Part shown: one piece after another, positions 1 to 13,493 of the stretch
Layout of the letters: every line of letters starts with the position of its first letter
How positions within the stretch are numbered: position 1 is the stretch's first letter
Virus record (IMG/VR): IMGVR_UViG_2690316346_000006
Span: 1 to 13,493 of that record
Reading direction: 5' to 3' (one strand)
Source: a virus
Taxonomy: Duplodnaviria > Heunggongvirae > Uroviricota > Caudoviricetes
DNA length: 13,493 nucleotides
Program-made: the position numbers and the translations under genes
The notes under the pieces: model-generated
Database searches by the model: none
Told to the model about the DNA's origin: nothing
What the model saw: the letters and a program-made list of their open reading frames with translations, nothing else

Positions 1-51
1 ATCGGGCATTATCTGAACATAAAACACTATCAATAAGTTGGAGTCATTACC
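1..51 (+). mobile_element. IS1 terminal fragment (insB-proximal end including the terminal inverted repeat); body of the element lies upstream of the window
   Basis: Positions 1-51 are the exact reverse complement of 9926-9976 and 13443-13493, and match the remembered IS1 end ...CATCGGGCATTATCTGAACATAAAACACTATCAATAAGTTGGAGTCATTACC. Confidence 0.85.
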
Positions 52-183
52 AAACGGTTGAAATGTATGCCGCTACTTACGGGTCCTGTAATCCTCTGAA
101 TAAACCAGAGGGAAAAGATGATTTCGACAAAATTTACCGCTTCTTGGAGGACCGCTATATCAAAAGCTTAGAGGACGCAGGGA

Positions 184-561
184 TCAAATCCCCAGTGAAG
201 TCACCATTGTCCTGAGAACTTGCAGAACGTCATGATCATAACTTCCATCCAAACCGCGACGGCGAATTGCTTCTCGTATTACCGGAAGCAGTTCGCTGGA
301 AATCTCGGTGCATATTTCACCTGATAATACGCTTGGCTCAAGTGAGAATATTGGTGAACTTACGGTCTTGGTCTCGACAGTTTCAGAGTCAGTGCCAACA
401 TTATAAAGCTCAACGAAAGCGGTCTTGATTTTCCGGGCCAGATCTTTTGCTGGCTCGCTTGCAATATCTTTCCCGATTTCTCGCAGCACAGAATGCAATG
501 TATGAGCTGCTGTTTTCTGTACATCAGACGGTAAATCTTTAAATTCCATCGTCAGCCTCAT
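184..561 (-). CDS. hypothetical protein, 125 aa, second gene of a coupled two-gene operon
   Basis: ORF track. Its ATG (559-561) overlaps the stop of the upstream ORF (561-563) as ATGA on the minus strand. An alternative ATG at 547-549 has a GAGG 8 nt upstream. No recognisable motif. Confidence 0.5.
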   Translation of the reverse strand: MRLTMEFKDLPSDVQKTAAHTLHSVLREIGKDIASEPAKDLARKIKTAFVELYNVGTDSETVETKTVSSPIFSLEPSVLSGEICTEISSELLPVIREAIRRRGLDGSYDHDVLQVLRTMVTSLGI

Positions 562-767
562 CAGTCAGTGTTTCTGGCTAACCAGCAACGCGCGCCAGAT
601 TCGGTTTTAAACGTTTTGCTTTTGGTATACGTCATGGCGGTAAACGTTCCATCCTGGTTAGGGAACACGCCGCACACCAGAGATTCGTTGTTGCCAAGAT
701 CGATAGTATCCATGCTGACCTCATTTCCCCTTAACGCCGGGGTGGCGGAACAAAAAACCTGCTGCAT
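561..767 (-). CDS. small hypothetical protein (68 aa as listed; more likely about 50 aa from the internal ATG at 711-713)
   Basis: The internal ATG is preceded on the minus strand by TGAGGTcagcATG, a good Shine-Dalgarno; the listed start at 767 has none. Coupled via ATGA to the downstream ORF. Confidence 0.45.
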   Translation of the reverse strand: MQQVFCSATPALRGNEVSMDTIDLGNNESLVCGVFPNQDGTFTAMTYTKSKTFKTESGARCWLARNTD

Positions 768-953
768 AGTTAAAGATTGAACCCTGCCGTCATGTTCTTA
801 CGCCTCGGGCTGGCTACTTAACCCCTGACCACTGTCTGGTAACTCGAAGTATTGCCCTGCATTCTGTGGGGCGGGGTGGGTTGACGCCTGAAACAATAGC
901 ATCATTATTTTTTTTGATGTAAATAGCATCGCTATTGTTTTTTGTTGGGGCAA

Positions 954-976
954 GAAAAAACCACCCTAAGGTGGTT
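954..976 (-). terminator. rho-independent terminator for the minus-strand repressor/antitoxin/toxin transcript
   Basis: Plus strand reads aaaaaACCACCctaaGGTGGTT. On the minus strand this is a 7-bp stem with a 4-nt loop followed by a U-run, about 20 bp after the ParE-like stop at 993. Confidence 0.55.
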
Positions 977-992
977 CTGTCGGCGGGAATAA

Positions 993-1283
993 TTAACTGT
1001 TTTTGCCTGGATACTGTCTTCGAGAATGCACAATATTTACTACTTCTATGCTTGATGCTGTTACTCGGTAAAGGATGATGTAGTTAGGATGAGTTACAAT
1101 TTCACGAAGACCAAGAACTCGCTCGCTTGGAGGATACAGGTAAGGATGCTCTGTGAGCGGCAAAACGGATGTTTCAATTCGAATTTTCATTCTGCGTGCT
1201 GCCGCGGGATTTTCTTTAGCTATGTAGGCTACGATCTGGCGCAAATCATCACGAGCAGATGGTAGCCATAAAACGGGTAACAT
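993..1283 (-). CDS. parE: type II toxin, ParE/RelE superfamily
   Basis: 96 aa; sequence pattern (LPVLWLPSARDDL ... REIVTHPNYIILYRV ... VVNIVHSRRQYP) is typical of ParE-family toxins. Start overlaps the antitoxin stop (TAATG on the minus strand). Confidence 0.75.
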   Translation of the reverse strand: MLPVLWLPSARDDLRQIVAYIAKENPAAARRMKIRIETSVLPLTEHPYLYPPSERVLGLREIVTHPNYIILYRVTASSIEVVNIVHSRRQYPGKNS

Positions 1284-1477
1284 TATTCACCTCTGTGAGT
1301 TGCAGCAGCAATTTGGGCAATAATTTGTTCCATTTCCGCCATTACCTCATCATGCGGAATCGCCGGGCGGGGATCCGCGAGGCTTGCTGCTACTTTGGCC
1401 CGCAGCCATTCGTTGTAACTATTTTCTTGCTCAACTGTCTCAAATTCTGAAACCATTGGGGAAAGGACTGTACTCAT
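1283..1477 (-). CDS. paaA: small antitoxin, PaaA2-like, partner of the ParE-like toxin
   Basis: 64 aa, directly upstream of and overlapping the toxin gene. Segment SPMVSEFETVEQENSYNEWLRAKVAASLADPRPAIPHDEV matches my recollection of PaaA2 from the O157 paaR2-paaA2-parE2 system. AGGAGA lies 10 nt upstream of the ATG. Confidence 0.65.
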   Translation of the reverse strand: MSTVLSPMVSEFETVEQENSYNEWLRAKVAASLADPRPAIPHDEVMAEMEQIIAQIAAATHRGE

Positions 1478-1496
1478 TTTACATATCTCCTCTGAT

Positions 1497-1997
1497 TTAG
1501 GCGCGACGGCCTTTTTGTGCAGCTAACCACCGCGCAACCGTACGATCCATTGATTCTTTTTTATCTTTCATCTCCTGAAGCATGTGTTCTTGATCTTCTT
1601 TCGGAAAAGCTCTGAACGTATGGATTAAATCTCGTTCCATCGGCTCTACGGCAAACGGTAGTTCATCCTCTGTTTGTTCTGTGTCTGCTGGTAATGCGAC
1701 TATGTTATCTTGCTGTGGTTCTCGACAATACATCCTTGCAATTTGCAGCAAATCTACCATGTCTGGCCTGATTGACTCAGGGGGAACTTTCAGTAAGCCA
1801 GCAAACTTTAGAACAGCCTCAAGGTTTAGTGGGGTTTGACCATTTAGGTAGTGACTTACCGCCCCTTGTGTTGAAAACCCCATAATTTCCGCCGCACGTT
1901 CCTGAGTCAATCCCAACTGAGATTTCTTTGCCATCCAGATTTCTTTCAGTCTTCTGGCGGCGTTGAGGTCGGTGTCTGACAATGATTTTCTTTTCAT
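1497..1997 (-). CDS. cI-like HTH (XRE-family) repressor, probably PaaR2/RacR-like; ORF track extends to a GTG at 2027
   Basis: HTH motif region QLGLTQERAAEIMGFSTQGAVSHYLNG. Sits divergent to a Cro-like gene with a palindromic operator between them. The ATG at 1995-1997 (MKRKSL...) is favoured over the GTG at 2027, which has no Shine-Dalgarno. Confidence 0.7.
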   Translation of the reverse strand: MKRKSLSDTDLNAARRLKEIWMAKKSQLGLTQERAAEIMGFSTQGAVSHYLNGQTPLNLEAVLKFAGLLKVPPESIRPDMVDLLQIARMYCREPQQDNIVALPADTEQTEDELPFAVEPMERDLIHTFRAFPKEDQEHMLQEMKDKKESMDRTVARWLAAQKGRRA

Positions 1998-2027
1998 ACA
2001 TCCAATTCTAATAAGATTGCTAATCAC

Positions 2028-2108
2028 TTTGAAATAGTATCACTATTTACTTTTAAAAATAACAGTGCTATTAATTATGCATTGGTAACACATCACATAG
2101 GGCGGATT
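2028..2108. promoter_or_regulatory. divergent promoter/operator region between the repressor and the Cro-like gene; contains the palindrome AAATAGT-atc-ACTATTT (2032-2048)
   Basis: AT-rich 81-bp intergenic region between divergently oriented HTH genes. A perfect 7-bp inverted repeat with a 3-bp spacer is read directly from the sequence. Confidence 0.55.
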
Positions 2109-2372
2109 ATGAATCTTGGAGAATATTTGCATCATTTTCATATAACCCAGAGTTCATTTGCTGAGATTGTTGGCGCATCCCAAGGGATGGTCAGCCACGT
2201 TATAACGGGGCGTGCAAAACTTACAGGAGAAAAAATATTACGTTGGTGTGAAGCAACGGGATGGGTGGTGACCCCACATGAGATTGACAGTAAAACCTAC
2301 CCCAACCCAACTGACGGCTTGCCTGCTGAGTTTCAGGCTAACACACAACCATCGGCGGGGGTTGATTCATGA
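2109..2372 (+). CDS. ydaS: Cro-like HTH regulator (YdaS-like); ORF track start 2082, internal ATG at 2109 preferred
   Basis: HTH motif region ITQSSFAEIVGASQGMVSHVITG. Divergent from the repressor. GGGCGG lies 5 nt upstream of the ATG at 2109. Confidence 0.65.
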   Translation: MNLGEYLHHFHITQSSFAEIVGASQGMVSHVITGRAKLTGEKILRWCEATGWVVTPHEIDSKTYPNPTDGLPAEFQANTQPSAGVDS

Positions 2373-2794
2373 AAATCAAGCATGAACACATCCGCATGGC
2401 GATGAAAGCCTGGGCGCATCCGGACGGTGAAAAAGTTCCGGCAGCTGAAATAACCAGGGTTTATTTCGAACTGGGAATGACGTTTCCGGTTCTGCATAAC
2501 GACAGCAAGCACAACACGCTTTATCTCAACACCCAAAAGATTTTCCGTTGGCTGGATAAAGACACCCCTGACGCTGTTGAAAAAATTCAGGCGTTGTTAC
2601 CTGCGATCGAAAGGGCAATGCCACCTCCGCTGGTGGCTCGAATGCGCAGCCACAGTTCAGCTTATTTTCGGGAACTGGTGGAGACGCATGAACGACTGGT
2701 GAGAGACGCTGATGATTTTGTCGCAGTGGCAATCGCCGGTTTCAATCAGATGAACCGTGGTGGCCCGGCAGGAAATGCTGTGGCAGTACATTGA
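2369..2794 (+). CDS. ydaT: YdaT-like protein (proposed CII-like switch component in Rac-type prophages)
   Basis: 141 aa beginning MKIKHEH..., which matches my recollection of the YdaT N-terminus. Start overlaps the Cro-like stop (ATGA), indicating coupling. Confidence 0.5.
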   Translation: MKIKHEHIRMAMKAWAHPDGEKVPAAEITRVYFELGMTFPVLHNDSKHNTLYLNTQKIFRWLDKDTPDAVEKIQALLPAIERAMPPPLVARMRSHSSAYFRELVETHERLVRDADDFVAVAIAGFNQMNRGGPAGNAVAVH

Positions 2795-2865
2795 CTGACA
2801 ATAGCCATATCGAATCGCTCCCGGCAACTCGTGAGTAAAAAGATTCGGTATCAGAAGAGGTGAGT

Positions 2866-3930
2866 ATGGCTAACGCCTGGCTCAGATTATGGCATGACAT
2901 GCCAAATGACCCTAAGTGGCGAACAATTGCCAGGGTGTCAGGGCAGCCAATTGCAACAGTGATGGCAGTGTATATCCACCTCCTGGTGAGCGCGTCACGA
3001 AATGTCACGCGAGGTCACATTGATGTCACGACAGAAGATTTGGCAAGTGCGCTCGACGTGACAGAAGAGGTAATTGATTCAATTTTGCAGACGATGCAGG
3101 GGCGGGTACTTGATGGTGATTTAATCACTGGATGGGAAAAACGCCAGGTGCTTAAAGAGGACAACGGCAATATTTCGCAAACCGCAAAATCTCCTGCAGA
3201 GCGCAAGAGGGCGCAGCGAGAGAGGGAAAGAAAGCGGGAACAAAATGGCGATTGTCACGGCGCGTCACGAAATGTCACGCACATGTCACGACGAGTCACG
3301 ACAGATACAGATAAAGATACAGATAAAGAAGATCAAAACACTATGGTCCATGGCGTAAAAAACGCCACGAACCAGGCAGGGGATGTTCAGACCGTCAATC
3401 CTGGTCAGCCAGCAGGCTCGACACCGGAAGCCGATTCAGCGTATGCGCTGAAAGCCGATTCGGGCGCTGTGCAGCAGGTGATGACCGCAAGGCCGGAGCA
3501 ATCACTCCAACTGCAGCAGCCTGAAGCCGATTCCGCCATTCAGCGGGAAGCCGATCGGGTAGCCCCGGAAAACACCGGGCAGCCTGTGGGACGAGTGGAT
3601 TATCCGGATGTGTTCGAACAGGTCTGGCGGGAATACCCGTTGCGTGCCGGGGCAAACCCGAAGAAATCCGCATTCAGTGCCTGGAAGGCCAGATTGCGCG
3701 AGGGGGTGCCACCAGAGACCATGCTGGATGGTGTGAGGCGTTACGCGAGATACCTGGCGGCGACCGGGAAAGCGGGAACGGAATTTGTTCAGCGAGCGAC
3801 GACGTTTTTTGGGCCGGACCGGAATTTTGAAAACCCCTGGTTGCTCCCGGTAAGCGGCACGAACAACCAGCGTTGTGTGAATCATATTTCTGAACCGGAT
3901 ACCGAAATTCCGCCGGGATTCAGGGGGTGA
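2866..3930 (+). CDS. phage replication initiator 1 (O-like / YdaU-like), with origin iterons embedded in the coding sequence
   Basis: ATG at 2866 preceded by GAGGTG (track start GTG 2860). Lies immediately upstream of a DnaC-like gene. Contains two clusters of GTCACG direct repeats. C-terminus ends IPPGFRG, as in the second initiator. Confidence 0.7.
   Translation: MANAWLRLWHDMPNDPKWRTIARVSGQPIATVMAVYIHLLVSASRNVTRGHIDVTTEDLASALDVTEEVIDSILQTMQGRVLDGDLITGWEKRQVLKEDNGNISQTAKSPAERKRAQRERERKREQNGDCHGASRNVTHMSRRVTTDTDKDTDKEDQNTMVHGVKNATNQAGDVQTVNPGQPAGSTPEADSAYALKADSGAVQQVMTARPEQSLQLQQPEADSAIQREADRVAPENTGQPVGRVDYPDVFEQVWREYPLRAGANPKKSAFSAWKARLREGVPPETMLDGVRRYARYLAATGKAGTEFVQRATTFFGPDRNFENPWLLPVSGTNNQRCVNHISEPDTEIPPGFRG
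2993..3030 (+). repeat. iteron cluster 1 of putative origin 1: four GTCACG/GTCAC repeats at 10-11 bp spacing
   Basis: Repeats begin at 2993, 3003, 3014 and 3025, read directly from the sequence. Confidence 0.6.
3254..3300 (+). repeat. iteron cluster 2 of putative origin 1: five GTCACG repeats at 10-11 bp spacing, followed by an ACAGATA-rich AT-rich stretch
   Basis: Repeats begin at 3254, 3264, 3274, 3285 and 3295. The roughly 45-bp unit is near-identical to cluster 1. Confidence 0.6.
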
Positions 3931-3936
3931 TGTGGC

Positions 3937-4683
3937 ATGAAAAACATTGCGGCAGCCGGGGTTCTTGAACGTATTCACAGACTTGCACCACAGGGGGCGG
4001 TTCCACCGTACCGGACGGTGGAGGAGTGGCGGGAATGGCAACTTGCTGAAGGACGAAAACGCAGCGAGGAGATTAACCGCCAGAATCGCCAGTTGCGGGT
4101 GGAAAAAATCCTGAATCGTTCGGGCATCCAGCCTCTGCACAGCAAATGCTCGTTTGCGAATTATCAGGTGCAGAACGACGGGCAAAAATACGCGCTGAGC
4201 CAGGCCAAATCCATAGCTGACGAACTGATGACCGGGTGCACGAATTTTGTGTTCAGCGGTAAAACCGGCACCGGGAAAAATCACCTTGCAGCGGCGATGG
4301 GTAACCGGCTGATGGCGAAGGGGCGCAGCGTGATTATCGTCACCGAGTCTGATGTCATGAGCGTGTTGCATGACAGCTACGACAACGGCAAATCCGGTGA
4401 AAAATTTTTACAGGAGCTTTGCGGGGTTGATTTGCTGGTCCTGGATGAAATAGGCATTCAGCGGGAGACGAAAAACGAGCAGGTGGTATTGCACCAGATA
4501 ATTGATCGCCGGACAGCATCACTGTGCAGTGTCGGGATGTTAACAAACCTGAATCATGCCGCAATGAGCACGCTTCTTGGTGAGAGGATTATGGACCGCA
4601 TGACCATGAACGGTTGTCGGTGGGTGACGTTTAACTGGGATAGCTGGCGTTCAAATGTCAGCTTTCCGGGAGTTGTGAAGTAA
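3937..4683 (+). CDS. DnaC-like helicase loader (YdaV-like), copy 1
   Basis: 248 aa with Walker A-like SGKTGTGKNHLAAA and Walker B-like DLLVLDEIG, as in DnaC. Follows the initiator with 6-bp spacing. Confidence 0.85.
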   Translation: MKNIAAAGVLERIHRLAPQGAVPPYRTVEEWREWQLAEGRKRSEEINRQNRQLRVEKILNRSGIQPLHSKCSFANYQVQNDGQKYALSQAKSIADELMTGCTNFVFSGKTGTGKNHLAAAMGNRLMAKGRSVIIVTESDVMSVLHDSYDNGKSGEKFLQELCGVDLLVLDEIGIQRETKNEQVVLHQIIDRRTASLCSVGMLTNLNHAAMSTLLGERIMDRMTMNGCRWVTFNWDSWRSNVSFPGVVK

Positions 4684-4704
4684 TTTTTGTTGGAGGATGT
4701 TTTA

Positions 4705-5430
4705 ATGGAAACTGTATTTGACGCACTGAAAGCACTGAAAAGAGCCTCTTCACATGTGGTGGCGTCCCGCCTTGGAATCAGCCGTGAAGATGCGGTCAAC
4801 GAACTGTGGAAACTGAAGCGCCGTGGTGAAGCGGATAACAAGGGTTCGATGTGGTGGCTGATTCAGGCTGGTGAAAGTGAACCAGTGTCACCGGTACCGA
4901 AAGTGACAGCGCAAATGCTGACTGAGGCGATTGAACAACATGGCCCACAAACGGCGGATGAGCTGGCACTGATGTTCGGGATTACCTCCCGCCGGGCGAA
5001 TTCATCGCTGGCCATGGCAATCAGCAAAGGGCGTCTGATTCGCGTGAATCAGGGCGGTAAATTTCGGTACTGCATACCGGGCGCTGATTTACCGGCAGAG
5101 CCGAAAGCCGCATCCATAGCGGAAACGGATGGTAAAGTCTTTCCTCAGCCAGCAGGTGTTGCGTTACCGGTACAGGAAGCTGCAACACAGGAAGAAATTA
5201 AAACAGAAACTGTGGCGGACATTGTGCAGTCGTTGCCATCGTTCACCGAAACGCAAGCGGATGACCTGGTTTTACCATCGCTGCATATGGCAAACCGCGA
5301 ACTGCGTCGGGCGAAAAGTCATGTCCAGAAGTGGGAGCGTGTCTGCGCCGCGTTGCGGGAGCTGAACAAGCACCGGGATATTGTTCGACAGATTGTCGAT
5401 TCCTCCGGTCGTATTGTGTCGGAAAAGTGA
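4705..5430 (+). CDS. hypothetical protein, possibly YdaW-like; present only in module 1
   Basis: ORF track lists a TTG start at 4687; the ATG at 4705 has GGAGG 8 nt upstream. No catalytic motif recognised. Confidence 0.55.
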
Positions 5431-5445
5431 TTGCCGGGGGCGCTT

Positions 5446-5868
5446 ATGGCAAAAGTATTTACACAGGAAGAGCGGGAAAAAATTAAGGGGCAGGTTGTTG
5501 AACTCGTACGCCAGAGTGGGCGCGAGACGTTACGACAACTGGAAGCTAAAACCGGGGCGACAAGATATTTAATAAGCGTTCTCGCCAGAGAGCTGGTTGC
5601 CAGTGGGGATGTATACAACTCTGGCTACGGGTTATTCCCGTCTGAACAGGCTCGTAAGGACTGGCAAAACGCCCGCAAAAAACTCTCGAGGGCAAAGCTG
5701 AAGAAACCATCTGTGGTTGATCCGGACCTTATCTGGTCATTACCGGACGGAGAAATACGCCGCTACGACAGACATCAGAACATAATCTGTCGCGAGTGCC
5801 GGAAGAGTGAAGTTATGCAGCGTGTACCGGCTTTCTATCAGGGTGATTTTCAGGAGGCGGTACTGTGA
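5446..5868 (+). CDS. hypothetical protein (about 140 aa), paralog of 9117-9539
   Basis: ATG at 5446 preferred over the listed TTG at 5431. The C-terminal ~90 aa are near-identical to the 9117-9539 product; the N-terminal ~50 aa are diverged. Confidence 0.6.
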   Translation: MAKVFTQEEREKIKGQVVELVRQSGRETLRQLEAKTGATRYLISVLARELVASGDVYNSGYGLFPSEQARKDWQNARKKLSRAKLKKPSVVDPDLIWSLPDGEIRRYDRHQNIICRECRKSEVMQRVPAFYQGDFQEAVL

Positions 5869-6282
5869 GTGAAATTAGCTATCAGGCTTCAATTACCGCT
5901 GGCATTCGCATCAAAGGAGAGGAGCATGGAAATAAAACCAGAAGATGAGTTAAGCAATATTGTTTTATTTCCGGTAAAAGAGGATAACCCTCGTAATCAG
6001 GTTAATTTTCTTTATGAGCCATCGGAAAGACCATATTGCCATCACGCTTCTGTCCGGGTTGACGAAAAAGAGCGTCAGGTCCGCTGTAAAATCTGCGGTG
6101 CGGTTGTGGAGCCGTTTGACTGGATGCTCTCTGTGGCGAAAAGAGAAACCAGACTGGCAGATGATGTAAGGCTCTTGCGCCAGGAGGAGCGGGAAAGGCG
6201 AAAAAATATAGAAAAGCTAATCCAGATTGAGCGTAACGCGAAAGCGCGGATACGCAGGGCGACAAAATCCAGAACTGAATAA
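5869..6282 (+). CDS. hypothetical small protein with a putative zinc-ribbon motif (C-H-H ... C-x2-C); copy A
   Basis: Listed start is GTG at 5869. An internal ATG at 5926 has a strong Shine-Dalgarno (AAGGAGaggagcATG) and gives 118 aa. Motif YCHHASVRVDEKERQVRCKICG. Two further copies lie at 9540-9925 and 10695-11035. Confidence 0.6.
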   Translation: MKLAIRLQLPLAFASKERSMEIKPEDELSNIVLFPVKEDNPRNQVNFLYEPSERPYCHHASVRVDEKERQVRCKICGAVVEPFDWMLSVAKRETRLADDVRLLRQEERERRKNIEKLIQIERNAKARIRRATKSRTE

Positions 6283-6309
6283 TTAAATTTAGCACTGTTA
6301 AAAATTTAA
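6283..6309. repeat. AT-rich palindrome TTAAATTT-N11-AAATTTAA immediately after the stop of the zinc-ribbon gene; repeated at 11036-11062
   Basis: Read directly from the sequence; present after copies A and C, and homology between them ends just beyond it. Confidence 0.4.
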
Positions 6310-6421
6310 TCCTTAATAACCTTTTTATTCTTTGCCACGGGTTCCGTGGCGGGAGATTATGCCGCGTGAACATGAAGATGAGGTGTACTGGCAATAGCGG
6401 ACACTACCATTTGTTCTTTTT

Positions 6422-7240
6422 TTAAGCAGCCATCTGATGATATTTTTCCCTGAAGGCTGCCGGGGAGATATTCCCCAGACGAGAGTGACGACGCTGACGA
6501 TTGTAGAAAATCTCAATGTATTCCCGTATTACTGAGATGGCTTCATCCCGGTTATTAAAACGATAGTGGCTCAGGCTCTCATTTTTCAGCGTTCCCCAGA
6601 AGCTTTCCATCGGAGCGTTGTCGTAACAGTTACCTTTACGCGACATTGATGTTTTCAGACCAGACTGCTCCTGTATGACCCGGTAATCGTATGCGCAGTA
6701 CTGTGAACCTCGATCAGAGTGGTGGATTAGCCCGGCAGGTGGGCGCTGGCTCCTGAGCGCCATAAACAGGGCTTTACCTGTCAGCTCTTTTGTCATGCGC
6801 TCTCCCATGGCGTAGCCGACAATTTCGCACGTATAAACATCTTTGATGCCAGCGAGGTACAACCATCCCTCCTGTGTGGCAACATACGTCAGGTCCGCCA
6901 CCCAGACCTGATTTGGTGCTGTAGGAGCGAACGTCTGGTTCAGCAGATTTGGCGCAACTGGCAGATTGTGGTTCGAGTTCGTAGTCGCTCTGAACTTGCG
7001 TTTCTGCTTACAGCGTAGCCTTAGCTCCTTACGAAGACGTGCCAGTCGGTCACGACCAACGATGATGCCATTCTCTGCCAGCTCCGTCTGGAGCCGCCGG
7101 GTTCCATATGTTTCGCGAGTGCGGATATGTGCCACCTTAATCTCCAGTTTTAGCCGCTCATCACTTTGTTTTCTGTCTGAGGGTTCATGCTGTACCCAGT
7201 TGTAATAACCGCTCCTGGATACACCAAATACCTGACACAT
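6422..7240 (-). CDS. IS3-family transposase OrfB (DDE catalytic part), expressed as an OrfAB fusion by -1 frameshifting
   Basis: 272-aa ORF with DDE-type transposase signatures (HSDRGSQY ... conserved acidic residues) in the -1 frame relative to orfA. Confidence 0.8.
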   Translation of the reverse strand: MCQVFGVSRSGYYNWVQHEPSDRKQSDERLKLEIKVAHIRTRETYGTRRLQTELAENGIIVGRDRLARLRKELRLRCKQKRKFRATTNSNHNLPVAPNLLNQTFAPTAPNQVWVADLTYVATQEGWLYLAGIKDVYTCEIVGYAMGERMTKELTGKALFMALRSQRPPAGLIHHSDRGSQYCAYDYRVIQEQSGLKTSMSRKGNCYDNAPMESFWGTLKNESLSHYRFNNRDEAISVIREYIEIFYNRQRRHSRLGNISPAAFREKYHQMAA

Positions 7241-7275
7241 CGCTTCAATGGGAAATTGTTGTCGCCATTGTTCGA

Positions 7276-7578
7276 TTAACGCGTATTTTTCAGCGACTCC
7301 TGTGCAAAATACGCTGTTGCTTTTTTTAATATATCTCGCTCAAGGCGAGCTTCATTTAACGCCTTACGCAGTTGCAGAATTTCAGATTCCAGTTCAGCCA
7401 CCGTGCGGGAACCAGGAGTACCGAGCCCTTTTCTGGCGGCGGTAACCCATTGTCCTAAAGTGCCTTCAGGAAGAGATAATCGGGAAGCGCCTTCACTGAT
7501 CGAAAGTTGATTTTCAAGAACCGTTCTGACAGCTTCGGCTTTGAACTCTTTAGAGTAACGTTGGGTTTTTCTGCTCAT
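7276..7578 (-). CDS. IS3-family transposase OrfA (HTH part)
   Basis: 100 aa, MSRKTQRYSKEFKAEAVRTV..., which I recognise as IS600/IS3-group OrfA. Confidence 0.8.
   Translation of the reverse strand: MSRKTQRYSKEFKAEAVRTVLENQLSISEGASRLSLPEGTLGQWVTAARKGLGTPGSRTVAELESEILQLRKALNEARLERDILKKATAYFAQESLKNTR
7320..7327 (-). promoter_or_regulatory. programmed -1 ribosomal frameshift site (A AAA AAG) within the orfA/orfB overlap of the IS3-family element
   Basis: Minus-strand sequence TTAAAAAAAGC lies where orfA and orfB overlap, as is typical of IS3-family elements. Confidence 0.6.
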
Positions 7579-7698
7579 TATTAGCTCCTTCTGATGCCAT
7601 TCTATTTCAGGAAGGAGTGTCCGTTAAACTCAGGCTACCTCAGGTTATTCGCTTCTGGGCATGGGCGGATCAACAAATGATAGACGGTAATGCAGATT

Positions 7699-7950
7699 GT
7701 AACGCTCGCGGCGTTACAAAAAGTGCAATAGATCGCATCACTTTTATGTCTGGTTTTGCTGATGCGTTAATTCAGGTTGGATGGCTGGTCGAAAATGACG
7801 GAGGGCTTTCTCTACCTAACTTTGAACGTCATAACGGAAAAAGCTCTAAAAAAAACGGGCGGTTACAAACGAGCGAGTAACAAAAATACGCGAACTGAAA
7901 CGAAAAGGTAACGCTGCCAGCGTTACACAAACGGATCAAAAAGCGTTACC
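7699..7950 (+). repeat. putative origin 2 binding sites: two copies of the palindrome GTAACGC-N5-GCGTTAC (7699-7717, 7908-7926) plus half-sites at 7862-7866 and 7943-7949
   Basis: Read directly from the sequence. Located inside the linker-coding region of initiator 2, analogous to the iterons inside initiator 1 but of a different sequence. Confidence 0.45.
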
Positions 7951-7952
7951 AG

Positions 7953-8000
7953 AGGAAGAGGAAGAGGAAGAGGAAGAGGAAGAGGAAGAGGAAGAGGAAG
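7953..8000 (+). repeat. perfect tandem hexanucleotide repeat (AGGAAG)8; encodes Glu16 in the frame that appears to be coding for the initiator 2 linker
   Basis: 48 bp of uninterrupted AGGAAG units counted directly from the sequence. Confidence 0.9.
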
Positions 8001-8355
8001 ATCTAAATACTGATCTCCCCCTCGCCAAAAACGAGCGTCTAAAAAATTCGAGCCGGAGGCTATTGAGCTGCCCGATTGGTTGCCGGAAACACTCTGGCAT
8101 GAGTGGGTCCGGTTCAGACAGGCATTGCGAAAACCGATTCGAACGGAGCAGGGCGCTAACGGGGCGATACGGGAACTGGAAAAATTCCGTCAGCAGGGTT
8201 TTACACCTGAGCAGGTGATTCGACACAGCATCGCCAATGAATACCAGGGCCTGTTCGCGCCGAAAGGTGTTCGGCCTGAGACGTTGCTCCGACAGGTTAA
8301 CACCGTCTCGTTGCCGGACAGTGCGATCCCGCCAGGCTTCAGGGGGTAACGGACC

Positions 8356-9102
8356 ATGAAAAATATTGCGACAGGCGGCGTTCTGGAACGCATCCGCCGA
8401 CTGACCCCGCCACATGTAACCGCCCCATTCAGAACGGTAGCGGAGTGGCGCGAGTGGCAACTTGCTGAAGGCCAGAAACGTAGCGAGGAGATCAACCGCC
8501 TGAATCGCCAGTTGCGGGTGGAAAAAATTCTGAATCGCTCAGGCATCCAGCCGTTGCACCGTAAATGCTCGTTTGCGAATTACCAGGTGCAGAACGACGG
8601 CCAGCGATACGCGTTAAGCCAGGCGAAATCCATCGCCGATGAACTGATGACCGGGTGTACAAATTTTGCGTTCAGCGGAAAACCTGGTACCGGGAAGAAT
8701 CACTTAGCGGCAGCTATCGGGAATCGCCTGCTGAAAGACGGTCAGACAGTGATTGTGGTTACCGTGGCTGATGTTATGAGCGCCCTGCACGCCAGCTATG
8801 ACGACGGGCAGTCAGGCGAAAAATTTTTGCGGGAGCTGTGCGAAGTGGATCTGCTGGTTCTTGATGAAATTGGCATTCAGCGCGAGACGAAAAACGAGCA
8901 GGTGGTGCTGCACCAGATTGTTGATCGCCGGACAGCGTCGATGCGCAGCGTGGGGATGCTGACAAACCTGAACTATGAGGTGATGAAAACATTGCTCGGC
9001 GAGCGGGTGATGGATCGCATGGTCATGAACGGCGGGCGCTGGGTGAATTTTAACTGGGAGAGCTGGCGTCCGAATGTTAGCCATTCGAGGGTTGTTAAGT
9101 AG
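8356..9102 (+). CDS. DnaC-like helicase loader, copy 2 (roughly 85% amino-acid identity to copy 1 by eye)
   Basis: 248 aa with SGKPGTGKNHLAAA and DLLVLDEIG motifs; same length and architecture as 3937-4683. Confidence 0.85.
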   Translation: MKNIATGGVLERIRRLTPPHVTAPFRTVAEWREWQLAEGQKRSEEINRLNRQLRVEKILNRSGIQPLHRKCSFANYQVQNDGQRYALSQAKSIADELMTGCTNFAFSGKPGTGKNHLAAAIGNRLLKDGQTVIVVTVADVMSALHASYDDGQSGEKFLRELCEVDLLVLDEIGIQRETKNEQVVLHQIVDRRTASMRSVGMLTNLNYEVMKTLLGERVMDRMVMNGGRWVNFNWESWRPNVSHSRVVK

Positions 9103-9116
9103 TTTCAGGAGGATTT

Positions 9117-9539
9117 ATGGCGAAACCTTTTACTCCCGAACAGCGGGAAGAACTGAAGACGCGAATTGTGGAACTCGTGCATCAGGACGGTCGGGTCACG
9201 ATTCGGCAGTTGTCAGATGAAACAGGTATCAGTCGTGCGTCTGTCGGTCGCTTATGCATAGAACTGGTCGCAAGTGGTGATGTATATAATTCTGGCTACG
9301 GCTTATTCCCGTCTGAACAGGCTCGCAAGGACTGGCAAAGCGCCCGCAAAAAACTCTCGAGAGTAAAGGTGAGGAAACCGGTTGTTGTTGATCCGGACCT
9401 TATCTGGTCATTACCTGACGGAGAAATACGCCGCTACGACAGGCGCCTGAATATAATCTGTCGCGAGTGCCGGAAGAGCGAAGCTATGCAGCGTGTACTG
9501 GCTTTCTATCAGGGTAATTTTCAGGAGGCGATACTGTGA
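9117..9539 (+). CDS. hypothetical protein, paralog of 5446-5868 with a diverged N-terminus
   Basis: 140 aa; C-terminal region (ELVASGDVYNSGYGLFPSEQARKDWQ ... IICRECRKSE ...) nearly identical to copy 1. Confidence 0.6.
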   Translation: MAKPFTPEQREELKTRIVELVHQDGRVTIRQLSDETGISRASVGRLCIELVASGDVYNSGYGLFPSEQARKDWQSARKKLSRVKVRKPVVVDPDLIWSLPDGEIRRYDRRLNIICRECRKSEAMQRVLAFYQGNFQEAIL

Positions 9540-10007
9540 ATGAAATTAGCTATCAGGCTTCAATTACCGCTGGCATTCGCATCAAAGGAGAGGAGCATGG
9601 AAATAAAACCAGAAGATGAGTTAAGCAATATTGTTTTATTTCCGGTAAAAGAGGATAACCCACGTAATCAGGTTAATTTTCTTTATGAACCATCGGAAAG
9701 ACCATATTGCCATCACGCCTCTGTCCGGGTTGACGAAAAAGAGCGTCAGGTCCGCTGTAAAATTTGCGGTGCAGTTGTGGAGCCATTTGACTGGATGCTC
9801 TCTGTGGCGAAAAGAGAAACCAGACTGGCAGATGATGTAAGGCTATTGCGCCAGGAGGAACAGGAAAGGCGGAGAAATATAGAAAAGCTGATACAGATTG
9901 AGCGTAACGCGAAAGCGCGGATACGCGGTAATGACTCCAACTTATTGATAGTGTTTTATGTTCAGATAATGCCCGATGACTTTGTCATGCAGCTCCACCG
10001 ATTTTGA
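9540..10007 (+). pseudogene. zinc-ribbon small gene copy B, 3'-truncated at 9925 by IS1; the ORF reads on into IS1, giving a chimeric 26-aa tail
   Basis: Homology to copy A ends exactly at the IS1 end (...gcgcggatacgc|ggtaatgac). Translation continues ...ARIR then [26 protein letters not shown] from the IS1 sequence. Confidence 0.7.
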
Positions 10008-10445
10008 GAACGACAGCGACTTCCGTCCCAGCCGTGCCAGGTGCTGCCTCAGATTCAGGTTATGCCGCTCAATTCGCTGCGTATATCGCTTGCTGATTAC
10101 GTGCAGCTTTCCCTTCAGGCGGGATTCATACAGCGGCCAGCCATCCGTCATCCATATCACCACGTCAAAGGGTGACAGCAGGCTCATAAGACGCCCCAGC
10201 GTCGCCATAGTGCGTTCACCGAATACGTGCGCAACAACCGTCTTCCGGAGACTGTCATACGCGTAAAACAGCCAGCGCTGGCGCGATTTAGCCCCGACAT
10301 AGCCCCACTGTTCGTCCATTTCCGCGCAGACGATGACGTCACTGCCCGGCTGTATGCGCGAGGTTACCGACTGCGGCCTGAGTTTTTTAAGTGACGTAAA
10401 ATCGTGTTGAGGCCAACGCCCATAATGCGTGCAGTTGCCCGGCAT
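9942..10445 (-). CDS. insB: IS1 InsB (expressed as an InsAB' fusion by frameshifting)
   Basis: 167 aa, ...[62 protein letters not shown]..., recognised as IS1 InsB. Confidence 0.9.
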
Positions 10446-10639
10446 CCAACGCCATTCATGGCCATATCAATGATTTTCTGGTGCGTACCGGGTTGAGAAG
10501 CGGTGTAAGTGAACTGCAGTTGCCATGTTTTACGGCAGTGAGAGCAGAGATAGCGCTGATGTCCGGCAGTGCTTTTGCCGTTACGCACCACCCCGTCAGT
10601 AGCTGAACAGGAGGGACAGCTGATAGAAACAGAAGCCAC
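10364..10639 (-). CDS. insA: IS1 InsA
   Basis: 91 aa, [42 protein letters not shown]..., recognised as IS1 InsA. Confidence 0.9.
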
Positions 10640-10694
10640 TGGAGCACCTCAAAAACACCATCATACACTAAATCAGTAAGTTGGCAGCATCACC

Positions 10695-11035
10695 AAGATG
10701 AGTTAAGCAATATCGTTTTATTTCCGGTAAAAGAGGATGACCCTCGTAATCAGGTTAATTTTCTTTATGAGCCATCGGAAAGACCATATTGCCATCACGC
10801 CTCTGTACGGGTTGACGAAAAAGAGCGTCAGGTCCGCTGTAAAATCTGCGGTGCGGTTGTGGAGCCGTTTGACTGGATGCTCTCTGTGGCAAAAAGAGAA
10901 ACCAGACTGGCAGATGATGTAAGGCTATTGCGCCAGGAGGAACAGGAAAGGCGGAGAAATATAGAAAAGCTGATACAGATTGAGCGTAACGCGAAAGCGC
11001 GGATACGCAGGGCGACAAAATCCAGAACTGAATAA
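10695..11035 (+). pseudogene. zinc-ribbon small gene copy C, 5'-truncated (lacks the first ~5 codons); mosaic of copies A and B
   Basis: Begins abruptly at the IS1 end with aagatgagttaagc..., matching codon 6 onward of copy A. Its 5' half carries copy-A-type variants and its 3' half copy-B-type variants. Stop at 11033-11035. Confidence 0.65.
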
Positions 11036-11104
11036 TTAAATTTAGCACTGTTAAAAATTTAATCCTTAACCGGAGGGATTTCTGCACCCTCAAATCATCA
11101 GGAG

Positions 11105-11122
11105 ACCGCCCGAAAGGGCGGT
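11105..11122 (+). other. stable GC-rich hairpin with a GAAA tetraloop (ACCGCCC-gaaa-GGGCGGT), 5 nt upstream of the ATG at 11128
   Basis: Read directly from the sequence. No U-run follows, so it is not a canonical terminator; it could occlude a ribosome-binding region or stabilise an mRNA. Confidence 0.4.
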
Positions 11123-11127
11123 AATGA

Positions 11128-11346
11128 ATGGTTACATTATTTAGAAAAAAATATCCGCGAAAGAGTAGAACAACAGAATTCCTGTTTCTCATTCTGTTTA
11201 TCGTGTTGATGACACCGATATCCCCGCTAATTTTTGTCTGGATAATCGGAAAAATAATTGAGCCAGTTATTGAATTGTATAACGACGTGGTATGGGCGTC
11301 ATTCAACACACTGCACAATAAAATTAATCCGTATAAGGAAAGCTGA
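11128..11346 (+). CDS. small hydrophobic (probably membrane) protein, 72 aa
   Basis: ORF track; hydrophobic core FLFLILFIVLMTPISPLIFVWIIG. No clear Shine-Dalgarno, so the call is tentative. Confidence 0.35.
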   Translation: MVTLFRKKYPRKSRTTEFLFLILFIVLMTPISPLIFVWIIGKIIEPVIELYNDVVWASFNTLHNKINPYKES

Positions 11347-11713
11347 TATGGCACTGACGAAAAAACAACGTGCAGAACTGCGCATGAAGTTCGGTGGTCG
11401 CTGCGCTTATTGCGGCTGCGAACTTGGCGAAAAGTGGCATGCAGACCATGTAAAACCGGTCATTCGTTTTGATGGAAATATGCTTCACCAGGAACGTGAC
11501 GATATATCCAACATGGTACCAGCATGCCACCCATGCAATCTGCACAAGCATTGCAGTAGCCTGGAAGATTATCGACGAATTATCAGTGATGGTCGTCGTG
11601 AATTCCTTGCGTCCGGGAAAGGCAAAGCGCTGGTTCGTATGGGATTGGTTGAAATGAAATCTGACCCGGTTGTGTTCTGGTTTGAAAAATATCAAGAAGG
11701 GGCTACGGCATGA
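11347..11713 (+). CDS. HNH endonuclease
   Basis: ATG at 11347 with AAGGAAA upstream (ORF track extends to 11258). Motifs CAYCGC ... HADH ... N ... ACHPCNLHKH are typical of HNH nucleases. Confidence 0.75.
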
Positions 11714-12375
11714 CCACTATTACCAAAGAGCGACTGCAATGGCTGGCTAACATTTCTGGCCGCGATGATATTGACGATATAGACGGCGGTGAAATTCGTG
11801 AACTGGCGCTTATCGCTCTGGCATCACTGGAAGCAGAGCCTGTAGCGGAATGCATTGTTGAAGATGGGGGCATGTGTATTGACGGGTTCGGTGAGTATGT
11901 GGGTCACTCGCTGCCTGATGGAATGCATGAGCTTTATGCTGCCCCGCGAATGCGACAACCTGATGGATGGAAAGCCGTAGCTGTAGCGTGGAAGGTGACG
12001 TTTACTCAAGTTGACCAGGAATCTAATACGTTCACTGCTATATATTTTGACAAAGCGGAAGTTGAGTGTTGGGTACGACTGCATAAAGCATGTGATTTTC
12101 GGGCAGATATAACACCGCTTTACGCAGCGCCGGCAGTGCCGGTTGCAGTAAACGACGACATGGCTTACGCATTCCATCACGCACTGTCAGATTCATCGCT
12201 TGGCTCTGATGAAATCGAAGAAATTAAAACCGGTTTGCGTGCTGCCTTTGCCAACGTCACTATCCAACCAGAGCCGATAGTGCCGGATGAAATCGGGCCA
12301 AACGATAGTAATACGTTTGATTATGTTGATGGCTGGAACGCCTGCCGCGCTGCCATGCTTAAGGGAGATAAATAA
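11710..12375 (+). CDS. hypothetical phage protein, 221 aa, acidic
   Basis: ORF track; start overlaps the HNH stop (ATGA). No motif recognised. Confidence 0.6.
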   Translation: MTTITKERLQWLANISGRDDIDDIDGGEIRELALIALASLEAEPVAECIVEDGGMCIDGFGEYVGHSLPDGMHELYAAPRMRQPDGWKAVAVAWKVTFTQVDQESNTFTAIYFDKAEVECWVRLHKACDFRADITPLYAAPAVPVAVNDDMAYAFHHALSDSSLGSDEIEEIKTGLRAAFANVTIQPEPIVPDEIGPNDSNTFDYVDGWNACRAAMLKGDK

Positions 12376-12740
12376 TGATTAATCGAACCAAACTGGAGCA
12401 CATTCTCGAATATGCCAGGCAGCAGAAATGTATTGGGCAACTTTGTAAAATTCCACCAGGAGATATGGTTGAAATCGTGGAAATGGCCATGCGTAAGGCT
12501 GGCAACTCTCCGGTAGCTCCGGCTGGCTGGATAAGCTGTAGTGATGCAGTTCCTGCTGAATATTGCGATGTGATTCTTCTCGATGATCTCGGGAATGTAT
12601 TCCCCGGTTCCTGGGATAAGGTTTTTTGCCCCACTCGTGGCGGGAATAAGATGGCTTTTGTGGACAAAGACGGCGTTGAAGTAGAGAGCTCAACTCACTG
12701 GATGCCGCTACCGGAACCACCGCAGGAGGTGAATCAATGA
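12375..12740 (+). CDS. hypothetical phage protein with a DUF551-like C-terminus
   Basis: 121 aa; WISCSDAVP ... THWMPLPEPP resembles the DUF551 signature as I recall it. Confidence 0.6.
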   Translation: MINRTKLEHILEYARQQKCIGQLCKIPPGDMVEIVEMAMRKAGNSPVAPAGWISCSDAVPAEYCDVILLDDLGNVFPGSWDKVFCPTRGGNKMAFVDKDGVEVESSTHWMPLPEPPQEVNQ

Positions 12741-12820
12741 CCTGGCCTGAGGCATTCACCACGGTAGGAATTGCGATGGCGGTGGCGCTGGTGGTGTATT
12801 CGATTTGCCGTTGGGGTTAA
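12737..12820 (+). CDS. unlisted small ORF, 27 aa (MTWPEAFTTVGIAMAVALVVYSICRWG), predicted single transmembrane helix
   Basis: Perfect Shine-Dalgarno AGGAGGTGA 6 nt upstream of the ATG at 12737. Start overlaps the upstream stop (ATGA). A rho-independent terminator follows immediately. Below the length cut-off of the ORF track. Confidence 0.5.
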   Translation: MTWPEAFTTVGIAMAVALVVYSICRWG

Positions 12821-12825
12821 CAAAC

Positions 12826-12857
12826 AAAAACCCCGGATTGATGGTCCGGGGTTTTTG
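12826..12857 (+). terminator. rho-independent terminator (AAAAA-CCCCGGA-ttgatgg-TCCGGGG-TTTTT), potentially bidirectional
   Basis: 7-bp GC-rich stem, 7-nt loop and a T5 run, read directly from the sequence; 6 bp after the stop of the small ORF. Confidence 0.8.
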
Positions 12858-13195
12858 AAGGAAACAAAACAGAAACAGCAATTGCCGTTACCTGTTGTTA
12901 CCATGGCAAGTAAACGTATCTCAGGCGAGCGCATTGCGCCGTTCTGACGCAGATAAACTAGCCTGGATAGATGGTGCTGGCAATAAAAAATAGCGTTTTC
13001 TTATCGGTGTCGGTAAGATTGCTGCGGGTGCTTGAGGCTGTCTGCCTCGGGTATGTCACTGTAAGGCAGACAGAGAAAAGCCCCAGTTAACATTACGCGT
13101 CCTGCAAGACGCTTAACATTAATCTGAGGCCCAATCTATGTCTCACAAATGTAGGTTAGCCTCTTACGTGCCGAAAGGCAAGGAGAAGCAGGCTA

Positions 13196-13350
13196 TGAAG
13201 CAGCAAAAGGCGATGTTAATCGCCCTGATCGTCATCTGTTTAACCGTCATTGTGACGGCACTGGTAACGAGGAAAGACCTCTGCGAGGTACGAATCCGAA
13301 TCGGCCAGACGGAGGTCGCTGTTTTCGTAGACTACGAATCTAGAGAGTAA
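13196..13350 (+). CDS. hok: Hok/Gef-family type I toxin (closest by memory to HokD/RelF or HokC)
   Basis: MKQQKAMLIALIVICLTVIVTALVTRKDLCEVRIRIGQTEVAVFVDYESRE; AAGGAG lies 9 nt upstream of the ATG at 13196. The ORF track extends in frame to an ATG at 13138. Confidence 0.85.
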
Positions 13351-13442
13351 GAGTGACCAGGCGGGAGAGTAATCTCCCGCCACCTTTGATGTGTCAGGCA
13401 TCCTCAACGCACCCGCACTTAACCCGTTTCGGCGGTTTTTTT

Positions 13443-13493
13443 GGTAATGACTCCAACTTATTGATAGTGTTTTATGTTCAGATAATGCCCGAT
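13443..13493 (-). mobile_element. IS1 terminal fragment (insB-proximal end), element in minus orientation with its body downstream of the window
   Basis: Identical to 9926-9976 and the exact reverse complement of 1-51. Confidence 0.85.

Follow-up and report, generated by a model that had tools for sequence, protein, structure and literature searches.

Does the 13.4-kb stretch of prophage DNA lying between two inverted IS1 ends form a unit that could move or invert, or do these ends simply mark where a contig stops? The window (the whole stretch of DNA analyzed, 13,493 bp) closes on positions 13443-13493, which are the exact reverse complement of positions 1-51 and are also identical to positions 9927-9977, within a complete internal IS1. 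The initial annotation had described the two edges as inverted, insB-side IS1 ends, and this was confirmed: both stubs represent the insB-proximal inverted repeat of IS1 (GGTAATGACTCCAACTTATTGAT...) and abut the segment with the body of the element directed outward, so that only 51 nt of each flanking IS1 are present in the contig. The exact inverted terminal match is 54 nt (1-54 and 13440-13493) rather than 51 nt because three non-IS1 bases (AAA/TTT) agree as well. Judged from the sequence, an exact repeat of 51 nt cannot have arisen by chance.

The window corresponds to the entire contig CXEQ01000138.1 (range 1-13493) of the draft Shigella sonnei assembly GCA_001258815.1 (in the GTDB taxonomy, S. 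sonnei sits within E. coli), and both IS1 stubs are therefore contig ends. The same contig was the single record returned by an exact look-up of the junction protein encoded at 9597-10007 in its 136-aa form, and the 155-aa long form of this ORF had no match on protein look-up. The fallback offered in the initial annotation, namely that a contig of an IS1-rich genome simply breaks off at IS1 repeats, thus proved right. In this short-read assembly, the inverted 51-nt stubs would be the places where unique sequence could not be carried on into a high-copy repeat, and the 54-nt exact terminal overlap would be the residue expected of de Bruijn assembly at k = 55; we infer both the assembler and this k-mer value for GCA_001258815.1. 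Overall, we consider it quite likely that the contig ends at a common repeat and is a mis-joined mosaic of three prophage remnants.

To place its parts, the window was compared by BLAST with loci from complete S. sonnei genomes (designated by L numbers), and core-gene neighbors within 10 kb were noted. Three prophage segments (A, B and C; Table 1) each have different core-gene neighbors within this distance and represent three separate prophage sites, a separation that rests on these neighbors across loci. Segment A encodes DUF1391, ParE/PaaA2, cI-like and cro-like regulators, YdaT, a replication initiator, YdaV, DUF1627 and DUF977, and its zinc-ribbon gene (5869/5926-6282) is intact. In L001, L004 and L006, a prophage at the Qin site, with ydfI on one side and ynfE-H on the other, shows 99.8% identity to positions 1-6286, and L005 matches the window only over 1-5070. 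From about 6237, segment A switches to the paralog type of B and C. The short stretch that follows (6306-6379) matches with 100% identity a single place between yiaD and bisC in 5422/5426 complete E. coli genomes, and base-by-base inspection of the junction showed that this 73-bp fragment is joined to the prophage via an 11-bp overlap, TTAATCCTTAA (6306-6316).

Table 1 Features of the window (contig CXEQ01000138.1).
Feature	Coordinates	Strand	Basis and remarks
Left IS1 stub	1-51	+	Last 51 nt, insB-proximal end; body left of contig; contig end
Prophage segment A, lambdoid early region	52-6305		Identity to complete-genome locus and Pfam
yiaD-bisC intergenic fragment, 73 bp	6306-6378	+	Core-chromosome match
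IS600 (IS3 family), 1264 bp	6379-7642	-	TGAGGT...ACCTCA ends; Pfam HTH_Tnp_1 and rve
Prophage segment B	7643-9926	+	Contiguous with IS600 in L012-L014
Repeat R, left copy	9613-9926	+	Mosaic of C-type and A-type variants
Complete IS1 (IS1A type)	9927-10694	-	768 bp; without target duplication in the window
insB	9942-10445	-	Pfam DDE_Tnp_IS1 6e-78
insA	10364-10639	-	Pfam Zn_ribbon_InsA 1e-21, HTH_Tnp_IS1 5e-31
Prophage segment C	10695-13442	+	Complete-genome loci near ttcA/dbpA; Pfam
Repeat R, right copy	10695-11008	+	B-type variants, yet all sequence downstream is C-type
Right IS1 stub	13443-13493	-	First 51 nt, insB-proximal end; body right of contig; contig end

The IS600 of the window is 100% identical to IS600 copies at the S. 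sonnei loci, and RefSeq calls the equivalent element of L036 IS600. It is flanked by AGA and GGT, without a 3-bp target duplication. At the junction of IS600 with segment B, the duplication GGT is found in L012 and L013 and is absent in L014 and the window; to the left of the shared IS600, L014 is unlike L012 and L013. In all three loci IS600 and segment B are uninterrupted, within a prophage adjoining modABC/acrZ whose zinc-ribbon gene is intact and IS1-free, and the window matches L014 at 100% over 6379-7971 and at 99.5% over 7981-9926. Segment B comprises the remnant of a replication initiator that carries an (AGAGGA)n array, as well as YdaV, DUF977 and a zinc-ribbon gene truncated at 9926. 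Segment C holds the 3' part of a zinc-ribbon gene, DUF4014, an HNH endonuclease, a 221-aa protein, DUF551 and hok. Together with the internal IS1 it is contiguous (9927-13493) at 99.8-99.9% in eight loci at ttcA/dbpA, the Rac site (L021-L023, L025-L027, L029 and L030); in L024 and L028 the match starts at 9929 (99.7-99.9%), with an IS600 abutting the IS1. Proteins flanking in segments B and C were found in 6560 and 3693 blocks, respectively, mostly on 2-5-kb contigs.

Complete genomes also reveal what lies beyond the two stubs. At the left junction of the window stands a full 768-bp IS1, which in L001 and L005 is flanked by a 9-bp duplication of its own, CAACCGTTT; a single-copy empty site is found in L003 and L007. 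Four alleles of this left-hand locus are related by IS1-IS1 deletion, with the deletions carried by L004 and L006. The right IS1 is full in L021-L025 and L027-L030 and cut at nt 203 in L026; it stands in place of 133-135 bp found in IS-free homologs and has no duplication. Judging by these homologs, the right IS1 is an insertion accompanied by a deletion of ~135 bp. The left IS1, the IS1 to the left of segment C and the right IS1 are independent events and not one composite insertion, because they have separate footprints (a 9-bp duplication, a 10-bp duplication and the ~135-bp replacement). The left and right copies lie at different prophage loci in complete genomes and do not bound one contiguous 13-kb segment, a pattern of separate flanking insertions that the initial annotation had itself named as speaking against its proposed unit.

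The internal IS1 shares the orientation of the right-hand stub, as first described, but starts at 9927 and not at 9926. It is 100% identical to elements annotated IS1A by RefSeq, its terminal inverted repeats (GGTAATGACTCCAACTTATTGAT and GGTGATGCTGCCAACTTACTGAT) agree at 18/23 positions, and its coding strand carries the A6C frameshift motif TTAAAAAAC at about window position 10388. Its flanks in the window (CGGATACGC on the left and AAGATGAGT on the right) form no 9-bp target duplication; in eight complete genomes, the same right-hand IS1|C junction carries a 10-bp duplication, AAGATGAGTT. The absence of a duplication bears on the join within the window and not on the identity of the internal element as IS1. 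The B|IS1 junction (9926/9927) reads ...GCGCGGATACGC|GGTAATGAC. An assembler could hardly have invented this junction, so a genuine strain-specific (private) IS1 insertion beside one of the zinc-ribbon gene copies is probable.

The internal IS1 is bordered by a diverged 314-bp direct repeat (R; 97.1% identity between copies), whose paralogous variants are shuffled among three gene copies (A, B and C). Ten diagnostic positions in R are discordant, of which six are reciprocal swaps (A with B at 6093/6102/6114 versus 9764/9773/9785; B with C at 9662/9689/9725 versus 10744/10771/10807) and four are not reciprocal. All nine mismatches of segment B to the B reference fall in the left copy of R. From the pattern of variants, the reciprocal swaps would fit mis-threaded paralogs better than gene conversion. 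A fourth paralog (D) carrying IS1 was also considered as the source of 9613-9926, and none was present among the complete-genome loci retrieved.

These observations suggest that the sequence between the IS1 ends is probably a mis-joined mosaic. The contig path would lead from the Qin-site prophage (A) through the yiaD-bisC scrap and IS600 to the prophage at modABC (B), and from there through IS1 to the one at the Rac site (C), with each switch placed at a repeated element or within a near-identical paralogous gene. A gap-filler may have produced the 11-bp splice. On the actual chromosome, separate and independent insertions in different prophage remnants would account for the flanking IS1 copies. 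All internal joins are anomalous: IS1 and IS600 lack duplications, the R repeats are shuffled, the splice has an 11-bp overlap and the junction protein is unshared. Among about 15 billion proteins, the fusion protein (9597-10007) was found in no other assembly, and the copy-1 variant of the zinc-ribbon protein was found in no other assembly within S. sonnei; elsewhere, the latter was carried by only three contigs (from two assemblies source-labeled E. coli and one Logan read-run contig), in different surroundings. Eight IS1 fusion proteins, modeled on the reference copies of A, B and C with IS1 at the 9926 site, were likewise not on record. According to the authors of a widely used pipeline, scaffolding and gap-filling steps are greedy and may create false joins (PMC5320598). 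We infer that assembly error, and not strain-specific rearrangement, produced the internal joins. IS elements without duplications are, however, not proof of assembly error, because S. sonnei genomes themselves show IS-mediated rearrangement (L014; L004 and L006).

Alternatively, the contig could be faithful, with a private IS1 insertion, IS1-IS1 and IS600-IS600 recombination, paralog exchange and microhomology joining having fused the three remnants and the yiaD-bisC scrap into a 13.4-kb mosaic that, flanked by inverted IS1 copies, could invert through homologous recombination. IS expansion and between-strain IS variation are documented for Shigella (PMC7373316), IS-mediated structural variation is seen at the same loci (the four alleles of the left-hand locus and the left flank of IS600 in L014), and some reads must back the B|IS1 junction. 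However, this reading requires five independent anomalies within 5 kb, among them reciprocal swaps of individual variants between three dispersed paralogs and the splicing of a 73-bp core fragment by 11-bp microhomology. Moreover, the junction proteins recur in no other assembly, and short-read contigs usually end at IS1 and IS600, as the window does at its own ends. We therefore regard a faithful contig as unlikely.

It is also conceivable that only the part from the internal IS1 across segment C to the right IS1 (9927 to beyond 13493) matters, as a Tn9-like arrangement of direct copies that could be lost or could transpose. The IS1-C-IS1 layout does exist, with 99.7-99.9% conservation across ten complete S. 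sonnei genomes, and IS1-IS1 deletions of precisely this type are seen at the neighboring left-hand locus. The deletion of the HNH and hok region between direct copies, as initially proposed, would accordingly be sound in principle in terms of sequence layout. Against the Tn9-like reading, the left copy of this pair is flanked by a 10-bp duplication of its own and the right one is associated with a deletion, indicating two separate events in place. In a non-exhaustive search, no genome was found that lacked the HNH/hok block or carried it elsewhere, and we give this reading very little weight. That the whole 13.4-kb segment is a composite transposon moved as a unit by the outer ends of an inverted IS1 pair is supported only by the geometry of the inverted ends at both edges, and can practically be discounted, given that the left copy is a simple insertion and the right copy an insertion with deletion in a different prophage, that complete genomes show no single duplication around the unit, that no complete E. 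coli genome, plasmid or phage record matched it with at least 80% coverage (partial prophage and IS matches only), leaving it with no second context, and that the outer ends would be insA-proximal and lie outside the window. The composite-transposon-like or invertible unit suggested in the initial annotation is not supported by the placement of the two IS1 copies in complete genomes.

There is no evidence that the 13.4-kb segment ever moved as a unit. The main lesson is one of caution: when a draft contig from an IS-rich genome such as that of Shigella begins and ends in IS stubs, whether inverted or direct, this is the expected footprint of assembly, and contigs running through full IS copies should be suspected before they are read biologically. 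What is biologically real at these loci is already well known: lambdoid prophages are eroded by independent insertions of IS1 and IS600, and IS1-IS1 deletions vary between strains.

Compared with known systems, the internal element is the same as IS1 (IS1A) of Escherichia coli and Shigella in size, insA, insB, A6C motif and repeats; unlike the usual IS1, the copy in the window lacks a 9-bp duplication and links two different paralogous contexts. Tn9 is an IS1-flanked composite transposon with direct IS1 copies. As in transposons of this type, passenger genes in the window are bracketed by IS1, and the copies around the HNH/hok block are direct; in contrast to them, each IS1 of the window has its own footprint, and there is neither a duplication around the unit as a whole nor a second location. 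The window also resembles contigs with repeat-induced breaks in short-read assemblies of IS-rich genomes, as both of its ends run into a high-copy IS for a fixed distance and stop. As for repeat-induced false joins, the window switches only at IS elements or inside paralogs that are 93-97% identical, and its junctions are unique to one assembly; the B|IS1 junction (9926/9927), however, is hard to make without real reads, and a private IS1 insertion probably contributes. The three segments themselves resemble the defective lambdoid prophages of Rac and Qin type in E. coli K-12 and Shigella, with which they share both sites (ttcA, ydfI/ynfE and modABC) and gene content (ydaS/T/U/V/W-like genes, DUF977, hok and ParE/PaaA2), and differ in that the copies in the window show heavy erosion by IS1 and IS600, a typical trait of S. 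sonnei.

Blast comparison of the window with loci fetched from complete genomes (each given an L number, as in L001) split it into three pieces. At the ydfI/ynfE site, L005 matches window positions 1-5070 only (99.96%), and the finished genomes continue downstream of segment A into a BsuBI/PstI-type restriction-modification system, not into IS600. The zinc-ribbon gene of the modABC/acrZ prophage is intact and without IS1. On the K-12 map the three sites are Qin (A), the lambda-attachment region (B) and Rac (C). Two further segment C loci, L024 and L028, match from position 9929 at 99.7-99.9%. In both (locus ~6955-8220) the IS1 preceding segment C lacks its first 2 nt and directly adjoins IS600, while the other eight genomes have 139 bp of the zinc-ribbon gene between the two elements; the abutment represents one more IS-mediated deletion allele at this place.

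Pieces and features of the window, with their place in finished genomes
Feature	Positions (strand)	Description
Segment A and left IS1 stub	1-6286	99.8% to the prophage between ydfI and ynfE-H/dmsD/clcB (L001, L004, L006)
ParE toxin/PaaA2 antitoxin pair	993-1477 (-)	Intact; segment A, adjoining a cI-like repressor
21-nt direct repeat	2990-3010 and 3260-3280	270 bp apart, inside the 356-aa replication-initiator gene
Short tandem repeats	3253-3329	TGTCACGACA x5 and ACAGAT x4.8, inside the same 356-aa gene
yiaD-bisC intergenic piece	6306-6378	73 bp, between prophage sequence and IS600
IS600 and segment B	6379-9926	Contiguous in the prophage adjoining modABC/acrZ (L012-L014)
Hexamer array	7951-8001	Perfect (AGAGGA)x8.5, replication-initiator remnant of segment B
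Junction protein	9597-10007	Zinc-ribbon gene into internal IS1
Internal IS1, segment C and right stub	9927-13493	Contiguous, 99.8-99.9%, at eight complete-genome loci (L021-L023, L025-L027, L029, L030) adjoining ttcA/dbpA/zntB (core neighbours where in view, most loci)
hok/gef-family toxin gene	13138-13350	93 bp from the right IS1

Looking up the junction protein by exact sequence returned one record, the 13493-bp contig CXEQ01000138.1 (assembly GCA_001258815.1), whose proteins are labelled Shigella sonnei. Because this record spans range 1-13493, both window ends are contig ends. The fallback offered by the initial annotation, contig boundaries at IS1 repeats, was therefore correct: the window is a full contig, and its IS1 stubs are certainly assembly break points. 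The exact inverted IS1 ends at 1-51 and 13443-13493 were also rightly recognized, the match being far beyond chance. Bases 1-51 are likewise the exact reverse complement of 9927-9977, the repeated sequence being the insB-proximal inverted repeat of IS1, and the window ends agree over 54 nt, as the three bases adjoining each IS1 tip (AAA/TTT) match too. Such ends would be expected from a de Bruijn assembler (k = 55) in which two unique TTT-ending flanks enter one repeat. No IS is more abundant in Shigella than IS1 (PMC7373316), and other draft assemblies break likewise: 2489 of 3693 blocks for the 221-aa protein encoded in the HNH/hok block (the segment C genes) lie on contigs of 2-5 kb, the spacing of the two IS1 copies around that block, and 633 of 792 blocks for the left-end protein lie on contigs of 5-10 kb.

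The internal IS1 is present and oriented as the right stub, with the left stub inverted, as first described, but it occupies 9927-10694, starting one base later than had been given. It is 768 bp long and 100% identical to RefSeq-named IS1A elements; insA and insB, with strong Pfam matches, are encoded on the minus strand, and the element also has the A6C frameshift motif and terminal repeats matching at 18/23 positions. No target duplication surrounds it in the window (left flank CGGATACGC, right flank AAGATGAGT); instead, one gene segment is present in a 314-bp copy on either side of it (9613-9926 vs 10695-11008, 9 mismatches). When the three zinc-ribbon gene copies were compared position by position with the A, B and C references, variants proved to be shuffled: the copy after IS1 had B-type bases at 10744, 10771 and 10807 and the copy before it C-type bases at 9662, 9689 and 9725. 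Similarly, copy 1 was B/C-type at 6093, 6102 and 6114 and from 6237 on, and copy 2 was A-type at 9764, 9773 and 9785; at four more positions of copy 2 (9632, 9657, 9809 and, less clearly, 9725) the base was again A-type, here with no matching exchange elsewhere. In all sequence beyond these repeats, agreement with the references was near-perfect. The yiaD-bisC piece (6306-6379 is found at 100% in 5422/5426 E. coli genomes) is spliced to prophage sequence via an 11-bp overlap, TTAATCCTTAA, and IS600 is flanked by AGA and GGT, hence no duplication; in L012 and L013 this element has GGT on either side. The junction protein and eight modelled IS1 fusion proteins occurred in no other assembly, and the copy-1 zinc-ribbon protein variant in no other assembly within S. 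sonnei.

The best reading, and one we hold to be probable, is that the contig interior is mis-joined, since every switch occurs at an IS element or within paralogs of 93-97% identity, and the variant discordances consist mostly of reciprocal swaps that fit mis-threading of a repeat graph better than gene conversion. Mis-threading among the paralogs would exchange variants between zinc-ribbon copies in this way. The 11-bp splice of a tiny core fragment beside an IS end has the appearance of greedy gap closure; GapFiller merges at an overlap of ~10 nt. False joins can arise from SSPACE and GapFiller, according to the authors of one common pipeline (PMC5320598). One junction, from ...GGATACGC into GGTAATGAC, would be hard for an assembler to create and probably stems from a genuine IS1 insertion, private to this strain, next to one of the gene copies. 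IS-mediated variation is real at these loci (L014, L004, L006) and speaks for a genuine strain-specific mosaic, which we nevertheless consider unlikely.

In finished genomes, the IS1 copies have left footprints that all but rule out a true composite transposon. On the left, IS1 went in by simple insertion, with the 9-bp duplication CAACCGTTT in L001 and L005, and the site is empty in L003 and L007. In eight genomes the copy preceding segment C is flanked by a 10-bp duplication of its own, AAGATGAGTT, and the intact target is seen in the IS-free E. coli prophage L036. Around the right IS1 there is no duplication, and 133-135 bp that L017 and L036 retain are missing at its site, so it is an insertion with an adjacent deletion. 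The three copies are independent events. The flanking two are independent insertions at different loci in finished genomes of the species and, because the left and right junctions here are identical to those, we infer the same for this isolate. The composite-transposon-like or invertible 13.4-kb unit of the initial annotation is thus not supported as a real feature: independent insertions are the result which that annotation had itself set down as refuting a composite unit, and the comparison of target duplications proposed there, with one at the left copy and none at the right, speaks against it. In the complete genome of L026 (CP151301.1) the right IS1 breaks off at nt 203 (locus 11734-11936 onward), and what follows is a Mu-like prophage with transposase A/B, Gam and other genes; this IS1 was apparently the target of a Mu-type phage.

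Just left of window base 1 on the chromosome, L001, L004, L005 and L006 represent four structural alleles of complete S. sonnei genomes (locus 10511-13290). Removing a 2012-bp piece, made up of exactly one IS1 and 1244 bp with a Rha-like gene, from L005 gives L004, and its removal from L001 gives L006. Because both pairs differ by this exact piece, recombination between direct IS1 copies has indeed caused loss of DNA in some strains. The IS1-HNH/hok-IS1 sub-unit with direct copies is real and conserved, and was assembled in place through two separate events. The suggested loss of the HNH/hok region by recombination between its direct IS1 copies could occur.

Beyond the hok/gef gene lies a terminator-like GC-rich stem whose T-run ends exactly at the right IS1 tip; in IS-free homologues ~135 bp follow, whose place the IS1 took. 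The (AGAGGA) region is 18 bp shorter in L012 and 30 bp shorter in L014, judged from alignment lengths, so that copy number varies between strains. None of the components is new, IS1A, IS600 and the Rac/Qin-like prophage remnants in S. sonnei all being known, and the repeats of the segment A replication-initiator gene resemble the origin iterons inside lambdoid O-type genes.

What the first reader, a model, noticed from the sequence alone, without database searches (positions are those of the whole stretch)
184..950. Uncharacterised coupled two-gene operon downstream of the immunity module, with upstream direct repeats
Two minus-strand ORFs of about 50 aa and 125 aa are joined by an ATGA overlap, and the first has a good Shine-Dalgarno at its internal ATG. 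Their upstream region contains two copies of a 22-23 bp A/T-rich direct repeat (AATAGCATCnnTATTnTTTTTTG at 895-916 and 922-944) and a G-rich block. I recognise neither protein. The position, next to the repressor and leftward of it, is where lambdoid phages keep early-left genes such as kil, sieB and other host-interaction or exclusion functions, so this is a reasonable candidate for an undescribed superinfection-exclusion or host-modulation pair. The left IS1 may have removed downstream genes.
Basis: inference. Interest (0 to 1): 0.6.

Follow-up and report, generated by a model that had tools for sequence, protein, structure and literature searches.

The report
Head of a prophage early-left operon
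The two small genes are the first genes of a repressor-controlled "early-left" operon of a Qin/CP-933P-like lambdoid prophage, the upstream "direct repeats" are the repressor's operator sites, and the layout is already known even though neither protein has a known function.

Summary
The ORFs, the Shine-Dalgarno sequence, the repeats and the G-rich block are all present. The junction is misdescribed. The 125-aa reading shares one base (TGATG) with the upstream stop. The likelier start is the ATG 12 nt downstream, giving 121 aa with a GAGG 6 nt upstream.

- **First gene:** a clear YdfA/DUF1391 member, the promoter-proximal gene of the known dicBF-type operon.
- **Second gene (orf121):** matches no curated family. 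Its first ~52 residues form a conserved domain seen only in Enterobacteriaceae prophages, alone or joined to unrelated C-termini. It sits first to third after the repressor, with or without ydfA.
- **"Direct repeats":** two 15-bp palindromes (AATAGnnnnnCTATT) overlapping a −35/−10 pair. The same palindrome recurs between the repressor and cro-like genes, so they are OL operators on a PL promoter. This arrangement was shown experimentally for CP-933P (PL933P) and Qin (dicBp).
- **Downstream:** intact relatives continue into DicF or isrK/C4, then dicB, ydfD, exonuclease, xis and int. Here IS1 cuts 132 bp past orf121.
- **Promoter:** the spacer is 19 bp here, against 17 bp in IS1-free siblings.

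This is an ordinary, partly decayed member of a known operon type. The functions of both proteins remain open.

The parts
1..51 (.). End of an IS1 copy (the terminal inverted repeat is exact at 25-51). It is inserted 132 bp beyond the orf121 stop codon.
   Evidence: Homology to intact relatives starts at window 52. Siblings L017 and L018 have the same sequence without IS1.
63..215 (+). The 3' 50 codons of a convergent 66-aa ORF (phrog_34441, unknown function). It overlaps the 3' end of orf121 by 32 nt. IS1 removed its first 16 codons and its promoter.
184..549 (-). orf121: a 121-aa acidic soluble protein (phrog_33007, annotated 'hypothetical' everywhere). The alternative ATG at 561 would give 125 aa.
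   Evidence: dN/dS is 0.32-0.53. pI is 5.2 and there is no transmembrane segment. The AF2 model has pLDDT 59, with two helices, a disordered linker and two more helices.
394..549 (-). Conserved N-terminal domain of orf121 (aa 1-52, MEFKDLPxxVQxxAAxTLxxxL...EPAKxLARxIxxAFxELY), predicted to be a helical hairpin.
   Evidence: It is shared with phrogs 9419, 1363, 2151 and 6937. It is found in 94 clusters at 50% identity and in 206 proteins. It matches no Pfam family and no PDB sequence.
556..559 (-). Shine-Dalgarno GAGG, 6 nt upstream of ATG 549.
   Evidence: The junction sequence is conserved in all loci that carry this gene type.
561..713 (-). ydfA homologue (DUF1391), 50 aa.
   Evidence: PF07151 E=3.3e-28, 97.5 bits against a cut-off of 27.3. 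It also matches phrog_751. It is about 88% identical (43 of the first 49 residues) to K-12 YdfA in the translations (K-12 locus). dN/dS is 0.10-0.21. The AF2 model has pLDDT 82.6 and a beta3-alpha fold.
719..722 (-). Shine-Dalgarno GAGG, 5 nt upstream of the ydfA ATG at 713.
714..886 (-). Leader of about 173 nt (the 'long' type).
   Evidence: It is nearly identical in loci with different immunity types (L001, L002, L004, L005) and present in 22 loci. An alternative short leader is present in 40 loci. It shows no excess RNA structure (z=+1.2) and matches no Rfam family. The start at about 886 is inferred from the -10 position.
893..923 (-). Proposed PL promoter: -35 TTTACA (923-918), a 19-nt spacer, and -10 TATTGT (898-893).
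   Evidence: It has the same layout as PR in this window (TTTACT-17-TATTAA, 2046-2074). Siblings L002, L017 and L018 have a 17-nt spacer. The consensus scan missed it because that scan allows only 16-18 nt spacers. The homologous promoter in CP-933P was shown to work and to be repressed about 100-fold (PMC8630535).
895..909 (.). Operator OL1 (AATAGCATCATTATT, one mismatch to the palindrome). It overlaps the -10.
922..936 (.). Operator OL2 (AATAGCATCGCTATT, a perfect palindrome). It overlaps the -35.
955..978 (-). Intrinsic terminator (9-bp stem followed by a U-run) ending the repressor-paaA2-parE transcript. It insulates PL from read-through.
   Evidence: Fold of -15.1 kcal/mol, z=-3.1, 0 of 200 shuffles as stable; I3.
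993..1477 (-). ParE-family toxin (993-1283) and PaaA2/RelB-type antitoxin (1283-1477).
   Evidence: PF05016 E=1.8e-17 and PF21217 E=3e-23; NF050103 E=3e-27.
1497..1997 (-). CI-like HTH repressor (166 aa from ATG 1997), with a DicA-like C-terminus. It stands in the place of PaaR2 in the three-gene module.
   Evidence: HTH_3 E=9e-9; DicA NF007257 match to its C-terminus E=9e-8; RefSeq annotation in L002.
2010..2072 (.). OR region with operators at 2010-2024 (2 mismatches), 2033-2047 (perfect) and 2058-2072 (1 mismatch). They overlap PR (2046-2074) and a leftward PRM-like promoter (2033-2005).
2109..2372 (+). Cro-like (YdaS-type) HTH gene, followed by a YdaT/CII-like gene (2369-2794).

Best explanation
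Window 184-950 is the promoter-proximal end of the early-left operon (PL, or dicBp type) of a Qin/CP-933P-like lambdoid prophage.

How it works:
- A sigma-70 promoter (-35 at 923-918, -10 at 898-893) is overlapped by two 15-bp palindromic operators.
- The neighbouring CI-like repressor (1497-1997) binds these operators, and probably the Cro-like protein (2109-2372) does too. The same proteins act on three related sites at OR.
- In a lysogen the operon is therefore off. A terminator at 955-978 stops read-through from the repressor-paaA2-parE transcript.
- When the repressor is lost, transcription runs through a leader of about 173 nt, then ydfA (DUF1391, 50 aa), then orf121 11 nt later.
- In intact relatives it continues into isrK/C4/Rha or DicF, then dicB, ydfD/DUF1482, a RecE-like exonuclease, xis and int.

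In this copy IS1 has cut the operon 132 bp after orf121. The promoter spacer has also grown from 17 to 19 bp. The unit is most likely a decaying remnant.

Shown here by sequence comparison: gene identities, shared operators, synteny and the IS1 cut. Shown by others in relatives: repression of PL933P and of dicBp, and polycistronic transcription from upstream of ydfA.

Inferred: the repressor of this immunity type binds AATAGnnnnnCTATT, and the transcript starts near 886. Also inferred: YdfA and orf121 are small soluble early-lytic accessory proteins that act by binding other proteins, and they do not function in lysogen immunity or exclusion.
For: Gene identity and synteny:
- DUF1391 assignment.
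- The order repressor-(relB/parE)-DUF1391-orf121-DicF-dicB-ydfD-exo-xis-int is seen in L001. The same layout is in phage mEp460 and in most of 80 IMG/VR loci.
- K-12 Qin has dicA-ydfA-ydfB-ydfC-dicB-ydfD.

Operators and promoter:
- The palindrome occurs with at most one mismatch only at 895, 922, 2033 and 2058. That is 4 observed against 0.30 expected, with 0 of 200 shuffles reaching 4.
- PL and PR have the same operator/-35/-10 layout.
- Each immunity type shares long words between its own PL-proximal DNA and its own repressor-cro spacer. In an 8x8 matrix, 5 rows have a unique maximum on the diagonal.
- The terminator is supported.

Literature:
- PL933P with OL1-3 lies downstream of parE2 and is repressed about 100-fold by PaaR2 and by YdaS (PMC8630535).
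- dicBp lies upstream of ydfA, is repressed 22-fold by DicA, and drives a polycistronic ydfABC-dicF-dicB-ydfD transcript (PMC10448788; PMC5069750).

Both ORFs are real genes. dN/dS is 0.10-0.21 for ydfA and 0.32-0.53 for orf121.
Against: - No experiment exists for this immunity type.
- Only two operators are recognisable at PL, against three in CP-933P.
- The -10 (TATTGT) is weak, and the 19-nt spacer put the site outside the promoter scan.
- dicF and dicB are absent from the window. Assigning it to the operon type therefore rests on relatives and on the near-identical siblings L017 and L018.
- The longest-common-word test for operator covariation is crude, and two immunity types (Serratia, S24) gave no signal.
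- Nothing found here indicates what YdfA or orf121 does. Fold searches gave only weak matches.
Confidence: 0.85

Rival explanations
1. One reading: the two proteins are an undescribed superinfection-exclusion pair that protects the lysogen. The repeats would be a regulatory element of their own.
For: The position next to the immunity region resembles that of rex and sieB. Expression of the whole dicBF operon does protect against lambda-vir (PMC6832061).
Against: - That protection is due to DicB. Strains deleted for dicB, or for dicB and dicF, still express ydfABC yet regain almost full lambda-vir plating.
- The only promoter found is operator-controlled and insulated by a terminator.
- No minus-strand promoter-like site lies in 714-890.
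- Both proteins are acidic, soluble and without a transmembrane segment.
- Neither matches PADLOC.
- The repeats are shared with OR.
Confidence: 0.05
2. YdfA and orf121 form an obligate two-component unit, for example a toxin-antitoxin-like or effector-chaperone pair, translated by coupling.
For: An 11-nt spacer is conserved in 65 of 80 viral loci. The pair is present in 397 E. coli genomes.
Against: - ydfA is followed by ydfB and ydfC instead in Qin and L002.
- N-domain genes stand first after the repressor, without ydfA, in L010-L014 (Serratia, Enterobacter kobei and an uncultured source) and in seven of the IMG/VR loci.
- ydfB can sit between the two genes.
- orf121 is unrelated to YdfB and YdfC.
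- ydfA is found in 3778 genomes, but the pair in only 397.
- K-12 ydfABC expression is not toxic.
Confidence: 0.1
3. YdfA is a small nucleic-acid-binding regulator of the early-left transcript. The idea rests on its AP2/integrase-arm-like beta3-alpha fold. It could be an early regulator or an antitermination factor acting on the conserved leader.
For: - The AF2 model is fairly confident (pLDDT 82.6).
- It is the first gene after a conserved leader, the place N holds in lambda.
Against: - The protein is acidic (net charge -1.5) and has no arginine-rich motif.
- The leader shows no excess structure and matches no Rfam family.
- Two unrelated leader types precede the same gene.
Confidence: 0.08
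4. The ORFs are chance reading frames or dead pseudogenes in a decayed prophage, and no protein is made.
For: The prophage is riddled with IS1, and the promoter spacer is abnormal.
Against: - Both frames are intact and show dN/dS below 1.
- Both are conserved across genera and in a deposited phage genome, Escherichia phage mEp460_ev081.
- Both have well-placed Shine-Dalgarno sequences.
- A ydfA transcript has been detected in K-12 (PMC10448788).
Confidence: 0.03

Closest known systems
dicBF operon of the Qin cryptic prophage of E. coli K-12 (dicBp-ydfA-ydfB-ydfC-dicF-dicB-ydfD, repressed by DicA/DicC)
   Same: It has the same first gene (YdfA, DUF1391), about 88% identical. The gene sits in the same place, directly leftward of a CI-like repressor and under a repressor-controlled promoter. 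The last 45 nt or so of the leader and the Shine-Dalgarno sequence match. Relatives of this window continue into DicF, dicB and ydfD.
   Different: - The second slot holds orf121 instead of ydfB and ydfC, to which it is unrelated.
- The repressor and operator specificity differ.
- A ParE/PaaA2 module lies between the repressor and PL.
- The leader is the long type rather than Qin's short type.
- dicF and dicB are not in the window because of IS1.
PL933P/OL1-3 of cryptic prophage CP-933P, downstream of paaR2-paaA2-parE2 (Jurenas et al., mBio 2021, PMC8630535)
   Same: The order is the same: repressor, PaaA2-type antitoxin, ParE toxin, then a leftward promoter. The operators resemble those at OR, and the -35/-10 pair resembles PR. 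The leader is the same long type, as in L001, which carries the CP-933P-type operators.
   Different: - It is heteroimmune. The operator is AATAGnnnnnCTATT rather than the GTTTAGTAA-type repeats.
- The repressor is 166 aa with a DicA-like C-terminus, against 123 aa for the repressor annotated at the same position in L001.
- Two operators are recognisable, not three.
- The PL hexamers are similar but not identical to PR, and the spacer is 19 nt in this copy.
Lambda PL/OL early-left operon (N, cIII, kil, gam, bet, exo, xis, int)
   Same: The logic is the same. A leftward early promoter is overlapped by operators shared with OR. Small host-directed proteins come first, and recombination and integration genes come last.
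   Different: There is no N homologue and no recognisable nut site. The first genes are YdfA and a Ybl81-like protein. The repressor is unrelated in sequence specificity.
Ybl81-like hypothetical proteins (phrogs 33007, 2151, 6937, 1363, 9419), for example the 212-aa protein after ydfA in E. coli O157:H7 prophages
   Same: They share the ~50-aa N-terminal domain beginning MEFKDLP. They also share the position after ydfA with the same 11-nt spacer.
   Different: The C-terminal parts are unrelated in sequence and length (52 to 212 aa). None has a known function or a curated family.

Membership tests
DUF1391 / YdfA (Pfam PF07151) | Sequence match above the curated Pfam gathering score | tested here: met
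   E=3.3e-28, 97.5 bits against a cut-off of 27.3, covering profile positions 1-47 of 48. There are 303 close relatives, all carrying PF07151.
DUF1391 / YdfA (Pfam PF07151) | About 50 aa, and the promoter-proximal gene leftward of a lambdoid repressor | tested here: met
   Searches show the same position in five annotated prophages.
dicBF-type operon (Qin) | The promoter upstream of ydfA carries operators for the adjacent CI-like repressor | tested here: met
   Met at the sequence level only. The palindromes are shared between PL and OR, and they covary with immunity type. Binding was not tested.
dicBF-type operon (Qin) | DicF sRNA downstream in the same transcript | tested here: not met
   There is no DicF in the window, because IS1 cuts at position 52. 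DicF is present in L001 and in most related loci. The siblings L017 and L018 carry isrK and C4 instead.
dicBF-type operon (Qin) | dicB (and ydfD/DUF1482) downstream | tested here: not met
   They are not in the window. They are present in the IS1-free sibling L017 and in L001-L005. Whether they survive beyond the IS1 in this genome cannot be seen.
paaR2-paaA2-parE2 three-gene module with PL (CP-933P type) | HTH repressor, PaaA2-type antitoxin and ParE toxin in one leftward unit | tested here: met
   PF21217 E=3e-23, PF05016 E=1.8e-17, HTH_3 E=9e-9; NF050103.
paaR2-paaA2-parE2 three-gene module with PL (CP-933P type) | A leftward promoter after parE whose operators resemble OR and which is repressed by the repressor and by Cro | tested here: inconclusive
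   The sequence architecture is present. Repression was shown only for CP-933P (PMC8630535), not for this immunity type.
Superinfection exclusion proteins (SieB, Rex and similar) | Expression in the lysogen, independent of PL repression | tested here: not met
   The only promoter found is operator-overlapped. A terminator insulates it.
Superinfection exclusion proteins (SieB, Rex and similar) | Homology to a known exclusion or defence family, or membrane localisation | tested here: not met
   No PADLOC hit. No relevant Pfam or NCBIfam hit. The maximum 19-residue hydropathy is 1.02 for orf121 and 0.37 for YdfA.
Type II toxin-antitoxin pair | The two genes co-occur obligatorily as a unit | tested here: not met
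   Each gene is found without the other.
Lambda N-type antiterminator | An arginine-rich RNA-binding motif in the first PL gene, with a nut (boxA/boxB) site in the leader | tested here: not met
   YdfA and orf121 are acidic. The leader is not structured and matches no Rfam family.
Ybl81-like N-terminal domain family (uncurated) | An N-terminal ~50-aa domain, MEFKDLP...EPAK...AFxELY | tested here: met
   Profile searches, PHROG matches over residues 1-52 and alignments A1 and A2.

The most novel reading that the evidence does not exclude
The Ybl81-like family may be a modular set of early phage proteins. A conserved ~50-aa N-terminal helical hairpin would dock onto a constant host or phage partner. 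Swappable C-terminal parts would carry different activities. An equally variable convergent small ORF often sits at the 3' end.

The immunity-proximal end of the PL operon would then be a diversification hotspot for phage-host or phage-phage conflict, for example anti-defence or competition during induction. The evidence does not exclude this: the N-domain is under constraint while the linker and C-termini vary, and the gene holds the first to third position after the repressor in several genera.
Probability: 0.2. Interest if true: 0.55.

Novelty: new member of a known kind. Interest (0 to 1): 0.25.

Why it matters
The result turns an apparently orphan gene pair with mysterious repeats into a recognisable unit. 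It is a heteroimmune copy of the PL/OL-controlled early-left operon already dissected in Qin and CP-933P.

Three things follow:
- **Testable operator:** it predicts the operator sequence of this repressor type, AATAGnnnnnCTATT, at both OL and OR. That prediction can be tested directly.
- **Decay of the locus:** IS1 separates ydfA and orf121 from the division inhibitors normally co-transcribed with them. A two-base expansion has also lengthened the promoter spacer.
- **Open question:** what do YdfA and the Ybl81-like proteins do? A ydfA-like sequence was found in 3778 of 5426 complete E. coli genomes (70%), and neither family has a function, a solved structure or, for the second, a curated family. 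The mix of a constant N-terminal domain with variable C-termini gives a concrete handle for experiments.

Tried and rejected
Searches for orf121 that gave nothing useful:
- Pfam, NCBIfam and PADLOC.
- Pfam on 45 family members and on five other C-terminal variants.
- PDB sequence search with the family profile: no hit at E up to 1.
- Foldseek of the model against PDB: best E=4.7. The model is also weak, with pLDDT 59.

Searches for YdfA:
- PDB sequence search gave only E=0.35 noise.

Other tests:
- Is orf121 a fused or diverged YdfB/YdfC? hhalign probability was 0.1-0.2%, so this was rejected.
- The leader RNA matched no Rfam family even at E up to 5 and showed no excess folding (z=+1.2). I therefore dropped the idea of a put- or nut-like structured element.
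- The search for related loci with the diverse alignment A2 failed for lack of a conserved stretch. With A1, the species-representative genome set gave only 4 loci.

Literature:
- The 'ydfA' of IncI plasmids (PMC12111858) appears to be an unrelated gene that shares only the name, judged from its plasmid ibfA-ydeA-ydfA context; no sequence was compared.
- 'DUF1391' appears in only one paper of the library, a Shigella/EIEC genome-wide association study with a single mention, which I did not open.
- RefSeq accessions of these proteins appear in no paper.

Reading frames:
- The 51-aa TTG ORF at 798-953 has no family match. It lies across the promoter and leader, so I treated it as spurious.
- The N-terminal extension of the 68-aa ORF was rejected because its frame is not conserved.
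Full report
**What is in the sequence**

The window is the early region of a lambdoid prophage bounded and interrupted by IS1. IS1 ends lie at 1-51, 9927 and 13443.

On the minus strand, from right to left, the genes are:
- a CI-like HTH repressor at 1497-1997, with HTH_3 and a DicA-like C-terminus;
- a PaaA2/RelB-type antitoxin at 1283-1477;
- a ParE toxin at 993-1283;
- the two ORFs of the finding.

On the plus strand a Cro-like gene (ATG 2109) and a YdaT/CII-like gene follow. Relatives are annotated in the same way.

**Check of the observation**

Both ORFs exist. The internal ATG at 713 has GAGG 5 nt upstream. The direct repeat 895-915 / 922-942 is 86% identical. The G-rich block lies at about 866-882.

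The junction is not an ATGA overlap. The first gene stops at TGA 563-561, and the 125-aa frame starts at ATG 561-559. That is a one-base TGATG overlap.

The more likely start is ATG 549:
- It has GAGG (559-556) 6 nt upstream.
- RefSeq annotates 121 aa.
- The family begins at MEFKDLP in 45 diverse members.

The 18-codon extension of the 68-aa ORF is out of frame in L002. YdfA is therefore 50 aa.

**The first gene**

It matches Pfam DUF1391 at E=3e-28, well above the cut-off. It is about 88% identical (43 of the first 49 residues) to K-12 YdfA in the translations.

A ydfA-like sequence is found in 3778 of 5426 complete E. coli genomes, in up to 7 places per genome. The family is tight and limited to Escherichia, Shigella and Salmonella. 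dN/dS is 0.10-0.21.

The literature treats ydfA as the promoter-proximal gene of the dicBF operon, with no known function (PMC5069750; PMC10448788).

**The second gene (orf121)**

It is 'hypothetical' everywhere. It has no Pfam, NCBIfam, PADLOC or PDB match. It belongs to phrog_33007.

Its first ~52 residues are a distinct conserved domain. They match four other PHROGs from position 1, 94 clusters at 50% identity and 206 proteins, all from Enterobacteriaceae. One source names a member Ybl81.

The domain occurs alone (50-66 aa), once in tandem (P0038), or joined to unrelated C-termini of up to 212 aa.

The AF2 model is poor overall (pLDDT 59). It predicts a helical hairpin for the N-domain, a disordered acidic linker (53-82) and two C-terminal helices. 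Both the N-domain and the C-domain are constrained, while the linker evolves fast.

orf121 is not related to YdfB or YdfC.

**Are the two genes a pair?**

The exact pair is in 397 of 5426 complete E. coli genomes. It is also in the deposited phage genome Escherichia phage mEp460_ev081. In 65 of 80 IMG/VR loci, ydfA precedes an N-domain gene with the same 11-nt spacer.

The pairing is not obligatory:
- Qin and L002 have ydfA-ydfB-ydfC.
- L059 has ydfA, ydfB and then a 52-aa N-domain gene.
- In L010-L014 (Serratia, Enterobacter kobei and an uncultured source) and in seven of the IMG/VR loci, the N-domain gene is the first gene after the repressor, and no ydfA is present.

orf121 itself sits behind at least five different repressor types. 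These are interchangeable cassettes in one slot.

**The repeats are operators**

The core of each repeat is a 15-bp palindrome. AATAGCATCGCTATT at 922-936 is perfect, and 895-909 has one mismatch. With at most one mismatch, the pattern occurs only four times in 13.5 kb. Two are here, and two lie between the repressor and cro-like genes (2033 and 2058). Shuffles give 0.30 on average, and 0 of 200 reach 4. A weaker third site lies at 2010.

At both places the left palindrome overlaps a -35 (TTTACA or TTTACT). The right one overlaps a -10 (TATTGT or TATTAA). These are OL on PL and OR on PR.

In other immunity types the DNA at the same position differs. It matches each locus's own repressor-cro spacer. 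In an 8x8 comparison, 5 rows have their unique maximum on the diagonal.

The same arrangement was shown experimentally in CP-933P. PL933P lies downstream of parE2 with OL1-3 and is repressed about 100-fold by PaaR2 and by YdaS. [quoted passage not shown] In Qin, dicBp is repressed 22-fold by DicA and drives a polycistronic transcript starting upstream of ydfA (PMC10448788).

A strong hairpin followed by a U-run at 955-978 (z=-3.1) ends the repressor-paaA2-parE transcript before PL.

**The leader**

The mosaic boundary between immunity-specific DNA and conserved DNA falls just downstream of the -10. It is nearly identical across immunity types.

Two alternative leaders exist. The long type is in 22 loci, including this window. 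A short type is in 40 loci, including Qin and mEp460. They merge about 45 nt before the ydfA ATG.

The long leader has no excess structure and no Rfam match. Its role is unexplained.

**What lies downstream, and what IS1 did**

In L001 the operon continues with DicF (Rfam, 72.5 bits), dicB, ydfD, exonuclease, xis and int. Most related loci do the same.

- L016 is identical to window 1-2100, including the IS1 end.
- L017 and L018 are 99.8% identical over window 52-2100 but lack IS1.
- In L017 and L018, orf121 is followed by a convergent 66-aa ORF and isrK and C4 RNAs. L017 then continues with a Rha-like gene, dicB and a DUF1482-like ORF.

IS1 therefore inserted 132 bp past the orf121 stop, inside the convergent ORF. 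It separates ydfA and orf121 from the rest of the operon. Whether the rest survives beyond the IS1 cannot be seen from this window.

The two IS1-bearing copies (the window and L016) have an A8 run that makes the PL spacer 19 nt. L002, L017 and L018 have A6, giving 17 nt. This probably weakens the promoter, which is an inference.

**Function**

No test here gives a function for either protein. The data constrain it in three ways:
- Both are small, acidic and soluble.
- Both are expressed only when the repressor is lost (inferred from the promoter architecture).
- In K-12, Plac-driven ydfA-ydfB-ydfC-ydfD without dicF and dicB caused no growth or shape defect (PMC5069750). Strains lacking dicB, or dicB and dicF, plated lambda-vir almost normally (PMC6832061).

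This argues against toxicity or exclusion by YdfA. It says nothing about orf121.

My best reading is that both are early-lytic accessory proteins acting through protein binding. orf121 would be one allele of a modular family.

**Verdict**

This is a real feature with a known architecture. It is a new, heteroimmune and partly decayed member of that kind. Interest is low to moderate. The residual novelty lies in the uncharacterised Ybl81-like domain family and in YdfA.

Noticed in passing
window 899-917 (PL spacer); L002, L016, L017, L018: The A-run in the PL spacer is A8 in the window and in L016, the two IS1-bearing copies. It is A6 in the otherwise near-identical L002, L017 and L018. The spacer is therefore 19 nt instead of 17 nt, which looks like a slippage mutation that probably weakens the promoter.
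   Followed up: partly
window 1995-2033: A leftward promoter-like site (TTCAAA-17-TAGAAT, 2033-2005) ends 7 nt before the repressor's ATG at 1997. The repressor mRNA would then be leaderless, as reported for lambda cI and paaR2 (PMC8630535).
   Followed up: partly
window 714-886; L001, L002, L004, L005 against L003, L006, L007, L015: Two unrelated leader modules precede ydfA. One is a long leader of about 173 nt with a C-rich, unstructured 5' end (22 loci). The other is a short one with an ACACCGCACGGTGT hairpin (40 loci). The long leader is nearly invariant across immunity types. Its function is unknown, and a Rho-loading site is one untested idea.
   Followed up: partly
window 63-215 (+); L001 5964-6164; L010 4269-4514; L014 4416-4634; L059 3131-3328; L004 2672-2881: A small convergent ORF (65-81 aa) overlaps or abuts the 3' end of the N-domain gene in several genera. 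The four such ORFs translated here show no obvious similarity to one another; they were not formally aligned. The copy in this window (phrog_34441) lost its first 16 codons to IS1.
   Followed up: partly
L059 2861-2989 and seven other loci with 150 nt between ydfA and the N-domain gene: In L059, a ydfB copy lies between ydfA and a stand-alone 52-aa N-domain gene. YdfB-type and Ybl81-type cassettes can therefore coexist, and the slots recombine freely. Seven other loci show the same 150-nt gap but were not inspected.
   Followed up: partly
P0038 (204 aa): One family member carries two tandem copies of the N-terminal domain, at residues 1-65 and 117-181.
   Followed up: no
window 714-767 and relatives: Gene callers often give YdfA as 65-86 aa, because the leader happens to be in frame with upstream ATGs. 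The frame and length of this extension differ between loci. These long forms are probably annotation artefacts.
   Followed up: partly
window 13026-13200: A sok antisense RNA (Rfam RF01794, 118 bits) lies next to a hok-like ORF, just inside the right-hand IS1 at 13443. A third IS1 end lies at 9927.
   Followed up: no
L017 4018-4620: The IS1-free sibling of this prophage carries a tandem duplication of the isrK-C4 RNA pair, upstream of a Rha-like gene and between orf121 and dicB.
   Followed up: no
window 881-908 (+): A plus-strand promoter-like site (TTGACG-16-CATTAT) points away from ydfA, towards the parE 3' end, and overlaps OL1. The number of such sites in the region is no higher than chance (3 found, 4.0 expected).
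   Followed up: no

What the first reader, a model, noticed from the sequence alone, without database searches (positions are those of the whole stretch)
993..2027. Three-component repressor-antitoxin-toxin unit embedded in the prophage immunity region
The cI-like repressor is followed on the same strand, with a 19-bp gap, by a small PaaA2-like antitoxin and a ParE-family toxin whose start overlaps the antitoxin stop, then a terminator. This is the position that rexAB occupies relative to cI in lambda. The layout matches what I recall of the paaR2-paaA2-parE2 system of O157 cryptic prophages, where the regulator is part of a CI/Cro/CII-like switch with YdaS and YdaT. Here the complete switch and toxin module is preserved while the flanking prophage is riddled with insertion sequences, consistent with addiction-type retention.
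Basis: partly seen in the sequence, partly recalled or inferred. Interest (0 to 1): 0.6.

Follow-up and report, generated by a model that had tools for sequence, protein, structure and literature searches.

The report
Prophage repressor with PaaA–ParE toxin–antitoxin cargo
This is a real but already well-understood kind of unit: a dormant virus in a Shigella sonnei-type chromosome expresses a ParE toxin and its PaaA antidote from the same transcript as its master repressor, as published for E. coli O157:H7, except that this copy has a different DNA-recognition specificity.

Summary
Three same-strand genes lie on the minus strand: repressor (1497-1997), PaaA antitoxin (1283-1477) and ParE toxin (993-1283). 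A 19-bp gap, a 1-nt stop/start overlap and a terminator hairpin (about 950-981) are all present. PaaA and ParE match Pfam PaaA2 (3e-23) and ParE_toxin (2e-17), and the solved O157 PaaA2/ParE2 structures (1e-23, 7e-37). They are closer to the O157 paaA1/parE1 paralogue (77% and 86%) than to paaA2/parE2 (75% and 67%). ydaS, ydaT and an exact copy of the published YdaT operator (2362-2379) complete the CI/Cro/CII-like switch.

Corrections:
- The repressor most likely starts at ATG 1997 (166 aa, probably leaderless), not GTG 2027.
- It is not a PaaR2 orthologue throughout. Only its last ~45-64 residues match PaaR1/PaaR2 (52-56%). Its DNA-binding domain resembles lambda CI.
- Its operators (AATAG-N5-CTATT, three at OR and two at OL) differ from those of CP-933P.

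It is therefore a heteroimmune member of the known paaR-paaA-parE family, with identical proteins already in RefSeq. The addiction argument is plausible (dN/dS about 0.05-0.09) but unproven, because 6.2 kb of neighbouring prophage is equally intact. Interest is low.

The parts
993..1283 (-). parE: ParE-family toxin, 96 aa
   Evidence: Pfam ParE_toxin 1.8e-17, full length. PDB ParE2 5cw7 E = 6.7e-37. 86% identical to the O157 ParE of the paaR1-type locus and 67% to ParE2. dN/dS 0.05-0.06. SD GAGGTG 6 nt upstream of the ATG.
1283..1477 (-). paaA: PaaA2-family antitoxin, 64 aa, no DNA-binding domain
   Evidence: Pfam PaaA2 PF21217 3e-23. NCBIfam NF050103 3.3e-27. PDB PaaA2 3zbe 1.4e-23. 77% to PaaA1-type and 75% over 56 aa to PaaA2. 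dN/dS 0.05-0.14.
1497..1997 (-). Prophage repressor (CI analogue), 166 aa: lambda-CI-like HTH N-domain, acidic linker, PaaR/DicA-type C-terminal domain
   Evidence: HTH_3 9e-9, no Peptidase_S24. Lambda CI N-domain 1lmb 2.5e-9. C-terminal 64 aa 56% to PaaR1-type and 44 aa 52% to PaaR2. DicA C-terminus 29%, E = 2e-6.
950..981 (-). Intrinsic terminator ending the repressor-paaA-parE transcript
   Evidence: RNA fold -15.1 kcal/mol, z = -2.73. Conserved in homologues.
2005..2033 (-). PRM-like promoter TTCAAA-17-TAGAAT; predicted start at or next to ATG 1997 (leaderless)
   Evidence: Promoter scan. Geometry read from the sequence. PaaR2 and lambda cI are leaderless (PMC8630535). No RNA data here.
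2010..2072 (.). OR: three 15-bp operators AATAG-N5-CTATT at 2010-2024 (2 mismatches), 2033-2047 (0) and 2058-2072 (1); centres 23 and 25 bp apart
   Evidence: Pattern search: 13 matches against 4.8 expected, and all matches with 1 mismatch or fewer lie here or at OL. Half-sites are conserved while the central 5 bp vary in an 83%-identical homologue.
2046..2074 (+). PR-like promoter TTTACT-17-(TGC)TATTAA driving ydaS-ydaT; its extended -10 lies inside operator 2058-2072
   Evidence: Read from the sequence. Inferred.
893..936 (-). OL/PL: two operators (895-909, 922-936) with a leftward promoter candidate TTTACA-19-(TGC)TATTGT towards ydfA
   Evidence: Same operator/-10 overlap as at PR. The 19-nt spacer is suboptimal. 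Inferred.
2109..2372 (+). ydaS: Cro analogue, 87 aa
   Evidence: HTH_3. phrog_35 transcriptional repressor 8e-17. 36% to the paaR1-type YdaS and no hit to the CP-933P-type YdaS.
2369..2794 (+). ydaT: CII analogue, 141 aa
   Evidence: Pfam YdaT_toxin 5e-9. phrog_163 CII-like activator 3e-40. 77-81% to the O157/O26 YdaT proteins.
2362..2379 (.). YdaT operator OM, TTGATTCATGAAAATCAA, at the ydaS/ydaT junction
   Evidence: Only exact match in the window to the published TTGATT-N6-AATCAA site (PMC9986795). The surrounding 45 bp are identical in the paaR1- and paaR2-type loci.
561..767 (-). ydfA-like DUF1391 gene, first gene of the leftward (PL) operon
   Evidence: Pfam DUF1391 3e-28. In K-12 Qin, ydfA follows dicA directly with no toxin-antitoxin pair between them.

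Best explanation
This is the immunity operon of a Qin/CP-933-like lambdoid prophage remnant in a Shigella sonnei-type chromosome, and it carries a paaA-parE type II toxin-antitoxin pair as cargo. It is a heteroimmune member of the published paaR-paaA-parE family.

Proposed mechanism:
- A PRM-like promoter (2033->2005) gives a probably leaderless mRNA for the 166-aa repressor. paaA and parE are co-transcribed with it, and the transcript ends at the hairpin at about 950-981.
- The repressor has a lambda-CI-like HTH N-domain and a PaaR/DicA-type C-terminal oligomerisation domain, with no S24 peptidase domain. It binds 15-bp AATAG-N5-CTATT operators at OR (three sites) and OL (two sites).
- Binding shuts off PR (ydaS-ydaT-replication genes) and PL (ydfA and onward) and autoregulates PRM.
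- YdaS acts as Cro. YdaT acts as CII through its conserved TTGATT-N6-AATCAA site and gives a second route to repressor/TA expression.
- PaaA has no DNA-binding domain and neutralises ParE by direct binding. If the locus is lost or silenced, labile PaaA decays and ParE poisons the cell, which stabilises the immunity region.

Shown here: the gene identities, homologies, layout, operator motifs, terminator and purifying selection. Inferred from the O157 work: leaderless translation, operator occupancy, bistability, toxicity and addiction.
For: - Family and structure matches.
- Direct comparison with the O157 paaR1-type locus (L002) and with the exact CP-933P-type paaR2-paaA2-parE2 locus (L004, ParE2 100% identical to PDB 5cw7).
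- DNA homology to the paaR1-type locus runs unbroken from ydfA through parE, paaA and the last ~43 repressor codons (570-1624). It is lost across 1625-2297 (repressor N-domain, OR, ydaS 5' part) and resumes through ydaT. This is the classic immunity-cassette swap.
- Operator motif is enriched and clustered at OR and OL, and its half-sites are conserved in a diverged homologue.
- Promoter position relative to ATG 1997.
- Terminator.
- Exact YdaT operator.
- dN/dS 0.05-0.14 for parE and paaA.
- No Peptidase_S24 domain.
- Published mechanism for the family: PMC8630535 and PMC9986795.
- In complete E. coli genomes, 842 of 5426 carry a paaA homologue. All 45 sampled matches, spread over the ranking, cover paaA plus at least the adjoining end of the repressor gene (its C-terminal domain), and the match totals are identical for the parE+paaA and paaA+repressor queries. 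72 genomes carry this immunity type in full, always with the toxin-antitoxin pair.
Against: - No expression, binding or toxicity data exist for this locus.
- The third OR site has 2 mismatches, and the PL candidate has a 19-nt spacer.
- The O157 study detected no ParE2 activity under any expression state, so the physiological role of the pair remains open even in the model system.
- PADLOC shows no defence-system match.
- The neighbouring 6.2 kb is equally well preserved, so preservation is not specific evidence for addiction.
Confidence: 0.85

Rival explanations
1. It is a dedicated tripartite toxin-antitoxin system. The repressor would be essentially the detached DNA-binding half of the antitoxin (a split antitoxin) whose main job is to control paaA-parE, not to act as a prophage master repressor.
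For: - PaaA lacks any DNA-binding domain.
- In E. coli genomes, all 45 sampled paaA matches also cover the adjoining end of the repressor gene, its C-terminal-domain-coding part.
- From my memory of Hallez et al. 2010 (not checked here), full repression of the O157 operon needed both PaaR2 and the PaaA2-ParE2 complex.
Against: - Operators of the same motif lie at a distant OL/PL site controlling ydfA, and at PR controlling ydaS-ydaT and the replication genes.
- The repressor sits exactly where dicA sits in Qin, which has no toxin-antitoxin pair.
- paaA-parE pairs in most of 36 non-enteric loci have no PaaR-like neighbour.
- The O157 authors reached the same conclusion.
Confidence: 0.08
2. The paaA-parE pair serves mainly as a superinfection-exclusion or abortive-infection module, as rexAB does in lambda, and not as an addiction module.
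For: It occupies the rexAB position and is expressed in the lysogenic transcript. Many prophage cargo genes and some toxin-antitoxin systems protect against phages (general knowledge).
Against: No PADLOC defence-model match for any of the three proteins. The published evidence for this family is plasmid stabilisation/addiction. No phage data exist.
Confidence: 0.1
3. The locus is an inert relic: genes that merely have not yet decayed in an IS-ridden prophage, with no current function.
For: The prophage is fragmented by IS1 and an IS3-family element and has rearranged replication modules. ParE2 activity was undetectable in O157.
Against: - All five genes are intact.
- ParE, PaaA and YdaS are 100% identical, and the repressor 99.4% identical, to those of a seemingly complete E. 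coli prophage.
- dN/dS is 0.05-0.2 against diverged homologues with saturated dS.
- Operators, promoters, terminator and the YdaT site are all intact.
Confidence: 0.05

Closest known systems
paaR2-paaA2-parE2 with ydaS-ydaT of cryptic prophage CP-933P/Sp12, E. coli O157:H7 (PMC8630535; PDB 5cw7, 3zbe, 7nkv)
   Same: - Same gene order and strands.
- Position between the leftward ydfA-type operon and ydaS-ydaT-O.
- PaaA2-family antitoxin without a DNA-binding domain.
- ParE toxin.
- Repressor without an S24 peptidase domain.
- Homologous repressor C-terminal domain (52% over 44 aa).
- YdaT 77% identical, with an identical OM operator.
- Promoter placed for a leaderless repressor mRNA.
   Different: - ParE only 67% and PaaA 75% (over 56 aa) identical.
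- The repressor N-domain is unrelated at sequence level: lambda-CI-like, with no hit to the PaaR2 N-domain structure.
- 166 aa against 123 aa.
- YdaS has no detectable similarity.
- Operators are AATAG-N5-CTATT instead of the GTTTAGTAA-based repeats.
- Intergenic region 111 bp against 97 bp.
The second O157:H7 paralogue (paaR1-paaA1-parE1 type; locus L002 in strain TR01)
   Same: Closest characterised-family relative of the toxin-antitoxin pair: ParE 86%, PaaA 77%, repressor C-terminal 64 aa 56%, YdaT 81%. DNA homology is continuous from ydfA to the repressor C-terminal domain.
   Different: Different repressor N-domain, operators and YdaS N-terminal part (36% identity). I assigned it to 'paaR1' by exclusion, because it is not the MQKKE PaaR2 or the PDB ParE2, and not from a paper read here.
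Lambda cI-rexA-rexB immunity operon
   Same: - The repressor N-domain is homologous to the lambda CI N-domain (E = 2.5e-9).
- The repressor is followed on the same transcript by two lysogen-expressed cargo genes.
- Divergent PRM/PR with three operators, and a distant OL.
- Probably a leaderless repressor mRNA.
   Different: - No S24/LexA-like autocleavage domain, so no RecA-mediated induction is expected.
- The cargo is a toxin-antitoxin pair and not rexAB.
- Cro and CII are replaced by unrelated YdaS and YdaT.
- Only two OL sites were found.
DicA-DicC of the K-12 Qin prophage
   Same: Same chromosomal and prophage architecture: repressor, then ydfA-ydfB-ydfC...dicB. Related repressor C-terminal domain (29%, E = 2e-6). 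The S. sonnei loci lie beside ynfF/dmsC-type genes, consistent with my recollection of where Qin lies in K-12, though this was not checked here.
   Different: Qin has no toxin-antitoxin pair between dicA and ydfA. The DicA NCBIfam score is far below cut-off (32 against 101 bits).

Membership tests
PaaA2 antitoxin family (Pfam PF21217) | Sequence match above the curated threshold, and homology to the solved PaaA2 structure | tested here: met
   81.9 bits against a cut-off of 27. PDB 3zbe E = 1.4e-23, with residues 4-45 almost identical.
PaaA2 antitoxin family (Pfam PF21217) | Small protein lacking a DNA-binding domain, encoded immediately upstream of parE | tested here: met
   64 aa, and PaaA2 is the only Pfam domain found. 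The stop overlaps the parE start by 1 nt.
PaaA2 antitoxin family (Pfam PF21217) | Neutralises its cognate ParE and is proteolytically labile | not testable with these tools
   Needs co-expression and stability assays.
ParE toxin family (Pfam PF05016) | Full-length match above threshold, and homology to the ParE2 structure | tested here: met
   64.1 bits against 23, profile positions 1-89 of 89. 5cw7 E = 6.7e-37.
ParE toxin family (Pfam PF05016) | Toxic to the host when not neutralised | not testable with these tools
   Only indirect support: intact ORF and dN/dS about 0.05.
paaR-paaA-parE three-component systems of lambdoid prophages | Regulator-antitoxin-toxin on one strand as one apparent operon, in the immunity region opposite ydaS-ydaT and upstream of an O-like gene | tested here: met
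   A single terminator follows parE. The same layout is seen in L002 and L004.
paaR-paaA-parE three-component systems of lambdoid prophages | Regulator homologous to PaaR in its C-terminal domain | tested here: met
   52% over 44 aa to PaaR2 (E = 4e-15) and 56% over 64 aa to the PaaR1 type (E = 6e-23).
paaR-paaA-parE three-component systems of lambdoid prophages | Regulator orthologous to PaaR2 in its DNA-binding domain, with the same operators (same immunity) | tested here: not met
   No similarity to PaaR2 residues 1-79. PaaR2 N-domain structures 7nkv/8c3k are not hit by the window protein, which hits lambda CI instead. The operator motif differs.
paaR-paaA-parE three-component systems of lambdoid prophages | Leaderless regulator mRNA from PRM | tested here: inconclusive
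   The -10 hexamer ends 7 nt before ATG 1997 and no SD is present. No transcript mapping.
paaR-paaA-parE three-component systems of lambdoid prophages | YdaT (CII analogue) with its TTGATT-N6-AATCAA operator at the ydaS/ydaT junction | tested here: met
   Exact site at 2362-2379. YdaT is 77-81% identical. Site definition from PMC9986795.
paaR-paaA-parE three-component systems of lambdoid prophages | Post-segregational killing / plasmid stabilisation | not testable with these tools
   Reported for RAE2 in PMC8630535.
Lambda CI-type repressors | HTH N-terminal domain homologous to the lambda CI N-domain | tested here: met
   1lmb/1rio E = 2.5e-9 over residues 1-81 of the 166-aa protein.
Lambda CI-type repressors | C-terminal S24 (LexA-like) autocleavage/dimerisation domain | tested here: not met
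   No Peptidase_S24 hit. The C-terminus is PaaR/DicA-like.
DicA (NCBIfam NF007257) | Whole-protein score above the curated cut-off | tested here: not met
   32 bits against a cut-off of 101. Only the C-terminal 57 residues match.

The most novel reading that the evidence does not exclude
The ~45-residue C-terminal domain of the repressor may be the docking point through which the PaaA-ParE complex, which has no DNA-binding domain of its own, feeds back on transcription. If so, the C-terminal domain, paaA and parE would form one co-evolving unit that can be plugged onto different DNA-binding domains. The domain travels with paaA-parE across at least three heteroimmune DNA-binding domains: PaaR2, the PaaR1 type, and the lambda-CI-like one here. 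This would explain why the recombination breakpoints fall inside the repressor gene (about 1562-1624) instead of at its end.
Probability: 0.12. Interest if true: 0.5.

Novelty: new member of a known kind. Interest (0 to 1): 0.2.

Why it matters
It matters little on its own. The system type, its CI/Cro/CII-like wiring, the rexAB-position argument and the addiction hypothesis are all published for E. coli O157:H7. The exact proteins here are already in RefSeq for Shigella sonnei and E. coli, under generic names.

The modest added value is comparative:
- The same toxin-antitoxin pair, repressor C-terminal domain, YdaT and YdaT operator are combined with a third, lambda-CI-like immunity specificity.
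- The operators of that specificity can be read from the sequence.
- This gives a natural heteroimmune partner for testing the published idea that the toxin-antitoxin pair polices recombination within immunity regions.
- It would also allow RefSeq's generic 'RelB family antitoxin' and 'helix-turn-helix protein' names to be replaced with specific ones.

Tried and rejected
- The simple terminator scan did not list the parE-distal terminator. Folding showed it is there.
- PADLOC gave no defence-system hit for the three proteins, so a defence-island reading was not pursued.
- Rfam found no RNA family inside 993-2108. Its only hit is sok, far away at 13026-13200.
- The plus-strand ORFs inside the locus (1089-1265, 1259-1450, 1681-1839) were treated as antisense artefacts of the three well-supported minus-strand genes.
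- The first O157 locus I fetched (L002) turned out not to be paaR2-paaA2-parE2, because its ParE is not the PDB sequence. The true PaaR2 type was found in an O26:H11 genome (L004; ParE2 100% identical to PDB, PaaR2 starts MQKKE, 97-bp intergenic region, as in the paper).
- The genome-contig scan with a PaaA alignment returned no Enterobacteriaceae. It returned Alpha- and Betaproteobacteria, which carry paaA-parE without any PaaR or YdaT. This is informative about the cassette's mobility but not about this locus.
- The phage collection holds only one record with the module, phage Evi, of the PaaR2 type.
- The sequence-level matches were already decisive.
Full report
**1. The observation**

The ORF list and the raw sequence show three consecutive minus-strand genes:
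- a 96-aa ORF at 993-1283;
- a 64-aa ORF at 1283-1477, whose TAA stop shares one base with the downstream ATG (TAATG);
- after a 19-bp spacer carrying a GAGGAG ribosome-binding site, an HTH protein ending at 1497.

Downstream of the 96-aa ORF, the minus-strand RNA folds into AGAACCACC-UUAG-GGUGGUUUU followed by UUCUUG (-15.1 kcal/mol, z = -2.7). The consensus terminator scan missed it because part of the U-tract can pair into the stem. The hairpin is conserved in homologous E. coli loci, with a change only in the loop. The described anatomy is therefore real.

The one correction is the repressor start. RefSeq annotates 166 aa in the homologues. The 166-aa N-terminus lines up with residue 3 of lambda CI. 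A TTCAAA-17-TAGAAT promoter-like site ends 7 nt upstream of ATG 1997.

**2. What the proteins are**

- The 96-aa protein matches Pfam ParE_toxin end to end (1.8e-17). The 64-aa protein matches Pfam PaaA2 (3e-23) and NCBIfam NF050103 (3.3e-27).
- Against solved structures, the toxin hits E. coli O157 ParE2 (5cw7, E = 6.7e-37) and the antitoxin hits PaaA2 (3zbe, E = 1.4e-23).
- The regulator carries an HTH_3 domain and no S24 peptidase domain.
- Its first ~90 residues are homologous to the lambda CI N-terminal domain (E = 2.5e-9). Its last ~57 residues match the C-terminus of DicA, far below the DicA family cut-off.
- Opposite lie an 87-aa HTH protein (ydaS-like, 2109-2372) and a 141-aa YdaT-family protein (2369-2794). 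PHROGs labels the latter a CII-like activator.
- An O-like replication initiator and a DnaC-like loader follow.

**3. Direct comparison with the published system**

I fetched two reference loci from complete E. coli genomes.
- **L004 (O26:H11)** carries ParE2 100% identical to the PDB sequence, a 123-aa regulator starting MQKKE, and a 97-bp intergenic region. These are exactly the features reported for paaR2-paaA2-parE2 of CP-933P.
- **L002 (O157:H7 TR01)** is the other O157 paralogue.

| Window protein | vs paaR1-type locus (L002) | vs paaR2-type locus (L004) |
|---|---|---|
| ParE | 86% | 67% |
| PaaA | 77% | 75% over 56 aa |
| YdaT | 81% | 77% |
| Repressor | 56% over the last 64 residues only | 52% over the last 44 residues only |
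| YdaS | 36% | no hit |

At DNA level, homology to L002 runs unbroken from ydfA through parE, paaA and the last ~43 codons of the repressor gene (570-1624). It disappears across 1625-2297 and resumes in the 3' part of ydaS and in ydaT. That is the textbook pattern of an exchanged immunity cassette in lambdoid phages: repressor DNA-binding domain, operators and the cro 5' half.

The solved PaaR2 N-domain (7nkv, 8c3k) is found with PaaR2 as query but not with the window repressor.

**4. Regulatory sites**

- **Operators.** A 15-bp palindrome, AATAG-N5-CTATT, occurs with 0-1 mismatch only at 2033-2047 and 2058-2072 (between the divergent genes) and at 895-909 and 922-936 (between the terminator and ydfA). 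A 2-mismatch copy lies at 2010-2024 (13 matches against 4.8 expected, and none of 200 shuffles reached 13).
- **Footprint.** In an 83%-identical homologue the half-sites are kept while the central 5 bp vary, a phylogenetic footprint of half-site recognition.
- **OR layout.** The OR sites are 23 and 25 bp apart centre to centre. The rightmost lies within a PR-like promoter, TTTACT-17-(TGC)TATTAA. The middle one abuts the PRM -35 and the leftmost overlaps the PRM -10. This mirrors lambda OR1-OR3 by inference.
- **OL layout.** The OL pair has the same operator/extended -10 relationship, TTTACA-19-(TGC)TATTGT.
- **YdaT site.** The published YdaT operator, TTGATT-N6-AATCAA, is present exactly once, at 2362-2379 on the ydaS/ydaT junction, as in CP-933P. 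The surrounding 45 bp are identical in all three immunity types.

**5. Where it comes from and how common it is**

- Window 1-6286 is 99.8% identical to chromosomes recorded as Shigella sonnei (e.g. HE616528), where the locus lies beside ynfF/dmsC-type genes. From memory, not checked here, that is where Qin lies in K-12.
- The three proteins exist verbatim in the public collections, named only generically.
- In K-12 Qin, dicA is followed directly by ydfA. Here paaA-parE sit between the repressor and ydfA.
- Among 5426 complete E. coli genomes, 842 carry a paaA-parE homologue. All 45 sampled matches, spread over the ranking, cover paaA plus at least the adjoining end of the repressor gene, and the match totals are the same whether parE+paaA or paaA+repressor is the query. 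72 genomes carry this immunity type in full, always with the toxin-antitoxin pair.
- Outside the enterics, paaA-parE pairs at 45-80% antitoxin identity occur in Bartonella, Acetobacteraceae, Sphingomonadales and Burkholderiales. None has a PaaR- or YdaT-like neighbour. The pair is therefore a mobile two-gene cassette that has been captured in this prophage operon.
- dN/dS against diverged homologues is 0.05-0.14 for parE and paaA, with dS above 1. This indicates purifying selection.

**6. How it most likely works**

By homology with the experimentally dissected O157 locus (PMC8630535; PMC9986795):
- The repressor maintains the prophage-off state by binding OR and OL, and it autoregulates PRM.
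- paaA and parE ride on the same transcript.
- YdaS counteracts the repressor, as Cro does. YdaT provides CII-like activation.
- PaaA neutralises ParE by direct binding. Loss of the locus would free ParE.
- Lacking an S24 domain, the repressor should not be RecA-cleavable.

None of these activities was or could be tested here.

**7. The addiction argument**

Insertion sequences are indeed frequent: IS1 ends at both window edges, a complete IS1 at 9927-10694, and an IS3-family element at 6379-7643. But the intact block spans 6.2 kb, including the replication genes, and not just the switch and toxin. S. sonnei is also clonal. Preservation is compatible with addiction but does not demonstrate it.

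**8. Verdict**

This is a correct reading of a known kind of system. The novelty is limited to a third immunity specificity attached to the conserved C-terminal domain/paaA/parE/ydaT backbone. Interest is low (0.2).

Noticed in passing
window 13026-13350 (+): A second, unrelated toxin-antitoxin system. An Rfam sok antisense RNA lies at 13026-13200 (118 bits, gathering score 59), overlapping a hok-like ORF (51 aa from ATG 13195, MKQQKAMLIALIVICLTVIV...).
   Followed up: partly
window 1-51, 6379-7643, 9927-10694, 13443-13493: The window is an inter-IS segment. IS1 ends lie at both edges, with a complete 768-bp IS1 and a ~1.26-kb IS3-family (IS600-like) element inside. All are 100% identical to copies in S. 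sonnei genomes.
   Followed up: partly
window 3907-4686 vs 8326-9105; 5586-6255 vs 9257-9926; 9613-9926 vs 10695-11008: Two paralogous prophage replication modules (DnaC-like, DUF977, zinc-ribbon genes) at 78-94% identity. The same ~314 bp is found on both sides of the internal IS1. This suggests IS-mediated recombination between two prophages and not a simple insertion.
   Followed up: no
window 3253-3329: Iteron-like tandem repeats (TGTCACGACA x5, then AGATACAGATAA x2.2) inside the O-like replication initiator gene. This is probably the prophage origin.
   Followed up: no
window 7951-8001: A perfect (AGAGGA)x8.5 hexamer repeat in the truncated second O-like region. It reads as a poly-Ser run on the opposite strand.
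   Followed up: no
loci L013-L048 (genome contigs): paaA-parE pairs with 45-80% identical antitoxins occur in Bartonella (many species), Acetobacter/Gluconobacter/Komagataeibacter, Sphingomonadales, Paracoccus and Burkholderiales. They have no PaaR or YdaT neighbour and usually no obvious upstream regulator. How a DNA-binding-domain-less antitoxin is regulated there is unclear.
   Followed up: partly
window 2340-2400; L002 4731-4790; L004 4201-4260: The YdaT operator and the first ~45 bp of ydaT are identical in three heteroimmune loci, whereas the ydaS bodies are unrelated. The right-hand recombination boundary of the immunity cassette therefore lies just upstream of this site.
   Followed up: partly
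L049 (Escherichia phage Evi, LR597642.1) 1470-2333: A sequenced phage record carries the PaaR2-type regulator and paaA. The parE ORF downstream appears unannotated.
   Followed up: no

What the first reader, a model, noticed from the sequence alone, without database searches (positions are those of the whole stretch)
2028..2108. Genetic switch region with a perfect operator-like palindrome
AAATAGTatcACTATTT (2032-2048) is a perfect 7-3-7 inverted repeat in the 81-bp divergent region between the repressor and the Cro-like gene. The repressor's preferred ATG at 1997 has only a weak TGGA upstream and sits close to the operator region, so its translation signals deserve a direct check. Related partial sites lie nearby (for example ACAGTGCTATT at 2074-2084).
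Basis: seen in the sequence. Interest (0 to 1): 0.4.

Follow-up and report, generated by a model that had tools for sequence, protein, structure and literature searches.

The report
Lambda-style prophage operator, central site
The palindrome is real and is almost certainly the middle one of three repressor-binding sites in a lambda-like on/off switch of a degraded Shigella/E. coli prophage. It is an uncharacterised but ordinary variant of a well-known design.

Summary
AAATAGT-ATC-ACTATTT sits exactly at 2032-2048. Alone it is weak evidence: 8% of shuffled intergenic regions contain a comparable palindrome. It is, however, one of four 17-bp sites (894-910, 921-937, 2032-2048, 2057-2073) that a matrix built only from other genomes picks out above every shuffle. 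A weak fifth site (2009-2025) is conserved in position. The same two site pairs flank the repressor operon in all ten distinct relatives examined and are absent from CP-933P, Rac and lambda.

The module is a paaR2-paaA2-parE2 / ydaS-ydaT type immunity region. The repressor has a lambda-cI-like N-terminal domain, a PaaR2-like C-terminal tail and no S24 peptidase. Every operator and promoter element lies within 1-2 bp of its position in lambda OR. I therefore read the palindrome as the OR2 equivalent: it covers the -35 of PR and abuts the -35 of PRM.

The weak "TGGA" is best explained by leaderless translation. A conserved -10 (TAGAAT) lies 7 nt upstream of the ATG at 1997. The upstream GTG is not conserved, and leaderless expression was shown experimentally for PaaR2 and lambda cI.

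This is a new member of a known kind, of modest interest.

The parts
2032..2048 (.). Operator O2 (OR2 equivalent): the perfect palindrome AAATAGT-ATC-ACTATTT. It overlaps the PR -35 by 3 bp and the PRM -35 by 2 bp, and its centre is at -43 of the repressor ATG/+1.
   Evidence: It scores 18.5 bits with a PWM built from non-window loci. Its half-sites are 94% conserved in 9 loci and its centre 70%. Its position matches lambda OR2 to 1 bp.
2057..2073 (.). Operator O1 (OR1 equivalent), AAATAACAGTGCTATTA.
   Evidence: 19.6 bits; conserved in all relatives; layout compared with lambda.
2009..2025 (.). Weak operator O3 (OR3 equivalent), TAATAAGATTGCTAATC. It lies between the PRM -10 and -35 and overlaps the -10 by 2 bp.
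   Evidence: It scores only 9.3 bits, which is within shuffle noise. It is conserved in position and its halves are 89-94% conserved. Its offset matches lambda OR3. This part is inferred.
2005..2010 (-). PRM -10 hexamer TAGAAT, 7 nt upstream of the repressor ATG.
   Evidence: Promoter scan hit TTCAAA-17-TAGAAT. It is 96% conserved. Relatives have TAGAAT or TAAAAT 6-7 nt from the ATG.
2028..2033 (-). PRM -35 hexamer TTCAAA, a weak match that abuts O2.
   Evidence: geometry.
2046..2051 (+). PR -35 hexamer TTTACT.
   Evidence: Read from the sequence. Relatives have TTTACA, TTTACT or TTGACT. The position matches lambda PR -35. The scanner did not call it.
2066..2074 (+). PR extended -10, TGcTATTAA, 17 nt from the -35. 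The inferred start is near 2081.
   Evidence: Read from the sequence. TGCTATT is conserved. The identical design TTTACA-17-TGcTATTGT is called as PL in L001 and L002. The scanner did not call it in the window because the hexamer lacks T at position 6.
1497..1997 (-). Repressor gene (166 aa): a lambda-cI-like HTH N-terminal domain, a disordered linker and a PaaR2-like helical tail, with no S24 peptidase domain. It is probably translated from a leaderless mRNA that starts at A1997.
   Evidence: Pfam HTH_3. Lambda cI NTD match at E=3e-9. The last 44 aa are 52% identical to PaaR2. AF2 model.
2109..2372 (+). Cro-like gene (87 aa, in the position of ydaS). Its recognition helix SQGMVSH resembles the repressor's TQGAVSH.
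   Evidence: Pfam/PHROG. Similarity to the repressor HTH is 38% over 48 aa, E=5e-7. An SD is present.
921..937 (.). Left operator OL2, AAATAGCATCGCTATTG, overlapping the PL -35.
   Evidence: 20.4 bits, the top hit in the window.
894..910 (.). Left operator OL1, CAATAGCATCATTATTT, overlapping the PL -10.
   Evidence: 17.8 bits.
893..923 (-). PL promoter: -35 TTTACA (923..918) and TGc-TATTGT (901..893). The spacer is 19 nt in the window because of a T8 run at 908-915.
   Evidence: PL is called with a 17-nt spacer in L001 and L002 and is not called in the window.
953..976 (-). Stem-loop AACCACC-TTAG-GGTGGTT followed by a T-run. It is the probable terminator of the repressor-paaA2-parE2 operon.
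   Evidence: Perfect inverted repeat. It is called as a terminator in L001 and L002 but not in the window.
993..1477 (-). paaA2 (1283-1477) and parE2 (993-1283), toxin-antitoxin cargo co-transcribed with the repressor.
   Evidence: Pfam PaaA2 3e-23 and ParE_toxin 1.8e-17.
2369..2794 (+). ydaT, the cII analogue, 77% identical to CP-933P YdaT.
2362..2379 (.). Exact YdaT box TTGATTCATGAAAATCAA at the ydaS/ydaT junction, in the position of the PRE operator OM.
   Evidence: the site was defined by footprinting in PMC9986795.

Best explanation
The palindrome is the central operator (O2, the equivalent of lambda OR2) of a three-site right operator in the immunity switch of a degraded lambdoid prophage.

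A dimer of the 166-aa repressor probably binds the 17-bp dyad AAATAGY-NNN-RCTATTT through its lambda-cI-like N-terminal domain. The 87-aa Cro-like protein has a nearly identical recognition helix and probably binds the same sites.

Repressor bound at O2 and O1 would cover the -35 and -10 of the rightward promoter PR, which drives cro-like and ydaT. The same protein at O2 abuts the weak -35 of the leftward maintenance promoter PRM and probably stimulates it. The weak O3 lies inside PRM and would shut it off at high repressor or Cro occupancy.

A second pair of sites, 894-937, controls PL in the same way. The PaaR2-type helical tail probably provides dimer-dimer cooperativity and OL-OR looping over about 1.1 kb.

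PRM starts at or next to the A of the ATG at 1997, so the repressor-paaA2-parE2 mRNA is leaderless. This explains why the gene has no usable Shine-Dalgarno sequence.

What is shown: the sites, their recurrence, their conservation, their co-occurrence with the HTH type, and their geometry. What is inferred: protein binding, order of occupancy, PRM activation, looping and the exact transcription starts.
For: (1) Four sites in the window exceed the maximum score of 100 shuffles with a PWM trained only on other genomes. The pattern search gives 4 hits against 0.56 expected.

(2) All ten distinct relatives with this repressor DNA-binding domain (L001, L002, L004, L006, L008, L011-L014 and the L016-19 group) have the same arrangement. 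There is a pair of strong sites 25 bp apart between repressor and cro, and a second pair 24-27 bp apart downstream of the repressor operon. This holds whatever the cargo: ParE/PaaA2, HipA-like, HigBA or none. The controls CP-933P, Rac and lambda OR lack such pairs.

(3) Phylogenetic footprint: half-sites are 0.89-0.97 conserved and centre triplets 0.70-0.85. The PRM discriminator is 0.52 and the cro leader 0.56.

(4) In the 98.9%-identical L001, two of the 17 differences fall on the symmetric positions 7 and 11 of the palindrome (T>C and A>G), which keeps a perfect dyad.

(5) Repressor residues 2-81 align with the lambda cI NTD, including the N-terminal arm and acidic residues at the positions of lambda E34 and D38. 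The Cro-like HTH resembles the repressor HTH at E=5e-7.

(6) Every element lies within 1-2 bp of its lambda counterpart measured from the repressor ATG.

(7) For the leaderless reading: the scanner finds TTCAAA-17-TAGAAT ending 7 nt before the ATG, and this -10 is 96% conserved. In-frame stops or non-start codons replace GTG 2027 in relatives. Repressor genes lack an SD while cro-like genes mostly have one. PaaR2 of CP-933P and lambda cI are leaderless by experiment (PMC8630535).

(8) In CP-933P, PaaR2 and YdaS footprint overlapping sites across PRM and PR and also regulate a PL, and PaaR2 octamerises (PMC8630535).
Against: No binding or transcript data exist for this specificity, and no paper in the library contains these operator strings.

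The palindrome alone is only about 8% unlikely.

Perfect symmetry is not conserved across the family. L004, L006, L008 and L014 have one asymmetric position, so perfection itself is not required.

O3 scores within noise.

The consensus scanner does not call PR on the plus strand; my PR rests on a TG-extended, T6-less -10.

In this window PL has a 19-nt spacer and is not called, so the left promoter may be crippled here.

The repressor shares only 44 C-terminal residues with PaaR2, and the Cro-like protein shares nothing detectable with CP-933P YdaS. Transfer of the CP-933P experimental results is therefore by analogy.
Confidence: 0.85

Rival explanations
1. The palindrome is mainly the Cro-like protein's operator, or the two regulators use different subsets of sites, rather than a shared repressor/Cro site with an OR2-like activating role.
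For: The recognition helices are similar but not identical: TQGAVSHYLN against SQGMVSHVIT. In CP-933P, YdaS and PaaR2 footprints overlap but differ in extent and order. Nothing here measures affinity.
Against: Both HTH types co-occur with the same motif in every relative. The geometry relative to PRM and PR matches lambda, where both proteins use all three sites.
Confidence: 0.1
2. The palindrome is a chance AT-rich inverted repeat inside promoter DNA, with no operator function.
For: 8% of shuffled 111-bp regions of this composition contain a perfect 7-nt-arm repeat. The region is 29% GC.
Against: Four sites exceed all shuffles with an independently trained PWM. Paired sites are conserved in ten loci and absent from the controls. 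The footprint pattern shows conserved halves and a variable centre.
Confidence: 0.03
3. The site is the autoregulatory operator of the toxin-antitoxin pair, bound by a PaaA2-ParE2 complex as in classical type II TA systems.
For: paaA2-parE2 lie in the same operon, and classical TA operons are autoregulated through palindromes.
Against: PaaA2 has no DNA-binding domain (PMC8630535). The same operators occur in relatives whose cargo is HipA-like or HigBA, or which have no TA cargo.
Confidence: 0.02
4. The repressor is translated from GTG 2027 on a leadered mRNA, so the region 1998-2027 is coding and O3 and the PRM elements are misassigned.
For: The ORF is open back to GTG 2027, and some database entries annotate extended N-termini (P0001, P0020).
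Against: In relatives GTG is replaced by GGG, ATT or GAG, or is preceded by in-frame stops 3-5 codons upstream of the ATG. PGAP annotates 166 aa. The alignment with the lambda cI N-terminal arm starts at the ATG.
Confidence: 0.04
5. The inverted repeat acts as an RNA hairpin, for example a terminator or attenuator.
For: It folds as a 7-bp stem.
Against: The energy is only -3.2 kcal/mol with z=-1.9, and 14 of 200 shuffles fold as well. There is no T-tract geometry. The repeat lies upstream of both inferred transcription starts.
Confidence: 0.01

Closest known systems
CP-933P (Sp12) immunity region of E. coli O157:H7: paaR2-paaA2-parE2 / ydaS-ydaT (Jurenas et al. 2021, PMC8630535; Prolic-Kalinsek et al. 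2023, PMC9986795)
   Same: The gene order is the same: regulator-paaA2-parE2 leftward and cro analogue-ydaT rightward. YdaT is 77% identical, and the identical YdaT box sits at the ydaS/ydaT junction. The regulator shares the C-terminal 44-aa tail at 52% identity and lacks an S24 domain. A -10 lies 6-7 nt from the regulator ATG, which is leaderless in CP-933P by 5' RACE. There is a PL with operators downstream of the TA genes, and a DUF1391/ydfABC/dicB-type left arm.
   Different: The regulator's DNA-binding domain is unrelated to that of PaaR2 and is lambda-cI-like instead. The Cro analogue has no detectable similarity to CP-933P YdaS. The operators differ: AAATAGY-N3-RCTATTT against the CP-933P half-site GTTTAGTAA, and the PWM finds no site in L003. 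Here there are three 17-bp sites at lambda spacing, against four 18-bp repeats reported for CP-933P.
Bacteriophage lambda OR/OL with cI and Cro
   Same: The repressor NTD is homologous to the cI NTD at E=3e-9, including the N-terminal arm. The operators are 17 bp. O3, O2, O1 and the PRM and PR hexamers all lie within 1-2 bp of lambda's offsets from the repressor ATG. The repressor mRNA geometry is leaderless. A second operator cluster sits at PL beyond a cargo operon, with paaA2-parE2 in the place of rexAB.
   Different: The operator sequence is unrelated. There is no S24 peptidase/RecA-cleavable C-terminal domain; a roughly 45-aa helical PaaR2-type tail follows a disordered linker instead. 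Only two strong sites are evident at OL. The OL-OR distance is about 1.1 kb rather than about 2.3 kb. The cII analogue is YdaT.
Rac prophage racR / ydaS-ydaT (E. coli K-12)
   Same: A divergent repressor and ydaS-ydaT arrangement, with a DUF1391 gene to the left.
   Different: RacR shows no similarity to this repressor. There are no paired motif sites in the racR-ydaS intergenic region, and there is no TA cargo.

Membership tests
Lambda-type (cI/Cro) lambdoid immunity switch | Divergently transcribed repressor and cro-like HTH genes separated by a short regulatory region | tested here: met
   Repressor 1497-1997 (-) and cro-like 2109-2372 (+), with a 111-bp gap.
Lambda-type (cI/Cro) lambdoid immunity switch | Several related dyad operators in that region, overlapping both divergent promoters | tested here: met
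   O1 and O2 are strong at 19.6 and 18.5 bits. O3 is weak but conserved in position. All overlap the predicted hexamers as in lambda.
Lambda-type (cI/Cro) lambdoid immunity switch | A second operator cluster at a leftward early promoter (OL/PL) | tested here: met
   Sites at 894-910 and 921-937. PL is called at the homologous place in L001 and L002. In the window the PL spacer is 19 nt.
Lambda-type (cI/Cro) lambdoid immunity switch | Repressor N-terminal domain homologous to the lambda cI NTD | tested here: met
   phmmer against PDB 1lmb, E=2.9e-9, residues 2-81. The AF2 model shows a five-helix NTD.
Lambda-type (cI/Cro) lambdoid immunity switch | C-terminal S24 (LexA-like) autocleavage domain giving SOS induction | tested here: not met
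   There is no Peptidase_S24 hit. The C-terminus is a PaaR2-like helical tail.
Lambda-type (cI/Cro) lambdoid immunity switch | Specific binding of repressor and Cro to the operators, and a bistable output | not testable with these tools
   Needs EMSA or footprinting and reporter assays.
PaaR2-PaaA2-ParE2 / YdaS-YdaT immunity module (CP-933P type) | paaA2 antitoxin and parE2 toxin immediately downstream of the regulator, in one operon | tested here: met
   Pfam PaaA2 3e-23 and ParE_toxin 1.8e-17. The genes are 20 nt apart or overlapping.
PaaR2-PaaA2-ParE2 / YdaS-YdaT immunity module (CP-933P type) | Regulator homologous to PaaR2 over its length | tested here: not met
   Only the last 44 residues align, at 52% identity and E=5e-15. 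The DNA-binding domains are unrelated.
PaaR2-PaaA2-ParE2 / YdaS-YdaT immunity module (CP-933P type) | YdaT (cII analogue) with its TTGATT-N6-AATCAA operator at the ydaS/ydaT junction | tested here: met
   YdaT is 77% identical. An exact box is at 2362-2379.
PaaR2-PaaA2-ParE2 / YdaS-YdaT immunity module (CP-933P type) | Cro analogue homologous to CP-933P YdaS, and operators of the GTTTAGTAA type | tested here: not met
   No alignment to YdaS of CP-933P. The operator motif is different, and the two motifs are mutually exclusive between the loci.
PaaR2-PaaA2-ParE2 / YdaS-YdaT immunity module (CP-933P type) | Leaderless regulator mRNA (transcription start = A of the ATG) | tested here: inconclusive
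   The geometry fits: a conserved -10 lies 6-7 nt from the ATG, there is no SD, and no upstream start codon is conserved. The transcription start itself needs 5' RACE.

The most novel reading that the evidence does not exclude
This is an uncharacterised immunity specificity. A lambda-cI-type DNA-binding domain is joined to the PaaR2-type helical tail in place of the SOS-cleavable S24 domain, yet lambda's OR layout is kept almost to the base pair. If the tail alone supports pairwise cooperativity, PRM activation and OL-OR looping, it would show that the lambda switch architecture does not depend on the cI C-terminal domain. It would then give an SOS-blind, purely epigenetic bistable switch that gates a ParE toxin module. 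A further possibility is that the homopolymer tracts in the PL and PR spacers (T6, T8 or T9, and A5 or A6 between isolates) tune or disable the switch in the Shigella sonnei lineage.
Probability: 0.3. Interest if true: 0.45.

Novelty: new member of a known kind. Interest (0 to 1): 0.28.

Why it matters
It provides a precise, testable operator and promoter map for an immunity group that is very common in Shigella sonnei and E. coli prophages. The exact repressor sequence is indexed in about 6000 blocks of the assembly collection, and no paper in the library holds the operator strings.

It shows that the lambda OR design, including site spacing, promoter overlaps and a leaderless repressor gene, persists when the repressor's C-terminal domain is swapped for the PaaR2 tail.

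It also places control of a ParE-family toxin-antitoxin pair under a prophage switch rather than under TA autoregulation, which extends the CP-933P finding to a second specificity. None of this is conceptually new.

Tried and rejected
- A scan of genome contigs with repressor peptides returned no confirmed relatives. I used the search for homologous proteins and the look-up of encoding contigs instead.
- A megablast of 1400-2500 against phage genomes matched only the ydaT end. tblastn of the repressor found only lambda-like cI at about 31% identity. No sequenced phage in that collection carries this immunity region.
- A literature search for six operator strings found nothing. A search for PaaR1/PaaA1/ParE1 gave only passing mentions.
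- The RNA-hairpin reading was rejected: -3.2 kcal/mol, z=-1.9.
- Other inverted repeats in the region are short and not conserved (2013-2025/2105-2117 and 1977-1986/2131-2140). I treated them as chance.
- RacR was considered as a homologue and rejected, with no similarity.
- PDB holds only the PaaR2 N-terminal domain (7nkv, 8c3k, 8c3l). The shared tail therefore has no solved structure to compare with.
- I first read the symmetric T>C and A>G change as compensatory evidence. L014 carries the single-change intermediate (AAATAGT...GCTATTT), so position 7 probably tolerates either pyrimidine. I give the paired change only modest weight.
- The plus-strand promoter-like site TTGACG-16-CATTAT at 881-908 is absent from L002, and I did not pursue it.

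Full report
**1. The observation**

The string AAATAGTATCACTATTT is at 2032-2048 and is a perfect 7-3-7 inverted repeat. It lies between a minus-strand ORF with an HTH_3 domain (1497-1997 from the ATG, open back to GTG 2027) and a plus-strand HTH ORF that starts with ATG at 2109.

With the ATG at 1997 the intergenic region is 111 bp. The 'partial site' ACAGTGCTATT exists but at 2062-2072, not 2074-2084.

The palindrome alone is not strong evidence. In dinucleotide shuffles of the 29%-GC intergenic region, 8% contain a perfect 7-nt-arm repeat with a loop of 0-6, and 1.3% contain one with a loop of exactly 3.

**2. The site is one of a family**

Allowing three mismatches, the pattern occurs four times in the window against 0.56 expected, and 0 of 200 shuffles reach four. 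Two of the extra hits sit 27 bp apart at 894-910 and 921-937.

I built a symmetrised PWM from sites in other genomes only. Exactly four window positions then exceed the best score of 100 shuffles (16.5 bits):

| Site | Score (bits) |
|---|---|
| 921-937 | 20.4 |
| 2057-2073 | 19.6 |
| 2032-2048 | 18.5 |
| 894-910 | 17.8 |

A fifth site at 2009-2025 scores 9.3, which is within noise.

**3. The element**

Pfam and PHROGs identify the following:

- Leftward: an HTH regulator, then PaaA2 antitoxin (1283-1477), then ParE toxin (993-1283).
- Rightward: a Cro-like HTH protein, then YdaT (a cII-like activator), then replication genes.

This is the organisation of the CP-933P immunity region of E. coli O157:H7. 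Its regulators PaaR2, YdaS and YdaT were shown to act like cI, Cro and cII (PMC8630535).

The repressor sequence is 100% identical to Shigella sonnei proteins and is very widespread in assemblies. Two E. coli genomes carry the region at 98.9% identity and about 70 more at about 80%. No phage genome in the phage collection has it. The rest of the window shows a degraded prophage, with an IS3-family element, an IS1 and duplicated replication genes.

**4. The regulators**

Repressor residues 2-81 align with the lambda cI N-terminal domain (PDB 1lmb, E=2.9e-9). The alignment includes the basic N-terminal arm and acidic residues at the positions of lambda E34 and D38.

The last 44 residues are 52% identical to the C-terminus of PaaR2; the rest is unrelated to PaaR2. 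There is no S24 peptidase domain. An AlphaFold model (pLDDT 79) gives a five-helix N-terminal domain, a disordered linker at 93-111 and a helix-turn-long-helix tail.

The family is modular. Relatives carry this HTH plus the tail (166 aa), a different HTH plus the tail (132 aa), or both HTHs in tandem plus the tail (244 aa).

The Cro-like protein has no detectable similarity to CP-933P YdaS. It does resemble the repressor's own HTH at 38% over 48 residues, E=5e-7, with recognition helices TQGAVSH and SQGMVSH. YdaT is 77% identical to the CP-933P protein. Its footprinted operator TTGATT-N6-AATCAA occurs exactly at 2362-2379.

**5. Comparative test of the operators**

I fetched ten distinct loci that encode repressors with this DNA-binding domain, at 45-99% identity. 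They come from E. coli, E. albertii, Salmonella diarizonae and metagenomes.

All of them keep three sites in register between the repressor and cro genes:

- O3: TAATA[AG]..TT[AG][CT]TAATC
- O2: AAATA[GA][CT]-NNN-[GA][CT]TATTT
- O1: AAATAAC-NNN-GCTATTA

Each also has a second pair of strong sites, 24-27 bp apart, just beyond the genes that follow the repressor. This holds whether those genes are PaaA2/ParE, a HipA-like pair, HigB/HTH or others. Loci L011-L014 were not used for training and each gave exactly four strong hits, in two pairs.

The controls have no such pairs: the CP-933P locus, the Rac racR-ydaS region and lambda OR. The motif therefore follows the repressor/Cro HTH type and not the toxin-antitoxin cargo.

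Column conservation gives a footprint:

| Element | Fraction conserved |
|---|---|
| Operator half-sites | 0.89-0.97 |
| Centre triplets | 0.70-0.85 |
| 7 nt between the PRM -10 and the ATG | 0.52 |
| cro leader | 0.56 |

Between the window and its 98.9%-identical relative there are 17 differences in 1.6 kb. Two of them hit the symmetric positions 7 and 11 of the palindrome (T>C and A>G) and leave a perfect dyad. L014 has the single-change form, so I treat position 7 as 'Y' rather than claim strict compensation.

**6. Promoters and geometry**

The scanner finds a minus-strand promoter TTCAAA-17-TAGAAT whose -10 ends 7 nt before the ATG at 1997.

On the plus strand I infer PR as TTTACT (2046-2051), a 17-nt spacer, then TGc-TATTAA (2066-2074). 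The scanner does not call it because the hexamer lacks T at position 6. The same design, TTTACA-17-TGc-TATTGT, is called as the leftward PL in L001 and L002.

I measured each element from the A of the repressor ATG and compared it with the annotated lambda record:

| Element | Window | Lambda |
|---|---|---|
| PRM -10 | 8-13 | 7-12 |
| O3 | 12-28 | 11-27 |
| PRM -35 | 31-36 | 30-35 |
| O2 | 35-51 | 34-50 |
| PR -35 | 49-54 | 48-53 |
| O1 | 60-76 | 58-74 |
| PR -10 | 72-77 | 71-76 |

The palindrome therefore occupies the OR2 position. It overlaps the PR -35 by 3 bp and touches the PRM -35 by 2 bp.

**7. Translation signals**

The 'TGGA' lies at -7 to -4 and pairs weakly with the anti-SD, at -3.6 kcal/mol against -7.4 for the cro-like gene. 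Across relatives the repressor genes range from 0.2 to -4.2, while most cro-like genes have clear SDs.

GTG 2027 is not conserved. In relatives it is GGG, ATT or GAG, or in-frame stops lie 3-5 codons upstream of the ATG. PGAP annotates the 166-aa form.

With a conserved -10 lying 6-7 nt upstream, the simplest reading is a leaderless mRNA that starts at the ATG. This was shown by 5' RACE, N-terminal sequencing and mass spectrometry for PaaR2, and is known for lambda cI. Here it remains an inference.

**8. Mechanism proposed**

- Repressor dimers bind O1 and O2 and block PR.
- The dimer at O2 contacts RNA polymerase at PRM.
- O3 provides negative autoregulation, or is the site of Cro action.
- OL1 and OL2 block PL.
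- The PaaR2-type tail supplies cooperativity and looping between sites 1.1 kb apart. PaaR2 octamerises according to PMC8630535.
- The Cro-like protein competes for the same sites.
- YdaT acts at its box, at a PRE-like promoter.
- With no S24 domain, the switch should not respond to RecA. The CP-933P authors note the same for PaaR2.

Binding, order of filling, activation and looping are all inferred.

**9. Caveats**

- In this window a T8 run (908-915) makes the PL spacer 19 nt and the OL1-OL2 spacing 27 bp. L001 has T6, giving 17 nt and 25 bp.
- Genomes with the identical repressor have T8 or T9, and one has an extra A in the PR spacer. This may be a real down-mutation of PL in the Shigella lineage or an assembly error in homopolymers.
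- The operon terminator (stem 959-976 plus a T-run) is called in relatives but not in the window.

**10. Verdict**

The feature is a heteroimmune member of the known lambda/CP-933P kind of prophage switch, and its operator sequences do not appear in the searchable literature. It is a tidy, testable case and not a surprise.

Noticed in passing
window 893-937 (T-run 908-915); L001, L016-L019: The PL spacer contains a homopolymer run that differs between isolates. It is T8 in the window and three genomes with the identical repressor, T9 in one, and T6 in the 98.9%-identical E. coli locus. T8 gives a 19-nt promoter spacer and 27-bp operator spacing, so PL is probably weakened here. One genome also has A6 instead of A5 in the PR spacer (2054-2058). 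Long-read homopolymer error is not excluded.
   Followed up: partly
window 2362-2379: An exact copy of the experimentally defined YdaT operator TTGATT-N6-AATCAA spans the cro-like stop codon and the ydaT start codon, as in CP-933P. The near-identical E. coli relative has G instead of T at 2362.
   Followed up: partly
alignment A1; loci L004, L006, L013: The repressor family is modular. Some relatives (243-255 aa) carry two different HTH domains in tandem before the shared PaaR2-type tail. These are the lambda-cI-like one found here and the one found alone in 132-aa proteins. This suggests dual-specificity repressors.
   Followed up: no
loci L004, L008, L006, L013 compared with window 993-1477: The slot downstream of the repressor, where lambda has rexAB, holds different cargo in relatives. 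Examples are PaaA2/ParE, a HipA_2 + DUF3037 pair, HigB + HTH antitoxin, or unrelated small genes. The flanking operators are always the same.
   Followed up: partly
window 6422-7578 (-), 9942-10445 (-), 3937-6282 vs 8356-10007: The prophage is degraded. It carries an IS3-family element (orfA/orfB), an IS1 transposase, and a duplicated block of DnaC-like, DUF977 and zinc-ribbon genes.
   Followed up: no
window 13026-13350: A hok/sok type I toxin-antitoxin locus: Rfam sok at 118 bits, and a Hok/Gef ORF at 13138-13350.
   Followed up: no
window 6314-6330: TAATAACCTTTTTATTC is an isolated operator-like hit of 12.7 bits next to the IS element. It is below the 95th percentile of shuffle maxima and is probably chance.
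   Followed up: no
window 881-908 (+): A plus-strand promoter-like match TTGACG-16-CATTAT runs across OL1. It is present in L001 but not in L002, and its significance is unknown.
   Followed up: partly
window 7699-7717 and 7908-7926: Two perfect inverted repeats share the arms GTAACGC/GCGTTAC about 210 bp apart, just right of the IS3-family element. They were not examined.
   Followed up: no

Follow-up and report, generated by a model that had tools for sequence, protein, structure and literature searches.

Does a short stretch of phage DNA in which related replication genes occur two and a half times over describe a tandem array within one prophage, or did its parts come together in another way? 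The window, that is, the whole 13,493-bp stretch of DNA analysed here, is the entire contig CXEQ01000138.1 of a draft Shigella sonnei assembly (GCA_001258815.1). In the Rac-type lambdoid prophages of Escherichia coli, the replication region has the gene order ydaS–ydaT–ydaU–ydaV–ydaW, and we take the modules of the window to be of this type, in keeping with RefSeq product names; its matches in E. coli genomes are annotated as ydaV, ydaT and DUF977. An earlier note, made from the DNA letters, proposed that a single prophage carries the array together with two co-resident initiator/loader sets. Our comparison with closed genomes indicates that the repeats and their paralogy are genuine, that their tandem adjacency most likely is not, and that the window is probably chimeric, a product of scaffolding or gap filling in a short-read draft.

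The contig is bounded by a 54-nt perfect inverted repeat, and each end breaks off 51 nt into IS1, the pattern expected for a short-read contig. Positions 1–51 (plus strand) are the final 51 nt, with the IRR end, of an IS1 that continues to the left of the contig; they form a perfect inverted repeat with 13443–13493 and 9927–9977, and agree with the IS1 that flanks the A locus (the home of the leftmost segment) in closed genomes. Positions 13443–13493 (minus strand), the inverted repeat of 1–51, are the first 51 nt, again with the IRR end, of a copy lying rightward, and this junction is also present in closed genomes. Such inverted ends are what a 13.4-kb IS1-bounded composite transposon with the replication modules as cargo would have, but the outer junctions are ordinary junctions of two different closed-genome loci, no second copy of the IS1-to-IS1 unit was found, and the unit is absent from closed genomes. 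We therefore rejected this reading, which we regard as extremely improbable. No complete E. coli genome held at least 80% of the window.

Self-BLAST of the window established how far the copies resemble each other. The DnaC-like loader regions (3907–4686 and 8326–9105) share 78.4% nucleotide identity; their relationship as paralogues holds, at 80.6% protein identity rather than the approximately 85% previously estimated. The following regions (5586–6255 and 9257–9926) share 93.6%, and three zinc-ribbon copies are confirmed, at 96.8% between 5942–6316 and 10695–11069 and 97.1% between 9613–9926 and 10695–11008. The two DUF977 proteins agree at 24 of 46 N-terminal residues and 81 of the remaining 94, as anticipated from their diverged N termini and near-identical C termini. 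Loader, DUF977 and zinc-ribbon genes come back in unchanged order and orientation, which speaks for a tandem array; the initiator is not repeated.

Segment A (52–6236, plus strand) is a complete early and replication region with 99.9% identity to the A locus of closed S. sonnei genomes (L012–L016), where it adjoins ydfI/ynfEFGH-like genes. It contains DUF1391 and ParE/PaaA2 genes (Pfam, PHROG and NCBIfam matches for the segment), a repressor (1497–1997, minus strand), a cro-like gene (2109–2372), YdaT (2369–2794), an initiator (2866–3930; PHROG 3729), a DnaC-like loader (3937–4683; PRK12377, 499 bits), a DUF1627 gene (4705–5430), a DUF977 gene (5446–5868) and zinc-ribbon copy A (5926–6282). 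An intact initiator next to an intact DnaC-like loader, as in a Rac-type replication module, occurs in this segment only.

At its right end, segment A departs from its chromosomal counterpart. By allele comparison, the 3′ end of copy A and the DNA downstream (6237–6316, plus strand) are of the B/C-locus type, not the A-locus type: positions 6240–6316 are 100% identical to the loci of the other two segments, B and C, whereas the A locus of closed genomes aligns with 6240–6286 only, at 85%. The adjacency of 6222 and 6237 occurs in none of the reference loci, and in closed genomes the A locus runs on into a methyltransferase and endonuclease pair. The following 62 bp (6317–6378, plus strand) match E. 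coli genomes as core chromosome from the yiaD–bisC intergenic region. Of 5426 E. coli genomes, 5421 matched a 67-nt query (6312–6378) a single time, with 4186 records at 99% identity or more and, among the matches listed, full cover at 100%.

The passage from prophage to core lies at an 11-bp microhomology (TTAATCCTTAA; 6306–6316) that occurs both in the prophage and in the DNA upstream of yiaD. This junction was found in no complete E. coli genome, and exact-pattern scans for it and for the core–IS600 junction returned nothing from the species-representative genomes, among which S. sonnei probably has none. The IS600 orfB locations listed for S. sonnei comprise ten other IS600 sites, with yiaD not among them; that listing also revealed a fourth DUF977 fragment, with no fourth zinc-ribbon copy there. 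The supplements of PMC5320598 and PMC7373316 list neither the assembly nor an IS600 site at yiaD/bisC, and a literature search on the accession yielded nothing relevant. By default, GapFiller closes a gap once the overlap between the two extensions reaches 10 nt (PMC3446322), a rule that the 11-bp overlap satisfies.

The second initiator had been placed from position 6359 onwards, but 6359–6378 belong to the core intergenic DNA and 6379–7642 (minus strand) are an IS600 of the IS3 family. This element has the expected 1264 bp, TG...CA ends, orfA (7276–7578) and orfB (6422–7240) with an rve domain (Pfam rve, HTH_21 and HTH_Tnp_1; NCBIfam transpos_IS3); it is 99.8–100% identical to the IS600 copies of closed genomes, and the E. 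coli matches of the region coincide with features annotated as IS600. No 3-bp target-site duplication is present in the window, where AGA on the left faces GGT on the right. The element with this right junction in closed genomes is flanked by GGT on either side, as a simple insertion inside B's own initiator. The earlier note had overlooked this element, the internal IS1, both IS1 ends of the window and the 62-bp core insert.

Segment B begins with a dead initiator (7643–8349, plus strand), which matches PHROG 2509 positions 34–102 and 193–277 in two frames. IS600 has removed its 5′ part, and the remnant has a frameshift in a poly-A run and a variable (AGAGGA)n tract; an intact 262-aa version is found in a relative (L003). 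Between the intact B-type initiator of a closed genome and the module 1 initiator, only a C-terminal tail (13 of 19 residues) and a weak 24% N-terminal match were detected; the two initiators are of different kinds. The idea of two co-resident initiator/loader sets thus fails, because the second initiator is an IS600-truncated, frameshifted pseudogene; with only one initiator/loader pair intact, a new replication mechanism is not implied. The B loader (8356–9102, plus strand; NCBIfam PRK12377, 510 bits; Pfam IstB_IS21) is intact, and the exact protein is found at a modABC-adjacent locus in closed S. sonnei genomes. It is followed by a DUF977 gene (9117–9539, plus strand; Pfam PF06163) with 75% amino acid identity to the A copy and by zinc-ribbon copy B (9597–9926, plus strand), which IS1 cuts at nucleotide 330 of 357; its closed-genome counterpart is intact. 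The B::IS1 fusion open reading frame matched no record in the version with an upstream start (155 aa), and when read from the ATG at 9597 it had a match in this contig alone.

The internal IS1 (9927–10694, minus strand) is 768 bp long, with terminal inverted repeats, ends GGTAATGACTCC... and ...GGCAGCATCACC, insA (10364–10639) and insB (9942–10445) (NCBIfam transpos_IS1; Pfam Zn_ribbon_InsA and DDE_Tnp_IS1), and is 100% identical to IS1 copies in L013. It lacks an 8–10-bp target-site duplication (flanks GCGGATACGC versus AAGATGAGTT), whereas its right junction in closed genomes carries a 9–10-bp duplication, AAGATGAGT(T); the copy in the window is thus a join and not a simple insertion.

Segment C starts at this IS1 with zinc-ribbon copy C, which by alignment lacks the ribosome-binding site and the first 16 nt (10695–11035, plus strand). 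The remainder (11036–13442, plus strand) carries DUF4014, HNH, a 221-aa protein, DUF551 and sok/hok (sok with an Rfam match of 118 bits), at 99.9% identity to L024–L031. Closed genomes have the same IS1–copy C junction at their ttcA (Rac-site) locus, as a simple insertion; the sequence truly to its left there, a 138-bp stub, is a paralogue of the end of segment B, a resemblance that offers a concrete route for mis-linked read pairs. A look-up of the truncated copy-C product matched short draft contigs only.

The chromosomal positions of the three segments bear directly on their adjacency. In CP104423.1, exact marker proteins place C at ~1.984 Mb (plus strand), A at ~2.204 Mb (minus strand) and B at ~3.090 Mb (plus strand); A and B likewise occupy separate loci in CP146292.2, as do A and C in CBDDMI010000001.1. 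The segments lie 0.2–0.9 Mb apart in closed genomes, and the order A–IS600–B–IS1–C occurs in none of those examined. The window thus combines segments from distant loci of the same clone's closed genomes, with breakpoints at repeats, as a chimeric contig would. Contiguous copies with no foreign DNA between them, reproducible in independent assemblies, as a tandem duplication would give, were not found.

It is accordingly very improbable that one prophage acquired two and a half modules by duplication, with later conversion or recombination, and kept two working initiator/loader sets. IS600 and IS1, both devoid of target duplications, and core DNA separate the units; the second initiator is a broken remnant of another kind; each unit has its near-identical counterpart at a chromosomal locus of its own in closed genomes; and intact relatives (L003, L033 and L034) have one module each. 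The view that no single recent duplication produced the copies stands, given 78–97% identity by segment and three loci, but their assignment to one prophage does not. The comparisons support derivation of the copies from different, related Rac-type lambdoid prophages, in line with the kinship suggested earlier, and in closed genomes they sit at three separate loci.

The zinc-ribbon copies had also been read as evidence of recombination, with copy C a mosaic. In the within-window alignment, copy C does match A at five of six informative sites up to column 300 and then B at seven of seven, but it carries the allele that closed genomes have at their B locus; the appearance of a mosaic stems from the atypical alleles of the contig's A and B copies. 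Outside the zinc-ribbon copies, the window differs from closed genomes about once per 6 kb, whereas inside them the differences number 5, 9 and 3, and the allele combinations of these copies occurred nowhere else among the sequences searched; the nine mismatches between copy B and the closed-genome B locus all lie in 9632–9809, and at six variable sites alleles are simply swapped between copies. Among the S. sonnei contigs of the collection searched, this one alone has the copy-A protein allele, and the copy-B allele had no match among 2153 E. coli copies (best 97.7%). A fourth prophage as the source of the copy-B allele was considered and found no support, as no copy exceeded 97.7% in 5426 E. 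coli genomes and none was present in the fetched S. sonnei loci.

At k=21, reference loci tile the whole window save five adjacencies, each of which falls at an IS end, at the microhomology or within the zinc-ribbon repeat. The allele adjacencies 6114/6138, 6222/6237 and 9657/9662 are spaced more closely than a 30-mer, and k-mer extension alone, starting from copies like those of the reference, would not produce them; accounting for them takes real variant reads or else an artefact of consensus calling or bubble merging.

These adjacencies, which suggest that real reads carry them, speak for a correct contig, in which IS600–IS600 and IS1–IS1 recombination, a new IS1 insertion in a zinc-ribbon gene, a microhomology deletion next to yiaD and gene conversion among the zinc-ribbon copies would have united the remnants. 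Both internal elements lack target duplications, as IS–IS recombination predicts, closed genomes show genuine rearrangement at the same B-locus IS600 (L005) and deletions at the A locus (L017), and strain-specific IS sites occur in 75% of S. sonnei genomes (PMC7373316). However, at least four or five independent events would be needed, and all of them would have to centre on a single repeated gene of 360 bp, in a lineage that elsewhere differs by only ~1 SNP per 6 kb; a direct IS1–IS1 join of B to C would, in the reference arrangement, delete or duplicate ~1.1 Mb. Moreover, the allele swaps are reciprocal at six sites, which gene conversion does not yield, and no other assembly shares the junction reading frame or the A allele. 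We consider a correct contig unlikely, though far from negligible.

Assembly error, a caveat that the earlier note itself had raised, is the most likely explanation of the adjacency. S. sonnei carries a number of related Rac-type prophages decayed by IS elements, and every one of them has a DnaC-like loader, a DUF977 gene and a zinc-ribbon gene of its own. Scaffolding and gap filling probably joined sequences across IS600 and IS1, both multi-copy, and across the near-identical zinc-ribbon repeat, so that in the window the early/replication region of remnant A is followed by 80 bp of zinc-ribbon 3′ flank of the B/C type, then 62 bp of yiaD–bisC DNA, IS600, the 3′ part of remnant B, IS1 and a piece of remnant C. 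For 299 public S. sonnei assemblies, the Velvet, SSPACE and GapFiller pipeline of Sanger was used, which according to the authors can introduce false joins (PMC5320598); from its accession style, GCA_001258815.1 appears to be a product of an SSPACE/GapFiller pipeline.

Either reading, chimera or IS rearrangement, is already known biology. If the order were true, it would be another case of the well-documented IS-mediated reshuffling of defective lambdoid prophages, and the contig a snapshot of IS elements reshuffling and homogenizing such prophages in a 13-kb IS-bounded block. If it is not, the locus cautions that in IS-rich genomes such as those of Shigella, draft contigs running through IS elements and near-identical prophage genes can fabricate unusual-looking gene orders.

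Compared with a Rac-type region, the window has the same succession of repressor, cro-like gene, YdaT, initiator, DnaC-like loader (PRK12377/IstB_IS21), DUF1627, DUF977 and small zinc-ribbon gene, but it contains fragments of three such regions, with module A alone complete. IS1 and IS600 are among the five expanded IS of Shigella, and each chromosome carries 229–348 IS insertions (Hawkey et al. 2020, PMC7373316). Prophage remnants cut by IS1 and IS600 fit this IS-driven decay and rearrangement; the particular order of the window was seen in no closed genome examined. The likeness to SSPACE/GapFiller false joins (PMC5320598 and PMC3446322) lies in joins placed exactly at multi-copy IS and a near-identical repeat, between segments from distant loci; the window differs in that some allele adjacencies are too close for simple 30-mer extension, and the pipeline is here deduced.

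The repeats described in the earlier note are borne out by ORF listing, repeat finding and self-BLAST of the window. By self-BLAST, the loader regions (3907–4686 versus 8326–9105) are 78.4% identical in nucleotides, and 5586–6255 and 9257–9926 are 93.6% identical. The DnaC-like loader proteins (encoded at 3937–4683 and 8356–9102) share 80.6% identity, and the zinc-ribbon gene occurs in three copies in the window at 96–97% identity. The two DUF977 proteins have 24 of their first 46 residues in common and 81 of the remaining 94, in keeping with the divergent N termini and near-identical C termini reported for them.

An exact-protein look-up identified the window as the entire contig CXEQ01000138.1 of the draft assembly GCA_001258815.1. 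Proteins identical to the loaders of segments A and B and to one segment C protein are encoded by many closed Shigella sonnei chromosomes, at a different locus for each protein. In CP104423.1, segment C lies at about 1.984 Mb on the plus strand, next to ttcA (the Rac site), segment A at about 2.204 Mb on the minus strand, next to ydfI and ynfEFGH-like genes, and segment B at about 3.090 Mb on the plus strand, next to modABC. Separate loci are also present in CP146292.2 (A and B) and CBDDMI010000001.1 (A and C). S. sonnei carries several related, IS-decayed Rac-type prophages, and the paralogy within the window is real and ordinary, whereas the tandem adjacency of the replication modules is doubtful. 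Intact relatives (L003, L033 and L034, loci from other genomes) have one module apiece, and none of 5,426 complete E. coli genomes holds 80% of the window; we regard a single-prophage tandem array as highly improbable.

BLAST against the reference loci assigned 1–6268 to locus A (99.9% identity), 6379–9926 to locus B and 9927–13493 to locus C, with two source switches between A and IS600. The sequence from about 6237 to 6316 is identical to B/C-type sequence, and its alignment to the reference A locus is confined to 6240–6286, at 85%. Positions 6317–6378 are the core-chromosome yiaD–bisC intergenic region, and a 67-nt query (6312–6378) has one match per genome in 5,421 of 5,426 E. coli genomes. 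Prophage and core sequence meet at an 11-bp microhomology, TTAATCCTTAA (6306–6316), and the core side of the core–IS600 junction (6378/6379) reads ...CATGAAGA. The prophage–core, core–IS600 and zinc-ribbon–IS1 junctions are absent from all complete E. coli genomes searched. K-mer tiling (k = 21) agrees with this assignment, as the reference loci cover the whole window save five adjacencies (6222..6237, 6305..6317, 6377..6380, 9657..9662 and 9926..9927).

The closed genomes show what flanks each segment at its own locus. At the A locus (L012–L016, about 12561–15472), an Eco57I-like N6-methyltransferase (610 aa), a BsuBI/PstI-family endonuclease and then IS1 come after the zinc-ribbon gene; the window lacks this restriction-modification pair. 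The B locus has its own repressor, cro and YdaT genes left of IS600, and an intact zinc-ribbon gene followed by QueH. At the C locus, the left IS1 is a simple insertion into the zinc-ribbon gene with a 9–10-bp duplication, and a 138-bp stub between IS600 and IS1 (L024–L030, 8080–8217) comprises the DUF977 3′ end and the start of the zinc-ribbon gene, 128 of its 138 positions being identical to each of the two window copies. Another prophage remnant of S. sonnei (CBDDMI010000001.1, 1.819–1.826 Mb) has a fourth DUF977 fragment (L044, 2194–2599), which is flanked by IS1 and IS600, is about 90% identical to copy A and has no zinc-ribbon copy beside it.

The earlier note overlooked the IS elements. 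The window contains a complete IS600 (1,264 bp, 6379–7642, minus strand) and a complete IS1 (768 bp, 9927–10694, minus strand, with insA and insB both on that strand). Neither has a target-site duplication: IS600 lies between AGA and GGT, and IS1 between GCGGATACGC and AAGATGAGTT. A 51-nt IS1 end is present at both window ends and at 9927–9977. The contig ends (1–54 and 13440–13493) form a perfect 54-nt inverted repeat, consisting of this IS1 end plus AAA/TTT. An IS1 composite transposon would be a reading of such ends, to which we give very little credence. The equal depth to which the contig enters IS1 at its left and right ends may reflect the k-mer size of the assembler.

Differences between the window and the closed genomes number about one base per 6 kb outside the zinc-ribbon genes, against 5, 9 and 3 sites within copies A (5926–6282), B (9597–9926) and C (10695–11035), respectively. 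In a site table, each window allele has a counterpart in some reference zinc-ribbon copy, and alleles are swapped between copies at six sites. Copy C is the reference B allele. Copy B mixes alleles of A, C and B type, and copy A contains a B/C patch besides ending in B/C-type sequence. The appearance of copy C as a 5′-A-like, 3′-B-like mosaic therefore stems from the odd copies A and B. No other S. sonnei contig yielded the copy-A protein, even though 5,390 blocks record the loader of A. For the copy-B allele, the best of 2,153 copies in E. coli reaches 97.7%.

Together, these observations make it probable that CXEQ01000138.1 is a chimeric contig. Four features point this way: the passage of the contig through two highly repeated IS elements, the change of source inside a near-identical repeat, the 62 bp of a fourth locus attached via an 11-bp overlap, and the unique, partly reciprocal allele shuffles. 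The end of segment B has a paralog in the 138-bp stub flanking the true IS1–C junction, which gives read pairs a route from B through IS1 to C. S. sonnei chromosomes carry hundreds of copies of IS1, IS600 and other IS elements (PMC7373316). A total of 299 public S. sonnei assemblies come from the Sanger Velvet, SSPACE and GapFiller pipeline, whose authors state that false joins can result from its greedy procedure (PMC5320598), and we infer that the present assembly was made in this way. For GapFiller, an overlap of 10 nt or more between the two extensions is enough to close a gap (PMC3446322), and the 11-bp junction at 6306–6316 is long enough for this. A genuine, strain-specific IS-mediated rearrangement is the main alternative, though a less likely one: three novel allele adjacencies are spaced by less than a 30-mer and would not arise by simple k-mer extension from reference-like copies. 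Real rearrangements also exist in closed or near-closed genomes, at the B-locus IS600 (L005, about 8054; CP146292.2), which has a different left flank, and in locus A, where a deletion begins in the A loader and reaches the methyltransferase (L017, 10747–11146; VFAD01000001.1).

The second initiator ascribed to module 2 does not exist as such: position 6359, given as its start, falls within foreign DNA, after which comes IS600. The sole initiator-like sequence of this module (7643–8349) matches PHROG 2509 positions 34–102 and 193–277 in two frames, and in closed genomes the IS600 of B lies within the B initiator gene with a GGT duplication. L003 has an intact 262-aa B-type initiator, from which the window departs in the length of a poly-A run. 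This run (near 7841–7849) and an (AGAGGA)x8.5 array (7951–8001) in the dead initiator are both length-variable among S. sonnei genomes, the array being two units longer than in L002 and one longer than in L007. Apart from a tail at the C terminus in which 13 of 19 residues agree (...IPPGFRG), the intact initiator of B type resembles the 354-aa initiator of module 1 (PHROG 3729) only through a weak N-terminal match (24%). With the B remnant in two frames and cut by IS600, the window has one intact initiator/loader pair, that of A, rather than the two claimed, and only one intact replication module. Within the module A initiator gene (2866–3930), short tandem repeats (TGTCACGACA x5 and AGATACAGATAA x2.2) occupy 3253–3329, and self-BLAST pairs a 46-nt repeat at 2990–3035 with 3260–3305; these repeats could be candidate iterons of an in-gene origin.

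Pfam matches identify a ParE-family toxin gene (993–1283, minus strand) and a PaaA2-family antitoxin gene (1283–1477, minus strand) beside the A repressor. At the right end of C, within 13026–13350, a sok antisense RNA (Rfam RF01794, 118 bits) overlaps a hok toxin ORF (13195–13350). The value of the window is as an example of the seemingly unusual gene orders that draft assemblies of IS-rich genomes can produce, and it is otherwise of low interest; under any reading, all of its components are known, namely Rac-type replication genes, IS1, IS600, hok/sok and a ParE/PaaA2 pair.

What the first reader, a model, noticed from the sequence alone, without database searches (positions are those of the whole stretch)
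2993..3300. Two helically phased GTCACG iteron clusters inside initiator 1, mirrored as a repeat in the protein
Four and then five GTCACG units at 10-11 bp spacing form two clusters about 260 bp apart, both inside the initiator coding sequence, followed by an AT-richer ACAGATA stretch. This is the lambda-type arrangement of an origin within the O gene. The near-identical 45-bp units also encode repeated SRNVT(R/H)...VTTxD peptide segments, so the protein sequence is constrained by the DNA site. Two clusters rather than one is unusual.
Basis: partly seen in the sequence, partly recalled or inferred. Interest (0 to 1): 0.55.

Follow-up and report, generated by a model that had tools for sequence, protein, structure and literature searches.

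The report
Two-part replication origin inside initiator gene
A prophage replication-initiator gene carries two arrays of a six-base repeat, one of them written into the codons of the protein's own DNA-binding domain. Both arrays are conserved, and change motif together, in related phages, so this looks like a lambda-style origin with an extra, apparently undescribed upstream array.

Summary
GTCACG occurs at 2994, 3004 and 3025, with GTCACA at 3014 and an inverted copy at 3057-3062. It occurs again at 3254, 3264, 3274, 3285 and 3295, always 10-11 bp apart. All copies lie inside a 354-aa initiator ORF (2866-3930).

Array 2 is followed by the least stable, A-rich GATA(A/C)A run (3300-3340) and a 13-bp-stem palindrome (3344-3374). 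This is the lambda ori layout.

Among 57 distinct homologous N-domains, 49 carry the same motif in both arrays. The motif switches in both arrays together: GTCACG, GTAACG, CGAACGC, and GCAACG in Ralstonia phage Firinga. Codons inside the hexamers are frozen at synonymous sites, while neighbouring codons are saturated. The hexamers are read in three reading frames, so selection acts on the DNA.

Lambda O has only one array. Three other initiator N-domains with no detectable similarity also show N-domain copies plus a linker array.

Best reading: an iteron origin bound by the initiator's winged-helix-like N-domain, with array 2 plus the A-rich run as the core and array 1 as a conserved auxiliary site. 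Binding, origin activity and the role of array 1 are inferred, not shown. I rate it a new variant of a known kind.

The parts
2866..3930 (+). Initiator ('replisome organizer') gene, 354 aa. It has a winged-helix-like N-domain (aa 1-95), a disordered basic/acidic linker (aa 96-200), and a C-terminal module ending in a DnaT-like IPPGFRG tail.
   Evidence: ORF and translation. phrog_3729 'replication initiation protein', E 3e-250. No Pfam hit. TIGR01714 is sub-threshold at 15.4 bits against a cut-off of 49.8. AF2 model: H3-14, H16-25, H29-45, loop, H56-63, H67-77, beta wing, then low-pLDDT linker.
2994..3030 (+). Array 1: four phased units (GTCACG 2994, GTCACG 3004, GTCACA 3014, GTCACG 3025). They lie in codons 43-55, which form the end of helix 29-45, the loop, and the strand before the helix-turn-helix. 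The units are read in three reading frames.
   Evidence: Synonymous sites are frozen in 19 homologues. The array is present with the same motif as array 2 in 49 of 57 distinct N-domains.
3057..3062 (-). Inverted iteron copy (CGTGAC on the + strand) in codons 64-66 (D-V-T), at the N-cap of the putative recognition helix 67-77.
   Evidence: V65 is GTG in 16 of 16 homologues. The site reads CGTTAC at the same position in the GTAACG-type homologue L023.
3254..3300 (+). Array 2: five exact GTCACG units (3254, 3264, 3274, 3285, 3295) in codons 130-145 of the disordered linker. This is the putative core initiator-binding array of the origin.
   Evidence: It is conserved and directly abuts the A-rich run in the homologues that carry the arrays. 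Hexamers are invariant while spacers vary.
3300..3340 (+). A-rich GATA(A/C)A hexamer run, the putative DNA unwinding element. The top strand is purine/A-rich.
   Evidence: GC 30% and AT skew 0.64. It holds the least stable 30-mers of 2500-4700 and has no ssDNA structure. Copy number varied between about 3 and 11 units in the six E. coli sequences compared. The same AGATACAGATAAAGAT run follows different iterons in K-12 Rac ydaU.
3344..3374 (.). Imperfect palindrome TGGTCCATGGCGT-AAAAA-ACGCCACGAACCA directly right of the A-rich run.
   Evidence: The ssDNA fold z-score is -4.78 on the bottom strand and -2.94 on the top strand. Inverted repeats are enriched at this position across 33 loci (48% against 16% of controls with stems of 6 bp or more, p = 7e-8). 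The segment is shared at 94% identity with an initiator that has an unrelated N-domain.
3856..3927 (+). C-terminal tail (aa 331-354) resembling the C-terminus of primosomal protein DnaT. It is the likely contact for the loader.
   Evidence: NF002770 matches the tail only, E 0.0016. PDB DnaT chains 6aep and 2ru8 match at E about 0.02. The same tail occurs in K-12 YdaU.
3937..4683 (+). DnaC-like helicase loader, 248 aa, 80% identical to K-12 Rac YdaV.
   Evidence: PRK12377 at 499 bits against a cut-off of 389, and IstB_IS21. Comparison with YdaV.

Best explanation
This is the replication origin of a Rac-like lambdoid prophage, embedded in the initiator's own gene and built from two arrays of the same short iteron.

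Shown:
- The hexamers are under DNA-level selection.
- They recur every 10-11 bp, about one helical turn, and all direct-repeat units point the same way.
- The two arrays always carry the same motif, and they switch motif together when the N-terminal domain diverges.
- Array 2 abuts the least stable, A-rich repeat run, which is followed by a palindrome.
- The motif travels with the N-domain, not with the neighbouring loader or with the C-terminal module.

Inferred:
- The initiator's winged-helix-like N-domain binds each unit as a head-to-tail array.
- Array 2 plus the A-rich run is the core, lambda-type origin, where the duplex opens.
- The C-terminal module, with its DnaT-like tail, recruits the DnaC-like loader (3937-4683) to place host DnaB on the opened strands.
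- Array 1, together with its inverted copy, is an auxiliary binding array about 230-270 bp upstream. It lets initiator oligomers bridge or wrap the intervening DNA and raises occupancy of the core.

Because array 1 lies inside the codons of the N-domain, recombination cannot separate the binding sites from the domain that presumably reads them.
For: Clustering. 8 exact + strand copies in 307 nt against 0.07 expected. None of 20,000 protein-preserving codon shuffles reached 8.

DNA-level selection (19 non-redundant homologues).
- V47 GTC 19/19, T48 ACG 19/19, G50 GGT 19/19, H51 CAC 18/18, V54 GTC 19/19, T55 ACG 18/19, A43 GCG 17/19, S44 TCA 18/19, V65 GTG 16/16.
- The spacer codon R49, and invariant residues elsewhere in the domain, have codon entropy of 1.3-2.4 bits.
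- The units are read in three frames (A-S-R, V-T, G-H), so the tandem repeat exists in the DNA and not in the protein.

Co-variation.
- 49 of 57 distinct N-domains have at least 2 chained units of one motif in both arrays: GTCACG 28, CGAACGC 16, GTAACG 5.
- Ralstonia phage Firinga (37% aa identity) has GCAACG at ORF nt 130-182 and 401-431.
- In L023 the inverted copy reads CGTTAC where the GTCACG type reads CGTGAC.

Lambda-like core.
- Array 2 occupies codons 130-145; the lambda iterons occupy codons 117-145.
- The A-rich run has 30% GC and holds the least stable 30-mers in 2500-4700.
- A palindrome follows at 3344-3374.

Modularity.
- The same N-domain and motif occur with a lambda-P-like loader. 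Firinga, with GCAACG, is followed by DnaB.
- The same C-terminal module occurs with an unrelated N-domain and different iterons.

Fold. The AF2 model, weak Foldseek hits restricted to winged-helix factors, and a sub-threshold HTH_Crp_2 match all point to a winged helix.

Core versus auxiliary. Some homologues have array 2 plus the A-rich run but no array 1. No homologue examined has the reverse.
Against: - There is no experiment. Neither initiator binding nor origin firing has been shown for this family. I found no paper describing these repeats.
- The distance between arrays varies (209-360 bp, median 252). Its helical phase is only weakly concentrated (R = 0.32, and the sequences are not independent). 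A rigid, phase-dependent loop is therefore unlikely.
- Among 21 close E. coli haplotypes the hexamers are not depleted of polymorphism: 4 variable sites in 54 nt, against 16 in 350 nt elsewhere. The numbers are small and many of these prophages may be cryptic.
- Array 1 is absent in some relatives (L027, L033, L145, L034, L036, L232, Mwe-JY25), so it is not indispensable for the family.
- The structural assignment rests on a model of moderate confidence (pLDDT 71.5) and non-significant fold hits (E > 0.1).
- The 57 N-domains represent only about four independent motif switches.
Confidence: 0.7

Rival explanations
1. Array 1 is a control site and not part of the origin. Initiator bound inside the 5' part of its own gene could block or slow RNA polymerase, giving autoregulation of initiator and loader. 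Alternatively it could pair with array 2 of the same or a sister molecule to limit firing, as the second iteron sets of P1 (incA) and F (incC) plasmids do by handcuffing (own knowledge).
For: The two arrays share a motif but lie in different contexts, and only array 2 abuts the A-rich run. Array 1 is dispensable in some lineages. Both arrays lie inside the transcribed unit, with array 1 about 130 nt after the start codon. Inter-array helical phasing is loose.
Against: Nothing in the sequence separates positive from negative action. A lytic phage origin needs runaway replication, not copy control. No promoter-like signal beyond chance was found in the region (3 found, 2.8 expected). This rival is compatible with the best explanation in every respect except the sign of array 1's effect.
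Confidence: 0.25
2. Array 1 is a cis-capture pad. With coupled transcription and translation, the N-domain is complete while the polymerase is still within a few hundred bases. Sites inside the N-domain codons would then let the nascent initiator load onto the very genome that encodes it. That would give cis preference over co-resident prophages of the same specificity.
For: N-domain-embedded copies of the cognate iteron recur in three further initiator N-domains with no detectable similarity to this one: window 7698-7718, L279 and K-12 ydaU. Up to four copies of this initiator type occur per E. coli genome, so competition between identical specificities is realistic.
Against: This is purely an inference and no tool here can test it. 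Lambda O, which lacks such a site, still functions. Physical linkage of site and reader explains the same recurrence more simply.
Confidence: 0.1
3. The repeats are protein-level repeats. A repeated peptide such as SRNVT..VTT is needed twice in the protein, and the DNA periodicity is a by-product.
For: Similar peptides occur at aa 42-58 and 132-149.
Against: Within each array the hexamer is read in three different frames, so no peptide tandem repeat exists. Four-fold degenerate sites inside the hexamers are fixed while spacer codons and other invariant residues vary freely. Protein-preserving codon shuffles never reach the observed count. Array 2 lies in a segment modelled as disordered, with pLDDT about 50 or lower.
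Confidence: 0.02
4. The hexamers are read by something other than the initiator: a host factor, a neighbouring phage regulator (RacR, YdaS or YdaT-like), or an RNA-level element in the mRNA.
For: All direct-repeat units lie on the coding strand, which an RNA signal would also require. Unit 4 and the inverted copy could pair.
Against: The motif follows the N-domain across hosts (Escherichia, Pseudomonas, Bordetella, Ralstonia and others) and across different neighbouring genes and loaders. A host factor would not switch motif with the N-domain. RNA folds are not better than shuffles (z = -1.31 and +0.96). A 10-11 nt period has no obvious rationale in RNA. There is no Rfam hit in the region.
Confidence: 0.05

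Closest known systems
Phage lambda ori inside gene O
   Same: Initiator-binding repeats lie inside the initiator ORF at the junction of the N- and C-terminal parts: lambda iterons at O codons 117-145, array 2 here at codons 130-145. Next comes a run that is A-rich on the top strand, then a palindrome. The N-domain and its sites form one specificity module, and the C-terminal part pairs with the loader.
   Different: - The protein is not an O homologue (no Pfam hit).
- The sites are 6-bp direct repeats every 10-11 bp, not four 18-19-bp inverted repeats.
- Lambda has no iteron-like site in its N-domain codons, whereas this family has a second, co-varying array there.
- The loader is DnaC-like, not P.
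Bacillus phage SPP1 replisome organizer G38P and oriL
   Same: The origin is embedded in the organizer gene, with repeated boxes bound by the organizer next to an AT-rich DUE. The organizer has no AAA+ domain and works with a separate loader. G38P also binds a second discrete region, oriR (PMC5737612).
   Different: Sequence membership in the replisome-organizer N-domain models is not met (TIGR01714 15.4 bits against 49.8; PF09681 E 0.1). SPP1's second site is reported as distant in the genome (own knowledge: about 32 kb). It is not 260 bp away inside the same domain-coding sequence.
Satellite phage P4 ori plus crr (own knowledge; no paper retrieved)
   Same: Two separate clusters of one short iteron (TGTTCACC in P4) are bound by the same initiator, and both are needed in cis: a bipartite origin.
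   Different: P4's clusters are about 4.5 kb apart. The initiator is a primase-helicase (alpha). The clusters are not written into the DNA-binding-domain codons.
SaPI/PICI origins
   Same: Short penta- or hexanucleotide iterons are recognised by a winged-helix domain and arranged as two sets around an AT-rich region (PMC9371898).
   Different: SaPI iterons lie downstream of the rep ORF, flank the AT-rich region on both sides and point in opposite directions. The Rep is a self-loading helicase. Here both arrays are upstream of the A-rich run, share one orientation and lie inside the ORF.
Rac prophage replication module (oriJ; racR-ydaS-ydaT-ydaU-ydaV)
   Same: The gene order is the same. The loader is 80% identical to YdaV. 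The IPPGFRG tail and the AGATACAGATAAAGAT run after the linker repeats are also shared. Rac is reported to have an active origin, oriJ (PMC3945230).
   Different: The YdaU N-domain (DUF1376) shows no similarity to this N-domain, and its repeats differ (RTGTTSAA). The sequence-level definition of oriJ could not be checked, because Potrykus et al. 2000 is not held.

Membership tests
Lambda-type origin embedded in the initiator gene | Several initiator-binding repeats inside the initiator ORF, between the N- and C-terminal domains | tested here: met
   Five units at codons 130-145. The position matches that of the lambda iterons. Binding itself was not tested.
Lambda-type origin embedded in the initiator gene | An adjacent AT-rich, strand-asymmetric, easily melted segment | tested here: met
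   3300-3339 has 30% GC and AT skew 0.64. It holds the least stable 30-mers of 2500-4700. The run is conserved in the homologues that carry the arrays.
Lambda-type origin embedded in the initiator gene | A palindrome to the right of the AT-rich segment | tested here: met
   3344-3374, with ssDNA z-scores of -4.78 and -2.94. Inverted repeats are enriched at this position across 33 loci.
Lambda-type origin embedded in the initiator gene | Iterons are 18-19-bp inverted repeats bound by initiator dimers | tested here: not met
   The units are 6-bp direct repeats with a 10-11 bp period. Flanking positions are only weakly biased.
Lambda-type origin embedded in the initiator gene | Initiator homologous to lambda O (Phage_rep_O) | tested here: not met
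   No Pfam family at E <= 0.01. The PHROG is phrog_3729.
Lambda-type origin embedded in the initiator gene | The fragment supports initiator-dependent replication | not testable with these tools
   Needs an origin-plasmid assay.
Phage replisome organizer N-terminal domain (TIGR01714 / PF09681) | The N-domain scores above the curated cut-off of the family model | tested here: not met
   TIGR01714 scores 15.4 bits against a cut-off of 49.8, E 0.015. PF09681 scores 13 bits against 23.3, E 0.1. RefSeq annotations nevertheless call close relatives 'phage replisome organizer'.
Bipartite iteron origins (P4 ori/crr type) | Two separated clusters of the same initiator-binding motif | tested here: met
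   Arrays at 2994-3030 and 3254-3300. The same motif occurs in both arrays in 49 of 57 N-domains, across motif classes.
Bipartite iteron origins (P4 ori/crr type) | Both clusters are required in cis for replication | not testable with these tools
   Needs deletion or synonymous recoding of array 1. Natural loss of array 1 in some relatives suggests it is not universally required.
DnaT (primosomal protein I) | A full-length match to the DnaT equivalog model | tested here: not met
   NF002770 scores 18.1 bits against a cut-off of 201, and only the last 24 residues match. PDB DnaT chains match the tail only.
Rac YdaU (DUF1376) initiators | Homology of the N-terminal domain to YdaU | tested here: not met
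   BLASTP aligns only the C-terminal 19 residues and a low-complexity stretch. There is no DUF1376 hit.
DnaC-like helicase loader (downstream partner gene) | The AAA+ loader model scores above its cut-off | tested here: met
   PRK12377 scores 499 bits against 389. The DnaC equivalog scores 296 bits against 357, so it is DnaC-like and not DnaC itself.

The most novel reading that the evidence does not exclude
Writing the initiator's binding sites into the codons of its own DNA-binding domain may be a general, selected design in temperate-phage replication modules.

It would make site and reader a single unit that recombination cannot split. A base change in an iteron is also a residue change in the loop or helix cap next to the helix-turn-helix (for example CAC/His against AAC/Asn in L025 against L021 and L023). 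It may also let nascent protein load in cis on its own genome.

The recurrence in four initiator N-domains with no mutual sequence similarity would then reflect convergence on this design.
Probability: 0.15. Interest if true: 0.85.

Novelty: new variant of a known kind. Interest (0 to 1): 0.62.

Why it matters
Prevalence. This initiator type is present in about 40% of complete E. coli genomes (2205 of 5426), including many STEC prophages. Related forms occur in Pseudomonas, Bordetella, Serratia and Ralstonia phages. Despite this, I found no description of its origin.

What the comparison provides:
- A sequence-level origin prediction: core array, unwinding run and palindrome.
- A set of natural specificity variants (GTCACG, GTAACG, CGAACGC, GCAACG) that can be used for swap experiments.
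- A clean example of dual coding, in which a protein-binding DNA array is superimposed in three reading frames on a folded domain.

If array 1 proves functional, it adds a bipartite, self-embedded layout to the textbook lambda model. It would also bear on how mosaic phages keep initiator and origin matched, and on interference between co-resident prophages.

Tried and rejected
- RNA-level reading. Folds of both arrays are no better than shuffles (z = -1.31 and +0.96). There is no Rfam family in the region.
- Promoter and terminator scan of 1400-4800. Counts were at chance level. The only notable hit is the 3344-3374 palindrome.
- Helical phasing between arrays. The distance is 209-360 bp and phase concentration is weak (R = 0.32). 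I do not use it as evidence for a rigid loop.
- Polymorphism among 21 close E. coli haplotypes. The hexamers show no depletion (4 of 54 nt against 16 of 350 nt). The result is inconclusive.
- Domain assignment. Pfam, NCBIfam and PDB sequence searches gave no significant family for the N-domain. The Foldseek PDB search gave only E > 0.1 hits, all to winged-helix factors, which is suggestive only.
- DnaA-box-like TATATCCAC at 2966-2974. It is not conserved at the DNA level in homologues (sequences), so I dropped it.
- IMG/VR scan with alignment A1. It returned only near-identical E. coli sequences. Scans seeded with distant members were needed instead.
- Literature. Searches on oriJ, GTCACG plus iteron, replisome organizer plus iterons, Eru replication types, and P4 crr found no description of these repeats. 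Potrykus et al. 2000 on oriJ plasmids is not held.
Full report
**1. What is in the sequence**

The window carries a Rac-like early region.
- racR-like repressor, 1497-2027 on the minus strand.
- ydaS-like gene, 2082-2372.
- ydaT-like gene, 2369-2794.
- A 354-aa ORF at 2866-3930, with ATG six bases after the GTG listed by the ORF finder and a GAGGTG Shine-Dalgarno sequence.
- A DnaC-like loader at 3937-4683.

The 354-aa protein is phrog_3729, 'replication initiation protein' (E 3e-250). It has no Pfam family. It only grazes the replisome-organizer N-domain models: TIGR01714 at 15.4 bits against a cut-off of 49.8, and PF09681 at E 0.1. Its last 24 residues resemble the C-terminus of DnaT. The loader is 80% identical to K-12 Rac YdaV. 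The initiator, however, shares only the IPPGFRG tail with Rac YdaU.

**2.

- Array 1: GTCACG at 2994, 3004 and 3025, and GTCACA at 3014. An exact inverted copy lies at 3057-3062.
- Array 2: GTCACG at 3254, 3264, 3274, 3285 and 3295.
- Spacings are 10, 10, 11 bp and 10, 10, 11, 10 bp.
- The rest of the 13.5-kb window holds three copies.
- The Poisson probability of 8 or more copies in 307 nt is 1.6e-14. In 20,000 shuffles of synonymous codons that keep the protein, the count never exceeded 6.

They are a 21-nt identical core (2990-3010 = 3260-3280) inside copies that are 64-72% identical.

**3. Selection acts on the DNA, not the peptide**

Array 1 covers codons 43-55. Its hexamers are read in three different frames: GCG-TCA-CGA, GTC-ACG, and GGT-CAC. 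The protein therefore has no tandem repeat there.

I compared 19 non-redundant homologues that align without gaps. Codons inside the hexamers are essentially fixed:
- V47 GTC 19/19, T48 ACG 19/19, G50 GGT 19/19, H51 CAC 18/18.
- V54 GTC 19/19, T55 ACG 18/19, A43 GCG 17/19, S44 TCA 18/19.
- V65 GTG 16/16, in the inverted copy.

The spacer codon R49, and invariant residues elsewhere in the domain, have codon entropies of 1.3-2.4 bits, so synonymous sites there are saturated. It came out in favour of a DNA site.

**4. The two arrays co-vary**

One genome per species gave 36 loci from gamma- and beta-proteobacteria. Three IMG/VR scans and five phage records added more.

After removing near-duplicates there are 57 distinct N-domains. 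Of these, 49 carry at least two chained units of one motif in both arrays:
- GTCACG in 28.
- CGAACGC in 16.
- GTAACG in 5.

Ralstonia phage Firinga is only 37% identical and is followed by a DnaB helicase. It has a further motif, GCAACG, at ORF nt 130, 140, 151, 161 and 182, and again at 401, 411, 421 and 431.

In L023 (GTAACG type) the inverted copy reads CGTTAC, at the position where the GTCACG type reads CGTGAC. Unit spacing is 10 bp in 86 cases and 11 bp in 27 cases. Flanking positions are only weakly biased.

Within E. coli, two sequences of the second type share the five array 2 hexamers but differ in the spacers between them (L040 and L041).

Parallel change of a multi-copy motif in two places 250 bp apart is hard to explain except by one reader protein for both arrays. 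The motif follows the N-domain and not its neighbours. GTCACG occurs with a DnaC-like loader here, and with a lambda-P-like loader in a second E. coli type and in Pseudomonas phage phi1.

**5. Array 2 is a lambda-type core origin**

- Array 2 is followed directly by a GATA(A/C)A run at 3300-3340.
- That run has 30% GC and an A-rich top strand. It holds the least stable 30-mers between 2500 and 4700, and it has no single-strand structure.
- An imperfect 13-bp-stem palindrome follows at 3344-3374. Its ssDNA z-score is -4.78 on the bottom strand.
- Across 33 loci, perfect stems of 6 bp or more occur just after the A-rich run in 48% of cases, against 16% of control segments (p = 7e-8).

Lambda ori shows the same order at nearly the same codon positions: iterons, a run that is A-rich on the top strand, then a palindrome.

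The A-rich run and what follows it are exchangeable. K-12 ydaU has different repeats followed by the same AGATACAGATAAAGAT. An O157:H7 initiator with an unrelated N-domain shares the window protein's sequence from just after the run onward. So the specificity module (N-domain plus both arrays) ends at the unwinding element.

Copy number of the GATA(A/C)A unit ranged from about 3 to 11 in the six E. coli sequences compared. Iteron numbers were stable within each type. A second type has six units in array 1, an insertion of 21 bp that equals two units and seven codons.

**6. Array 1 is the new feature**

The AF2 model (pLDDT 71.5) places array 1 on the end of helix 29-45, the following loop, and the short strand before the helix-turn-helix (H56-63, H67-77, then a beta wing). 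The inverted copy sits on the N-cap of the putative recognition helix. Array 2 lies in the linker, where pLDDT is about 50 or lower.

Fold hits are weak (E > 0.1), but all are to winged-helix factors.

Lambda O has no iteron-like site in its N-domain codons. Some relatives lack array 1 but keep a reduced array 2 plus the A-rich run (L027, L033, L145). Others lack it in different contexts (L034, L036, L232, Mwe-JY25). No homologue examined has array 1 without array 2. I therefore read array 2 plus the run as the core and array 1 as a conserved auxiliary array.

Its role cannot be decided here. The distance between arrays varies from 209 to 360 bp with only weak phase preference. Short-term polymorphism is uninformative.

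**7. The layout recurs in other initiators**

Three other initiators, with no detectable similarity to this N-domain, show the same two-site layout.
- The window's second, IS-disrupted initiator (7617-8349) has a palindromic site GTAACG-N7-CGTTAC at 7699-7717 in its N-domain codons. The site recurs at 7908-7926, plus a half site, before a (GAGGAA)n run.
- The O157:H7 initiator has AAGGGGCTT at gene nt 185 and 196 (with a degenerate third unit at 207) and at 441, 452 and 463, before a (GAACAG)n run. This is conserved in relatives of 77-80% identity.
- K-12 ydaU has RTGTTSAA twice in the N-domain and four times in the linker.

These cases were only partly followed up.

**8. Mechanism**

Shown: DNA-level selection, co-variation between arrays, one-turn spacing, adjacency to the least stable segment, and module boundaries.

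Inferred: the N-domain binds the units head to tail; the duplex opens at 3300-3340; the C-terminal module with its DnaT-like tail brings the DnaC-like loader and host DnaB; and array 1 raises or shapes occupancy of the core, for example by bridging about 250 bp.

Rivals for array 1 are an autoregulatory or handcuffing control site and a cis-capture pad for nascent initiator. A purely protein-level repeat, a different reader protein, and an RNA element are each contradicted by the data.

**9. Comparison and novelty**

The core works like lambda ori and like SPP1 oriL (PMC5737612). The use of two clusters resembles P4 ori/crr (own knowledge). The short iterons read by a winged helix resemble SaPI origins (PMC9371898).

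Membership in the lambda O, TIGR01714/PF09681, DnaT and YdaU families fails on sequence criteria.

I found no paper describing these repeats or the N-domain-embedded array. The oriJ plasmid paper could not be read. I rate the finding as a new variant of a known kind, of moderate to high interest, and directly testable.

Noticed in passing
window 7617-8349 (with 6422-7610): A second initiator gene is disrupted. An IS3-family element (transposase ORFs 6422-7240 and 7276-7578, minus strand) cuts its 5' end, and the reading frame is broken. It has its own palindromic iteron, GTAACG-N7-CGTTAC, at 7699-7717 in the N-domain codons. The iteron recurs at 7908-7926 with a half site at 7944-7949, followed by a (GAGGAA)n run at 7950-8000. 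A second DnaC-like gene follows at 8356-9102.
   Followed up: partly
L279 (NZ_CP012802.1, CDS 381-1472) and relatives L312-L332: An O157:H7 prophage initiator has an unrelated N-domain but the same C-terminal module as the window protein. It carries AAGGGGCTT at gene nt 185 and 196 (with a degenerate third unit at 207) inside the N-domain codons, and at 441, 452 and 463 in the linker, followed by a (GAACAG)n run. The layout is conserved in relatives of 77-80% identity.
   Followed up: partly
L001 3267-3578 (E. coli K-12 Rac ydaU): RTGTTSAA occurs 7 times in 7 kb. Six copies lie in ydaU: two in the DUF1376 N-domain codons (3267, 3352) and four in the linker (3511, 3544, 3556, and 3571 on the minus strand). 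They lie just upstream of the AAAGATACAGATAAAGAT run also seen in the window. This may be the sequence-level oriJ.
   Followed up: partly
window 3344-3374; L004, L011, L019 just after their A-rich runs: A palindrome or hairpin follows the unwinding run. In three beta-proteobacterial loci the hairpin has a conserved loop, TCACT(A/T)CGTTC, with different but complementary stems (CACCTACC/GGTAGGTG, CCTCCTCT/AGAGGAGG, CCCACC/GGTGGG). This looks like compensatory change in a single-strand structure.
   Followed up: partly
window 3303-3335 and E. coli relatives L038, L039, L042: The GATA(A/C)A hexamer run varies between about 3 and 11 units in the six E. coli sequences compared, changing the protein by (T/K)D dipeptide steps. 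The analogous (GAGGAA)n run of the second initiator type is annotated as frameshifted in L278.
   Followed up: partly
window 1-54, 9927-10694, 13440-13493: The same 51-54-nt sequence occurs at both ends of the window (inverted at 1-54) and at 9927-9977. From memory I recognise it as the terminal repeat of IS1, and I infer a 768-bp IS1 at 9927-10694, which fits the 1082-bp spacing of the repeats that flank it; no tool confirmed the identity or the far end. On that reading the window is bounded by IS1 ends, and the internal copy is flanked by about 300-nt near-identical repeats (9613-9912 and 10695-10994), with a third copy at 5942-6241.
   Followed up: no
window 13026-13200: A sok antitoxin RNA (Rfam RF01794, 118 bits), which implies a hok/sok-type toxin-antitoxin locus at the right end of the window.
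   Followed up: no
L034, L036, L232 (ORF nt about 300-360): Relatives that lack array 1 carry an inserted domain with the peptide motif ...YVYY...VGIS.NPW.R, which from memory resembles the T5orf172 family; I did not scan it against any domain library. Their repeats differ (ACTACGTA-type) and are clustered at the start of the insert, with no A-rich run after them.
   Followed up: no
window 4687-6282 and 9117-9539: Downstream of each loader lie DUF1627 and DUF977 genes of unknown function and a gene with a sub-threshold Zn-ribbon match (21.2 bits against a cut-off of 29). The DUF977 gene is duplicated with the second replication module.
   Followed up: no

Follow-up and report, generated by a model that had tools for sequence, protein, structure and literature searches.

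Two small genes follow the replication genes at two places in a stretch of Shigella sonnei DNA, and the locus raises the question whether they form a matched pair, each pair belonging to its own replication module. We refer to these genes as A, encoding a Ren-like winged-helix protein, and B, encoding a predicted zinc-ribbon protein. The window is the whole stretch of DNA that was analysed and comprises the entire draft contig CXEQ01000138.1 with its 13,493 bp. We favor the view, at a probability of roughly 0.6, that A and B are ordinary accessory genes which Rac-type prophages of Shigella and E. coli carry and which move independently of each other, and that they do not form a matched pair bound to one replication module. 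What we observed concerns the family membership and the fold of the two proteins, how far the genes can be separated, and how the locus is built up from mosaic segments and IS elements; the biochemical activities of both A and B are those that we infer. The window holds the following features.

2860 to 3930, plus strand: replisome organizer (replication initiator) of module 1 (phrog_3729, E = 3e-250).
3937 to 4683, plus strand: DnaC-like, YdaV-type helicase-loader ATPase of module 1 (IstB_IS21 with 69.9 bits, plus Bac_DnaA).
4705 to 5430, plus strand: DUF1627 gene of 241 aa with two winged-helix-like regions, homologue of K-12 YdaW (PF07789 with 309.8 bits; 57% identity to YdaW).
5446 to 5868, plus strand: gene A copy 1, Ren-like winged-helix protein (DUF977, PHROG 142) of 140 aa (PF06163, phrog_142, Ren motif, AF2).
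5869 to 5925, plus strand: 57-nt spacer, in frame with A and B, free of stop codons and holding the Shine-Dalgarno sequence of B (direct sequence reading).
5926 to 6282, plus strand: gene B copy 1, intact, 118 aa, with a predicted CxH...CxxC zinc ribbon and a long helix, PHROG 1621 (phrog_1621, invariant ligands, AF2).
6283 to 6309, no strand assigned: AT-only inverted repeat TTAAATTT-N11-AAATTTAA just after the stop codon of B (exact match).
6378 to 7641, minus strand: IS600 (IS3 family) at the junction of module-1 and module-2 sequence (ORFs; 100% match to S. sonnei IS600 copies).
7642 to 8349, plus strand: remnant of the module-2 replisome organizer, cut at the 5' end by IS600 and frameshifted (broken ORFs 7617-7880 and 8080-8349; 99.3% to locus L188).
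8356 to 9102, plus strand: DnaC-like ATPase of module 2 (ORF; 79% DNA identity to copy 1 by self-alignment).
9117 to 9539, plus strand: gene A copy 2 with a divergent N-terminal helix-turn-helix (PF06163 with 116.5 bits; HTH_24 with 26.0 bits; 75% identical to copy 1).
9597 to 9926, plus strand: gene B copy 2, a pseudogene cut by IS1 after codon 110 (9 of 330 positions differ from the module-2 allele of finished genomes).
9927 to 10694, minus strand: IS1 (InsA/InsB ORFs; 768 bp, 100% identical to IS1 copies).
10695 to 11035, plus strand: gene B copy 3, a 5'-cut fragment without codons 1-5 and the ribosome-binding site (identical to module 2 of S. sonnei CP023645 but for 1 mismatch over 427 bp).
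11036 to 11062, no strand assigned: the inverted repeat for a second time, inside one 375-bp repeat that holds both copies (exact match).

The segment from 5446 to 6309 would come from a lambdoid prophage remnant of the Rac type in S. sonnei, where it would be part of the delayed-early rightward operon and co-transcribed with the replication genes; no promoter-like or terminator-like sites were found on the plus strand from the DnaC-like gene to the end of B. The preliminary description had placed the pair directly after the DnaC-like gene in both modules. This holds for module 2, where the DnaC-like gene is followed by A, but not for module 1, where the DUF1627 gene lies between. The gene order of an intact Rac prophage is ydaV, DUF1627, DUF977 and B. 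As a replication module, module 2 is incomplete: its organizer gene is the 5'-cut and frameshifted remnant left by IS600. The self-alignment of the two DnaC-like copies reaches 30 bp upstream of the module-2 gene.

K-12 YdaW, which lies in the same operon as A and is likewise winged-helix-like, was considered as the orthologue of A and rejected. YdaW is a truncated K-12 version of the DUF1627 gene product, and its similarity to A extends only over the helix-turn-helix with E = 0.054. The Rac annotation of K-12 contains neither A nor B; rzpR comes directly after ydaW. Over-expressed YdaW was reported to block the retron-Sen2 toxin RcaT (bioRxiv 10.1101/2020.06.22.160242). Because YdaW corresponds to the DUF1627 neighbour and not to DUF977, this published result belongs to the DUF1627 gene.

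The repetition within the window had been read as three copies of B riding with two modules. There is indeed B-like sequence at three places, but only one of these is an intact gene, while the others are IS1-cut fragments, one cut at its 3' and one at its 5' end. As the two fragments overlap by 314 bp with 97.1% identity, they do not represent a simple IS1 insertion. In finished S. sonnei genomes modules 1 and 2 lie in different prophage remnants, and in four such genomes they lie about 0.9-1 Mb apart with an intact B in each. That the window has them side by side is therefore due either to a rearrangement through IS elements or to a join made in assembly, and the contig would string remnants of different prophages together via IS600 and IS1. 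It is a serious possibility, at somewhat less than even odds, that the duplication, i.e. two modules and three B copies in 13.5 kb, is a short-read assembly artefact across IS600, IS1 and near-identical prophage repeats that corresponds to no real chromosomal arrangement. The window being a whole draft contig with IS1 at both tips is consistent with an artefact, and so is the distance between the modules, each with an intact B, in the four finished genomes. The contig departs from the module-1 locus sequence of S. sonnei 53G at position 6268, within B, and the 9 differences between B copy 2 and the module-2 allele occur although the flanking DNA is about 99% identical. The flanks of IS600 and IS1 are without target-site duplications, the 3-bp flanks of IS600 being unlike (AGA and GGT). 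On the other hand, frequent IS-mediated rearrangement is genuine in Shigella genomes, many IS-truncated B variants have been deposited from S. sonnei, and two samples have the same contig on record. As this case shows, IS-bounded draft Shigella contigs can juxtapose remnants of different prophages.

Both proteins are plain members of catalogued families, A of DUF977/PHROG 142 and B of PHROG 1621, and prophages of E. coli and Shigella carry thousands of identical copies of both genes. As found, the segment with A and B is of little importance. The preliminary description had recognised neither protein; A was assigned to a known family that is found beside the nin region. With Pfam DUF977 (PF06163, gathering cut-off 22.1 bits) copy 1 of A scored 105.9 bits, residues 1-136 aligning with positions 1-134 of the 134 in the model, and copy 2 scored 116.5 bits over its full length; neither copy differs from an ordinary full-length member. 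Copy 1 has the same sequence as a cluster that numbers 3511 Shigella/E. coli proteins. The profile phrog_142, 'Ren-like exclusion protein', matched copy 1 with E = 2e-46, copy 2 with E = 2.7e-44 and lambda Ren with E = 1.6e-41. BLASTP of A against lambda Ren returned a C-terminal motif with 50-60% identity over 20 residues (E = 1e-5 and 3e-7). The motif common to A and lambda Ren reads NxxxxECRxSxxMxRVLAxY and is a short C-terminal helix motif.

The winged helix that had been proposed for A was borne out by the HTH_24 match of copy 2 (26.0 bits at a cut-off of 21.9 bits) and by the AF2 model, which exceeded a pLDDT of 90 at residues 10-80 and consists of helices 7-24, 29-36 and 40-53 plus a hairpin at 57-64. 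Foldseek matched it to GntR, MarR and IclR domains with a probability of about 1.0, but with E >= 0.02. A three-helix bundle, a wing and, for copy 2, a helix-turn-helix HMM match are all present in this predicted DNA-binding domain. The CxxC of A (residues 115-118) was rejected as a zinc site since it offers only two Cys ligands and is not kept in lambda Ren. Both of its Cys are retained in 94 of 97 close homologues of A.

Lambda Ren shares with A the PHROG 142 profile, the N-terminal winged helix and the C-terminal motif. Both genes also follow closely on the replication genes of the pR operon, P being followed by ren in lambda. We counted the position of A as equivalent, given that A directly follows the loader gene in module 2 and is separated from it by one gene, DUF1627, in module 1. 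There are also differences. The 140 aa of A compare with 96 aa in lambda Ren, A having an extra helix and a poorly ordered insert of about 45 residues; lambda Ren retains only the second Cys of the CxxC, with F at the first position, and falls outside Pfam DUF977; and the genes upstream are of the organizer and DnaC type for A and O and P for lambda ren. Beyond the PHROG profile the similarity between A and Ren comes down to about 20 C-terminal residues and a generic winged helix.

In two-hybrid assays the Rex proteins contact lambda O and Ren (bioRxiv 10.1101/2021.04.19.439022). A literature search on DUF977/LygF/ydaW, Ren/Rex and Ea22 brought up no functional study of DUF977 or PHROG 1621 beyond that of lambda Ren; 'LygF' is a mere product label on DUF977 in some phage records. 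PADLOC-DB gave no defence-family match for A or B, a sequence-profile search of the PDB with both proteins gave only chance coiled-coil or helix-turn-helix matches, and NCBIfam gave nothing useful for either. A is a Ren-family protein that, tentatively and by analogy, may act like Ren. It would then be a non-essential early protein which sustains phage replication and growth in cells with another prophage's Rex-type exclusion, probably via contact with replication or exclusion proteins or with DNA through the winged helix. The earlier guess of an anti-defence factor agrees with the only known phenotype of the family, the anti-exclusion by lambda Ren. For annotation, the label 'Ren-like' is applicable to DUF977/'LygF' proteins.

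The two copies of A had been described as having swapped N-termini. These are not unrelated sequences: both copies match DUF977 over the full length without gaps. Residues 1-47 are 51% and the remainder 87% identical, with a sharp mosaic breakpoint near 5590. The variable part takes in helix 2 and runs into the start of the recognition helix, and to call it a specificity region is a fair label, while the proposed match to its own replication module fails. This divergent region may be an allelic specificity determinant that was gained by recombination near 5590, and it would not be tuned to the adjoining loader gene.

Copy 1 of B aligned with phrog_1621 at E = 1.1e-55 (residues 1-117 with positions 1-120 of 134), and the same CxH...CxxC and end motifs recur across 60 diverse members of PHROG 1621. 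In these 60 sequences C54 and C57 never vary, and C38 and H40 do so rarely if at all; the conserved end motifs are NVVxFP at the N-terminus and ERNAKARIR at the C-terminus. The AF2 model has strands at 43-46 and 51-54 and a single helix of 55 residues from 63 to 117 with a basic end. The ligand pattern C38, H40, C54 and C57 together with the hairpin strands agrees with the zinc ribbon that had been proposed for B, zinc binding being predicted from sequence and model. At the 50% level 1469 clusters match with E <= 1e-3.

No Pfam family reached its cut-off with B, and 60 diverse relatives matched only sub-threshold zinc-ribbon and coiled-coil families. The TFIIB-type zinc ribbon (PF08271) was rejected with 21.6 bits at a cut-off of 29 bits; it had sub-threshold matches in 8 of the 60 family members. 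Searches of the PDB and BFVD gave no match for B. DksA/TraR-type proteins, including lambda Orf73, are small phage and plasmid proteins with one zinc site and long helices that are encoded in the same lambdoid accessory regions (PMC8614690). Membership of B in this family was rejected: there was no zf-dskA_traR match, the order is reversed with the ribbon ahead of a single helix in B whereas in TraR/Orf73 the zinc site comes after an N-terminal helix, which in DksA is a coiled coil, the ligands are CHCC instead of C4, and B is without the DxxDxA motif.

If A and B were a matched pair they should travel together, and with their replication genes. A and/or B occurred in 4143 of 5426 complete E. 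coli genomes, but were adjacent in only 1098. Four phage records contained both genes, eight B only and thirteen A only. At the 67 IMG/VR loci with the module-1 allele of A (91-100% identical) B was present in 39 and absent in 28 (42%). Relatives of B in viral contigs were collected by a profile scan from a 16-sequence alignment; at 70 IMG/VR loci with close relatives the upstream gene was DUF977 in 40 and Ea22-like in 30 (43%), and B after an Ea22-like gene was 97-99% identical. The module-1 allele of A was accompanied by at least five replication-gene configurations, among them a type-1 organizer without a DnaC-like gene (24 loci), a type-2 organizer with a DnaC2-type gene (11 loci) and a DnaC1-type gene with other organizers (7 loci); other loci had unrecognised replication genes.

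Elsewhere, in genomes of Erwinia, Pantoea and Kluyvera and in one phage of Klebsiella, B follows a NinG, RusA or HNH gene and is located where Q begins or close to it, without DUF977; in the Klebsiella phage a small YlcG gene lies between B and Q. No DUF977 gene was detected near distant B genes, and the context of very distant relatives consisted of uninformative arrays of small unannotated ORFs. Matches that comprise just B begin at 5897-5899, which places the left edge of the mobile B cassette at about 5897. B would be a separate mobile cassette consisting of its own ribosome-binding site, its ORF and about 40 nt downstream. Recombination would move it among hot spots for accessory genes, which lie behind the ren-like gene, behind Ea22-like genes and immediately ahead of Q.

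These counts bear on the model of the preliminary description, a co-adapted A-B unit for each replication module in which the N-terminus of A fits the replication proteins or the origin of its own module and the palindrome downstream is a binding site for B. We regard it as highly improbable, and it is largely refuted by the configurations that accompany A, the counts of genes upstream of B and the non-conservation of the palindrome. It is true that in both modules of the window B comes after A at the same distance of 57 nt, that the helix-turn-helix falls within the variable part of A, and that the 1098 E. coli genomes carry the adjacent pair. Yet one and the same allele of A occurs with at least five configurations, some of them without a DnaC-like gene, and at one locus (L005) it stands beside a DnaC2-type loader. 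B, absent from 42% of the A loci and preceded by an Ea22-like gene in 43% of its own, falls short of the co-occurrence with replication modules that the model expects.

The palindrome was the remaining argument for a co-adapted unit. TTAAATTT-N11-AAATTTAA is present as an exact match at 6283-6309 and 11036-11062, at both complete 3' ends of B as had been reported, while 0.01 matches were expected from shuffled sequences. Both copies lie within a 375-bp repeat (5942-6316 and 10695-11069, 96.8% identical) and are therefore one inherited sequence and not independent. The palindrome is not kept beside closely related B genes: its right arm is lost in two loci with a 97-98% identical B (L003 and L005), and neither distant loci nor the DNA after the module-1 B of S. 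sonnei 53G have the repeat. The RNA fold at this site had -5.1 kcal/mol with z = -1.44, the arms were unpaired in the minimum-energy fold, and terminator prediction and Rfam gave nothing there. A terminator, an RNA hairpin and a conserved operator were rejected on the grounds of non-conservation and the lack of a fold or terminator. The inverted repeat probably has no function as a palindrome, and B would not be a sequence-specific binder of it.

The frequency of Ea22-like genes upstream of B suggests another partner. B might be a detachable C-terminal module of Ea22-type proteins, which are encoded in the exo-xis region and pro-lysogenic, its place after A being secondary; it would then work together with an Ea22-like coiled-coil protein or as a portion of one. 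Ea22 proteins are built from modules and vary in their C-terminal domains, and phage 933W has a separate gene for one such domain (PMC8614690). An Ea22-like gene lies immediately upstream in 30 of the 70 loci with a close relative of B, the two genes come in this order, the start codon of one overlapping the stop codon of the other, in the distant Enterobacter phage Tyrion (B 40% identical) and in ArgO145, and in-frame fusions of an Ea22 N-terminal domain with B exist (P0388, P0002 and P0392). Such fusions are rare, however, and most members of the B family stand alone, far from Ea22-like genes. B itself gave no match to the Ead_Ea22 domain, which was present only in the N-terminal partner of the rare fusions. 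Ead/Ea22-like proteins (PF13935) are frequent upstream neighbours and occasional fusion partners of B, and like B they are modular, coiled-coil-rich accessory proteins of early operons. We consider this Ea22 reading improbable and prefer to see B as a separately mobile accessory gene.

The junction of A and B allows for a joint action of the two when adjacent, be it as regulator and effector, as a toxin-antitoxin-like pair or as a read-through polypeptide. The genes share one frame in both modules, with a single TGA and the stop-free 57-nt spacer between them, and the spacing of +61 nt is constant in most paired loci. Four database clusters contain DUF977-B fusions of 278 aa, in which the TGA stop is lost. 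These clusters have single members, though, compared to clusters of 3282 and 3511 members for the separate proteins. The chance probability of an in-frame open spacer is about 0.13 by our estimate, and its recurrence reflects one inherited sequence and not repeated evidence. B has its own strong ribosome-binding site with the Shine-Dalgarno sequence AAGGAGAGGAG before the ATG of copy 1, A alone and B alone are both common, and neither a PADLOC nor a toxin-family match was obtained. We judge a joint action to be improbable and again favor two separately mobile genes.

As an observation on its own, A-B adjacency with a constant spacer is found in about 20% of E. coli genomes; together with the fusion ORFs it leaves room for a functional link where both genes are present.

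As to the function of B, the protein would consist of an acidic disordered N-terminus with NVVxFP, a one-zinc CHCC ribbon and an amphipathic helix of about 55 residues ending in the basic ERNAKARIR patch. We infer that B oligomerises through the helix and, as a small adaptor or regulatory protein, may bind some macromolecule of the host or the phage at an early stage of development. It is conceivable, if on balance unlikely, that B represents a large class of small phage effectors in which NVVxFP docks on a conserved host machine and the ribbon and the oligomerising, ERNAKARIR-tipped helix inhibit or recruit, e.g., a replication, transcription or defence factor. If this were true, the sites of B beside ren, beside ea22 and before Q, as hot spots of counter-defence and host-takeover genes, would fit an anti-defence or a lysis-lysogeny role. 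On this reading the at least 1469 clusters, which range from Enterobacterales prophages to G+C-rich members that are rich in alanine and arginine, would always lie among early genes. The B family is abundant and conserved, and it would be a cheap target in a phage accessory-gene screen.

The window derives from a Rac/Qin-type lambdoid prophage, of which it holds part of the early-right region, disrupted by insertion sequences. It makes up the whole of a Shigella sonnei draft contig, CXEQ01000138.1 (13,493 bp). Gene A denotes the Ren-like winged-helix gene, gene B the zinc-ribbon gene, and modules 1 and 2 the replication-gene sets to the left and right of IS600.

Features of the window (coordinates, strand where noted, feature)
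1-54 and 13440-13493, IS1 ends at both window tips
993-1477, minus strand, ParE/PaaA2-type toxin-antitoxin pair, directly adjoining the prophage repressor gene
1497-2027, minus strand, cI-like repressor
2082-2372, Cro-like gene
2369-2794, YdaT/cII-like gene
2860-3930, replisome organizer of module 1
3937-4683, DnaC/YdaV-like loader of module 1
4705-5430, DUF1627 gene
5446-5868, gene A, copy 1
5926-6282, gene B, intact
6378-7641, IS600
7642-8349, second organizer gene, 5'-cut and frameshifted
8356-9102, second DnaC-like gene
9117-9539, gene A, copy 2
9597-9926, gene B fragment (copy 2), 3'-cut
9927-10694, full IS1
10695-11035, gene B fragment (copy 3), 5'-cut
right of gene B copy 3, DUF4014, HNH, 221-aa ORF, DUF551 and hok/sok locus
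13026-13350, hok/sok type I toxin-antitoxin locus (Rfam sok model 118 bits at 13026-13200; Hok/Gef ORF 13195-13350)

The ORFs, the second copy of A, the B-like sequences and the AT-rich palindrome reported in the preliminary description were all found in place. Module 2, however, is without a functional organizer gene. A directly follows the DnaC-like gene in module 2 as claimed, but the DUF1627 gene intervenes in module 1. The three copies of B are three B-like sequences, one an intact gene and two IS1-bounded fragments. The finding as a whole is ordinary. Each gene falls into a catalogued family, with identical copies numbering in the thousands, and the reading of a matched pair plus palindrome is not supported. 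The second-organizer remnant contains a GAAGAG/GAGGAA hexamer run (a poly-Glu tract) at about 7950-8000, beside the frame break.

The two copies of A matched Pfam DUF977 with 105.9 and 116.5 bits (cut-off 22.1) and PHROGs phrog_142, 'Ren-like exclusion protein', with E = 2e-46 and 2.7e-44; lambda Ren yielded 1.6e-41 on the phrog_142 profile. The C-terminal motif of A, NIICRECRKSEAMQRVLAFY, aligned with NLVFKECRQSAAMKRVLAVY of Ren at E = 3e-7. In lambda, ren lies directly 3' of the replication gene P, the slot held by A. A is a Ren-family winged-helix protein encoded in the ren slot of the operon; the name 'LygF' in phage annotations is a product label only. AlphaFold2 returned a confident winged helix with one further helix (residues ~7-83, pLDDT 86-96), a disordered linker (87-113) and, at low confidence, the C-terminal helices carrying the Ren motif. 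Foldseek retrieved generic winged-helix regulators only. The CxxC of A was rejected as a stand-alone zinc site because it supplies two ligands only, and lambda Ren retains just one.

The two copies of A aligned without gaps and both matched the whole DUF977 model. Identity was 51% over residues 1-47 (57% for the DNA) and 87% over the remainder (90% for the DNA), with a sharp breakpoint near 5590. Judged from these alignments, the difference is allelic mosaicism within a homologous winged helix, not the exchange of N-terminal domains initially proposed.

Rex+ lysogens reportedly exclude ren mutants of lambda (Toothman and Herskowitz, 1980). The early guess of an anti-defence role agrees, for A, with this sole phenotype known for the family. 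In two-hybrid assays the Rex proteins contact lambda O and Ren, and ren was termed 'likely involved in DNA replication' (bioRxiv 10.1101/2021.04.19.439022). A probably acts in a Ren-like manner, shielding phage replication and growth from Rex-type exclusion. Its winged helix would work via protein or DNA contacts, and the divergent recognition region would set the specificity of the alleles.

K-12 YdaW was considered as a counterpart of A and dismissed: it is a truncated member of DUF1627 that shares 57% identity with the product of the 4705-5430 gene (ydaW lies at 5753-6313 of the K-12 Rac locus L004). Over-expression of ydaW was reported to block the retron-Sen2 toxin RcaT (bioRxiv 10.1101/2020.06.22.160242); because YdaW is a DUF1627 protein, that report concerns the neighbour gene of A. 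An intact Rac prophage of another E. coli strain has the order ydaV, DUF1627, DUF977, B. In the annotated Rac prophage of K-12, rzpR comes immediately after ydaW, and neither A nor B is annotated.

A and B had been proposed to be a matched pair riding with each replication module. At megablast level, phage records contained A and B together in 4 cases, B alone in 8 and A alone in 13. A and/or B occurred in 4143 of 5426 complete E. coli genomes and were adjacent in 1098. IMG/VR loci were chosen by the module-1 allele of A (91-100% identity), 67 of them with enough flanking DNA. B followed A in 39 and was absent from 28, and at least five configurations of replication genes lay upstream.

Replication genes at the 67 A loci
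type-1 organizer, without DnaC-like gene: 24 loci
type-2 organizer, DnaC2-type gene and DUF1627: 11 loci
DnaC1-type gene and another organizer: 7 loci
84%-identical DnaC variant: 2 loci
no replication gene recognised: remainder

E. coli ETEC1703 carries the module-1 allele of A next to a DnaC2-type loader. Selection by B (97-99% identity) gave 70 IMG/VR loci with enough DNA upstream; B was preceded by a DUF977 gene in 40 of them and by an Ea22-like gene in the other 30, at odds with a matched pair. Matches comprising B only started at 5897-5899, just 5' of its ribosome-binding site; B therefore behaves as its own cassette. A functional A-B unit was kept as a rival reading. A and B lie in one reading frame, with only a TGA and 57 nt of stop-free spacer between them (5866-5925; likewise 9537-9596), and databases hold rare 278-aa A-B fusion ORFs in which the TGA stop is lost. 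The shared frame could be due to chance (about 0.13 by our own estimate) or to occasional read-through, and it is weak evidence for a unit.

According to a second rival reading, B is an Ea22 module. The Stx phage ArgO145 carries B 3' of an Ea22-like gene, in the leftward exo-xis region, and in the distant Enterobacter phage Tyrion an Ea22-like gene precedes B with overlapping stop and start codons. This overlap is recurrent (loci L003 5017-6385 and L020 2522-3797), and there are rare in-frame fusions of the Ea22 N-terminal region to B (database proteins P0388, P0002 and P0392). The recurrent order and the fusions suggest a possible functional link of B with Ea22-type proteins. Other settings of B include Erwinia, Pantoea and Kluyvera genomes and a Klebsiella phage, where it is 40-72% identical, has no DUF977 gene nearby and lies 3' of NinG, RusA or HNH genes, often with overlapping stop and start codons. 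There B is at or near the start of a Q-like antiterminator gene, with a small YlcG gene between B and Q in the Klebsiella phage. Phages of Hafnia, Providencia and Morganella have B a few genes 3' of the replication genes.

The palindrome (6283-6309, again at 11036-11062) is exact and, as a specific 27-mer, unlikely by chance; the window holds 22 perfect inverted repeats with 8-bp arms versus 3.5 expected. Both occurrences belong to one 375-bp repeat (96.8% identity) and hence represent a single observation. In ArgO145 and ETEC1703, where B is 97-98% identical, the right arm is altered and the repeat lost, which speaks against a pair plus palindrome. The palindrome was not found beside distant B genes or beside the module-1 B of S. 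sonnei 53G. Fold prediction gave z = -1.44 with the arms unpaired in the minimum-energy structure, so no hairpin is predicted; nor does the palindrome resemble a terminator. We regard it as belonging to the AT-rich boundary of the cassette rather than as a binding site.

B matched phrog_1621, which has no assigned function, with E = 1.1e-55. It reached no Pfam family at cut-off (TFIIB zinc-ribbon 21.6 bits versus 29), and its Enterobacterales homologues are all labelled 'hypothetical'. Searching 1.84 billion representative proteins with a profile gave 1469 matching clusters at E <= 1e-3 (222 at E <= 1e-10), mostly of 100-190 aa. Across 60 diverse members C38, C54 and C57 were invariant and H40 nearly so. 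These members also keep a DPFD turn that follows the second knuckle and two terminal motifs, (N/D)-(V/I)-(V/I)-x-F-P at the N-terminal end and a basic ERNAKARIR-like one at the C-terminal end. AlphaFold2 (pLDDT 73) left the N-terminus disordered and modelled a small beta-hairpin ribbon (43-61) followed by one helix (63-117). B is a member of a large zinc-ribbon/long-helix family and a separately mobile early gene. By eye, the helix has a 3-4 hydrophobic repeat (L77, V81, L84, I95, L98, A105, I109), so that B is likely to oligomerise through it as a coiled coil. The N-terminal peptide and the basic tip would then bind, early in development, a macromolecule of the host or the phage. The role of this abundant family is the mildly interesting remainder.

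It is doubtful that the two modules are truly adjacent. Positions 1-6268 of the window match one prophage remnant of S. sonnei 53G at 99.9% identity, and 6379-9926 match a different remnant at 99.2%; in 53G and CP146292.2 the two lie ~0.9-1 Mb apart, each with an intact B. B copy 3 with 86 bp downstream is the module-2 allele (1 mismatch in 427 bp), while copy 2 has 9 differences from it in 330 positions. The two fragments overlap by 314 bp (97.1% identical) and are therefore not the product of a simple IS1 insertion. The flanks of IS600 and IS1 showed no target-site duplications. From the distance elsewhere, the differences between B copies and the missing duplications, the adjacency is either a strain-specific IS-mediated rearrangement or an assembly join, and in the latter case the duplication is an artefact. 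In finished S. sonnei genomes (53G, L192 10824-13963) the module-1 B ends differently, in a sequence encoding ...KYSPE, with a type II restriction-modification pair (N6_Mtase/Eco57I and BsuBI/PstI endonuclease) 3' of it. At this insertion site the window carries 48 nt of module-2 type, then 61 unmatched nt and IS600. The 61-bp stretch (6317-6377, between the B cassette and IS600) had no match in ~190 loci compared, its own contig excepted.

On the plus strand no promoter-like or terminator-like site was seen between the replication genes and A or B. Two short GC-rich hairpins, GGAGGG...CCCTC and CCGCCCGAAAGGGCGG, lie at 11063-11130, 3' of B copy 3, the latter between an AGGAG Shine-Dalgarno-like sequence and the DUF4014 ATG. 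The hairpin sequence also occurs 3' of B in several other prophages (L001, L006, L007). A perfect 13-bp inverted repeat, CAAAAACCCCGGA-N7-TCCGGGGTTTTTG, at 12825-12857 has the look of a bidirectional terminator; it separates the DUF551 gene from the hok/sok locus.

What the first reader, a model, noticed from the sequence alone, without database searches (positions are those of the whole stretch)
6359..8349. Second replication initiator inactivated by an in-frame IS3-family insertion and two homopolymer frameshifts
Removing the 1264-bp element joins ATG-CCG-CGT-GAA-CAT-GAA-GA to G-GTT-ATT-CGC... in frame (MPREHEEVIRFWAWADQQ...). The frame stops at 7880, but a basic linker (KRAVTNERVTKIRELKRKGN...) continues in the -1 frame from the A8 run at 7848-7855. 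A second -1 shift at the A6 run at 8041-8046 (or the C5 run at 8017-8021) is needed to reach the conserved C-terminus ending IPPGFRG. Restoring one base at each tract gives a coherent protein of about 220 aa. The insertion sequence is flanked by AGA and GGT, so no 3-bp target duplication is visible. Either this is a multi-hit pseudogene whose DnaC-like partner remains intact, or the homopolymer tracts are sequencing errors or slippage-prone switches.
Basis: partly seen in the sequence, partly recalled or inferred. Interest (0 to 1): 0.7.

Follow-up and report, generated by a model that had tools for sequence, protein, structure and literature searches.

The report
IS600-broken prophage ydaU pseudogene, Shigella sonnei
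This is an ordinary dead copy of a cryptic-prophage replication-initiator gene (ydaU family) in Shigella sonnei, broken by an IS600 insertion, a two-base homopolymer expansion and a ten-base deletion; the apparent "in-frame" start codon left of the IS is unrelated chromosomal DNA.

Summary
Window 7643-8349 is the 3' 86% of a YdaU-family prophage replication-initiator gene, next to an intact DnaC-like ydaV (8356-9102). The 1264-bp element (6379-7642) is IS600 at 99.9% identity.

Alignment with intact 262-aa homologues shows three lesions:
- **IS600 after codon 35.** The first 104 nt of ydaU are absent from the window.
- **A6 to A8 at 7848-7855.** This is +2, not a one-base change.
- **A 10-bp deletion (CCCCCTAAAT) at 8017-8022.** The A6 run at 8041-8046 is unchanged.

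Undoing these lesions reproduces an intact homologue exactly, apart from the Glu repeat.

The "ATG CCG CGT GAA CAT GAA GA" left of the IS is the core yiaD-bisC intergenic spacer, so the in-frame join is coincidence. Complete S. sonnei genomes carry the same IS600 as a simple insertion with a GGT target duplication. They also carry the same A8 and deletion, so these are inherited lesions, not read errors.

The window is a whole draft contig. Its left IS600 junction, and an IS1 junction, are hybrid. They are probably scaffolding chimeras, or less likely real IS-IS recombination.

Verdict: an ordinary multi-hit pseudogene of low interest.

The parts
6306..6378 (.). 73-bp fragment of the core-chromosomal yiaD-bisC intergenic spacer.
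   Evidence: 100% identical to the spacer in 5421 of 5426 complete E. coli genomes. It lies between yiaD and bisC in the annotated record. Exact boundaries and the 11-bp overlap TTAATCCTTAA with prophage sequence (6306-6316) come.
6379..7642 (-). IS600 (IS3 family), 1264 bp. orfA is 7276-7578 and orfB is 6422-7240, both on the - strand. The orfA/orfB overlap carries an A7 slippery run at 7321-7327.
   Evidence: 99.9% identical over its full length to elements annotated 'IS3-like element IS600 family transposase'. Pfam finds HTH_Tnp_1 in orfA and HTH_21/rve/rve_3/rve_2 in orfB. Flanks are AGA and GGT here, but GGT|IS|GGT in complete S. sonnei genomes.
7643..8349 (+). Remnant of a YdaU-family prophage replication-initiator gene, from the third base of codon 35 to the stop codon. 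It is read in three different frames because of two internal lesions.
   Evidence: Aligned with the intact 262-aa gene of E. coli COL60J (WP_001737256.1, 'phage replication initiator YdaU family protein'). The repaired translation is identical to the intact L005 protein except for the Glu repeat. The intact homologue matches PHROG 2509 'replication initiation protein' at 3.9e-89 over its full length.
7848..7855 (+). Lesion 1: an A8 run where intact genes have A6 (+2 nt). It puts TAA 7878-7880 in frame.
   Evidence: The run is A6 in intact L002 and L005, and A9 in S. sonnei 53G. It is A8 in all 17 other S. sonnei loci that carry the IS600|ydaU junction and in L006, which has no IS there.
7951..8001 (+). 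Perfect hexanucleotide repeat (GAGGAA), 8.5 copies, encoding the poly-Glu stretch of the linker. It is an in-frame length polymorphism, not a lesion.
   Evidence: TRF reports period 6, 8.5 copies and 100% matches. Copy number is 3, 4, 6, 7 or 8 among related loci.
8017..8022 (+). Lesion 2: scar of a 10-bp deletion. One CCCCCTAAAT unit was lost between CCCCCT direct repeats, which shifts the frame a second time.
   Evidence: Intact genes read CTGATCT-CCCCCTAAAT-CCCCCTCGCC and the window reads CTGATCT-CCCCCTCGCC. All S. sonnei loci examined share the deletion except L005.
8356..9102 (+). ydaV-type DnaC-like helicase loader, an intact 248-aa ORF starting 7 nt after the ydaU stop.
   Evidence: Pfam IstB_IS21 and Bac_DnaA. 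NCBIfam PRK12377 at 8e-154 and DnaC equivalog at 1.7e-91. PHROG 50 'DnaC-like helicase loader'. 81% identical to the first copy at 3937-4683. The identical protein is indexed in 5731 blocks.

Best explanation
Window 7643-8349 is a dead ydaU-family gene, the replication initiator of a Rac-like cryptic prophage of Shigella sonnei. It sits upstream of its intact DnaC-like partner ydaV.

It was inactivated by three independent events:
1. Expansion of an A6 run to A8, at 7848-7855.
2. A 10-bp deletion between CCCCCT direct repeats, at 8017-8022.
3. Insertion of IS600 after codon 35. This originally made a GGT 3-bp target duplication.

The two frameshifts came first. Some S. sonnei genomes have them without the IS.

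In this contig the IS600 left flank is not ydaU. It is a 73-bp piece of the yiaD-bisC chromosomal spacer. So this IS600 copy is a hybrid joint between two different IS600 insertion sites.

That joint is most likely an artefact of scaffolding and gap closure in a short-read draft assembly (my estimate is about 65%). Otherwise it is a real IS600-IS600 homologous recombination. Either way, the 'in-frame' ATG is a coincidence.

Nothing suggests that the gene is expressed or switchable. When intact, the protein would have a phage-type N-terminal domain and a DnaT-like C-terminal domain ending IPPGFRG. By analogy with lambda O/P and DnaT/DnaC, it would recruit the YdaV loader and host DnaB to the prophage origin. 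That function is inferred and was not tested here.
For: Identity of the gene:
- 1418 E. coli genomes match the region. The match is annotated 'phage replication initiator YdaU family protein' in the ydaT-ydaU-ydaV order.
- The intact homologue matches PHROG 2509 at 3.9e-89.
- Its residues 170-262 match the DnaT C-terminal domain (PDB 2ru8, E 9.3e-5; 9zbt, E 3.2e-4), including the terminal IPPGFRG.

Lesions:
- The three-way DNA alignment shows 104 nt missing at the 5' end, A8 against A6, and the 10-bp gap.
- Removing AA, restoring CCCCCTAAAT and adding the 104 nt gives a protein identical to intact L005, apart from 10 extra Glu.

Inheritance:
- The same IS600|ydaU junction, A8 and 10-bp deletion occur in 17 other S. 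sonnei loci. These include complete genomes such as CP104423.1 and FDAARGOS_90 (CP014099.2), which is named as S. sonnei in PMC5447701.
- The 87-aa product that needs both the junction and A8 is indexed in 481 blocks.
- The insertion is simple, with GGT|IS600|GGT, in L004, L008, L010-L013, L030, L032, L033 and L035.

Order of events:
- L006 has A8 and the deletion but no IS in ydaU. 53G has A9 and the deletion but no IS.

Left flank:
- It is the yiaD-bisC spacer.

Chimera indications:
- The window is the whole 13,493-bp draft contig CXEQ01000138.1.
- Its three prophage pieces map to 2.19-2.21 Mb, 3.08-3.10 Mb and 1.98-1.99 Mb of one complete genome.
- Neither internal IS has a target duplication, and the yiaD/IS600 and P2/IS1 junctions were seen only in this contig.
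- The repeated ORF regions are mosaics of the two prophage alleles.
- All five draft-assembly loci with similar accession prefixes (L034, L036-L039) have N gaps at or inside the left part of this same IS600.
Against: - No read-level data were available. I could not show directly that the left junction is an assembly artefact.
- Complete genomes L007 and L031 also have a non-ydaU left flank at this IS600 copy. Real IS600-mediated rearrangement at this site therefore does occur.
- I could not retrieve the yiaD-bisC region of any S. sonnei genome to see whether an IS600 sits there.
- The species assignment of the source contig rests on 99.4-99.9% identity to S. sonnei genomes and on the accession series. 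I did not read a record title.
- The function of YdaU is inferred from family names, gene order and the DnaT-like domain only.
Confidence: 0.9

Rival explanations
1. The left junction is real. In this isolate, homologous recombination between an IS600 copy in the yiaD-bisC spacer and the IS600 copy in ydaU produced an inversion or translocation. This left one hybrid IS600 with mismatched flanks (AGA and GGT). The pseudogene diagnosis itself does not change.
For: - Flanks without a target duplication are the classic signature of IS-IS recombination.
- Two complete genomes (L007, L031) have yet another non-ydaU flank at this IS copy.
- IS-mediated rearrangements are well documented in Shigella (PMC7373316).
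Against: - The same 13.5-kb draft contig contains a second hybrid IS junction (IS1, 9927-10694), an 11-bp microhomology joint (6306-6316) and allele mosaics in repeated ORFs.
- It strings together three loci that are 0.2-1.1 Mb apart in a complete genome.
- Draft assemblies with similar accession prefixes have N gaps exactly at this IS.
Confidence: 0.3
2. One reading: a simple IS insertion into an ORF that starts at ATG 6359, plus two single-base homopolymer frameshifts at 7848-7855 and 8041-8046. The gene would then be restorable to about 220 aa by adding one base at each tract.
For: Adding one base at each tract does give an open frame ending IPPGFRG. The join across the IS is in frame.
Against: - The 20 nt before the IS are yiaD-bisC spacer DNA.
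- Intact genes have 35 other N-terminal codons. PHROG profiles 2509, 9474 and 3926 align from residue 1, 4 and 3 of the intact protein, so they include these codons.
- Intact genes have A6, not A9, at the first tract. They have the same A6 at the second tract.
- The real second lesion is a 10-bp deletion.
Confidence: 0.02
3. The frameshifts are sequencing or assembly errors in homopolymers, and the gene downstream of the IS is really open.
For: The contig comes from a draft assembly. One strain (53G) shows A9 instead of A8, so the tract length does vary between records.
Against: - A8 and the 10-bp deletion recur in 17 other loci from independent assemblies, including many complete genomes.
- The A8-dependent 87-aa product is indexed in 481 blocks.
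- A 10-bp deletion is not a homopolymer error.
Confidence: 0.02
4. The A-run is a functional slippage site, by transcriptional slippage or -1 ribosomal frameshifting on A AAA AAC, or a phase-variable switch that controls initiator production.
For: - The shift needed at A8 is -1, and the tract is slippery.
- Tract length differs between lineages: A6, A8 and A9.
- Slippage on runs of 8-9 A/T is known in Shigella genes (my own knowledge, not checked here).
Against: - Intact homologues encode one continuous ORF with A6.
- The downstream 10-bp deletion and the IS600 insertion would still destroy the product.
- The operon promoter side is cut off by IS600.
- No conserved stimulatory element was looked for or seen.
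Confidence: 0.03

Closest known systems
ydaU-ydaV of the E. coli Rac-type cryptic prophages (RefSeq 'phage replication initiator YdaU family protein' plus the ydaV ATP-binding protein)
   Same: - Same gene order: cro-like gene, ydaT, ydaU, ydaV, DUF1627/DUF977.
- 94-97% DNA identity over the remnant.
- The repaired protein is identical to intact 262-aa members.

   Different: - This copy lacks codons 1-35, carries IS600, and has the +2 and -10 lesions.
- The K-12-type 285-aa YdaU is a different allele with a DUF1376 hit, seen. The 262-aa type has no Pfam hit.
IS600 (IS3 family) insertions and IS-driven pseudogenisation in Shigella (Hawkey et al. 2020, PMC7373316)
   Same: - 1264 bp, 99.9% identical to annotated IS600, with the orfA/orfB arrangement.
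- A 3-bp (GGT) target duplication in complete S. sonnei genomes.
- It disrupts a coding sequence, like hundreds of other insertions in these genomes.

   Different: In this contig the left flank belongs to another locus, so no duplication is visible.
Lambda O/P and E. coli DnaT/DnaC (an initiator or primosome adaptor followed by a helicase loader)
   Same: - An initiator gene lies directly upstream of a DnaC-like AAA+ loader.
- The YdaU C-terminal 93 residues align with the DnaT C-terminal domain and share the terminal IPPGFRG.

   Different: - The N-terminal domain is a phage type (PHROG 2509) unrelated to DnaT.
- No detectable Pfam lambda-O family hit.
- Function not tested.

Membership tests
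YdaU-family phage replication initiator (PHROG 2509; RefSeq name) | Full-length sequence similarity to family members | tested here: met
   The remnant aligns base for base with intact genes from codon 35 to the stop. The repaired translation equals intact L005 except for the Glu repeat. The intact homologue hits PHROG 2509 at 3.9e-89 over residues 1-262.
YdaU-family phage replication initiator (PHROG 2509; RefSeq name) | One uninterrupted ORF of about 262 aa with the N-terminal 35 residues | tested here: not met
   The 5' 104 nt are absent. There is a +2 lesion at 7848-7855, a premature TAA at 7878-7880, and a -10 lesion at 8017-8022. It is a pseudogene of the family, not a functional member.
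YdaU-family phage replication initiator (PHROG 2509; RefSeq name) | Position between ydaT and a DnaC-like ydaV in a prophage early-right operon | tested here: inconclusive
   ydaV follows directly (8356-9102), and complete S. sonnei genomes have cro-ydaT-ydaU'::IS600 upstream. In the window itself the upstream genes are replaced by unrelated DNA.
YdaU-family phage replication initiator (PHROG 2509; RefSeq name) | Origin binding and helicase-loader recruitment activity | not testable with these tools
   Only inferred from family names, gene order and the DnaT-like C-terminal domain.
IS600 / IS3 family | Element length, TG...CA termini with imperfect inverted repeats, and near-identity to IS600 | tested here: met
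   1264 bp with TGAGGT...ACCTCA ends. 99.9% identical over the full length to annotated IS600.
IS600 / IS3 family | orfA (HTH) and orfB (DDE rve) in overlapping frames with a slippery A-run | tested here: met
   HTH_Tnp_1 in 7276-7578(-). HTH_21/rve/rve_3/rve_2 in 6422-7240(-). An A7 run lies at 7321-7327. Fused 385-aa products are called in related loci.
IS600 / IS3 family | 3-bp direct target duplication at a simple insertion | tested here: not met
   The window has AGA on the left and GGT on the right. The same copy in complete S. sonnei genomes has GGT on both sides. The window junction is therefore a hybrid, not a primary insertion.
Programmed frameshift or phase-variable (contingency) gene | The shifted frame organisation is conserved in functional homologues | tested here: not met
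   Intact homologues (L002, L005) are single ORFs with A6 and the extra 10 bp.

The most novel reading that the evidence does not exclude
The A-run (A6, A8 or A9 in different lineages) and the adjacent (GAGGAA)n repeat (3-8 copies) lie in the linker-coding part of the initiator gene. This part also holds clustered GCGTTAC palindromes that could be the prophage origin.

The most novel reading not excluded has two parts. First, this segment is a hypermutable, slippage-prone origin/linker region. Second, RNA-polymerase or ribosome slippage on A8 still yields some N-terminal-plus-linker YdaU fragment that acts with the retained YdaV loader.
Probability: 0.03. Interest if true: 0.3.

Novelty: already known. 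Interest (0 to 1): 0.08.

Why it matters
It matters little biologically. IS600 insertions, small indels and IS-mediated rearrangements that kill prophage genes are a well-described hallmark of Shigella genome decay (PMC7373316).

The practical value is cautionary, in two ways.

First, an in-frame ATG across an IS element meant nothing here. The IS flanks came from different loci, and the contig itself is probably a scaffolding chimera of three cryptic prophages.

Second, frameshift "repairs" guessed from homopolymers can be wrong. Here the true changes were +2 and -10, not single bases. Annotation pipelines and readers should compare with intact homologues before reconstructing pseudogenes.

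Tried and rejected
1. **Look-up of the 356-aa product from GTG 2860.** It found nothing because the start codon was called differently. I used ydaV of the first module instead.
2. **Both unusual junctions against 5,426 complete E. coli genomes.** I searched yiaD-spacer|IS600 and prophage|yiaD-spacer. No record covers 80% or more of either query. This is uninformative for Shigella, which the collection does not hold.
3. **Exact-pattern scan of the left junction in the species-representative genome collection.** It gave 0 hits. That was expected if S. sonnei is not a separate representative.
4. **Supplements of Hawkey et al. 2020, searched for yiaD, bisC, ydaU and ydaV insertion sites.** Nothing relevant turned up. 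A search for the accession prefix CXEQ01 found no paper.
5. **Pfam on the intact 262-aa YdaU and on the 354-aa paralogue.** No family was found. NCBIfam gave only a sub-threshold DnaT C-terminal hit.
6. **Sequencing-error explanation.** Considered and rejected.
7. **Independent-genes idea for 7617-7880 and 8080-8349.** Considered and rejected. Both are collinear parts of one 262-aa gene in intact homologues.
8. **Structure prediction and large protein-database searches.** Not run, because sequence evidence was already decisive.
Full report
**What is in the window.**
The ORF list and raw sequence show two phage-type replication modules.
- The first module is intact. It has an initiator-like gene at 2866-3930 and a DnaC-like gene at 3937-4683.
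- The second module has an intact DnaC-like gene at 8356-9102. Upstream of it are only two ORF fragments, 7617-7880 and 8080-8349.
- A 1264-bp element with TG...CA ends lies at 6379-7642.

The stated runs are all present: A8 at 7848-7855, C5 at 8017-8021 and A6 at 8041-8046. So are the stop at 7878-7880 and the AGA/GGT flanks. The raw observation is therefore accurate.

**Identity of the gene.**
Window 7643-8355 matches 1418 complete E. coli genomes at 90-98% identity. In intact copies the match lies in a 262-aa CDS annotated "phage replication initiator YdaU family protein". That CDS sits between ydaT and ydaV of a Rac-like prophage.
- The intact homologue hits PHROG 2509 "replication initiation protein" over its full length (E 3.9e-89). 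It has no Pfam family.
- Its last 93 residues align with the C-terminal domain of primosomal protein DnaT (PDB 2ru8, E 9.3e-5; 9zbt, E 3.2e-4). The alignment includes the terminal IPPGFRG.
- The downstream gene is a DnaC-like loader. It is 81% identical to the first copy.
- The two initiators share only that C-terminal tail and weak N-terminal similarity.

**The real lesions.**
I aligned the window with an intact gene (COL60J) and a near-identical E. coli copy. This shows four things.
- Native ydaU sequence resumes at 7643, the third base of codon 35. The first 104 nt are absent.
- The A-run is A8 where intact genes have A6.
- The window lacks 10 bp (CCCCCTAAAT) between two CCCCCT repeats at the C5 run.
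- The (GAGGAA) repeat is 30 nt longer, which stays in frame.

The A6 run at 8041-8046 is identical in intact genes. I removed two A's, restored the 10 bp and added the 104-nt 5' end. The resulting protein is identical to the intact L005 protein except for ten extra Glu.

**The left flank.**
Window 6306-6378 includes the supposed start "ATG CCG CGT GAA CAT GAA GA". It is 100% identical to the yiaD-bisC intergenic spacer, which is present in 5421 of 5426 E. coli genomes. The in-frame join is therefore a one-in-three coincidence. The lack of a target duplication means that the two flanks come from different IS600 insertion sites.

**Population context.**
An exact look-up of the second YdaV returned Shigella sonnei chromosomes. 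HE616528.1 is strain 53G and CP014099 is FDAARGOS_90, according to PMC5447701.
- In L004, L008, L010-L013, L030, L032, L033 and L035 the same IS600 sits at the same ydaU position as a simple insertion, GGT|IS600|GGT.
- All 17 other S. sonnei loci with this junction carry A8 and the 10-bp deletion.
- L006 has A8 and the deletion but no IS here. 53G has A9 and the deletion but no IS. L005 is intact, with A6 and the full 10 bp.
- The 87-aa product that depends on the junction and on A8 is indexed in 481 collection blocks.

The lesions are therefore inherited and are not read errors. The frameshifts predate the IS insertion. The element is IS600 at 99.9% identity.

**Is the contig arrangement real?**
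The window is the entire draft contig CXEQ01000138.1. Several observations suggest that it is not a true arrangement.
- In one complete genome (CP104423.1), window 1-6268 maps to 2.19-2.21 Mb, window 6379-9926 to 3.08-3.10 Mb, and window 9927-13493 to 1.98-1.99 Mb.
- Neither the internal IS600 nor the internal IS1 has a target duplication.
- The yiaD/IS600 and P2/IS1 junctions occur only in this contig among all fetched loci.
- The repeated ORF segments (5942-6316 and 9613-9926) are mosaics of the two prophage alleles.
- The prophage/spacer joint rests on 11 shared bases.
- Five draft assemblies with similar accession prefixes have N gaps at or inside the left part of this very IS600.

I therefore favour a scaffolding or gap-closure chimera, at about 65%.

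On the other side, complete genomes L007 and L031 also have a rearranged left flank at this IS copy. Real IS600-IS600 recombination therefore remains a live alternative, at about 30%. IS-mediated rearrangement is well documented in Shigella (PMC7373316). My recollection is that gap-closing tools merge ends on overlaps of about 10 bp. That is own knowledge and was not tested.

**Mechanism and verdict.**
When intact, YdaU would presumably bind the prophage origin and hand the YdaV loader and DnaB to it. This rests on analogy with lambda O/P and DnaT/DnaC and is inference only. Here the gene is dead three times over, and IS600 cuts it off from its operon promoter.

The idea of a slippage switch is not supported, because functional homologues have A6 in a single ORF. 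This is an ordinary, already well-understood kind of pseudogene in a decaying prophage of an IS-rich pathogen. Interest is low.

Noticed in passing
window 9927-10694 (flanks 9613-9926 and 10695-11008): The internal IS1 also lacks a target duplication (…GGATACGC|IS1|AAGATGAG…). It is flanked by a 314-bp direct duplication of the same prophage ORF at 97% identity. The right side (9927-13493) is collinear with a third prophage remnant next to ttcA/dbpA in complete S. sonnei genomes. This is a second hybrid joint in the same contig.
   Followed up: partly
window 5942-6316 and 9613-9926: These repeated ORF segments are mosaics of the alleles that complete genomes keep separate in two prophages, with partly reciprocal swaps at 6093-6114. 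The resulting 118-aa product was found in S. sonnei context only in this contig. This suggests repeat mis-assembly or gene conversion.
   Followed up: partly
window 6306-6316: Prophage sequence and the yiaD-bisC spacer are joined through an 11-bp shared string, TTAATCCTTAA, 2 nt from where the yiaD start codon would be. yiaD itself is absent. This is either a microhomology joint or an assembler merge.
   Followed up: partly
window 7699-7717, 7908-7926 and 7943-7949: The heptamer GCGTTAC occurs 10 times in the window against about 1 expected (0 of 200 shuffles reach 10). Five copies lie inside the ydaU remnant, forming two palindromes (GTAACGC-N5-GCGTTAC and GTAACGCTG-C-CAGCGTTAC) plus a single copy. 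They may be initiator binding sites, or an origin inside the initiator gene as in lambda.
   Followed up: partly
window 7951-8001: A perfect (GAGGAA)8.5 repeat encodes poly-Glu. Copy number is 3, 4, 6, 7 or 8 in otherwise near-identical S. sonnei genomes, so this is a fast-evolving in-frame VNTR.
   Followed up: partly
L009 (S. sonnei 53G, HE616528.1), ydaU A-run: 53G has A9 instead of A8. This restores the frame at that site and gives a 224-aa ORF that ends only because of the 10-bp deletion. It is either tract-length drift in a dead gene or a record-specific error.
   Followed up: no
window 7321-7327 (- strand): An A7 run (TTA AAA AAA GCA) sits in the orfA/orfB overlap of IS600, where IS3-family elements use programmed -1 frameshifting. 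It is the only plausible programmed frameshift site in the region. Some annotations call the fused 385-aa product.
   Followed up: no
window 3871-3930 and 8290-8349; L002:3897-4685: Both initiator types in the window end in …PD(S/T)xIPPGFRG, the same tail as E. coli DnaT. In each case the gene is followed by a DnaC-type loader gene, mirroring the dnaT-dnaC pair. The tail may be a loader- or helicase-docking motif.
   Followed up: partly
window 993-1477 (- strand): A ParE-toxin / PaaA2-antitoxin gene pair lies in the first prophage remnant, according to the Pfam calls on the collinear S. sonnei loci. A hok-family toxin gene lies at 13195-13350.
   Followed up: no
window 1-54 and 13440-13493: Both contig ends are IS1 termini in inverted orientation. 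This is typical of short-read contigs that break at multicopy IS elements.
   Followed up: yes

What the first reader, a model, noticed from the sequence alone, without database searches (positions are those of the whole stretch)
7699..7950. Distinct palindromic sites (GTAACGC-N5-GCGTTAC) as a candidate second origin with different specificity
Two full 19-bp palindromes and two half-sites of the same motif sit in the linker-coding part of initiator 2, directly upstream of the (AGGAAG)8 tract. The motif is unrelated to the GTCACG iterons of module 1, and the N-terminal domains of the two initiators are dissimilar. The two modules therefore look like replication systems with distinct origin recognition.
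Basis: inference. Interest (0 to 1): 0.55.

Follow-up and report, generated by a model that had tools for sequence, protein, structure and literature searches.

The report
Relic phage replication origin inside initiator gene
The palindromes are real, strongly conserved DNA sites that most likely form the replication origin embedded in a Rac-like prophage initiator gene, an ordinary lambda-style arrangement, and this copy is a dead remnant cut off by an insertion sequence.

Summary
GTAACGC-N5-GCGTTAC occurs perfectly at 7699-7717 and 7908-7926 (0.04 expected). There is an exact half-site at 7943-7949 and a one-mismatch half-site at 7687-7693.

The sites lie in a 5'-truncated, twice-frameshifted copy of a Rac-like initiator gene (phrog_2509 "replication initiation protein"). 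IS600 (6379-7642) removed codons 1-35 and a third, non-coding palindrome found upstream of intact relatives.

The arms are under DNA-level selection:
- They are invariant at the same gene positions in relatives down to about 40% protein identity, while the 5-bp spacer varies freely (70 perfect sites, 48 distinct spacers).
- Synonymous third positions are frozen (p = 6e-5).
- All 119 viral contigs retrieved by the paired motif carry the pair inside this gene.
- Deviations are never compensated, which argues against hairpins.
- A sister subfamily carries a different palindrome pair (98/98 contigs). K-12 Rac YdaU has a different N-domain and different repeats.

The best reading is a lambda-style origin: initiator-binding sites inside the initiator gene, with a specificity distinct from module 1's GTCACG iterons. 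Binding and initiation are inferred, not shown. In this window the origin is orphaned.

It is a new member of a known kind, of moderate interest.

The parts
7687..7693 (+). Degenerate half-site GTAATGC (one mismatch to GTAACGC), 12 bp upstream of palindrome 1.
   Evidence: Most relatives have a perfect GTAACGC at this position (+148 from the initiator ATG).
7699..7717 (.). Palindrome 1, GTAACGCTCGCGGCGTTAC. It encodes C-N-A-R-G-V-T in a loop of the initiator N-domain.
   Evidence: It is conserved at +148/+160 in all type-A relatives. The loop has low pLDDT (residues 52-57).
7860..7881 (.). Weak or degenerate half-sites CGGTTAC and GAGTAAC in the A-rich stretch before palindrome 2.
   Evidence: Several relatives have an exact half-site here at +334. 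The third position of the Val108 GTT codon is invariant in 16 enterobacterial genes.
7908..7926 (.). Palindrome 2, GTAACGCTGCCAGCGTTAC. It encodes G-N-A-A-S-V-T in the disordered inter-domain linker.
   Evidence: It is conserved at +352 to +412 in relatives. The linker (residues 96-160) has pLDDT below 50.
7943..7949 (+). Exact half-site GCGTTAC, 23 bp after the right arm of palindrome 2. It is read in a different frame (K-A-L-P).
   Evidence: Third-position entropy is 0 for the Ala135, Leu136 and Pro137 codons.
7952..7999 (+). (GAGGAA)8 purine tract, which is poly-Glu in the intact frame. It is expanded by 30 bp relative to the three units in Rac-like phages.
   Evidence: The region is A-rich and low in GC in the intact relative.
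8000..8015 (.). GATC-flanked AT-rich 16-mer GATCTAAATACTGATC. It is a candidate unwinding element at the start of the segment shared with K-12 Rac ydaU.
   Evidence: The role is inferred only.
7643..8349 (+). Remnant of the Rac-like initiator gene (ydaU-type, phrog_2509). Codons 36-105 are in one frame. A +2 shift occurs at the A8 run 7848-7855 and a -10 bp deletion near 8016. The C-terminal domain runs to the stop at 8347-8349.
6379..7642 (-). IS600 (1264 bp; orfA 7276-7578, orfB 6422-7240). It replaces the initiator's first 35 codons, its upstream palindrome and everything upstream.
   Evidence: The flanking triplets AGA and GGT differ, so there is no target duplication.
8356..9102 (+). Intact DnaC-like helicase loader (ydaV type), the partner gene of initiator 2.
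   Evidence: NF009043, 510 bits; phrog_50.
2860..3930 (+). Comparator: the module-1 initiator (phrog_3729). It has GTCACG arrays at 2994-3032 and 3254-3302, at the homologous loop and linker positions.

Best explanation
The palindromes are the surviving part of a phage replication origin that is written into the coding sequence of its own initiator gene, as in lambda.

In intact relatives the gene carries convergent arrays of the 7-bp half-site GTAACGC in 11-12-bp phase. The arrays form two internal clusters, near +150 and near +370 from the ATG. In Enterobacterales there is often a third cluster just upstream of the ribosome-binding site.

Proposed mechanism (inferred). The winged-helix N-domain of the initiator binds these half-sites, as dimers on the palindromes. 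The bound clusters assemble into a nucleoprotein complex. The adjacent A-rich/purine tract and a GATC-flanked AT-rich stretch open. The C-terminal domain and its DnaT-like tail then recruit the DnaC-like loader YdaV with host DnaB.

The specificity differs from module 1, which uses GTCACG direct repeats in 10-bp phase.

In this window the origin is an orphan. IS600 deleted the upstream cluster and codons 1-35, and the gene has two frameshifts. It could fire only if a co-resident prophage supplied the same initiator type in trans.

What is shown: the presence of the sites, their position, DNA-level selection on them, and the change of motif with N-domain type. What is inferred: binding by the initiator, unwinding, and origin function.
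For: Real and non-random: 2 sites found against 0.04 expected.

Gene identity:
- The region is 92% identical to ydaU-ydaV of Rac-like phages, where the gene is annotated by depositors as 'DNA replication protein O'.
- It matches phrog_2509 'replication initiation protein' at E 9e-89. Its C-terminal half matches the O-like family phrog_678. A DnaC-like loader follows.

DNA-level constraint:
- Perfect arms sit at the same three positions in Shigella, Mixta, Erwinia, Yersinia, Serratia, Pantoea, Xanthomonas, Pseudomonas and Ralstonia relatives, and in a Pirellulaceae MAG, at 40-97% protein identity. The spacers vary freely.
- The residue before Asn is Cys, Gly or Ser, all NGT codons.
- One site is non-coding, and one half-site is read in another frame.
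- Third-position entropy is 0.15 inside the motif against 1.31 elsewhere, Mann-Whitney p = 6e-5.

Reverse test: all 119 IMG/VR contigs with the paired motif have it inside this gene, in the same orientation and position.

The motif changes with the N-domain:
- The sister subfamily uses TGTCCGC-N7-GCGGACA at +64 and about +360 in 98 of 98 contigs, with no type-A sites.
- K-12 Rac YdaU has the same C-domain (83% identity) but a DUF1376 N-domain. It has TGTTCAAACA repeats and no GTAACGC palindrome.
- Module 1 has GTCACG arrays at the homologous positions.

Precedent: the lambda origin lies in the middle of gene O. It consists of 19-bp imperfect inverted-repeat iterons plus an AT-rich tract (PMC7466680).
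Against: - No binding, footprint or replication data exist for this family in anything I could find.
- The sites are physically inside the gene, so their co-occurrence with the N-domain is partly plain linkage.
- The layout differs from lambda. There are two or three clusters about 200 bp apart instead of one block of four iterons.
- No strongly AT-rich unwinding element is evident. The lowest 40-bp GC is 0.33-0.35.
- The structural matches are modest, and Foldseek found nothing significant.
- Some distant relatives (epsilon15, Raharianne) show no obvious palindromes.
- In this window the cognate initiator is a pseudogene.
Confidence: 0.65

Rival explanations
1. The initiator binds the sites, but for autoregulation or as a transcriptional roadblock rather than for initiation. 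This would resemble the inverted-repeat operators of iteron-plasmid Rep proteins. The true origin would lie elsewhere.
For: The sites are palindromes, which fits dimer binding. The upstream copy abuts the ribosome-binding site of the initiator gene, at -33 to -15 from the ATG. The clusters are about 200 bp apart, unlike a compact iteron block.
Against: No sigma-70-like promoter lies near the upstream site. That site is missing in the Pseudomonas, Xanthomonas and Ralstonia relatives, where the gene start abuts or overlaps the preceding gene, yet the internal clusters persist. Arrays of extra same-direction half-sites in helical phase look like oligomerisation sites. No other repeat cluster is evident in the module.
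Confidence: 0.13
2. The sites are bound by a protein other than the initiator, either another phage regulator or a host factor. They travel with the gene only because they are embedded in it.
For: Linkage alone would produce the 119/119 and 98/98 co-occurrence. Several helix-turn-helix proteins are encoded nearby, for example DUF977 at 9117-9539.
Against: The neighbouring genes differ completely among the Enterobacterales, Pseudomonas, Xanthomonas and Ralstonia phages that keep the motif. The partners vary among a P-like loader, a DnaC-like loader and a DnaB helicase. The motif switches when the N-domain switches but the C-domain, the loader and the Rac context stay the same. A host factor shared from Enterobacterales to a Pirellulaceae MAG is unlikely.
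Confidence: 0.08
3. The sites act as hairpins, either in the mRNA (stability or translation), as cruciforms, or as an antisense terminator.
For: Each site can form a 7-bp stem with a 5-nt loop. On the minus strand, palindrome 2 is followed by a T-rich run and was flagged as terminator-like.
Against: In 18 imperfect sites, 21 deviating pair positions break the pair, 2 are G-U type and none is compensated. Isolated half-sites with no partner are conserved in 11-12-bp phase. The arm sequence itself is invariant, not merely its complementarity. Rfam gave no match.
Confidence: 0.04
4. The pattern is a chance occurrence or a purely protein-level constraint (a repeated NAxSVT peptide).
For: Both internal palindromes encode x-N-A-x-x-V-T.
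Against: Only 0.04 sites are expected by chance. A non-coding copy exists and a half-site is read in another frame. Synonymous positions are frozen. The residue before Asn varies among Cys, Gly and Ser while the NGT codon is kept. The second copy lies in a disordered linker.
Confidence: 0.02

Closest known systems
Bacteriophage lambda ori-lambda with the O protein (and Stx-phage origins)
   Same: The initiator-binding repeats have dyad symmetry and a 19-bp unit. They lie inside the initiator gene, in DNA that codes for the linker between the DNA-binding N-domain and the loader-binding C-domain. An A/T-biased stretch follows (PMC7466680). The C-terminal half matches the PHROG family 'replication initiation O-like'.
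   Different: There was no Pfam hit at E 0.01, so Phage_rep_O was not matched. The sites are 7-bp half-sites in convergent arrays, split into 2-3 clusters about 200 bp apart. One cluster is inside N-domain-coding DNA and one is upstream of the gene. The partner is a DnaC-like AAA+ loader, not lambda P. No clear AT-rich block is present.
oriJ / ydaU-ydaV of the E. coli K-12 Rac prophage
   Same: The gene order is the same. The C-terminal domain is 83% identical, the loader is of the ydaV type, and the shared downstream sequence GATC-TAAA-GATC-CCCCC is present. Published 'oriJ' primers map into ydaV next to ydaU (PMC3945230 supplement).
   Different: K-12 YdaU has a DUF1376 N-domain unrelated in sequence to this one. 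Its linker DNA carries TGTTCAAACA-type repeats and no GTAACGC palindrome. This is therefore a different origin specificity in the same module frame.
Module 1 of this window (phrog_3729 initiator with GTCACG iterons)
   Same: The N-domain is distantly homologous (hhalign 82%). Both proteins end in PDxxIPPGFRG and are followed by a DnaC-like loader. The repeat clusters sit at the same two gene positions, the loop after helix 2 and the linker.
   Different: Module 1 uses direct repeats of GTCACG in 10-bp phase rather than inverted GTAACGC half-sites in 12-bp phase. Neither motif clusters in the other module.
Iteron-plasmid Rep proteins (pPS10, pSC101 and F type) and SPP1 G38P with oriL
   Different: No significant sequence match was found. 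TIGR01714 (phage_rep_org_N) is hit only by module 1, at E 0.016 and below its cut-off. The resemblance is a lead, not evidence of membership.

Membership tests
Lambdoid origin embedded in the initiator gene (ori-lambda type) | Repeated initiator-binding sites lie inside the initiator gene, in the DNA coding for the inter-domain linker. | tested here: met
   Palindrome 2 and the half-site lie in DNA coding for the disordered linker, residues 96-160. Palindrome 1 lies in an N-domain loop.
Lambdoid origin embedded in the initiator gene (ori-lambda type) | One compact block of four or more tandem 19-bp iterons. | tested here: not met
   There are two or three clusters about 200 bp apart. Each has 2-6 half-sites of 7 bp in 11-12-bp phase.
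Lambdoid origin embedded in the initiator gene (ori-lambda type) | An AT-rich unwinding region lies next to the repeats. | tested here: inconclusive
   The region around and after cluster 2 is A-rich and purine-biased, with GC 0.33-0.45 and AT skew up to 0.77. A 16-bp GATC-flanked AT-rich stretch is present. There is no long AT block.
Lambdoid origin embedded in the initiator gene (ori-lambda type) | The initiator is homologous to lambda O. | tested here: inconclusive
   There was no Pfam family at E 0.01. The C-terminal half hits phrog_678 'replication initiation O-like' at E 2e-25.
Lambdoid origin embedded in the initiator gene (ori-lambda type) | The initiator binds the repeats, and replication starts there. 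| not testable with these tools
   This needs EMSA or footprinting, minireplicon assays or origin mapping.
PHROG 2509 replication initiation proteins (Rac-like 262-aa YdaU type) | A full-length profile match. | tested here: met
   The intact relative matches at E 9e-89 over residues 1-262. The window copy is 92% identical in DNA but truncated and frameshifted.
K-12 Rac oriJ specificity group (DUF1376 YdaU) | The same N-domain and the same repeats as K-12 ydaU. | tested here: not met
   Only the C-terminal 119 residues align. K-12 has no GTAACGC palindrome and carries different repeats.
SPP1 G38P-type replisome organiser (TIGR01714 / phage_rep_org_N) | The N-domain matches the family profile above its cut-off. 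| tested here: not met
   Initiator 2 has no hit. Module 1 scores E 0.016 and 15.4 bits against a cut-off of 49.8.
Structured RNA element (any Rfam family) | A covariance-model match, or compensatory base-pair changes. | tested here: not met
   Rfam gave no match at E of 1 or below. None of 23 deviating pair positions is compensated.

The most novel reading that the evidence does not exclude
This initiator family, found from Enterobacterales to Xanthomonas, Pseudomonas and Ralstonia and in Planctomycetota MAGs, may use a split origin. Its convergent half-site arrays would be written into the codons of the initiator's own DNA-binding-domain loop and linker. The conserved NAxSVT peptide would then be dictated by the DNA site, not by the protein. 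Origin and initiator specificity could not be separated by recombination, and initiation would need looping between clusters about 200 bp apart. A corollary is that orphan origins like the one in this window could still be fired in trans by a co-resident prophage of the same type.
Probability: 0.4. Interest if true: 0.55.

Novelty: new member of a known kind. Interest (0 to 1): 0.38.

Why it matters
If confirmed, this gives a simple sequence signature for locating the origin of a widespread but uncharacterised family of temperate-phage initiators. The signature is paired GTAACGC-N5-GCGTTAC sites inside the gene.

It would also be a clean natural example of dual coding. The protein-binding DNA sites constrain the codons of loops in the very protein that is thought to bind them.

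It would explain how replication modules keep origin and initiator specificity together through mosaic recombination.

For this window the practical message is modest. Module 2 is a decayed remnant produced by an IS600-associated rearrangement, not a second working replicon.

Tried and rejected
- Pfam gave no family for either initiator. NCBIfam gave only a short DnaT-like C-terminal tail match.
- Literature. A whole-word search for 'oriJ' mostly returned papers citing an author named Orij. The key oriJ plasmid paper (Potrykus 2000, PMID 10964622) is not held. No paper I found describes this motif.
- The published 'oriJ' primers map inside ydaV. They do not pinpoint the origin.
- The plasmid search found only two circular phage genomes filed as plasmids, so it gave no independent evidence that the module is a sufficient replicon.
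- The promoter scan found no promoter at the upstream palindrome.
- The hairpin/RNA reading was rejected because there is no compensation and no Rfam match.
- The chance or peptide-only reading was rejected on synonymous-site and non-coding conservation.
- The excess of isolated GCGTTAC 7-mers elsewhere in the window (5 observed; my own estimate is about 1.6 expected by chance) was judged not significant. Related loci show background levels.

Full report
**1. Observation**

The sequence GTAACGC-N5-GCGTTAC occurs perfectly at 7699-7717 and 7908-7926. Even with two mismatches allowed it occurs nowhere else in the 13.5-kb window. Shuffles give 0.04 expected.

An exact GCGTTAC half-site lies at 7943-7949. 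A one-mismatch half-site, GTAATGC, lies at 7687-7693, exactly 12 bp before palindrome 1. (GAGGAA)8 follows at 7952-7999.

**2. Context**

The window holds two lambdoid early regions.

Module 1 consists of:
- a repressor (1497-2027, minus strand);
- a cro-like gene and a ydaT-like gene;
- an initiator (2860-3930, phrog_3729);
- a DnaC-like loader (3937-4683);
- a DUF1627 gene.

IS600 follows at 6379-7642. It is 1264 bp long, with a 100-aa orfA and a 272-aa orfB, and is 99.8% identical to copies in Stx2a phages. Its flanking triplets, AGA and GGT, differ. There is therefore no target duplication, and the junction reflects a rearrangement or deletion rather than a simple insertion.

From 7642 the DNA is 92% identical to ydaU-ydaV of 'Escherichia phage Rac' MN652886 and of phages such as vB_EcoS-666R9. 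There the gene is annotated 'DNA replication protein O' and is followed by a DnaC-like gene.

Alignment with those intact genes and three-frame translation show that the window copy:
- lacks codons 1-35;
- has a +2 insertion in an A run (A8 at 7848-7855 against A6);
- has a 30-bp expansion of the GAGGAA tract;
- has a 10-bp deletion near 8016.

It is a pseudogene. The ydaV-type loader at 8356-9102 is intact.

Intact relatives also carry a third perfect palindrome, GTAACGCTGCGAGCGTTAC, in non-coding DNA 13-14 bp before the ATG and next to the ribosome-binding site. IS600 removed it here.

**3. The protein**

The intact 262-aa protein has no Pfam match. It matches phrog_2509 'replication initiation protein' at E 9e-89. 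Its C-terminal half matches 'primosomal protein' and 'replication initiation O-like' PHROGs. Its last 19 residues resemble the C-terminus of DnaT.

An AlphaFold2 model built from 20 homologues predicts three parts:
- a helical N-domain with a beta hairpin (residues 11-95);
- a disordered linker (residues 96-160);
- a helical C-domain (residues 165-235).

Palindrome 1 encodes a low-confidence loop (residues 52-57) just before the third helix. Palindrome 2 and the half-site encode part of the disordered linker. Both sit where the protein should tolerate a sequence imposed by the DNA.

**4. Selection acts on the DNA**

I fetched 23 genomic loci encoding relatives. The genera include Shigella, Mixta, Erwinia, Yersinia, Serratia, Pantoea, Pectobacterium, Rahnella and Samsonia, plus Pirellulaceae and Verrucomicrobia MAGs.

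- The arms are perfect at the same positions in proteins only 40-70% identical: about -32 to -44, +148/+160, and +357 to +412. The 5-bp spacer varies freely.
- Phages of Xanthomonas (CP2), Pseudomonas (VW-6S, PAN70) and Ralstonia (QkW1), at 43-49% identity, keep GGTAACGC-N5-GCGTTA(C/G) at both internal positions.
- In the protein alignment the sites read x-N-A-x-x-V-T. The residue before Asn is Cys, Gly or Ser, all NGT codons. The residue before Val is Ser or Gly, both NGC codons.
- The half-site at +402 is read in another frame (K-A-L-P), with zero third-position entropy.
- Across 35 dereplicated genes, third-position entropy at codons with conserved amino acids is 0.15 inside the motif (n = 6) and 1.31 outside (n = 38). 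Mann-Whitney p = 6e-5.
- Across 42 dereplicated genes there are 70 perfect sites with 48 distinct spacers.

**5. Anatomy of the clusters**

Each cluster is a convergent array of 7-mers in 11-12-bp phase. In the coordinates below, > marks GTAACGC and < marks GCGTTAC. Examples are 148> 160> 172<, and 367> 379> 391> 403< 426<.

The window retains (7687>) 7699> 7711< and 7908> 7920< 7943<.

The region around and after cluster 2 is A-rich and purine-biased, with GC 0.33-0.45. It runs into the GAGGAA tract and then a GATC-flanked AT-rich 16-mer (8000-8015). That 16-mer begins the segment shared with K-12 Rac ydaU.

**6. Specificity tests**

In all 119 the pair lies inside a gene for this N-domain (36-99% identity), in the same orientation and position. 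In the 1.2 Mb of viral contig DNA retrieved there is one independent stray palindrome.

*Sister subfamily.* Pseudomonas phage PSA-2T, about 30% identical, has a different palindrome, TGTCCGC-N7-GCGGACA, at +65 and +365. A search with that pair hit 98 contigs. All 98 carry it inside the PSA-2T-type gene, at +64 and +352 to +376. There are no strays and no type-A palindromes in 885 kb.

*K-12 Rac YdaU.* This protein shares only the C-terminal 119 residues (83% identity). It has a DUF1376 N-domain. Its linker DNA carries TGTTCAAACA-type repeats and no GTAACGC palindrome.

*Module 1 of this window.* Its N-domain is a distant homologue (hhalign probability 82%, E 1e-5, 25% identity). It carries GTCACG direct repeats in 10-bp phase at 2994-3032 and 3254-3302, which are the homologous loop and linker positions.

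The repeat type therefore follows the N-domain. It does not follow the C-domain, the loader or the neighbouring genes, which differ widely among the phages that keep the motif.

One caveat applies. The sites are inside the gene, so co-occurrence is partly linkage. The argument rests on the synonymous-site and non-coding conservation together with the motif switches.

**7. Alternatives**

*Hairpin (RNA or cruciform).* In 18 imperfect sites, 21 deviating pair positions break the pair, 2 are G-U type and none is compensated. Unpaired half-sites are conserved. Rfam finds nothing. The terminator-like call on the minus strand at palindrome 2 is best explained by the neighbouring A-rich tract.

*Autoregulatory operator.* This reading cannot be excluded, and it could coexist with origin function. 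No promoter is predicted at the upstream site, and that site is absent in the more distant relatives.

*A different binding protein.* This is unlikely given the variable neighbouring genes and the motif switches.

**8. Mechanism proposed**

Inferred: winged-helix N-domains bind the half-sites, as dimers on the palindromes with further protomers on the flanking repeats. The clusters are brought together. The adjacent A-rich region opens. The C-terminal domain and its DnaT-like tail recruit the DnaC-like loader with DnaB.

This is the lambda scheme. There the origin lies in the middle of gene O and consists of 19-bp imperfect inverted-repeat iterons plus an AT-rich tract (PMC7466680). The differences here are a different fold family, a split layout and a different loader.

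The field places Rac's oriJ in the ydaU-ydaV region. The published 'oriJ' primers map to ydaV (PMC3945230 supplement).

**9. Verdict**

The cis element is real and strongly selected. It is most probably the origin of a widespread but uncharacterised initiator family.

In this window it is an orphaned relic. Two of three clusters survive, the initiator gene is dead, and the loader is intact.

It is a new member of a known kind, an origin inside the initiator gene, and of moderate interest. I found no description of this motif in the papers searched. The oriJ plasmid paper most likely to bear on it is not held.

Noticed in passing
window 6379-7642: This IS600 copy has no 3-bp target duplication (flanks AGA and GGT). 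It joins the end of module 1's region directly to codon 36 of the second initiator. That points to an IS-mediated deletion, or to recombination between two prophages, rather than a simple insertion.
   Followed up: partly
window 7952-7999: The GAGGAA hexamer tract has 8 units here against 3 in Rac-like phages, a 30-bp in-frame expansion of the poly-Glu linker. A +2 slip in an A run (7848-7855) and the loss of one copy of a 10-bp direct repeat near 8016 are also slippage-type lesions.
   Followed up: partly
window 3856-3927 and 8290-8346: Both initiators end with the same tail, ...PD(S/T)xIPPGFRG, which weakly matches the extreme C-terminus of the primosomal protein DnaT (NF002770, positions 156-179). 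It may be the shared contact for the DnaC-like loader or for DnaB.
   Followed up: no
window 2994-3032 and 3254-3302: Module 1's GTCACG direct repeats (10-bp phase) form two clusters about 260 bp apart. They sit at the gene positions homologous to the two palindrome clusters of module 2. A two-cluster layout therefore seems general to this initiator superfamily.
   Followed up: partly
L026 4470-4580 (E. coli K-12 Rac ydaU): The K-12 ydaU linker DNA carries 5-6 copies of (GA)TGTTCAAACA, one of them inverted, just before the shared GATC-flanked AT-rich segment. These are candidate oriJ iterons for the DUF1376-type initiator.
   Followed up: partly
proteins P0025 and P0047 (376-378 aa, E. coli and Salmonella): Some family members carry an insertion of about 115 residues right after the poly-Glu tract, between the N- and C-domains. 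It is an extra domain of unknown function inside the initiator linker.
   Followed up: no
L020, L022, L023, L024: Genes of this N-domain family occur in Pirellulaceae and Verrucomicrobia MAGs. L020 keeps perfect GGTAACGC-N5-GCGTTACC at both internal positions at about 40% protein identity. L022 has GTGACGC-N5-GCGTAAC at both. These are either very broad host range or binning contamination.
   Followed up: no
L062 position 1368 and L104 position 1561: These two related viral contigs carry a lone extra perfect palindrome about 4.5 kb from the initiator gene, inside a small ORF of unknown function. It was the only stray in 1.2 Mb.
   Followed up: partly
L151 (IMG/VR contig): This is another copy of the initiator gene. 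Its N-domain match starts at residue 33, and a perfect palindrome lies about 1.3 kb upstream of the inferred gene start. It may be an insertion like the one in the window, but with the upstream part retained. The intervening DNA was not examined.
   Followed up: no
L002 3832-3853: A separate 8-bp-stem hairpin, TACCGAAC-N6-GTTCGGTA, lies between the ydaT/cII-like gene and the upstream palindrome in intact Rac-like phages. Its function is unknown, and the equivalent DNA is lost from the window.
   Followed up: no
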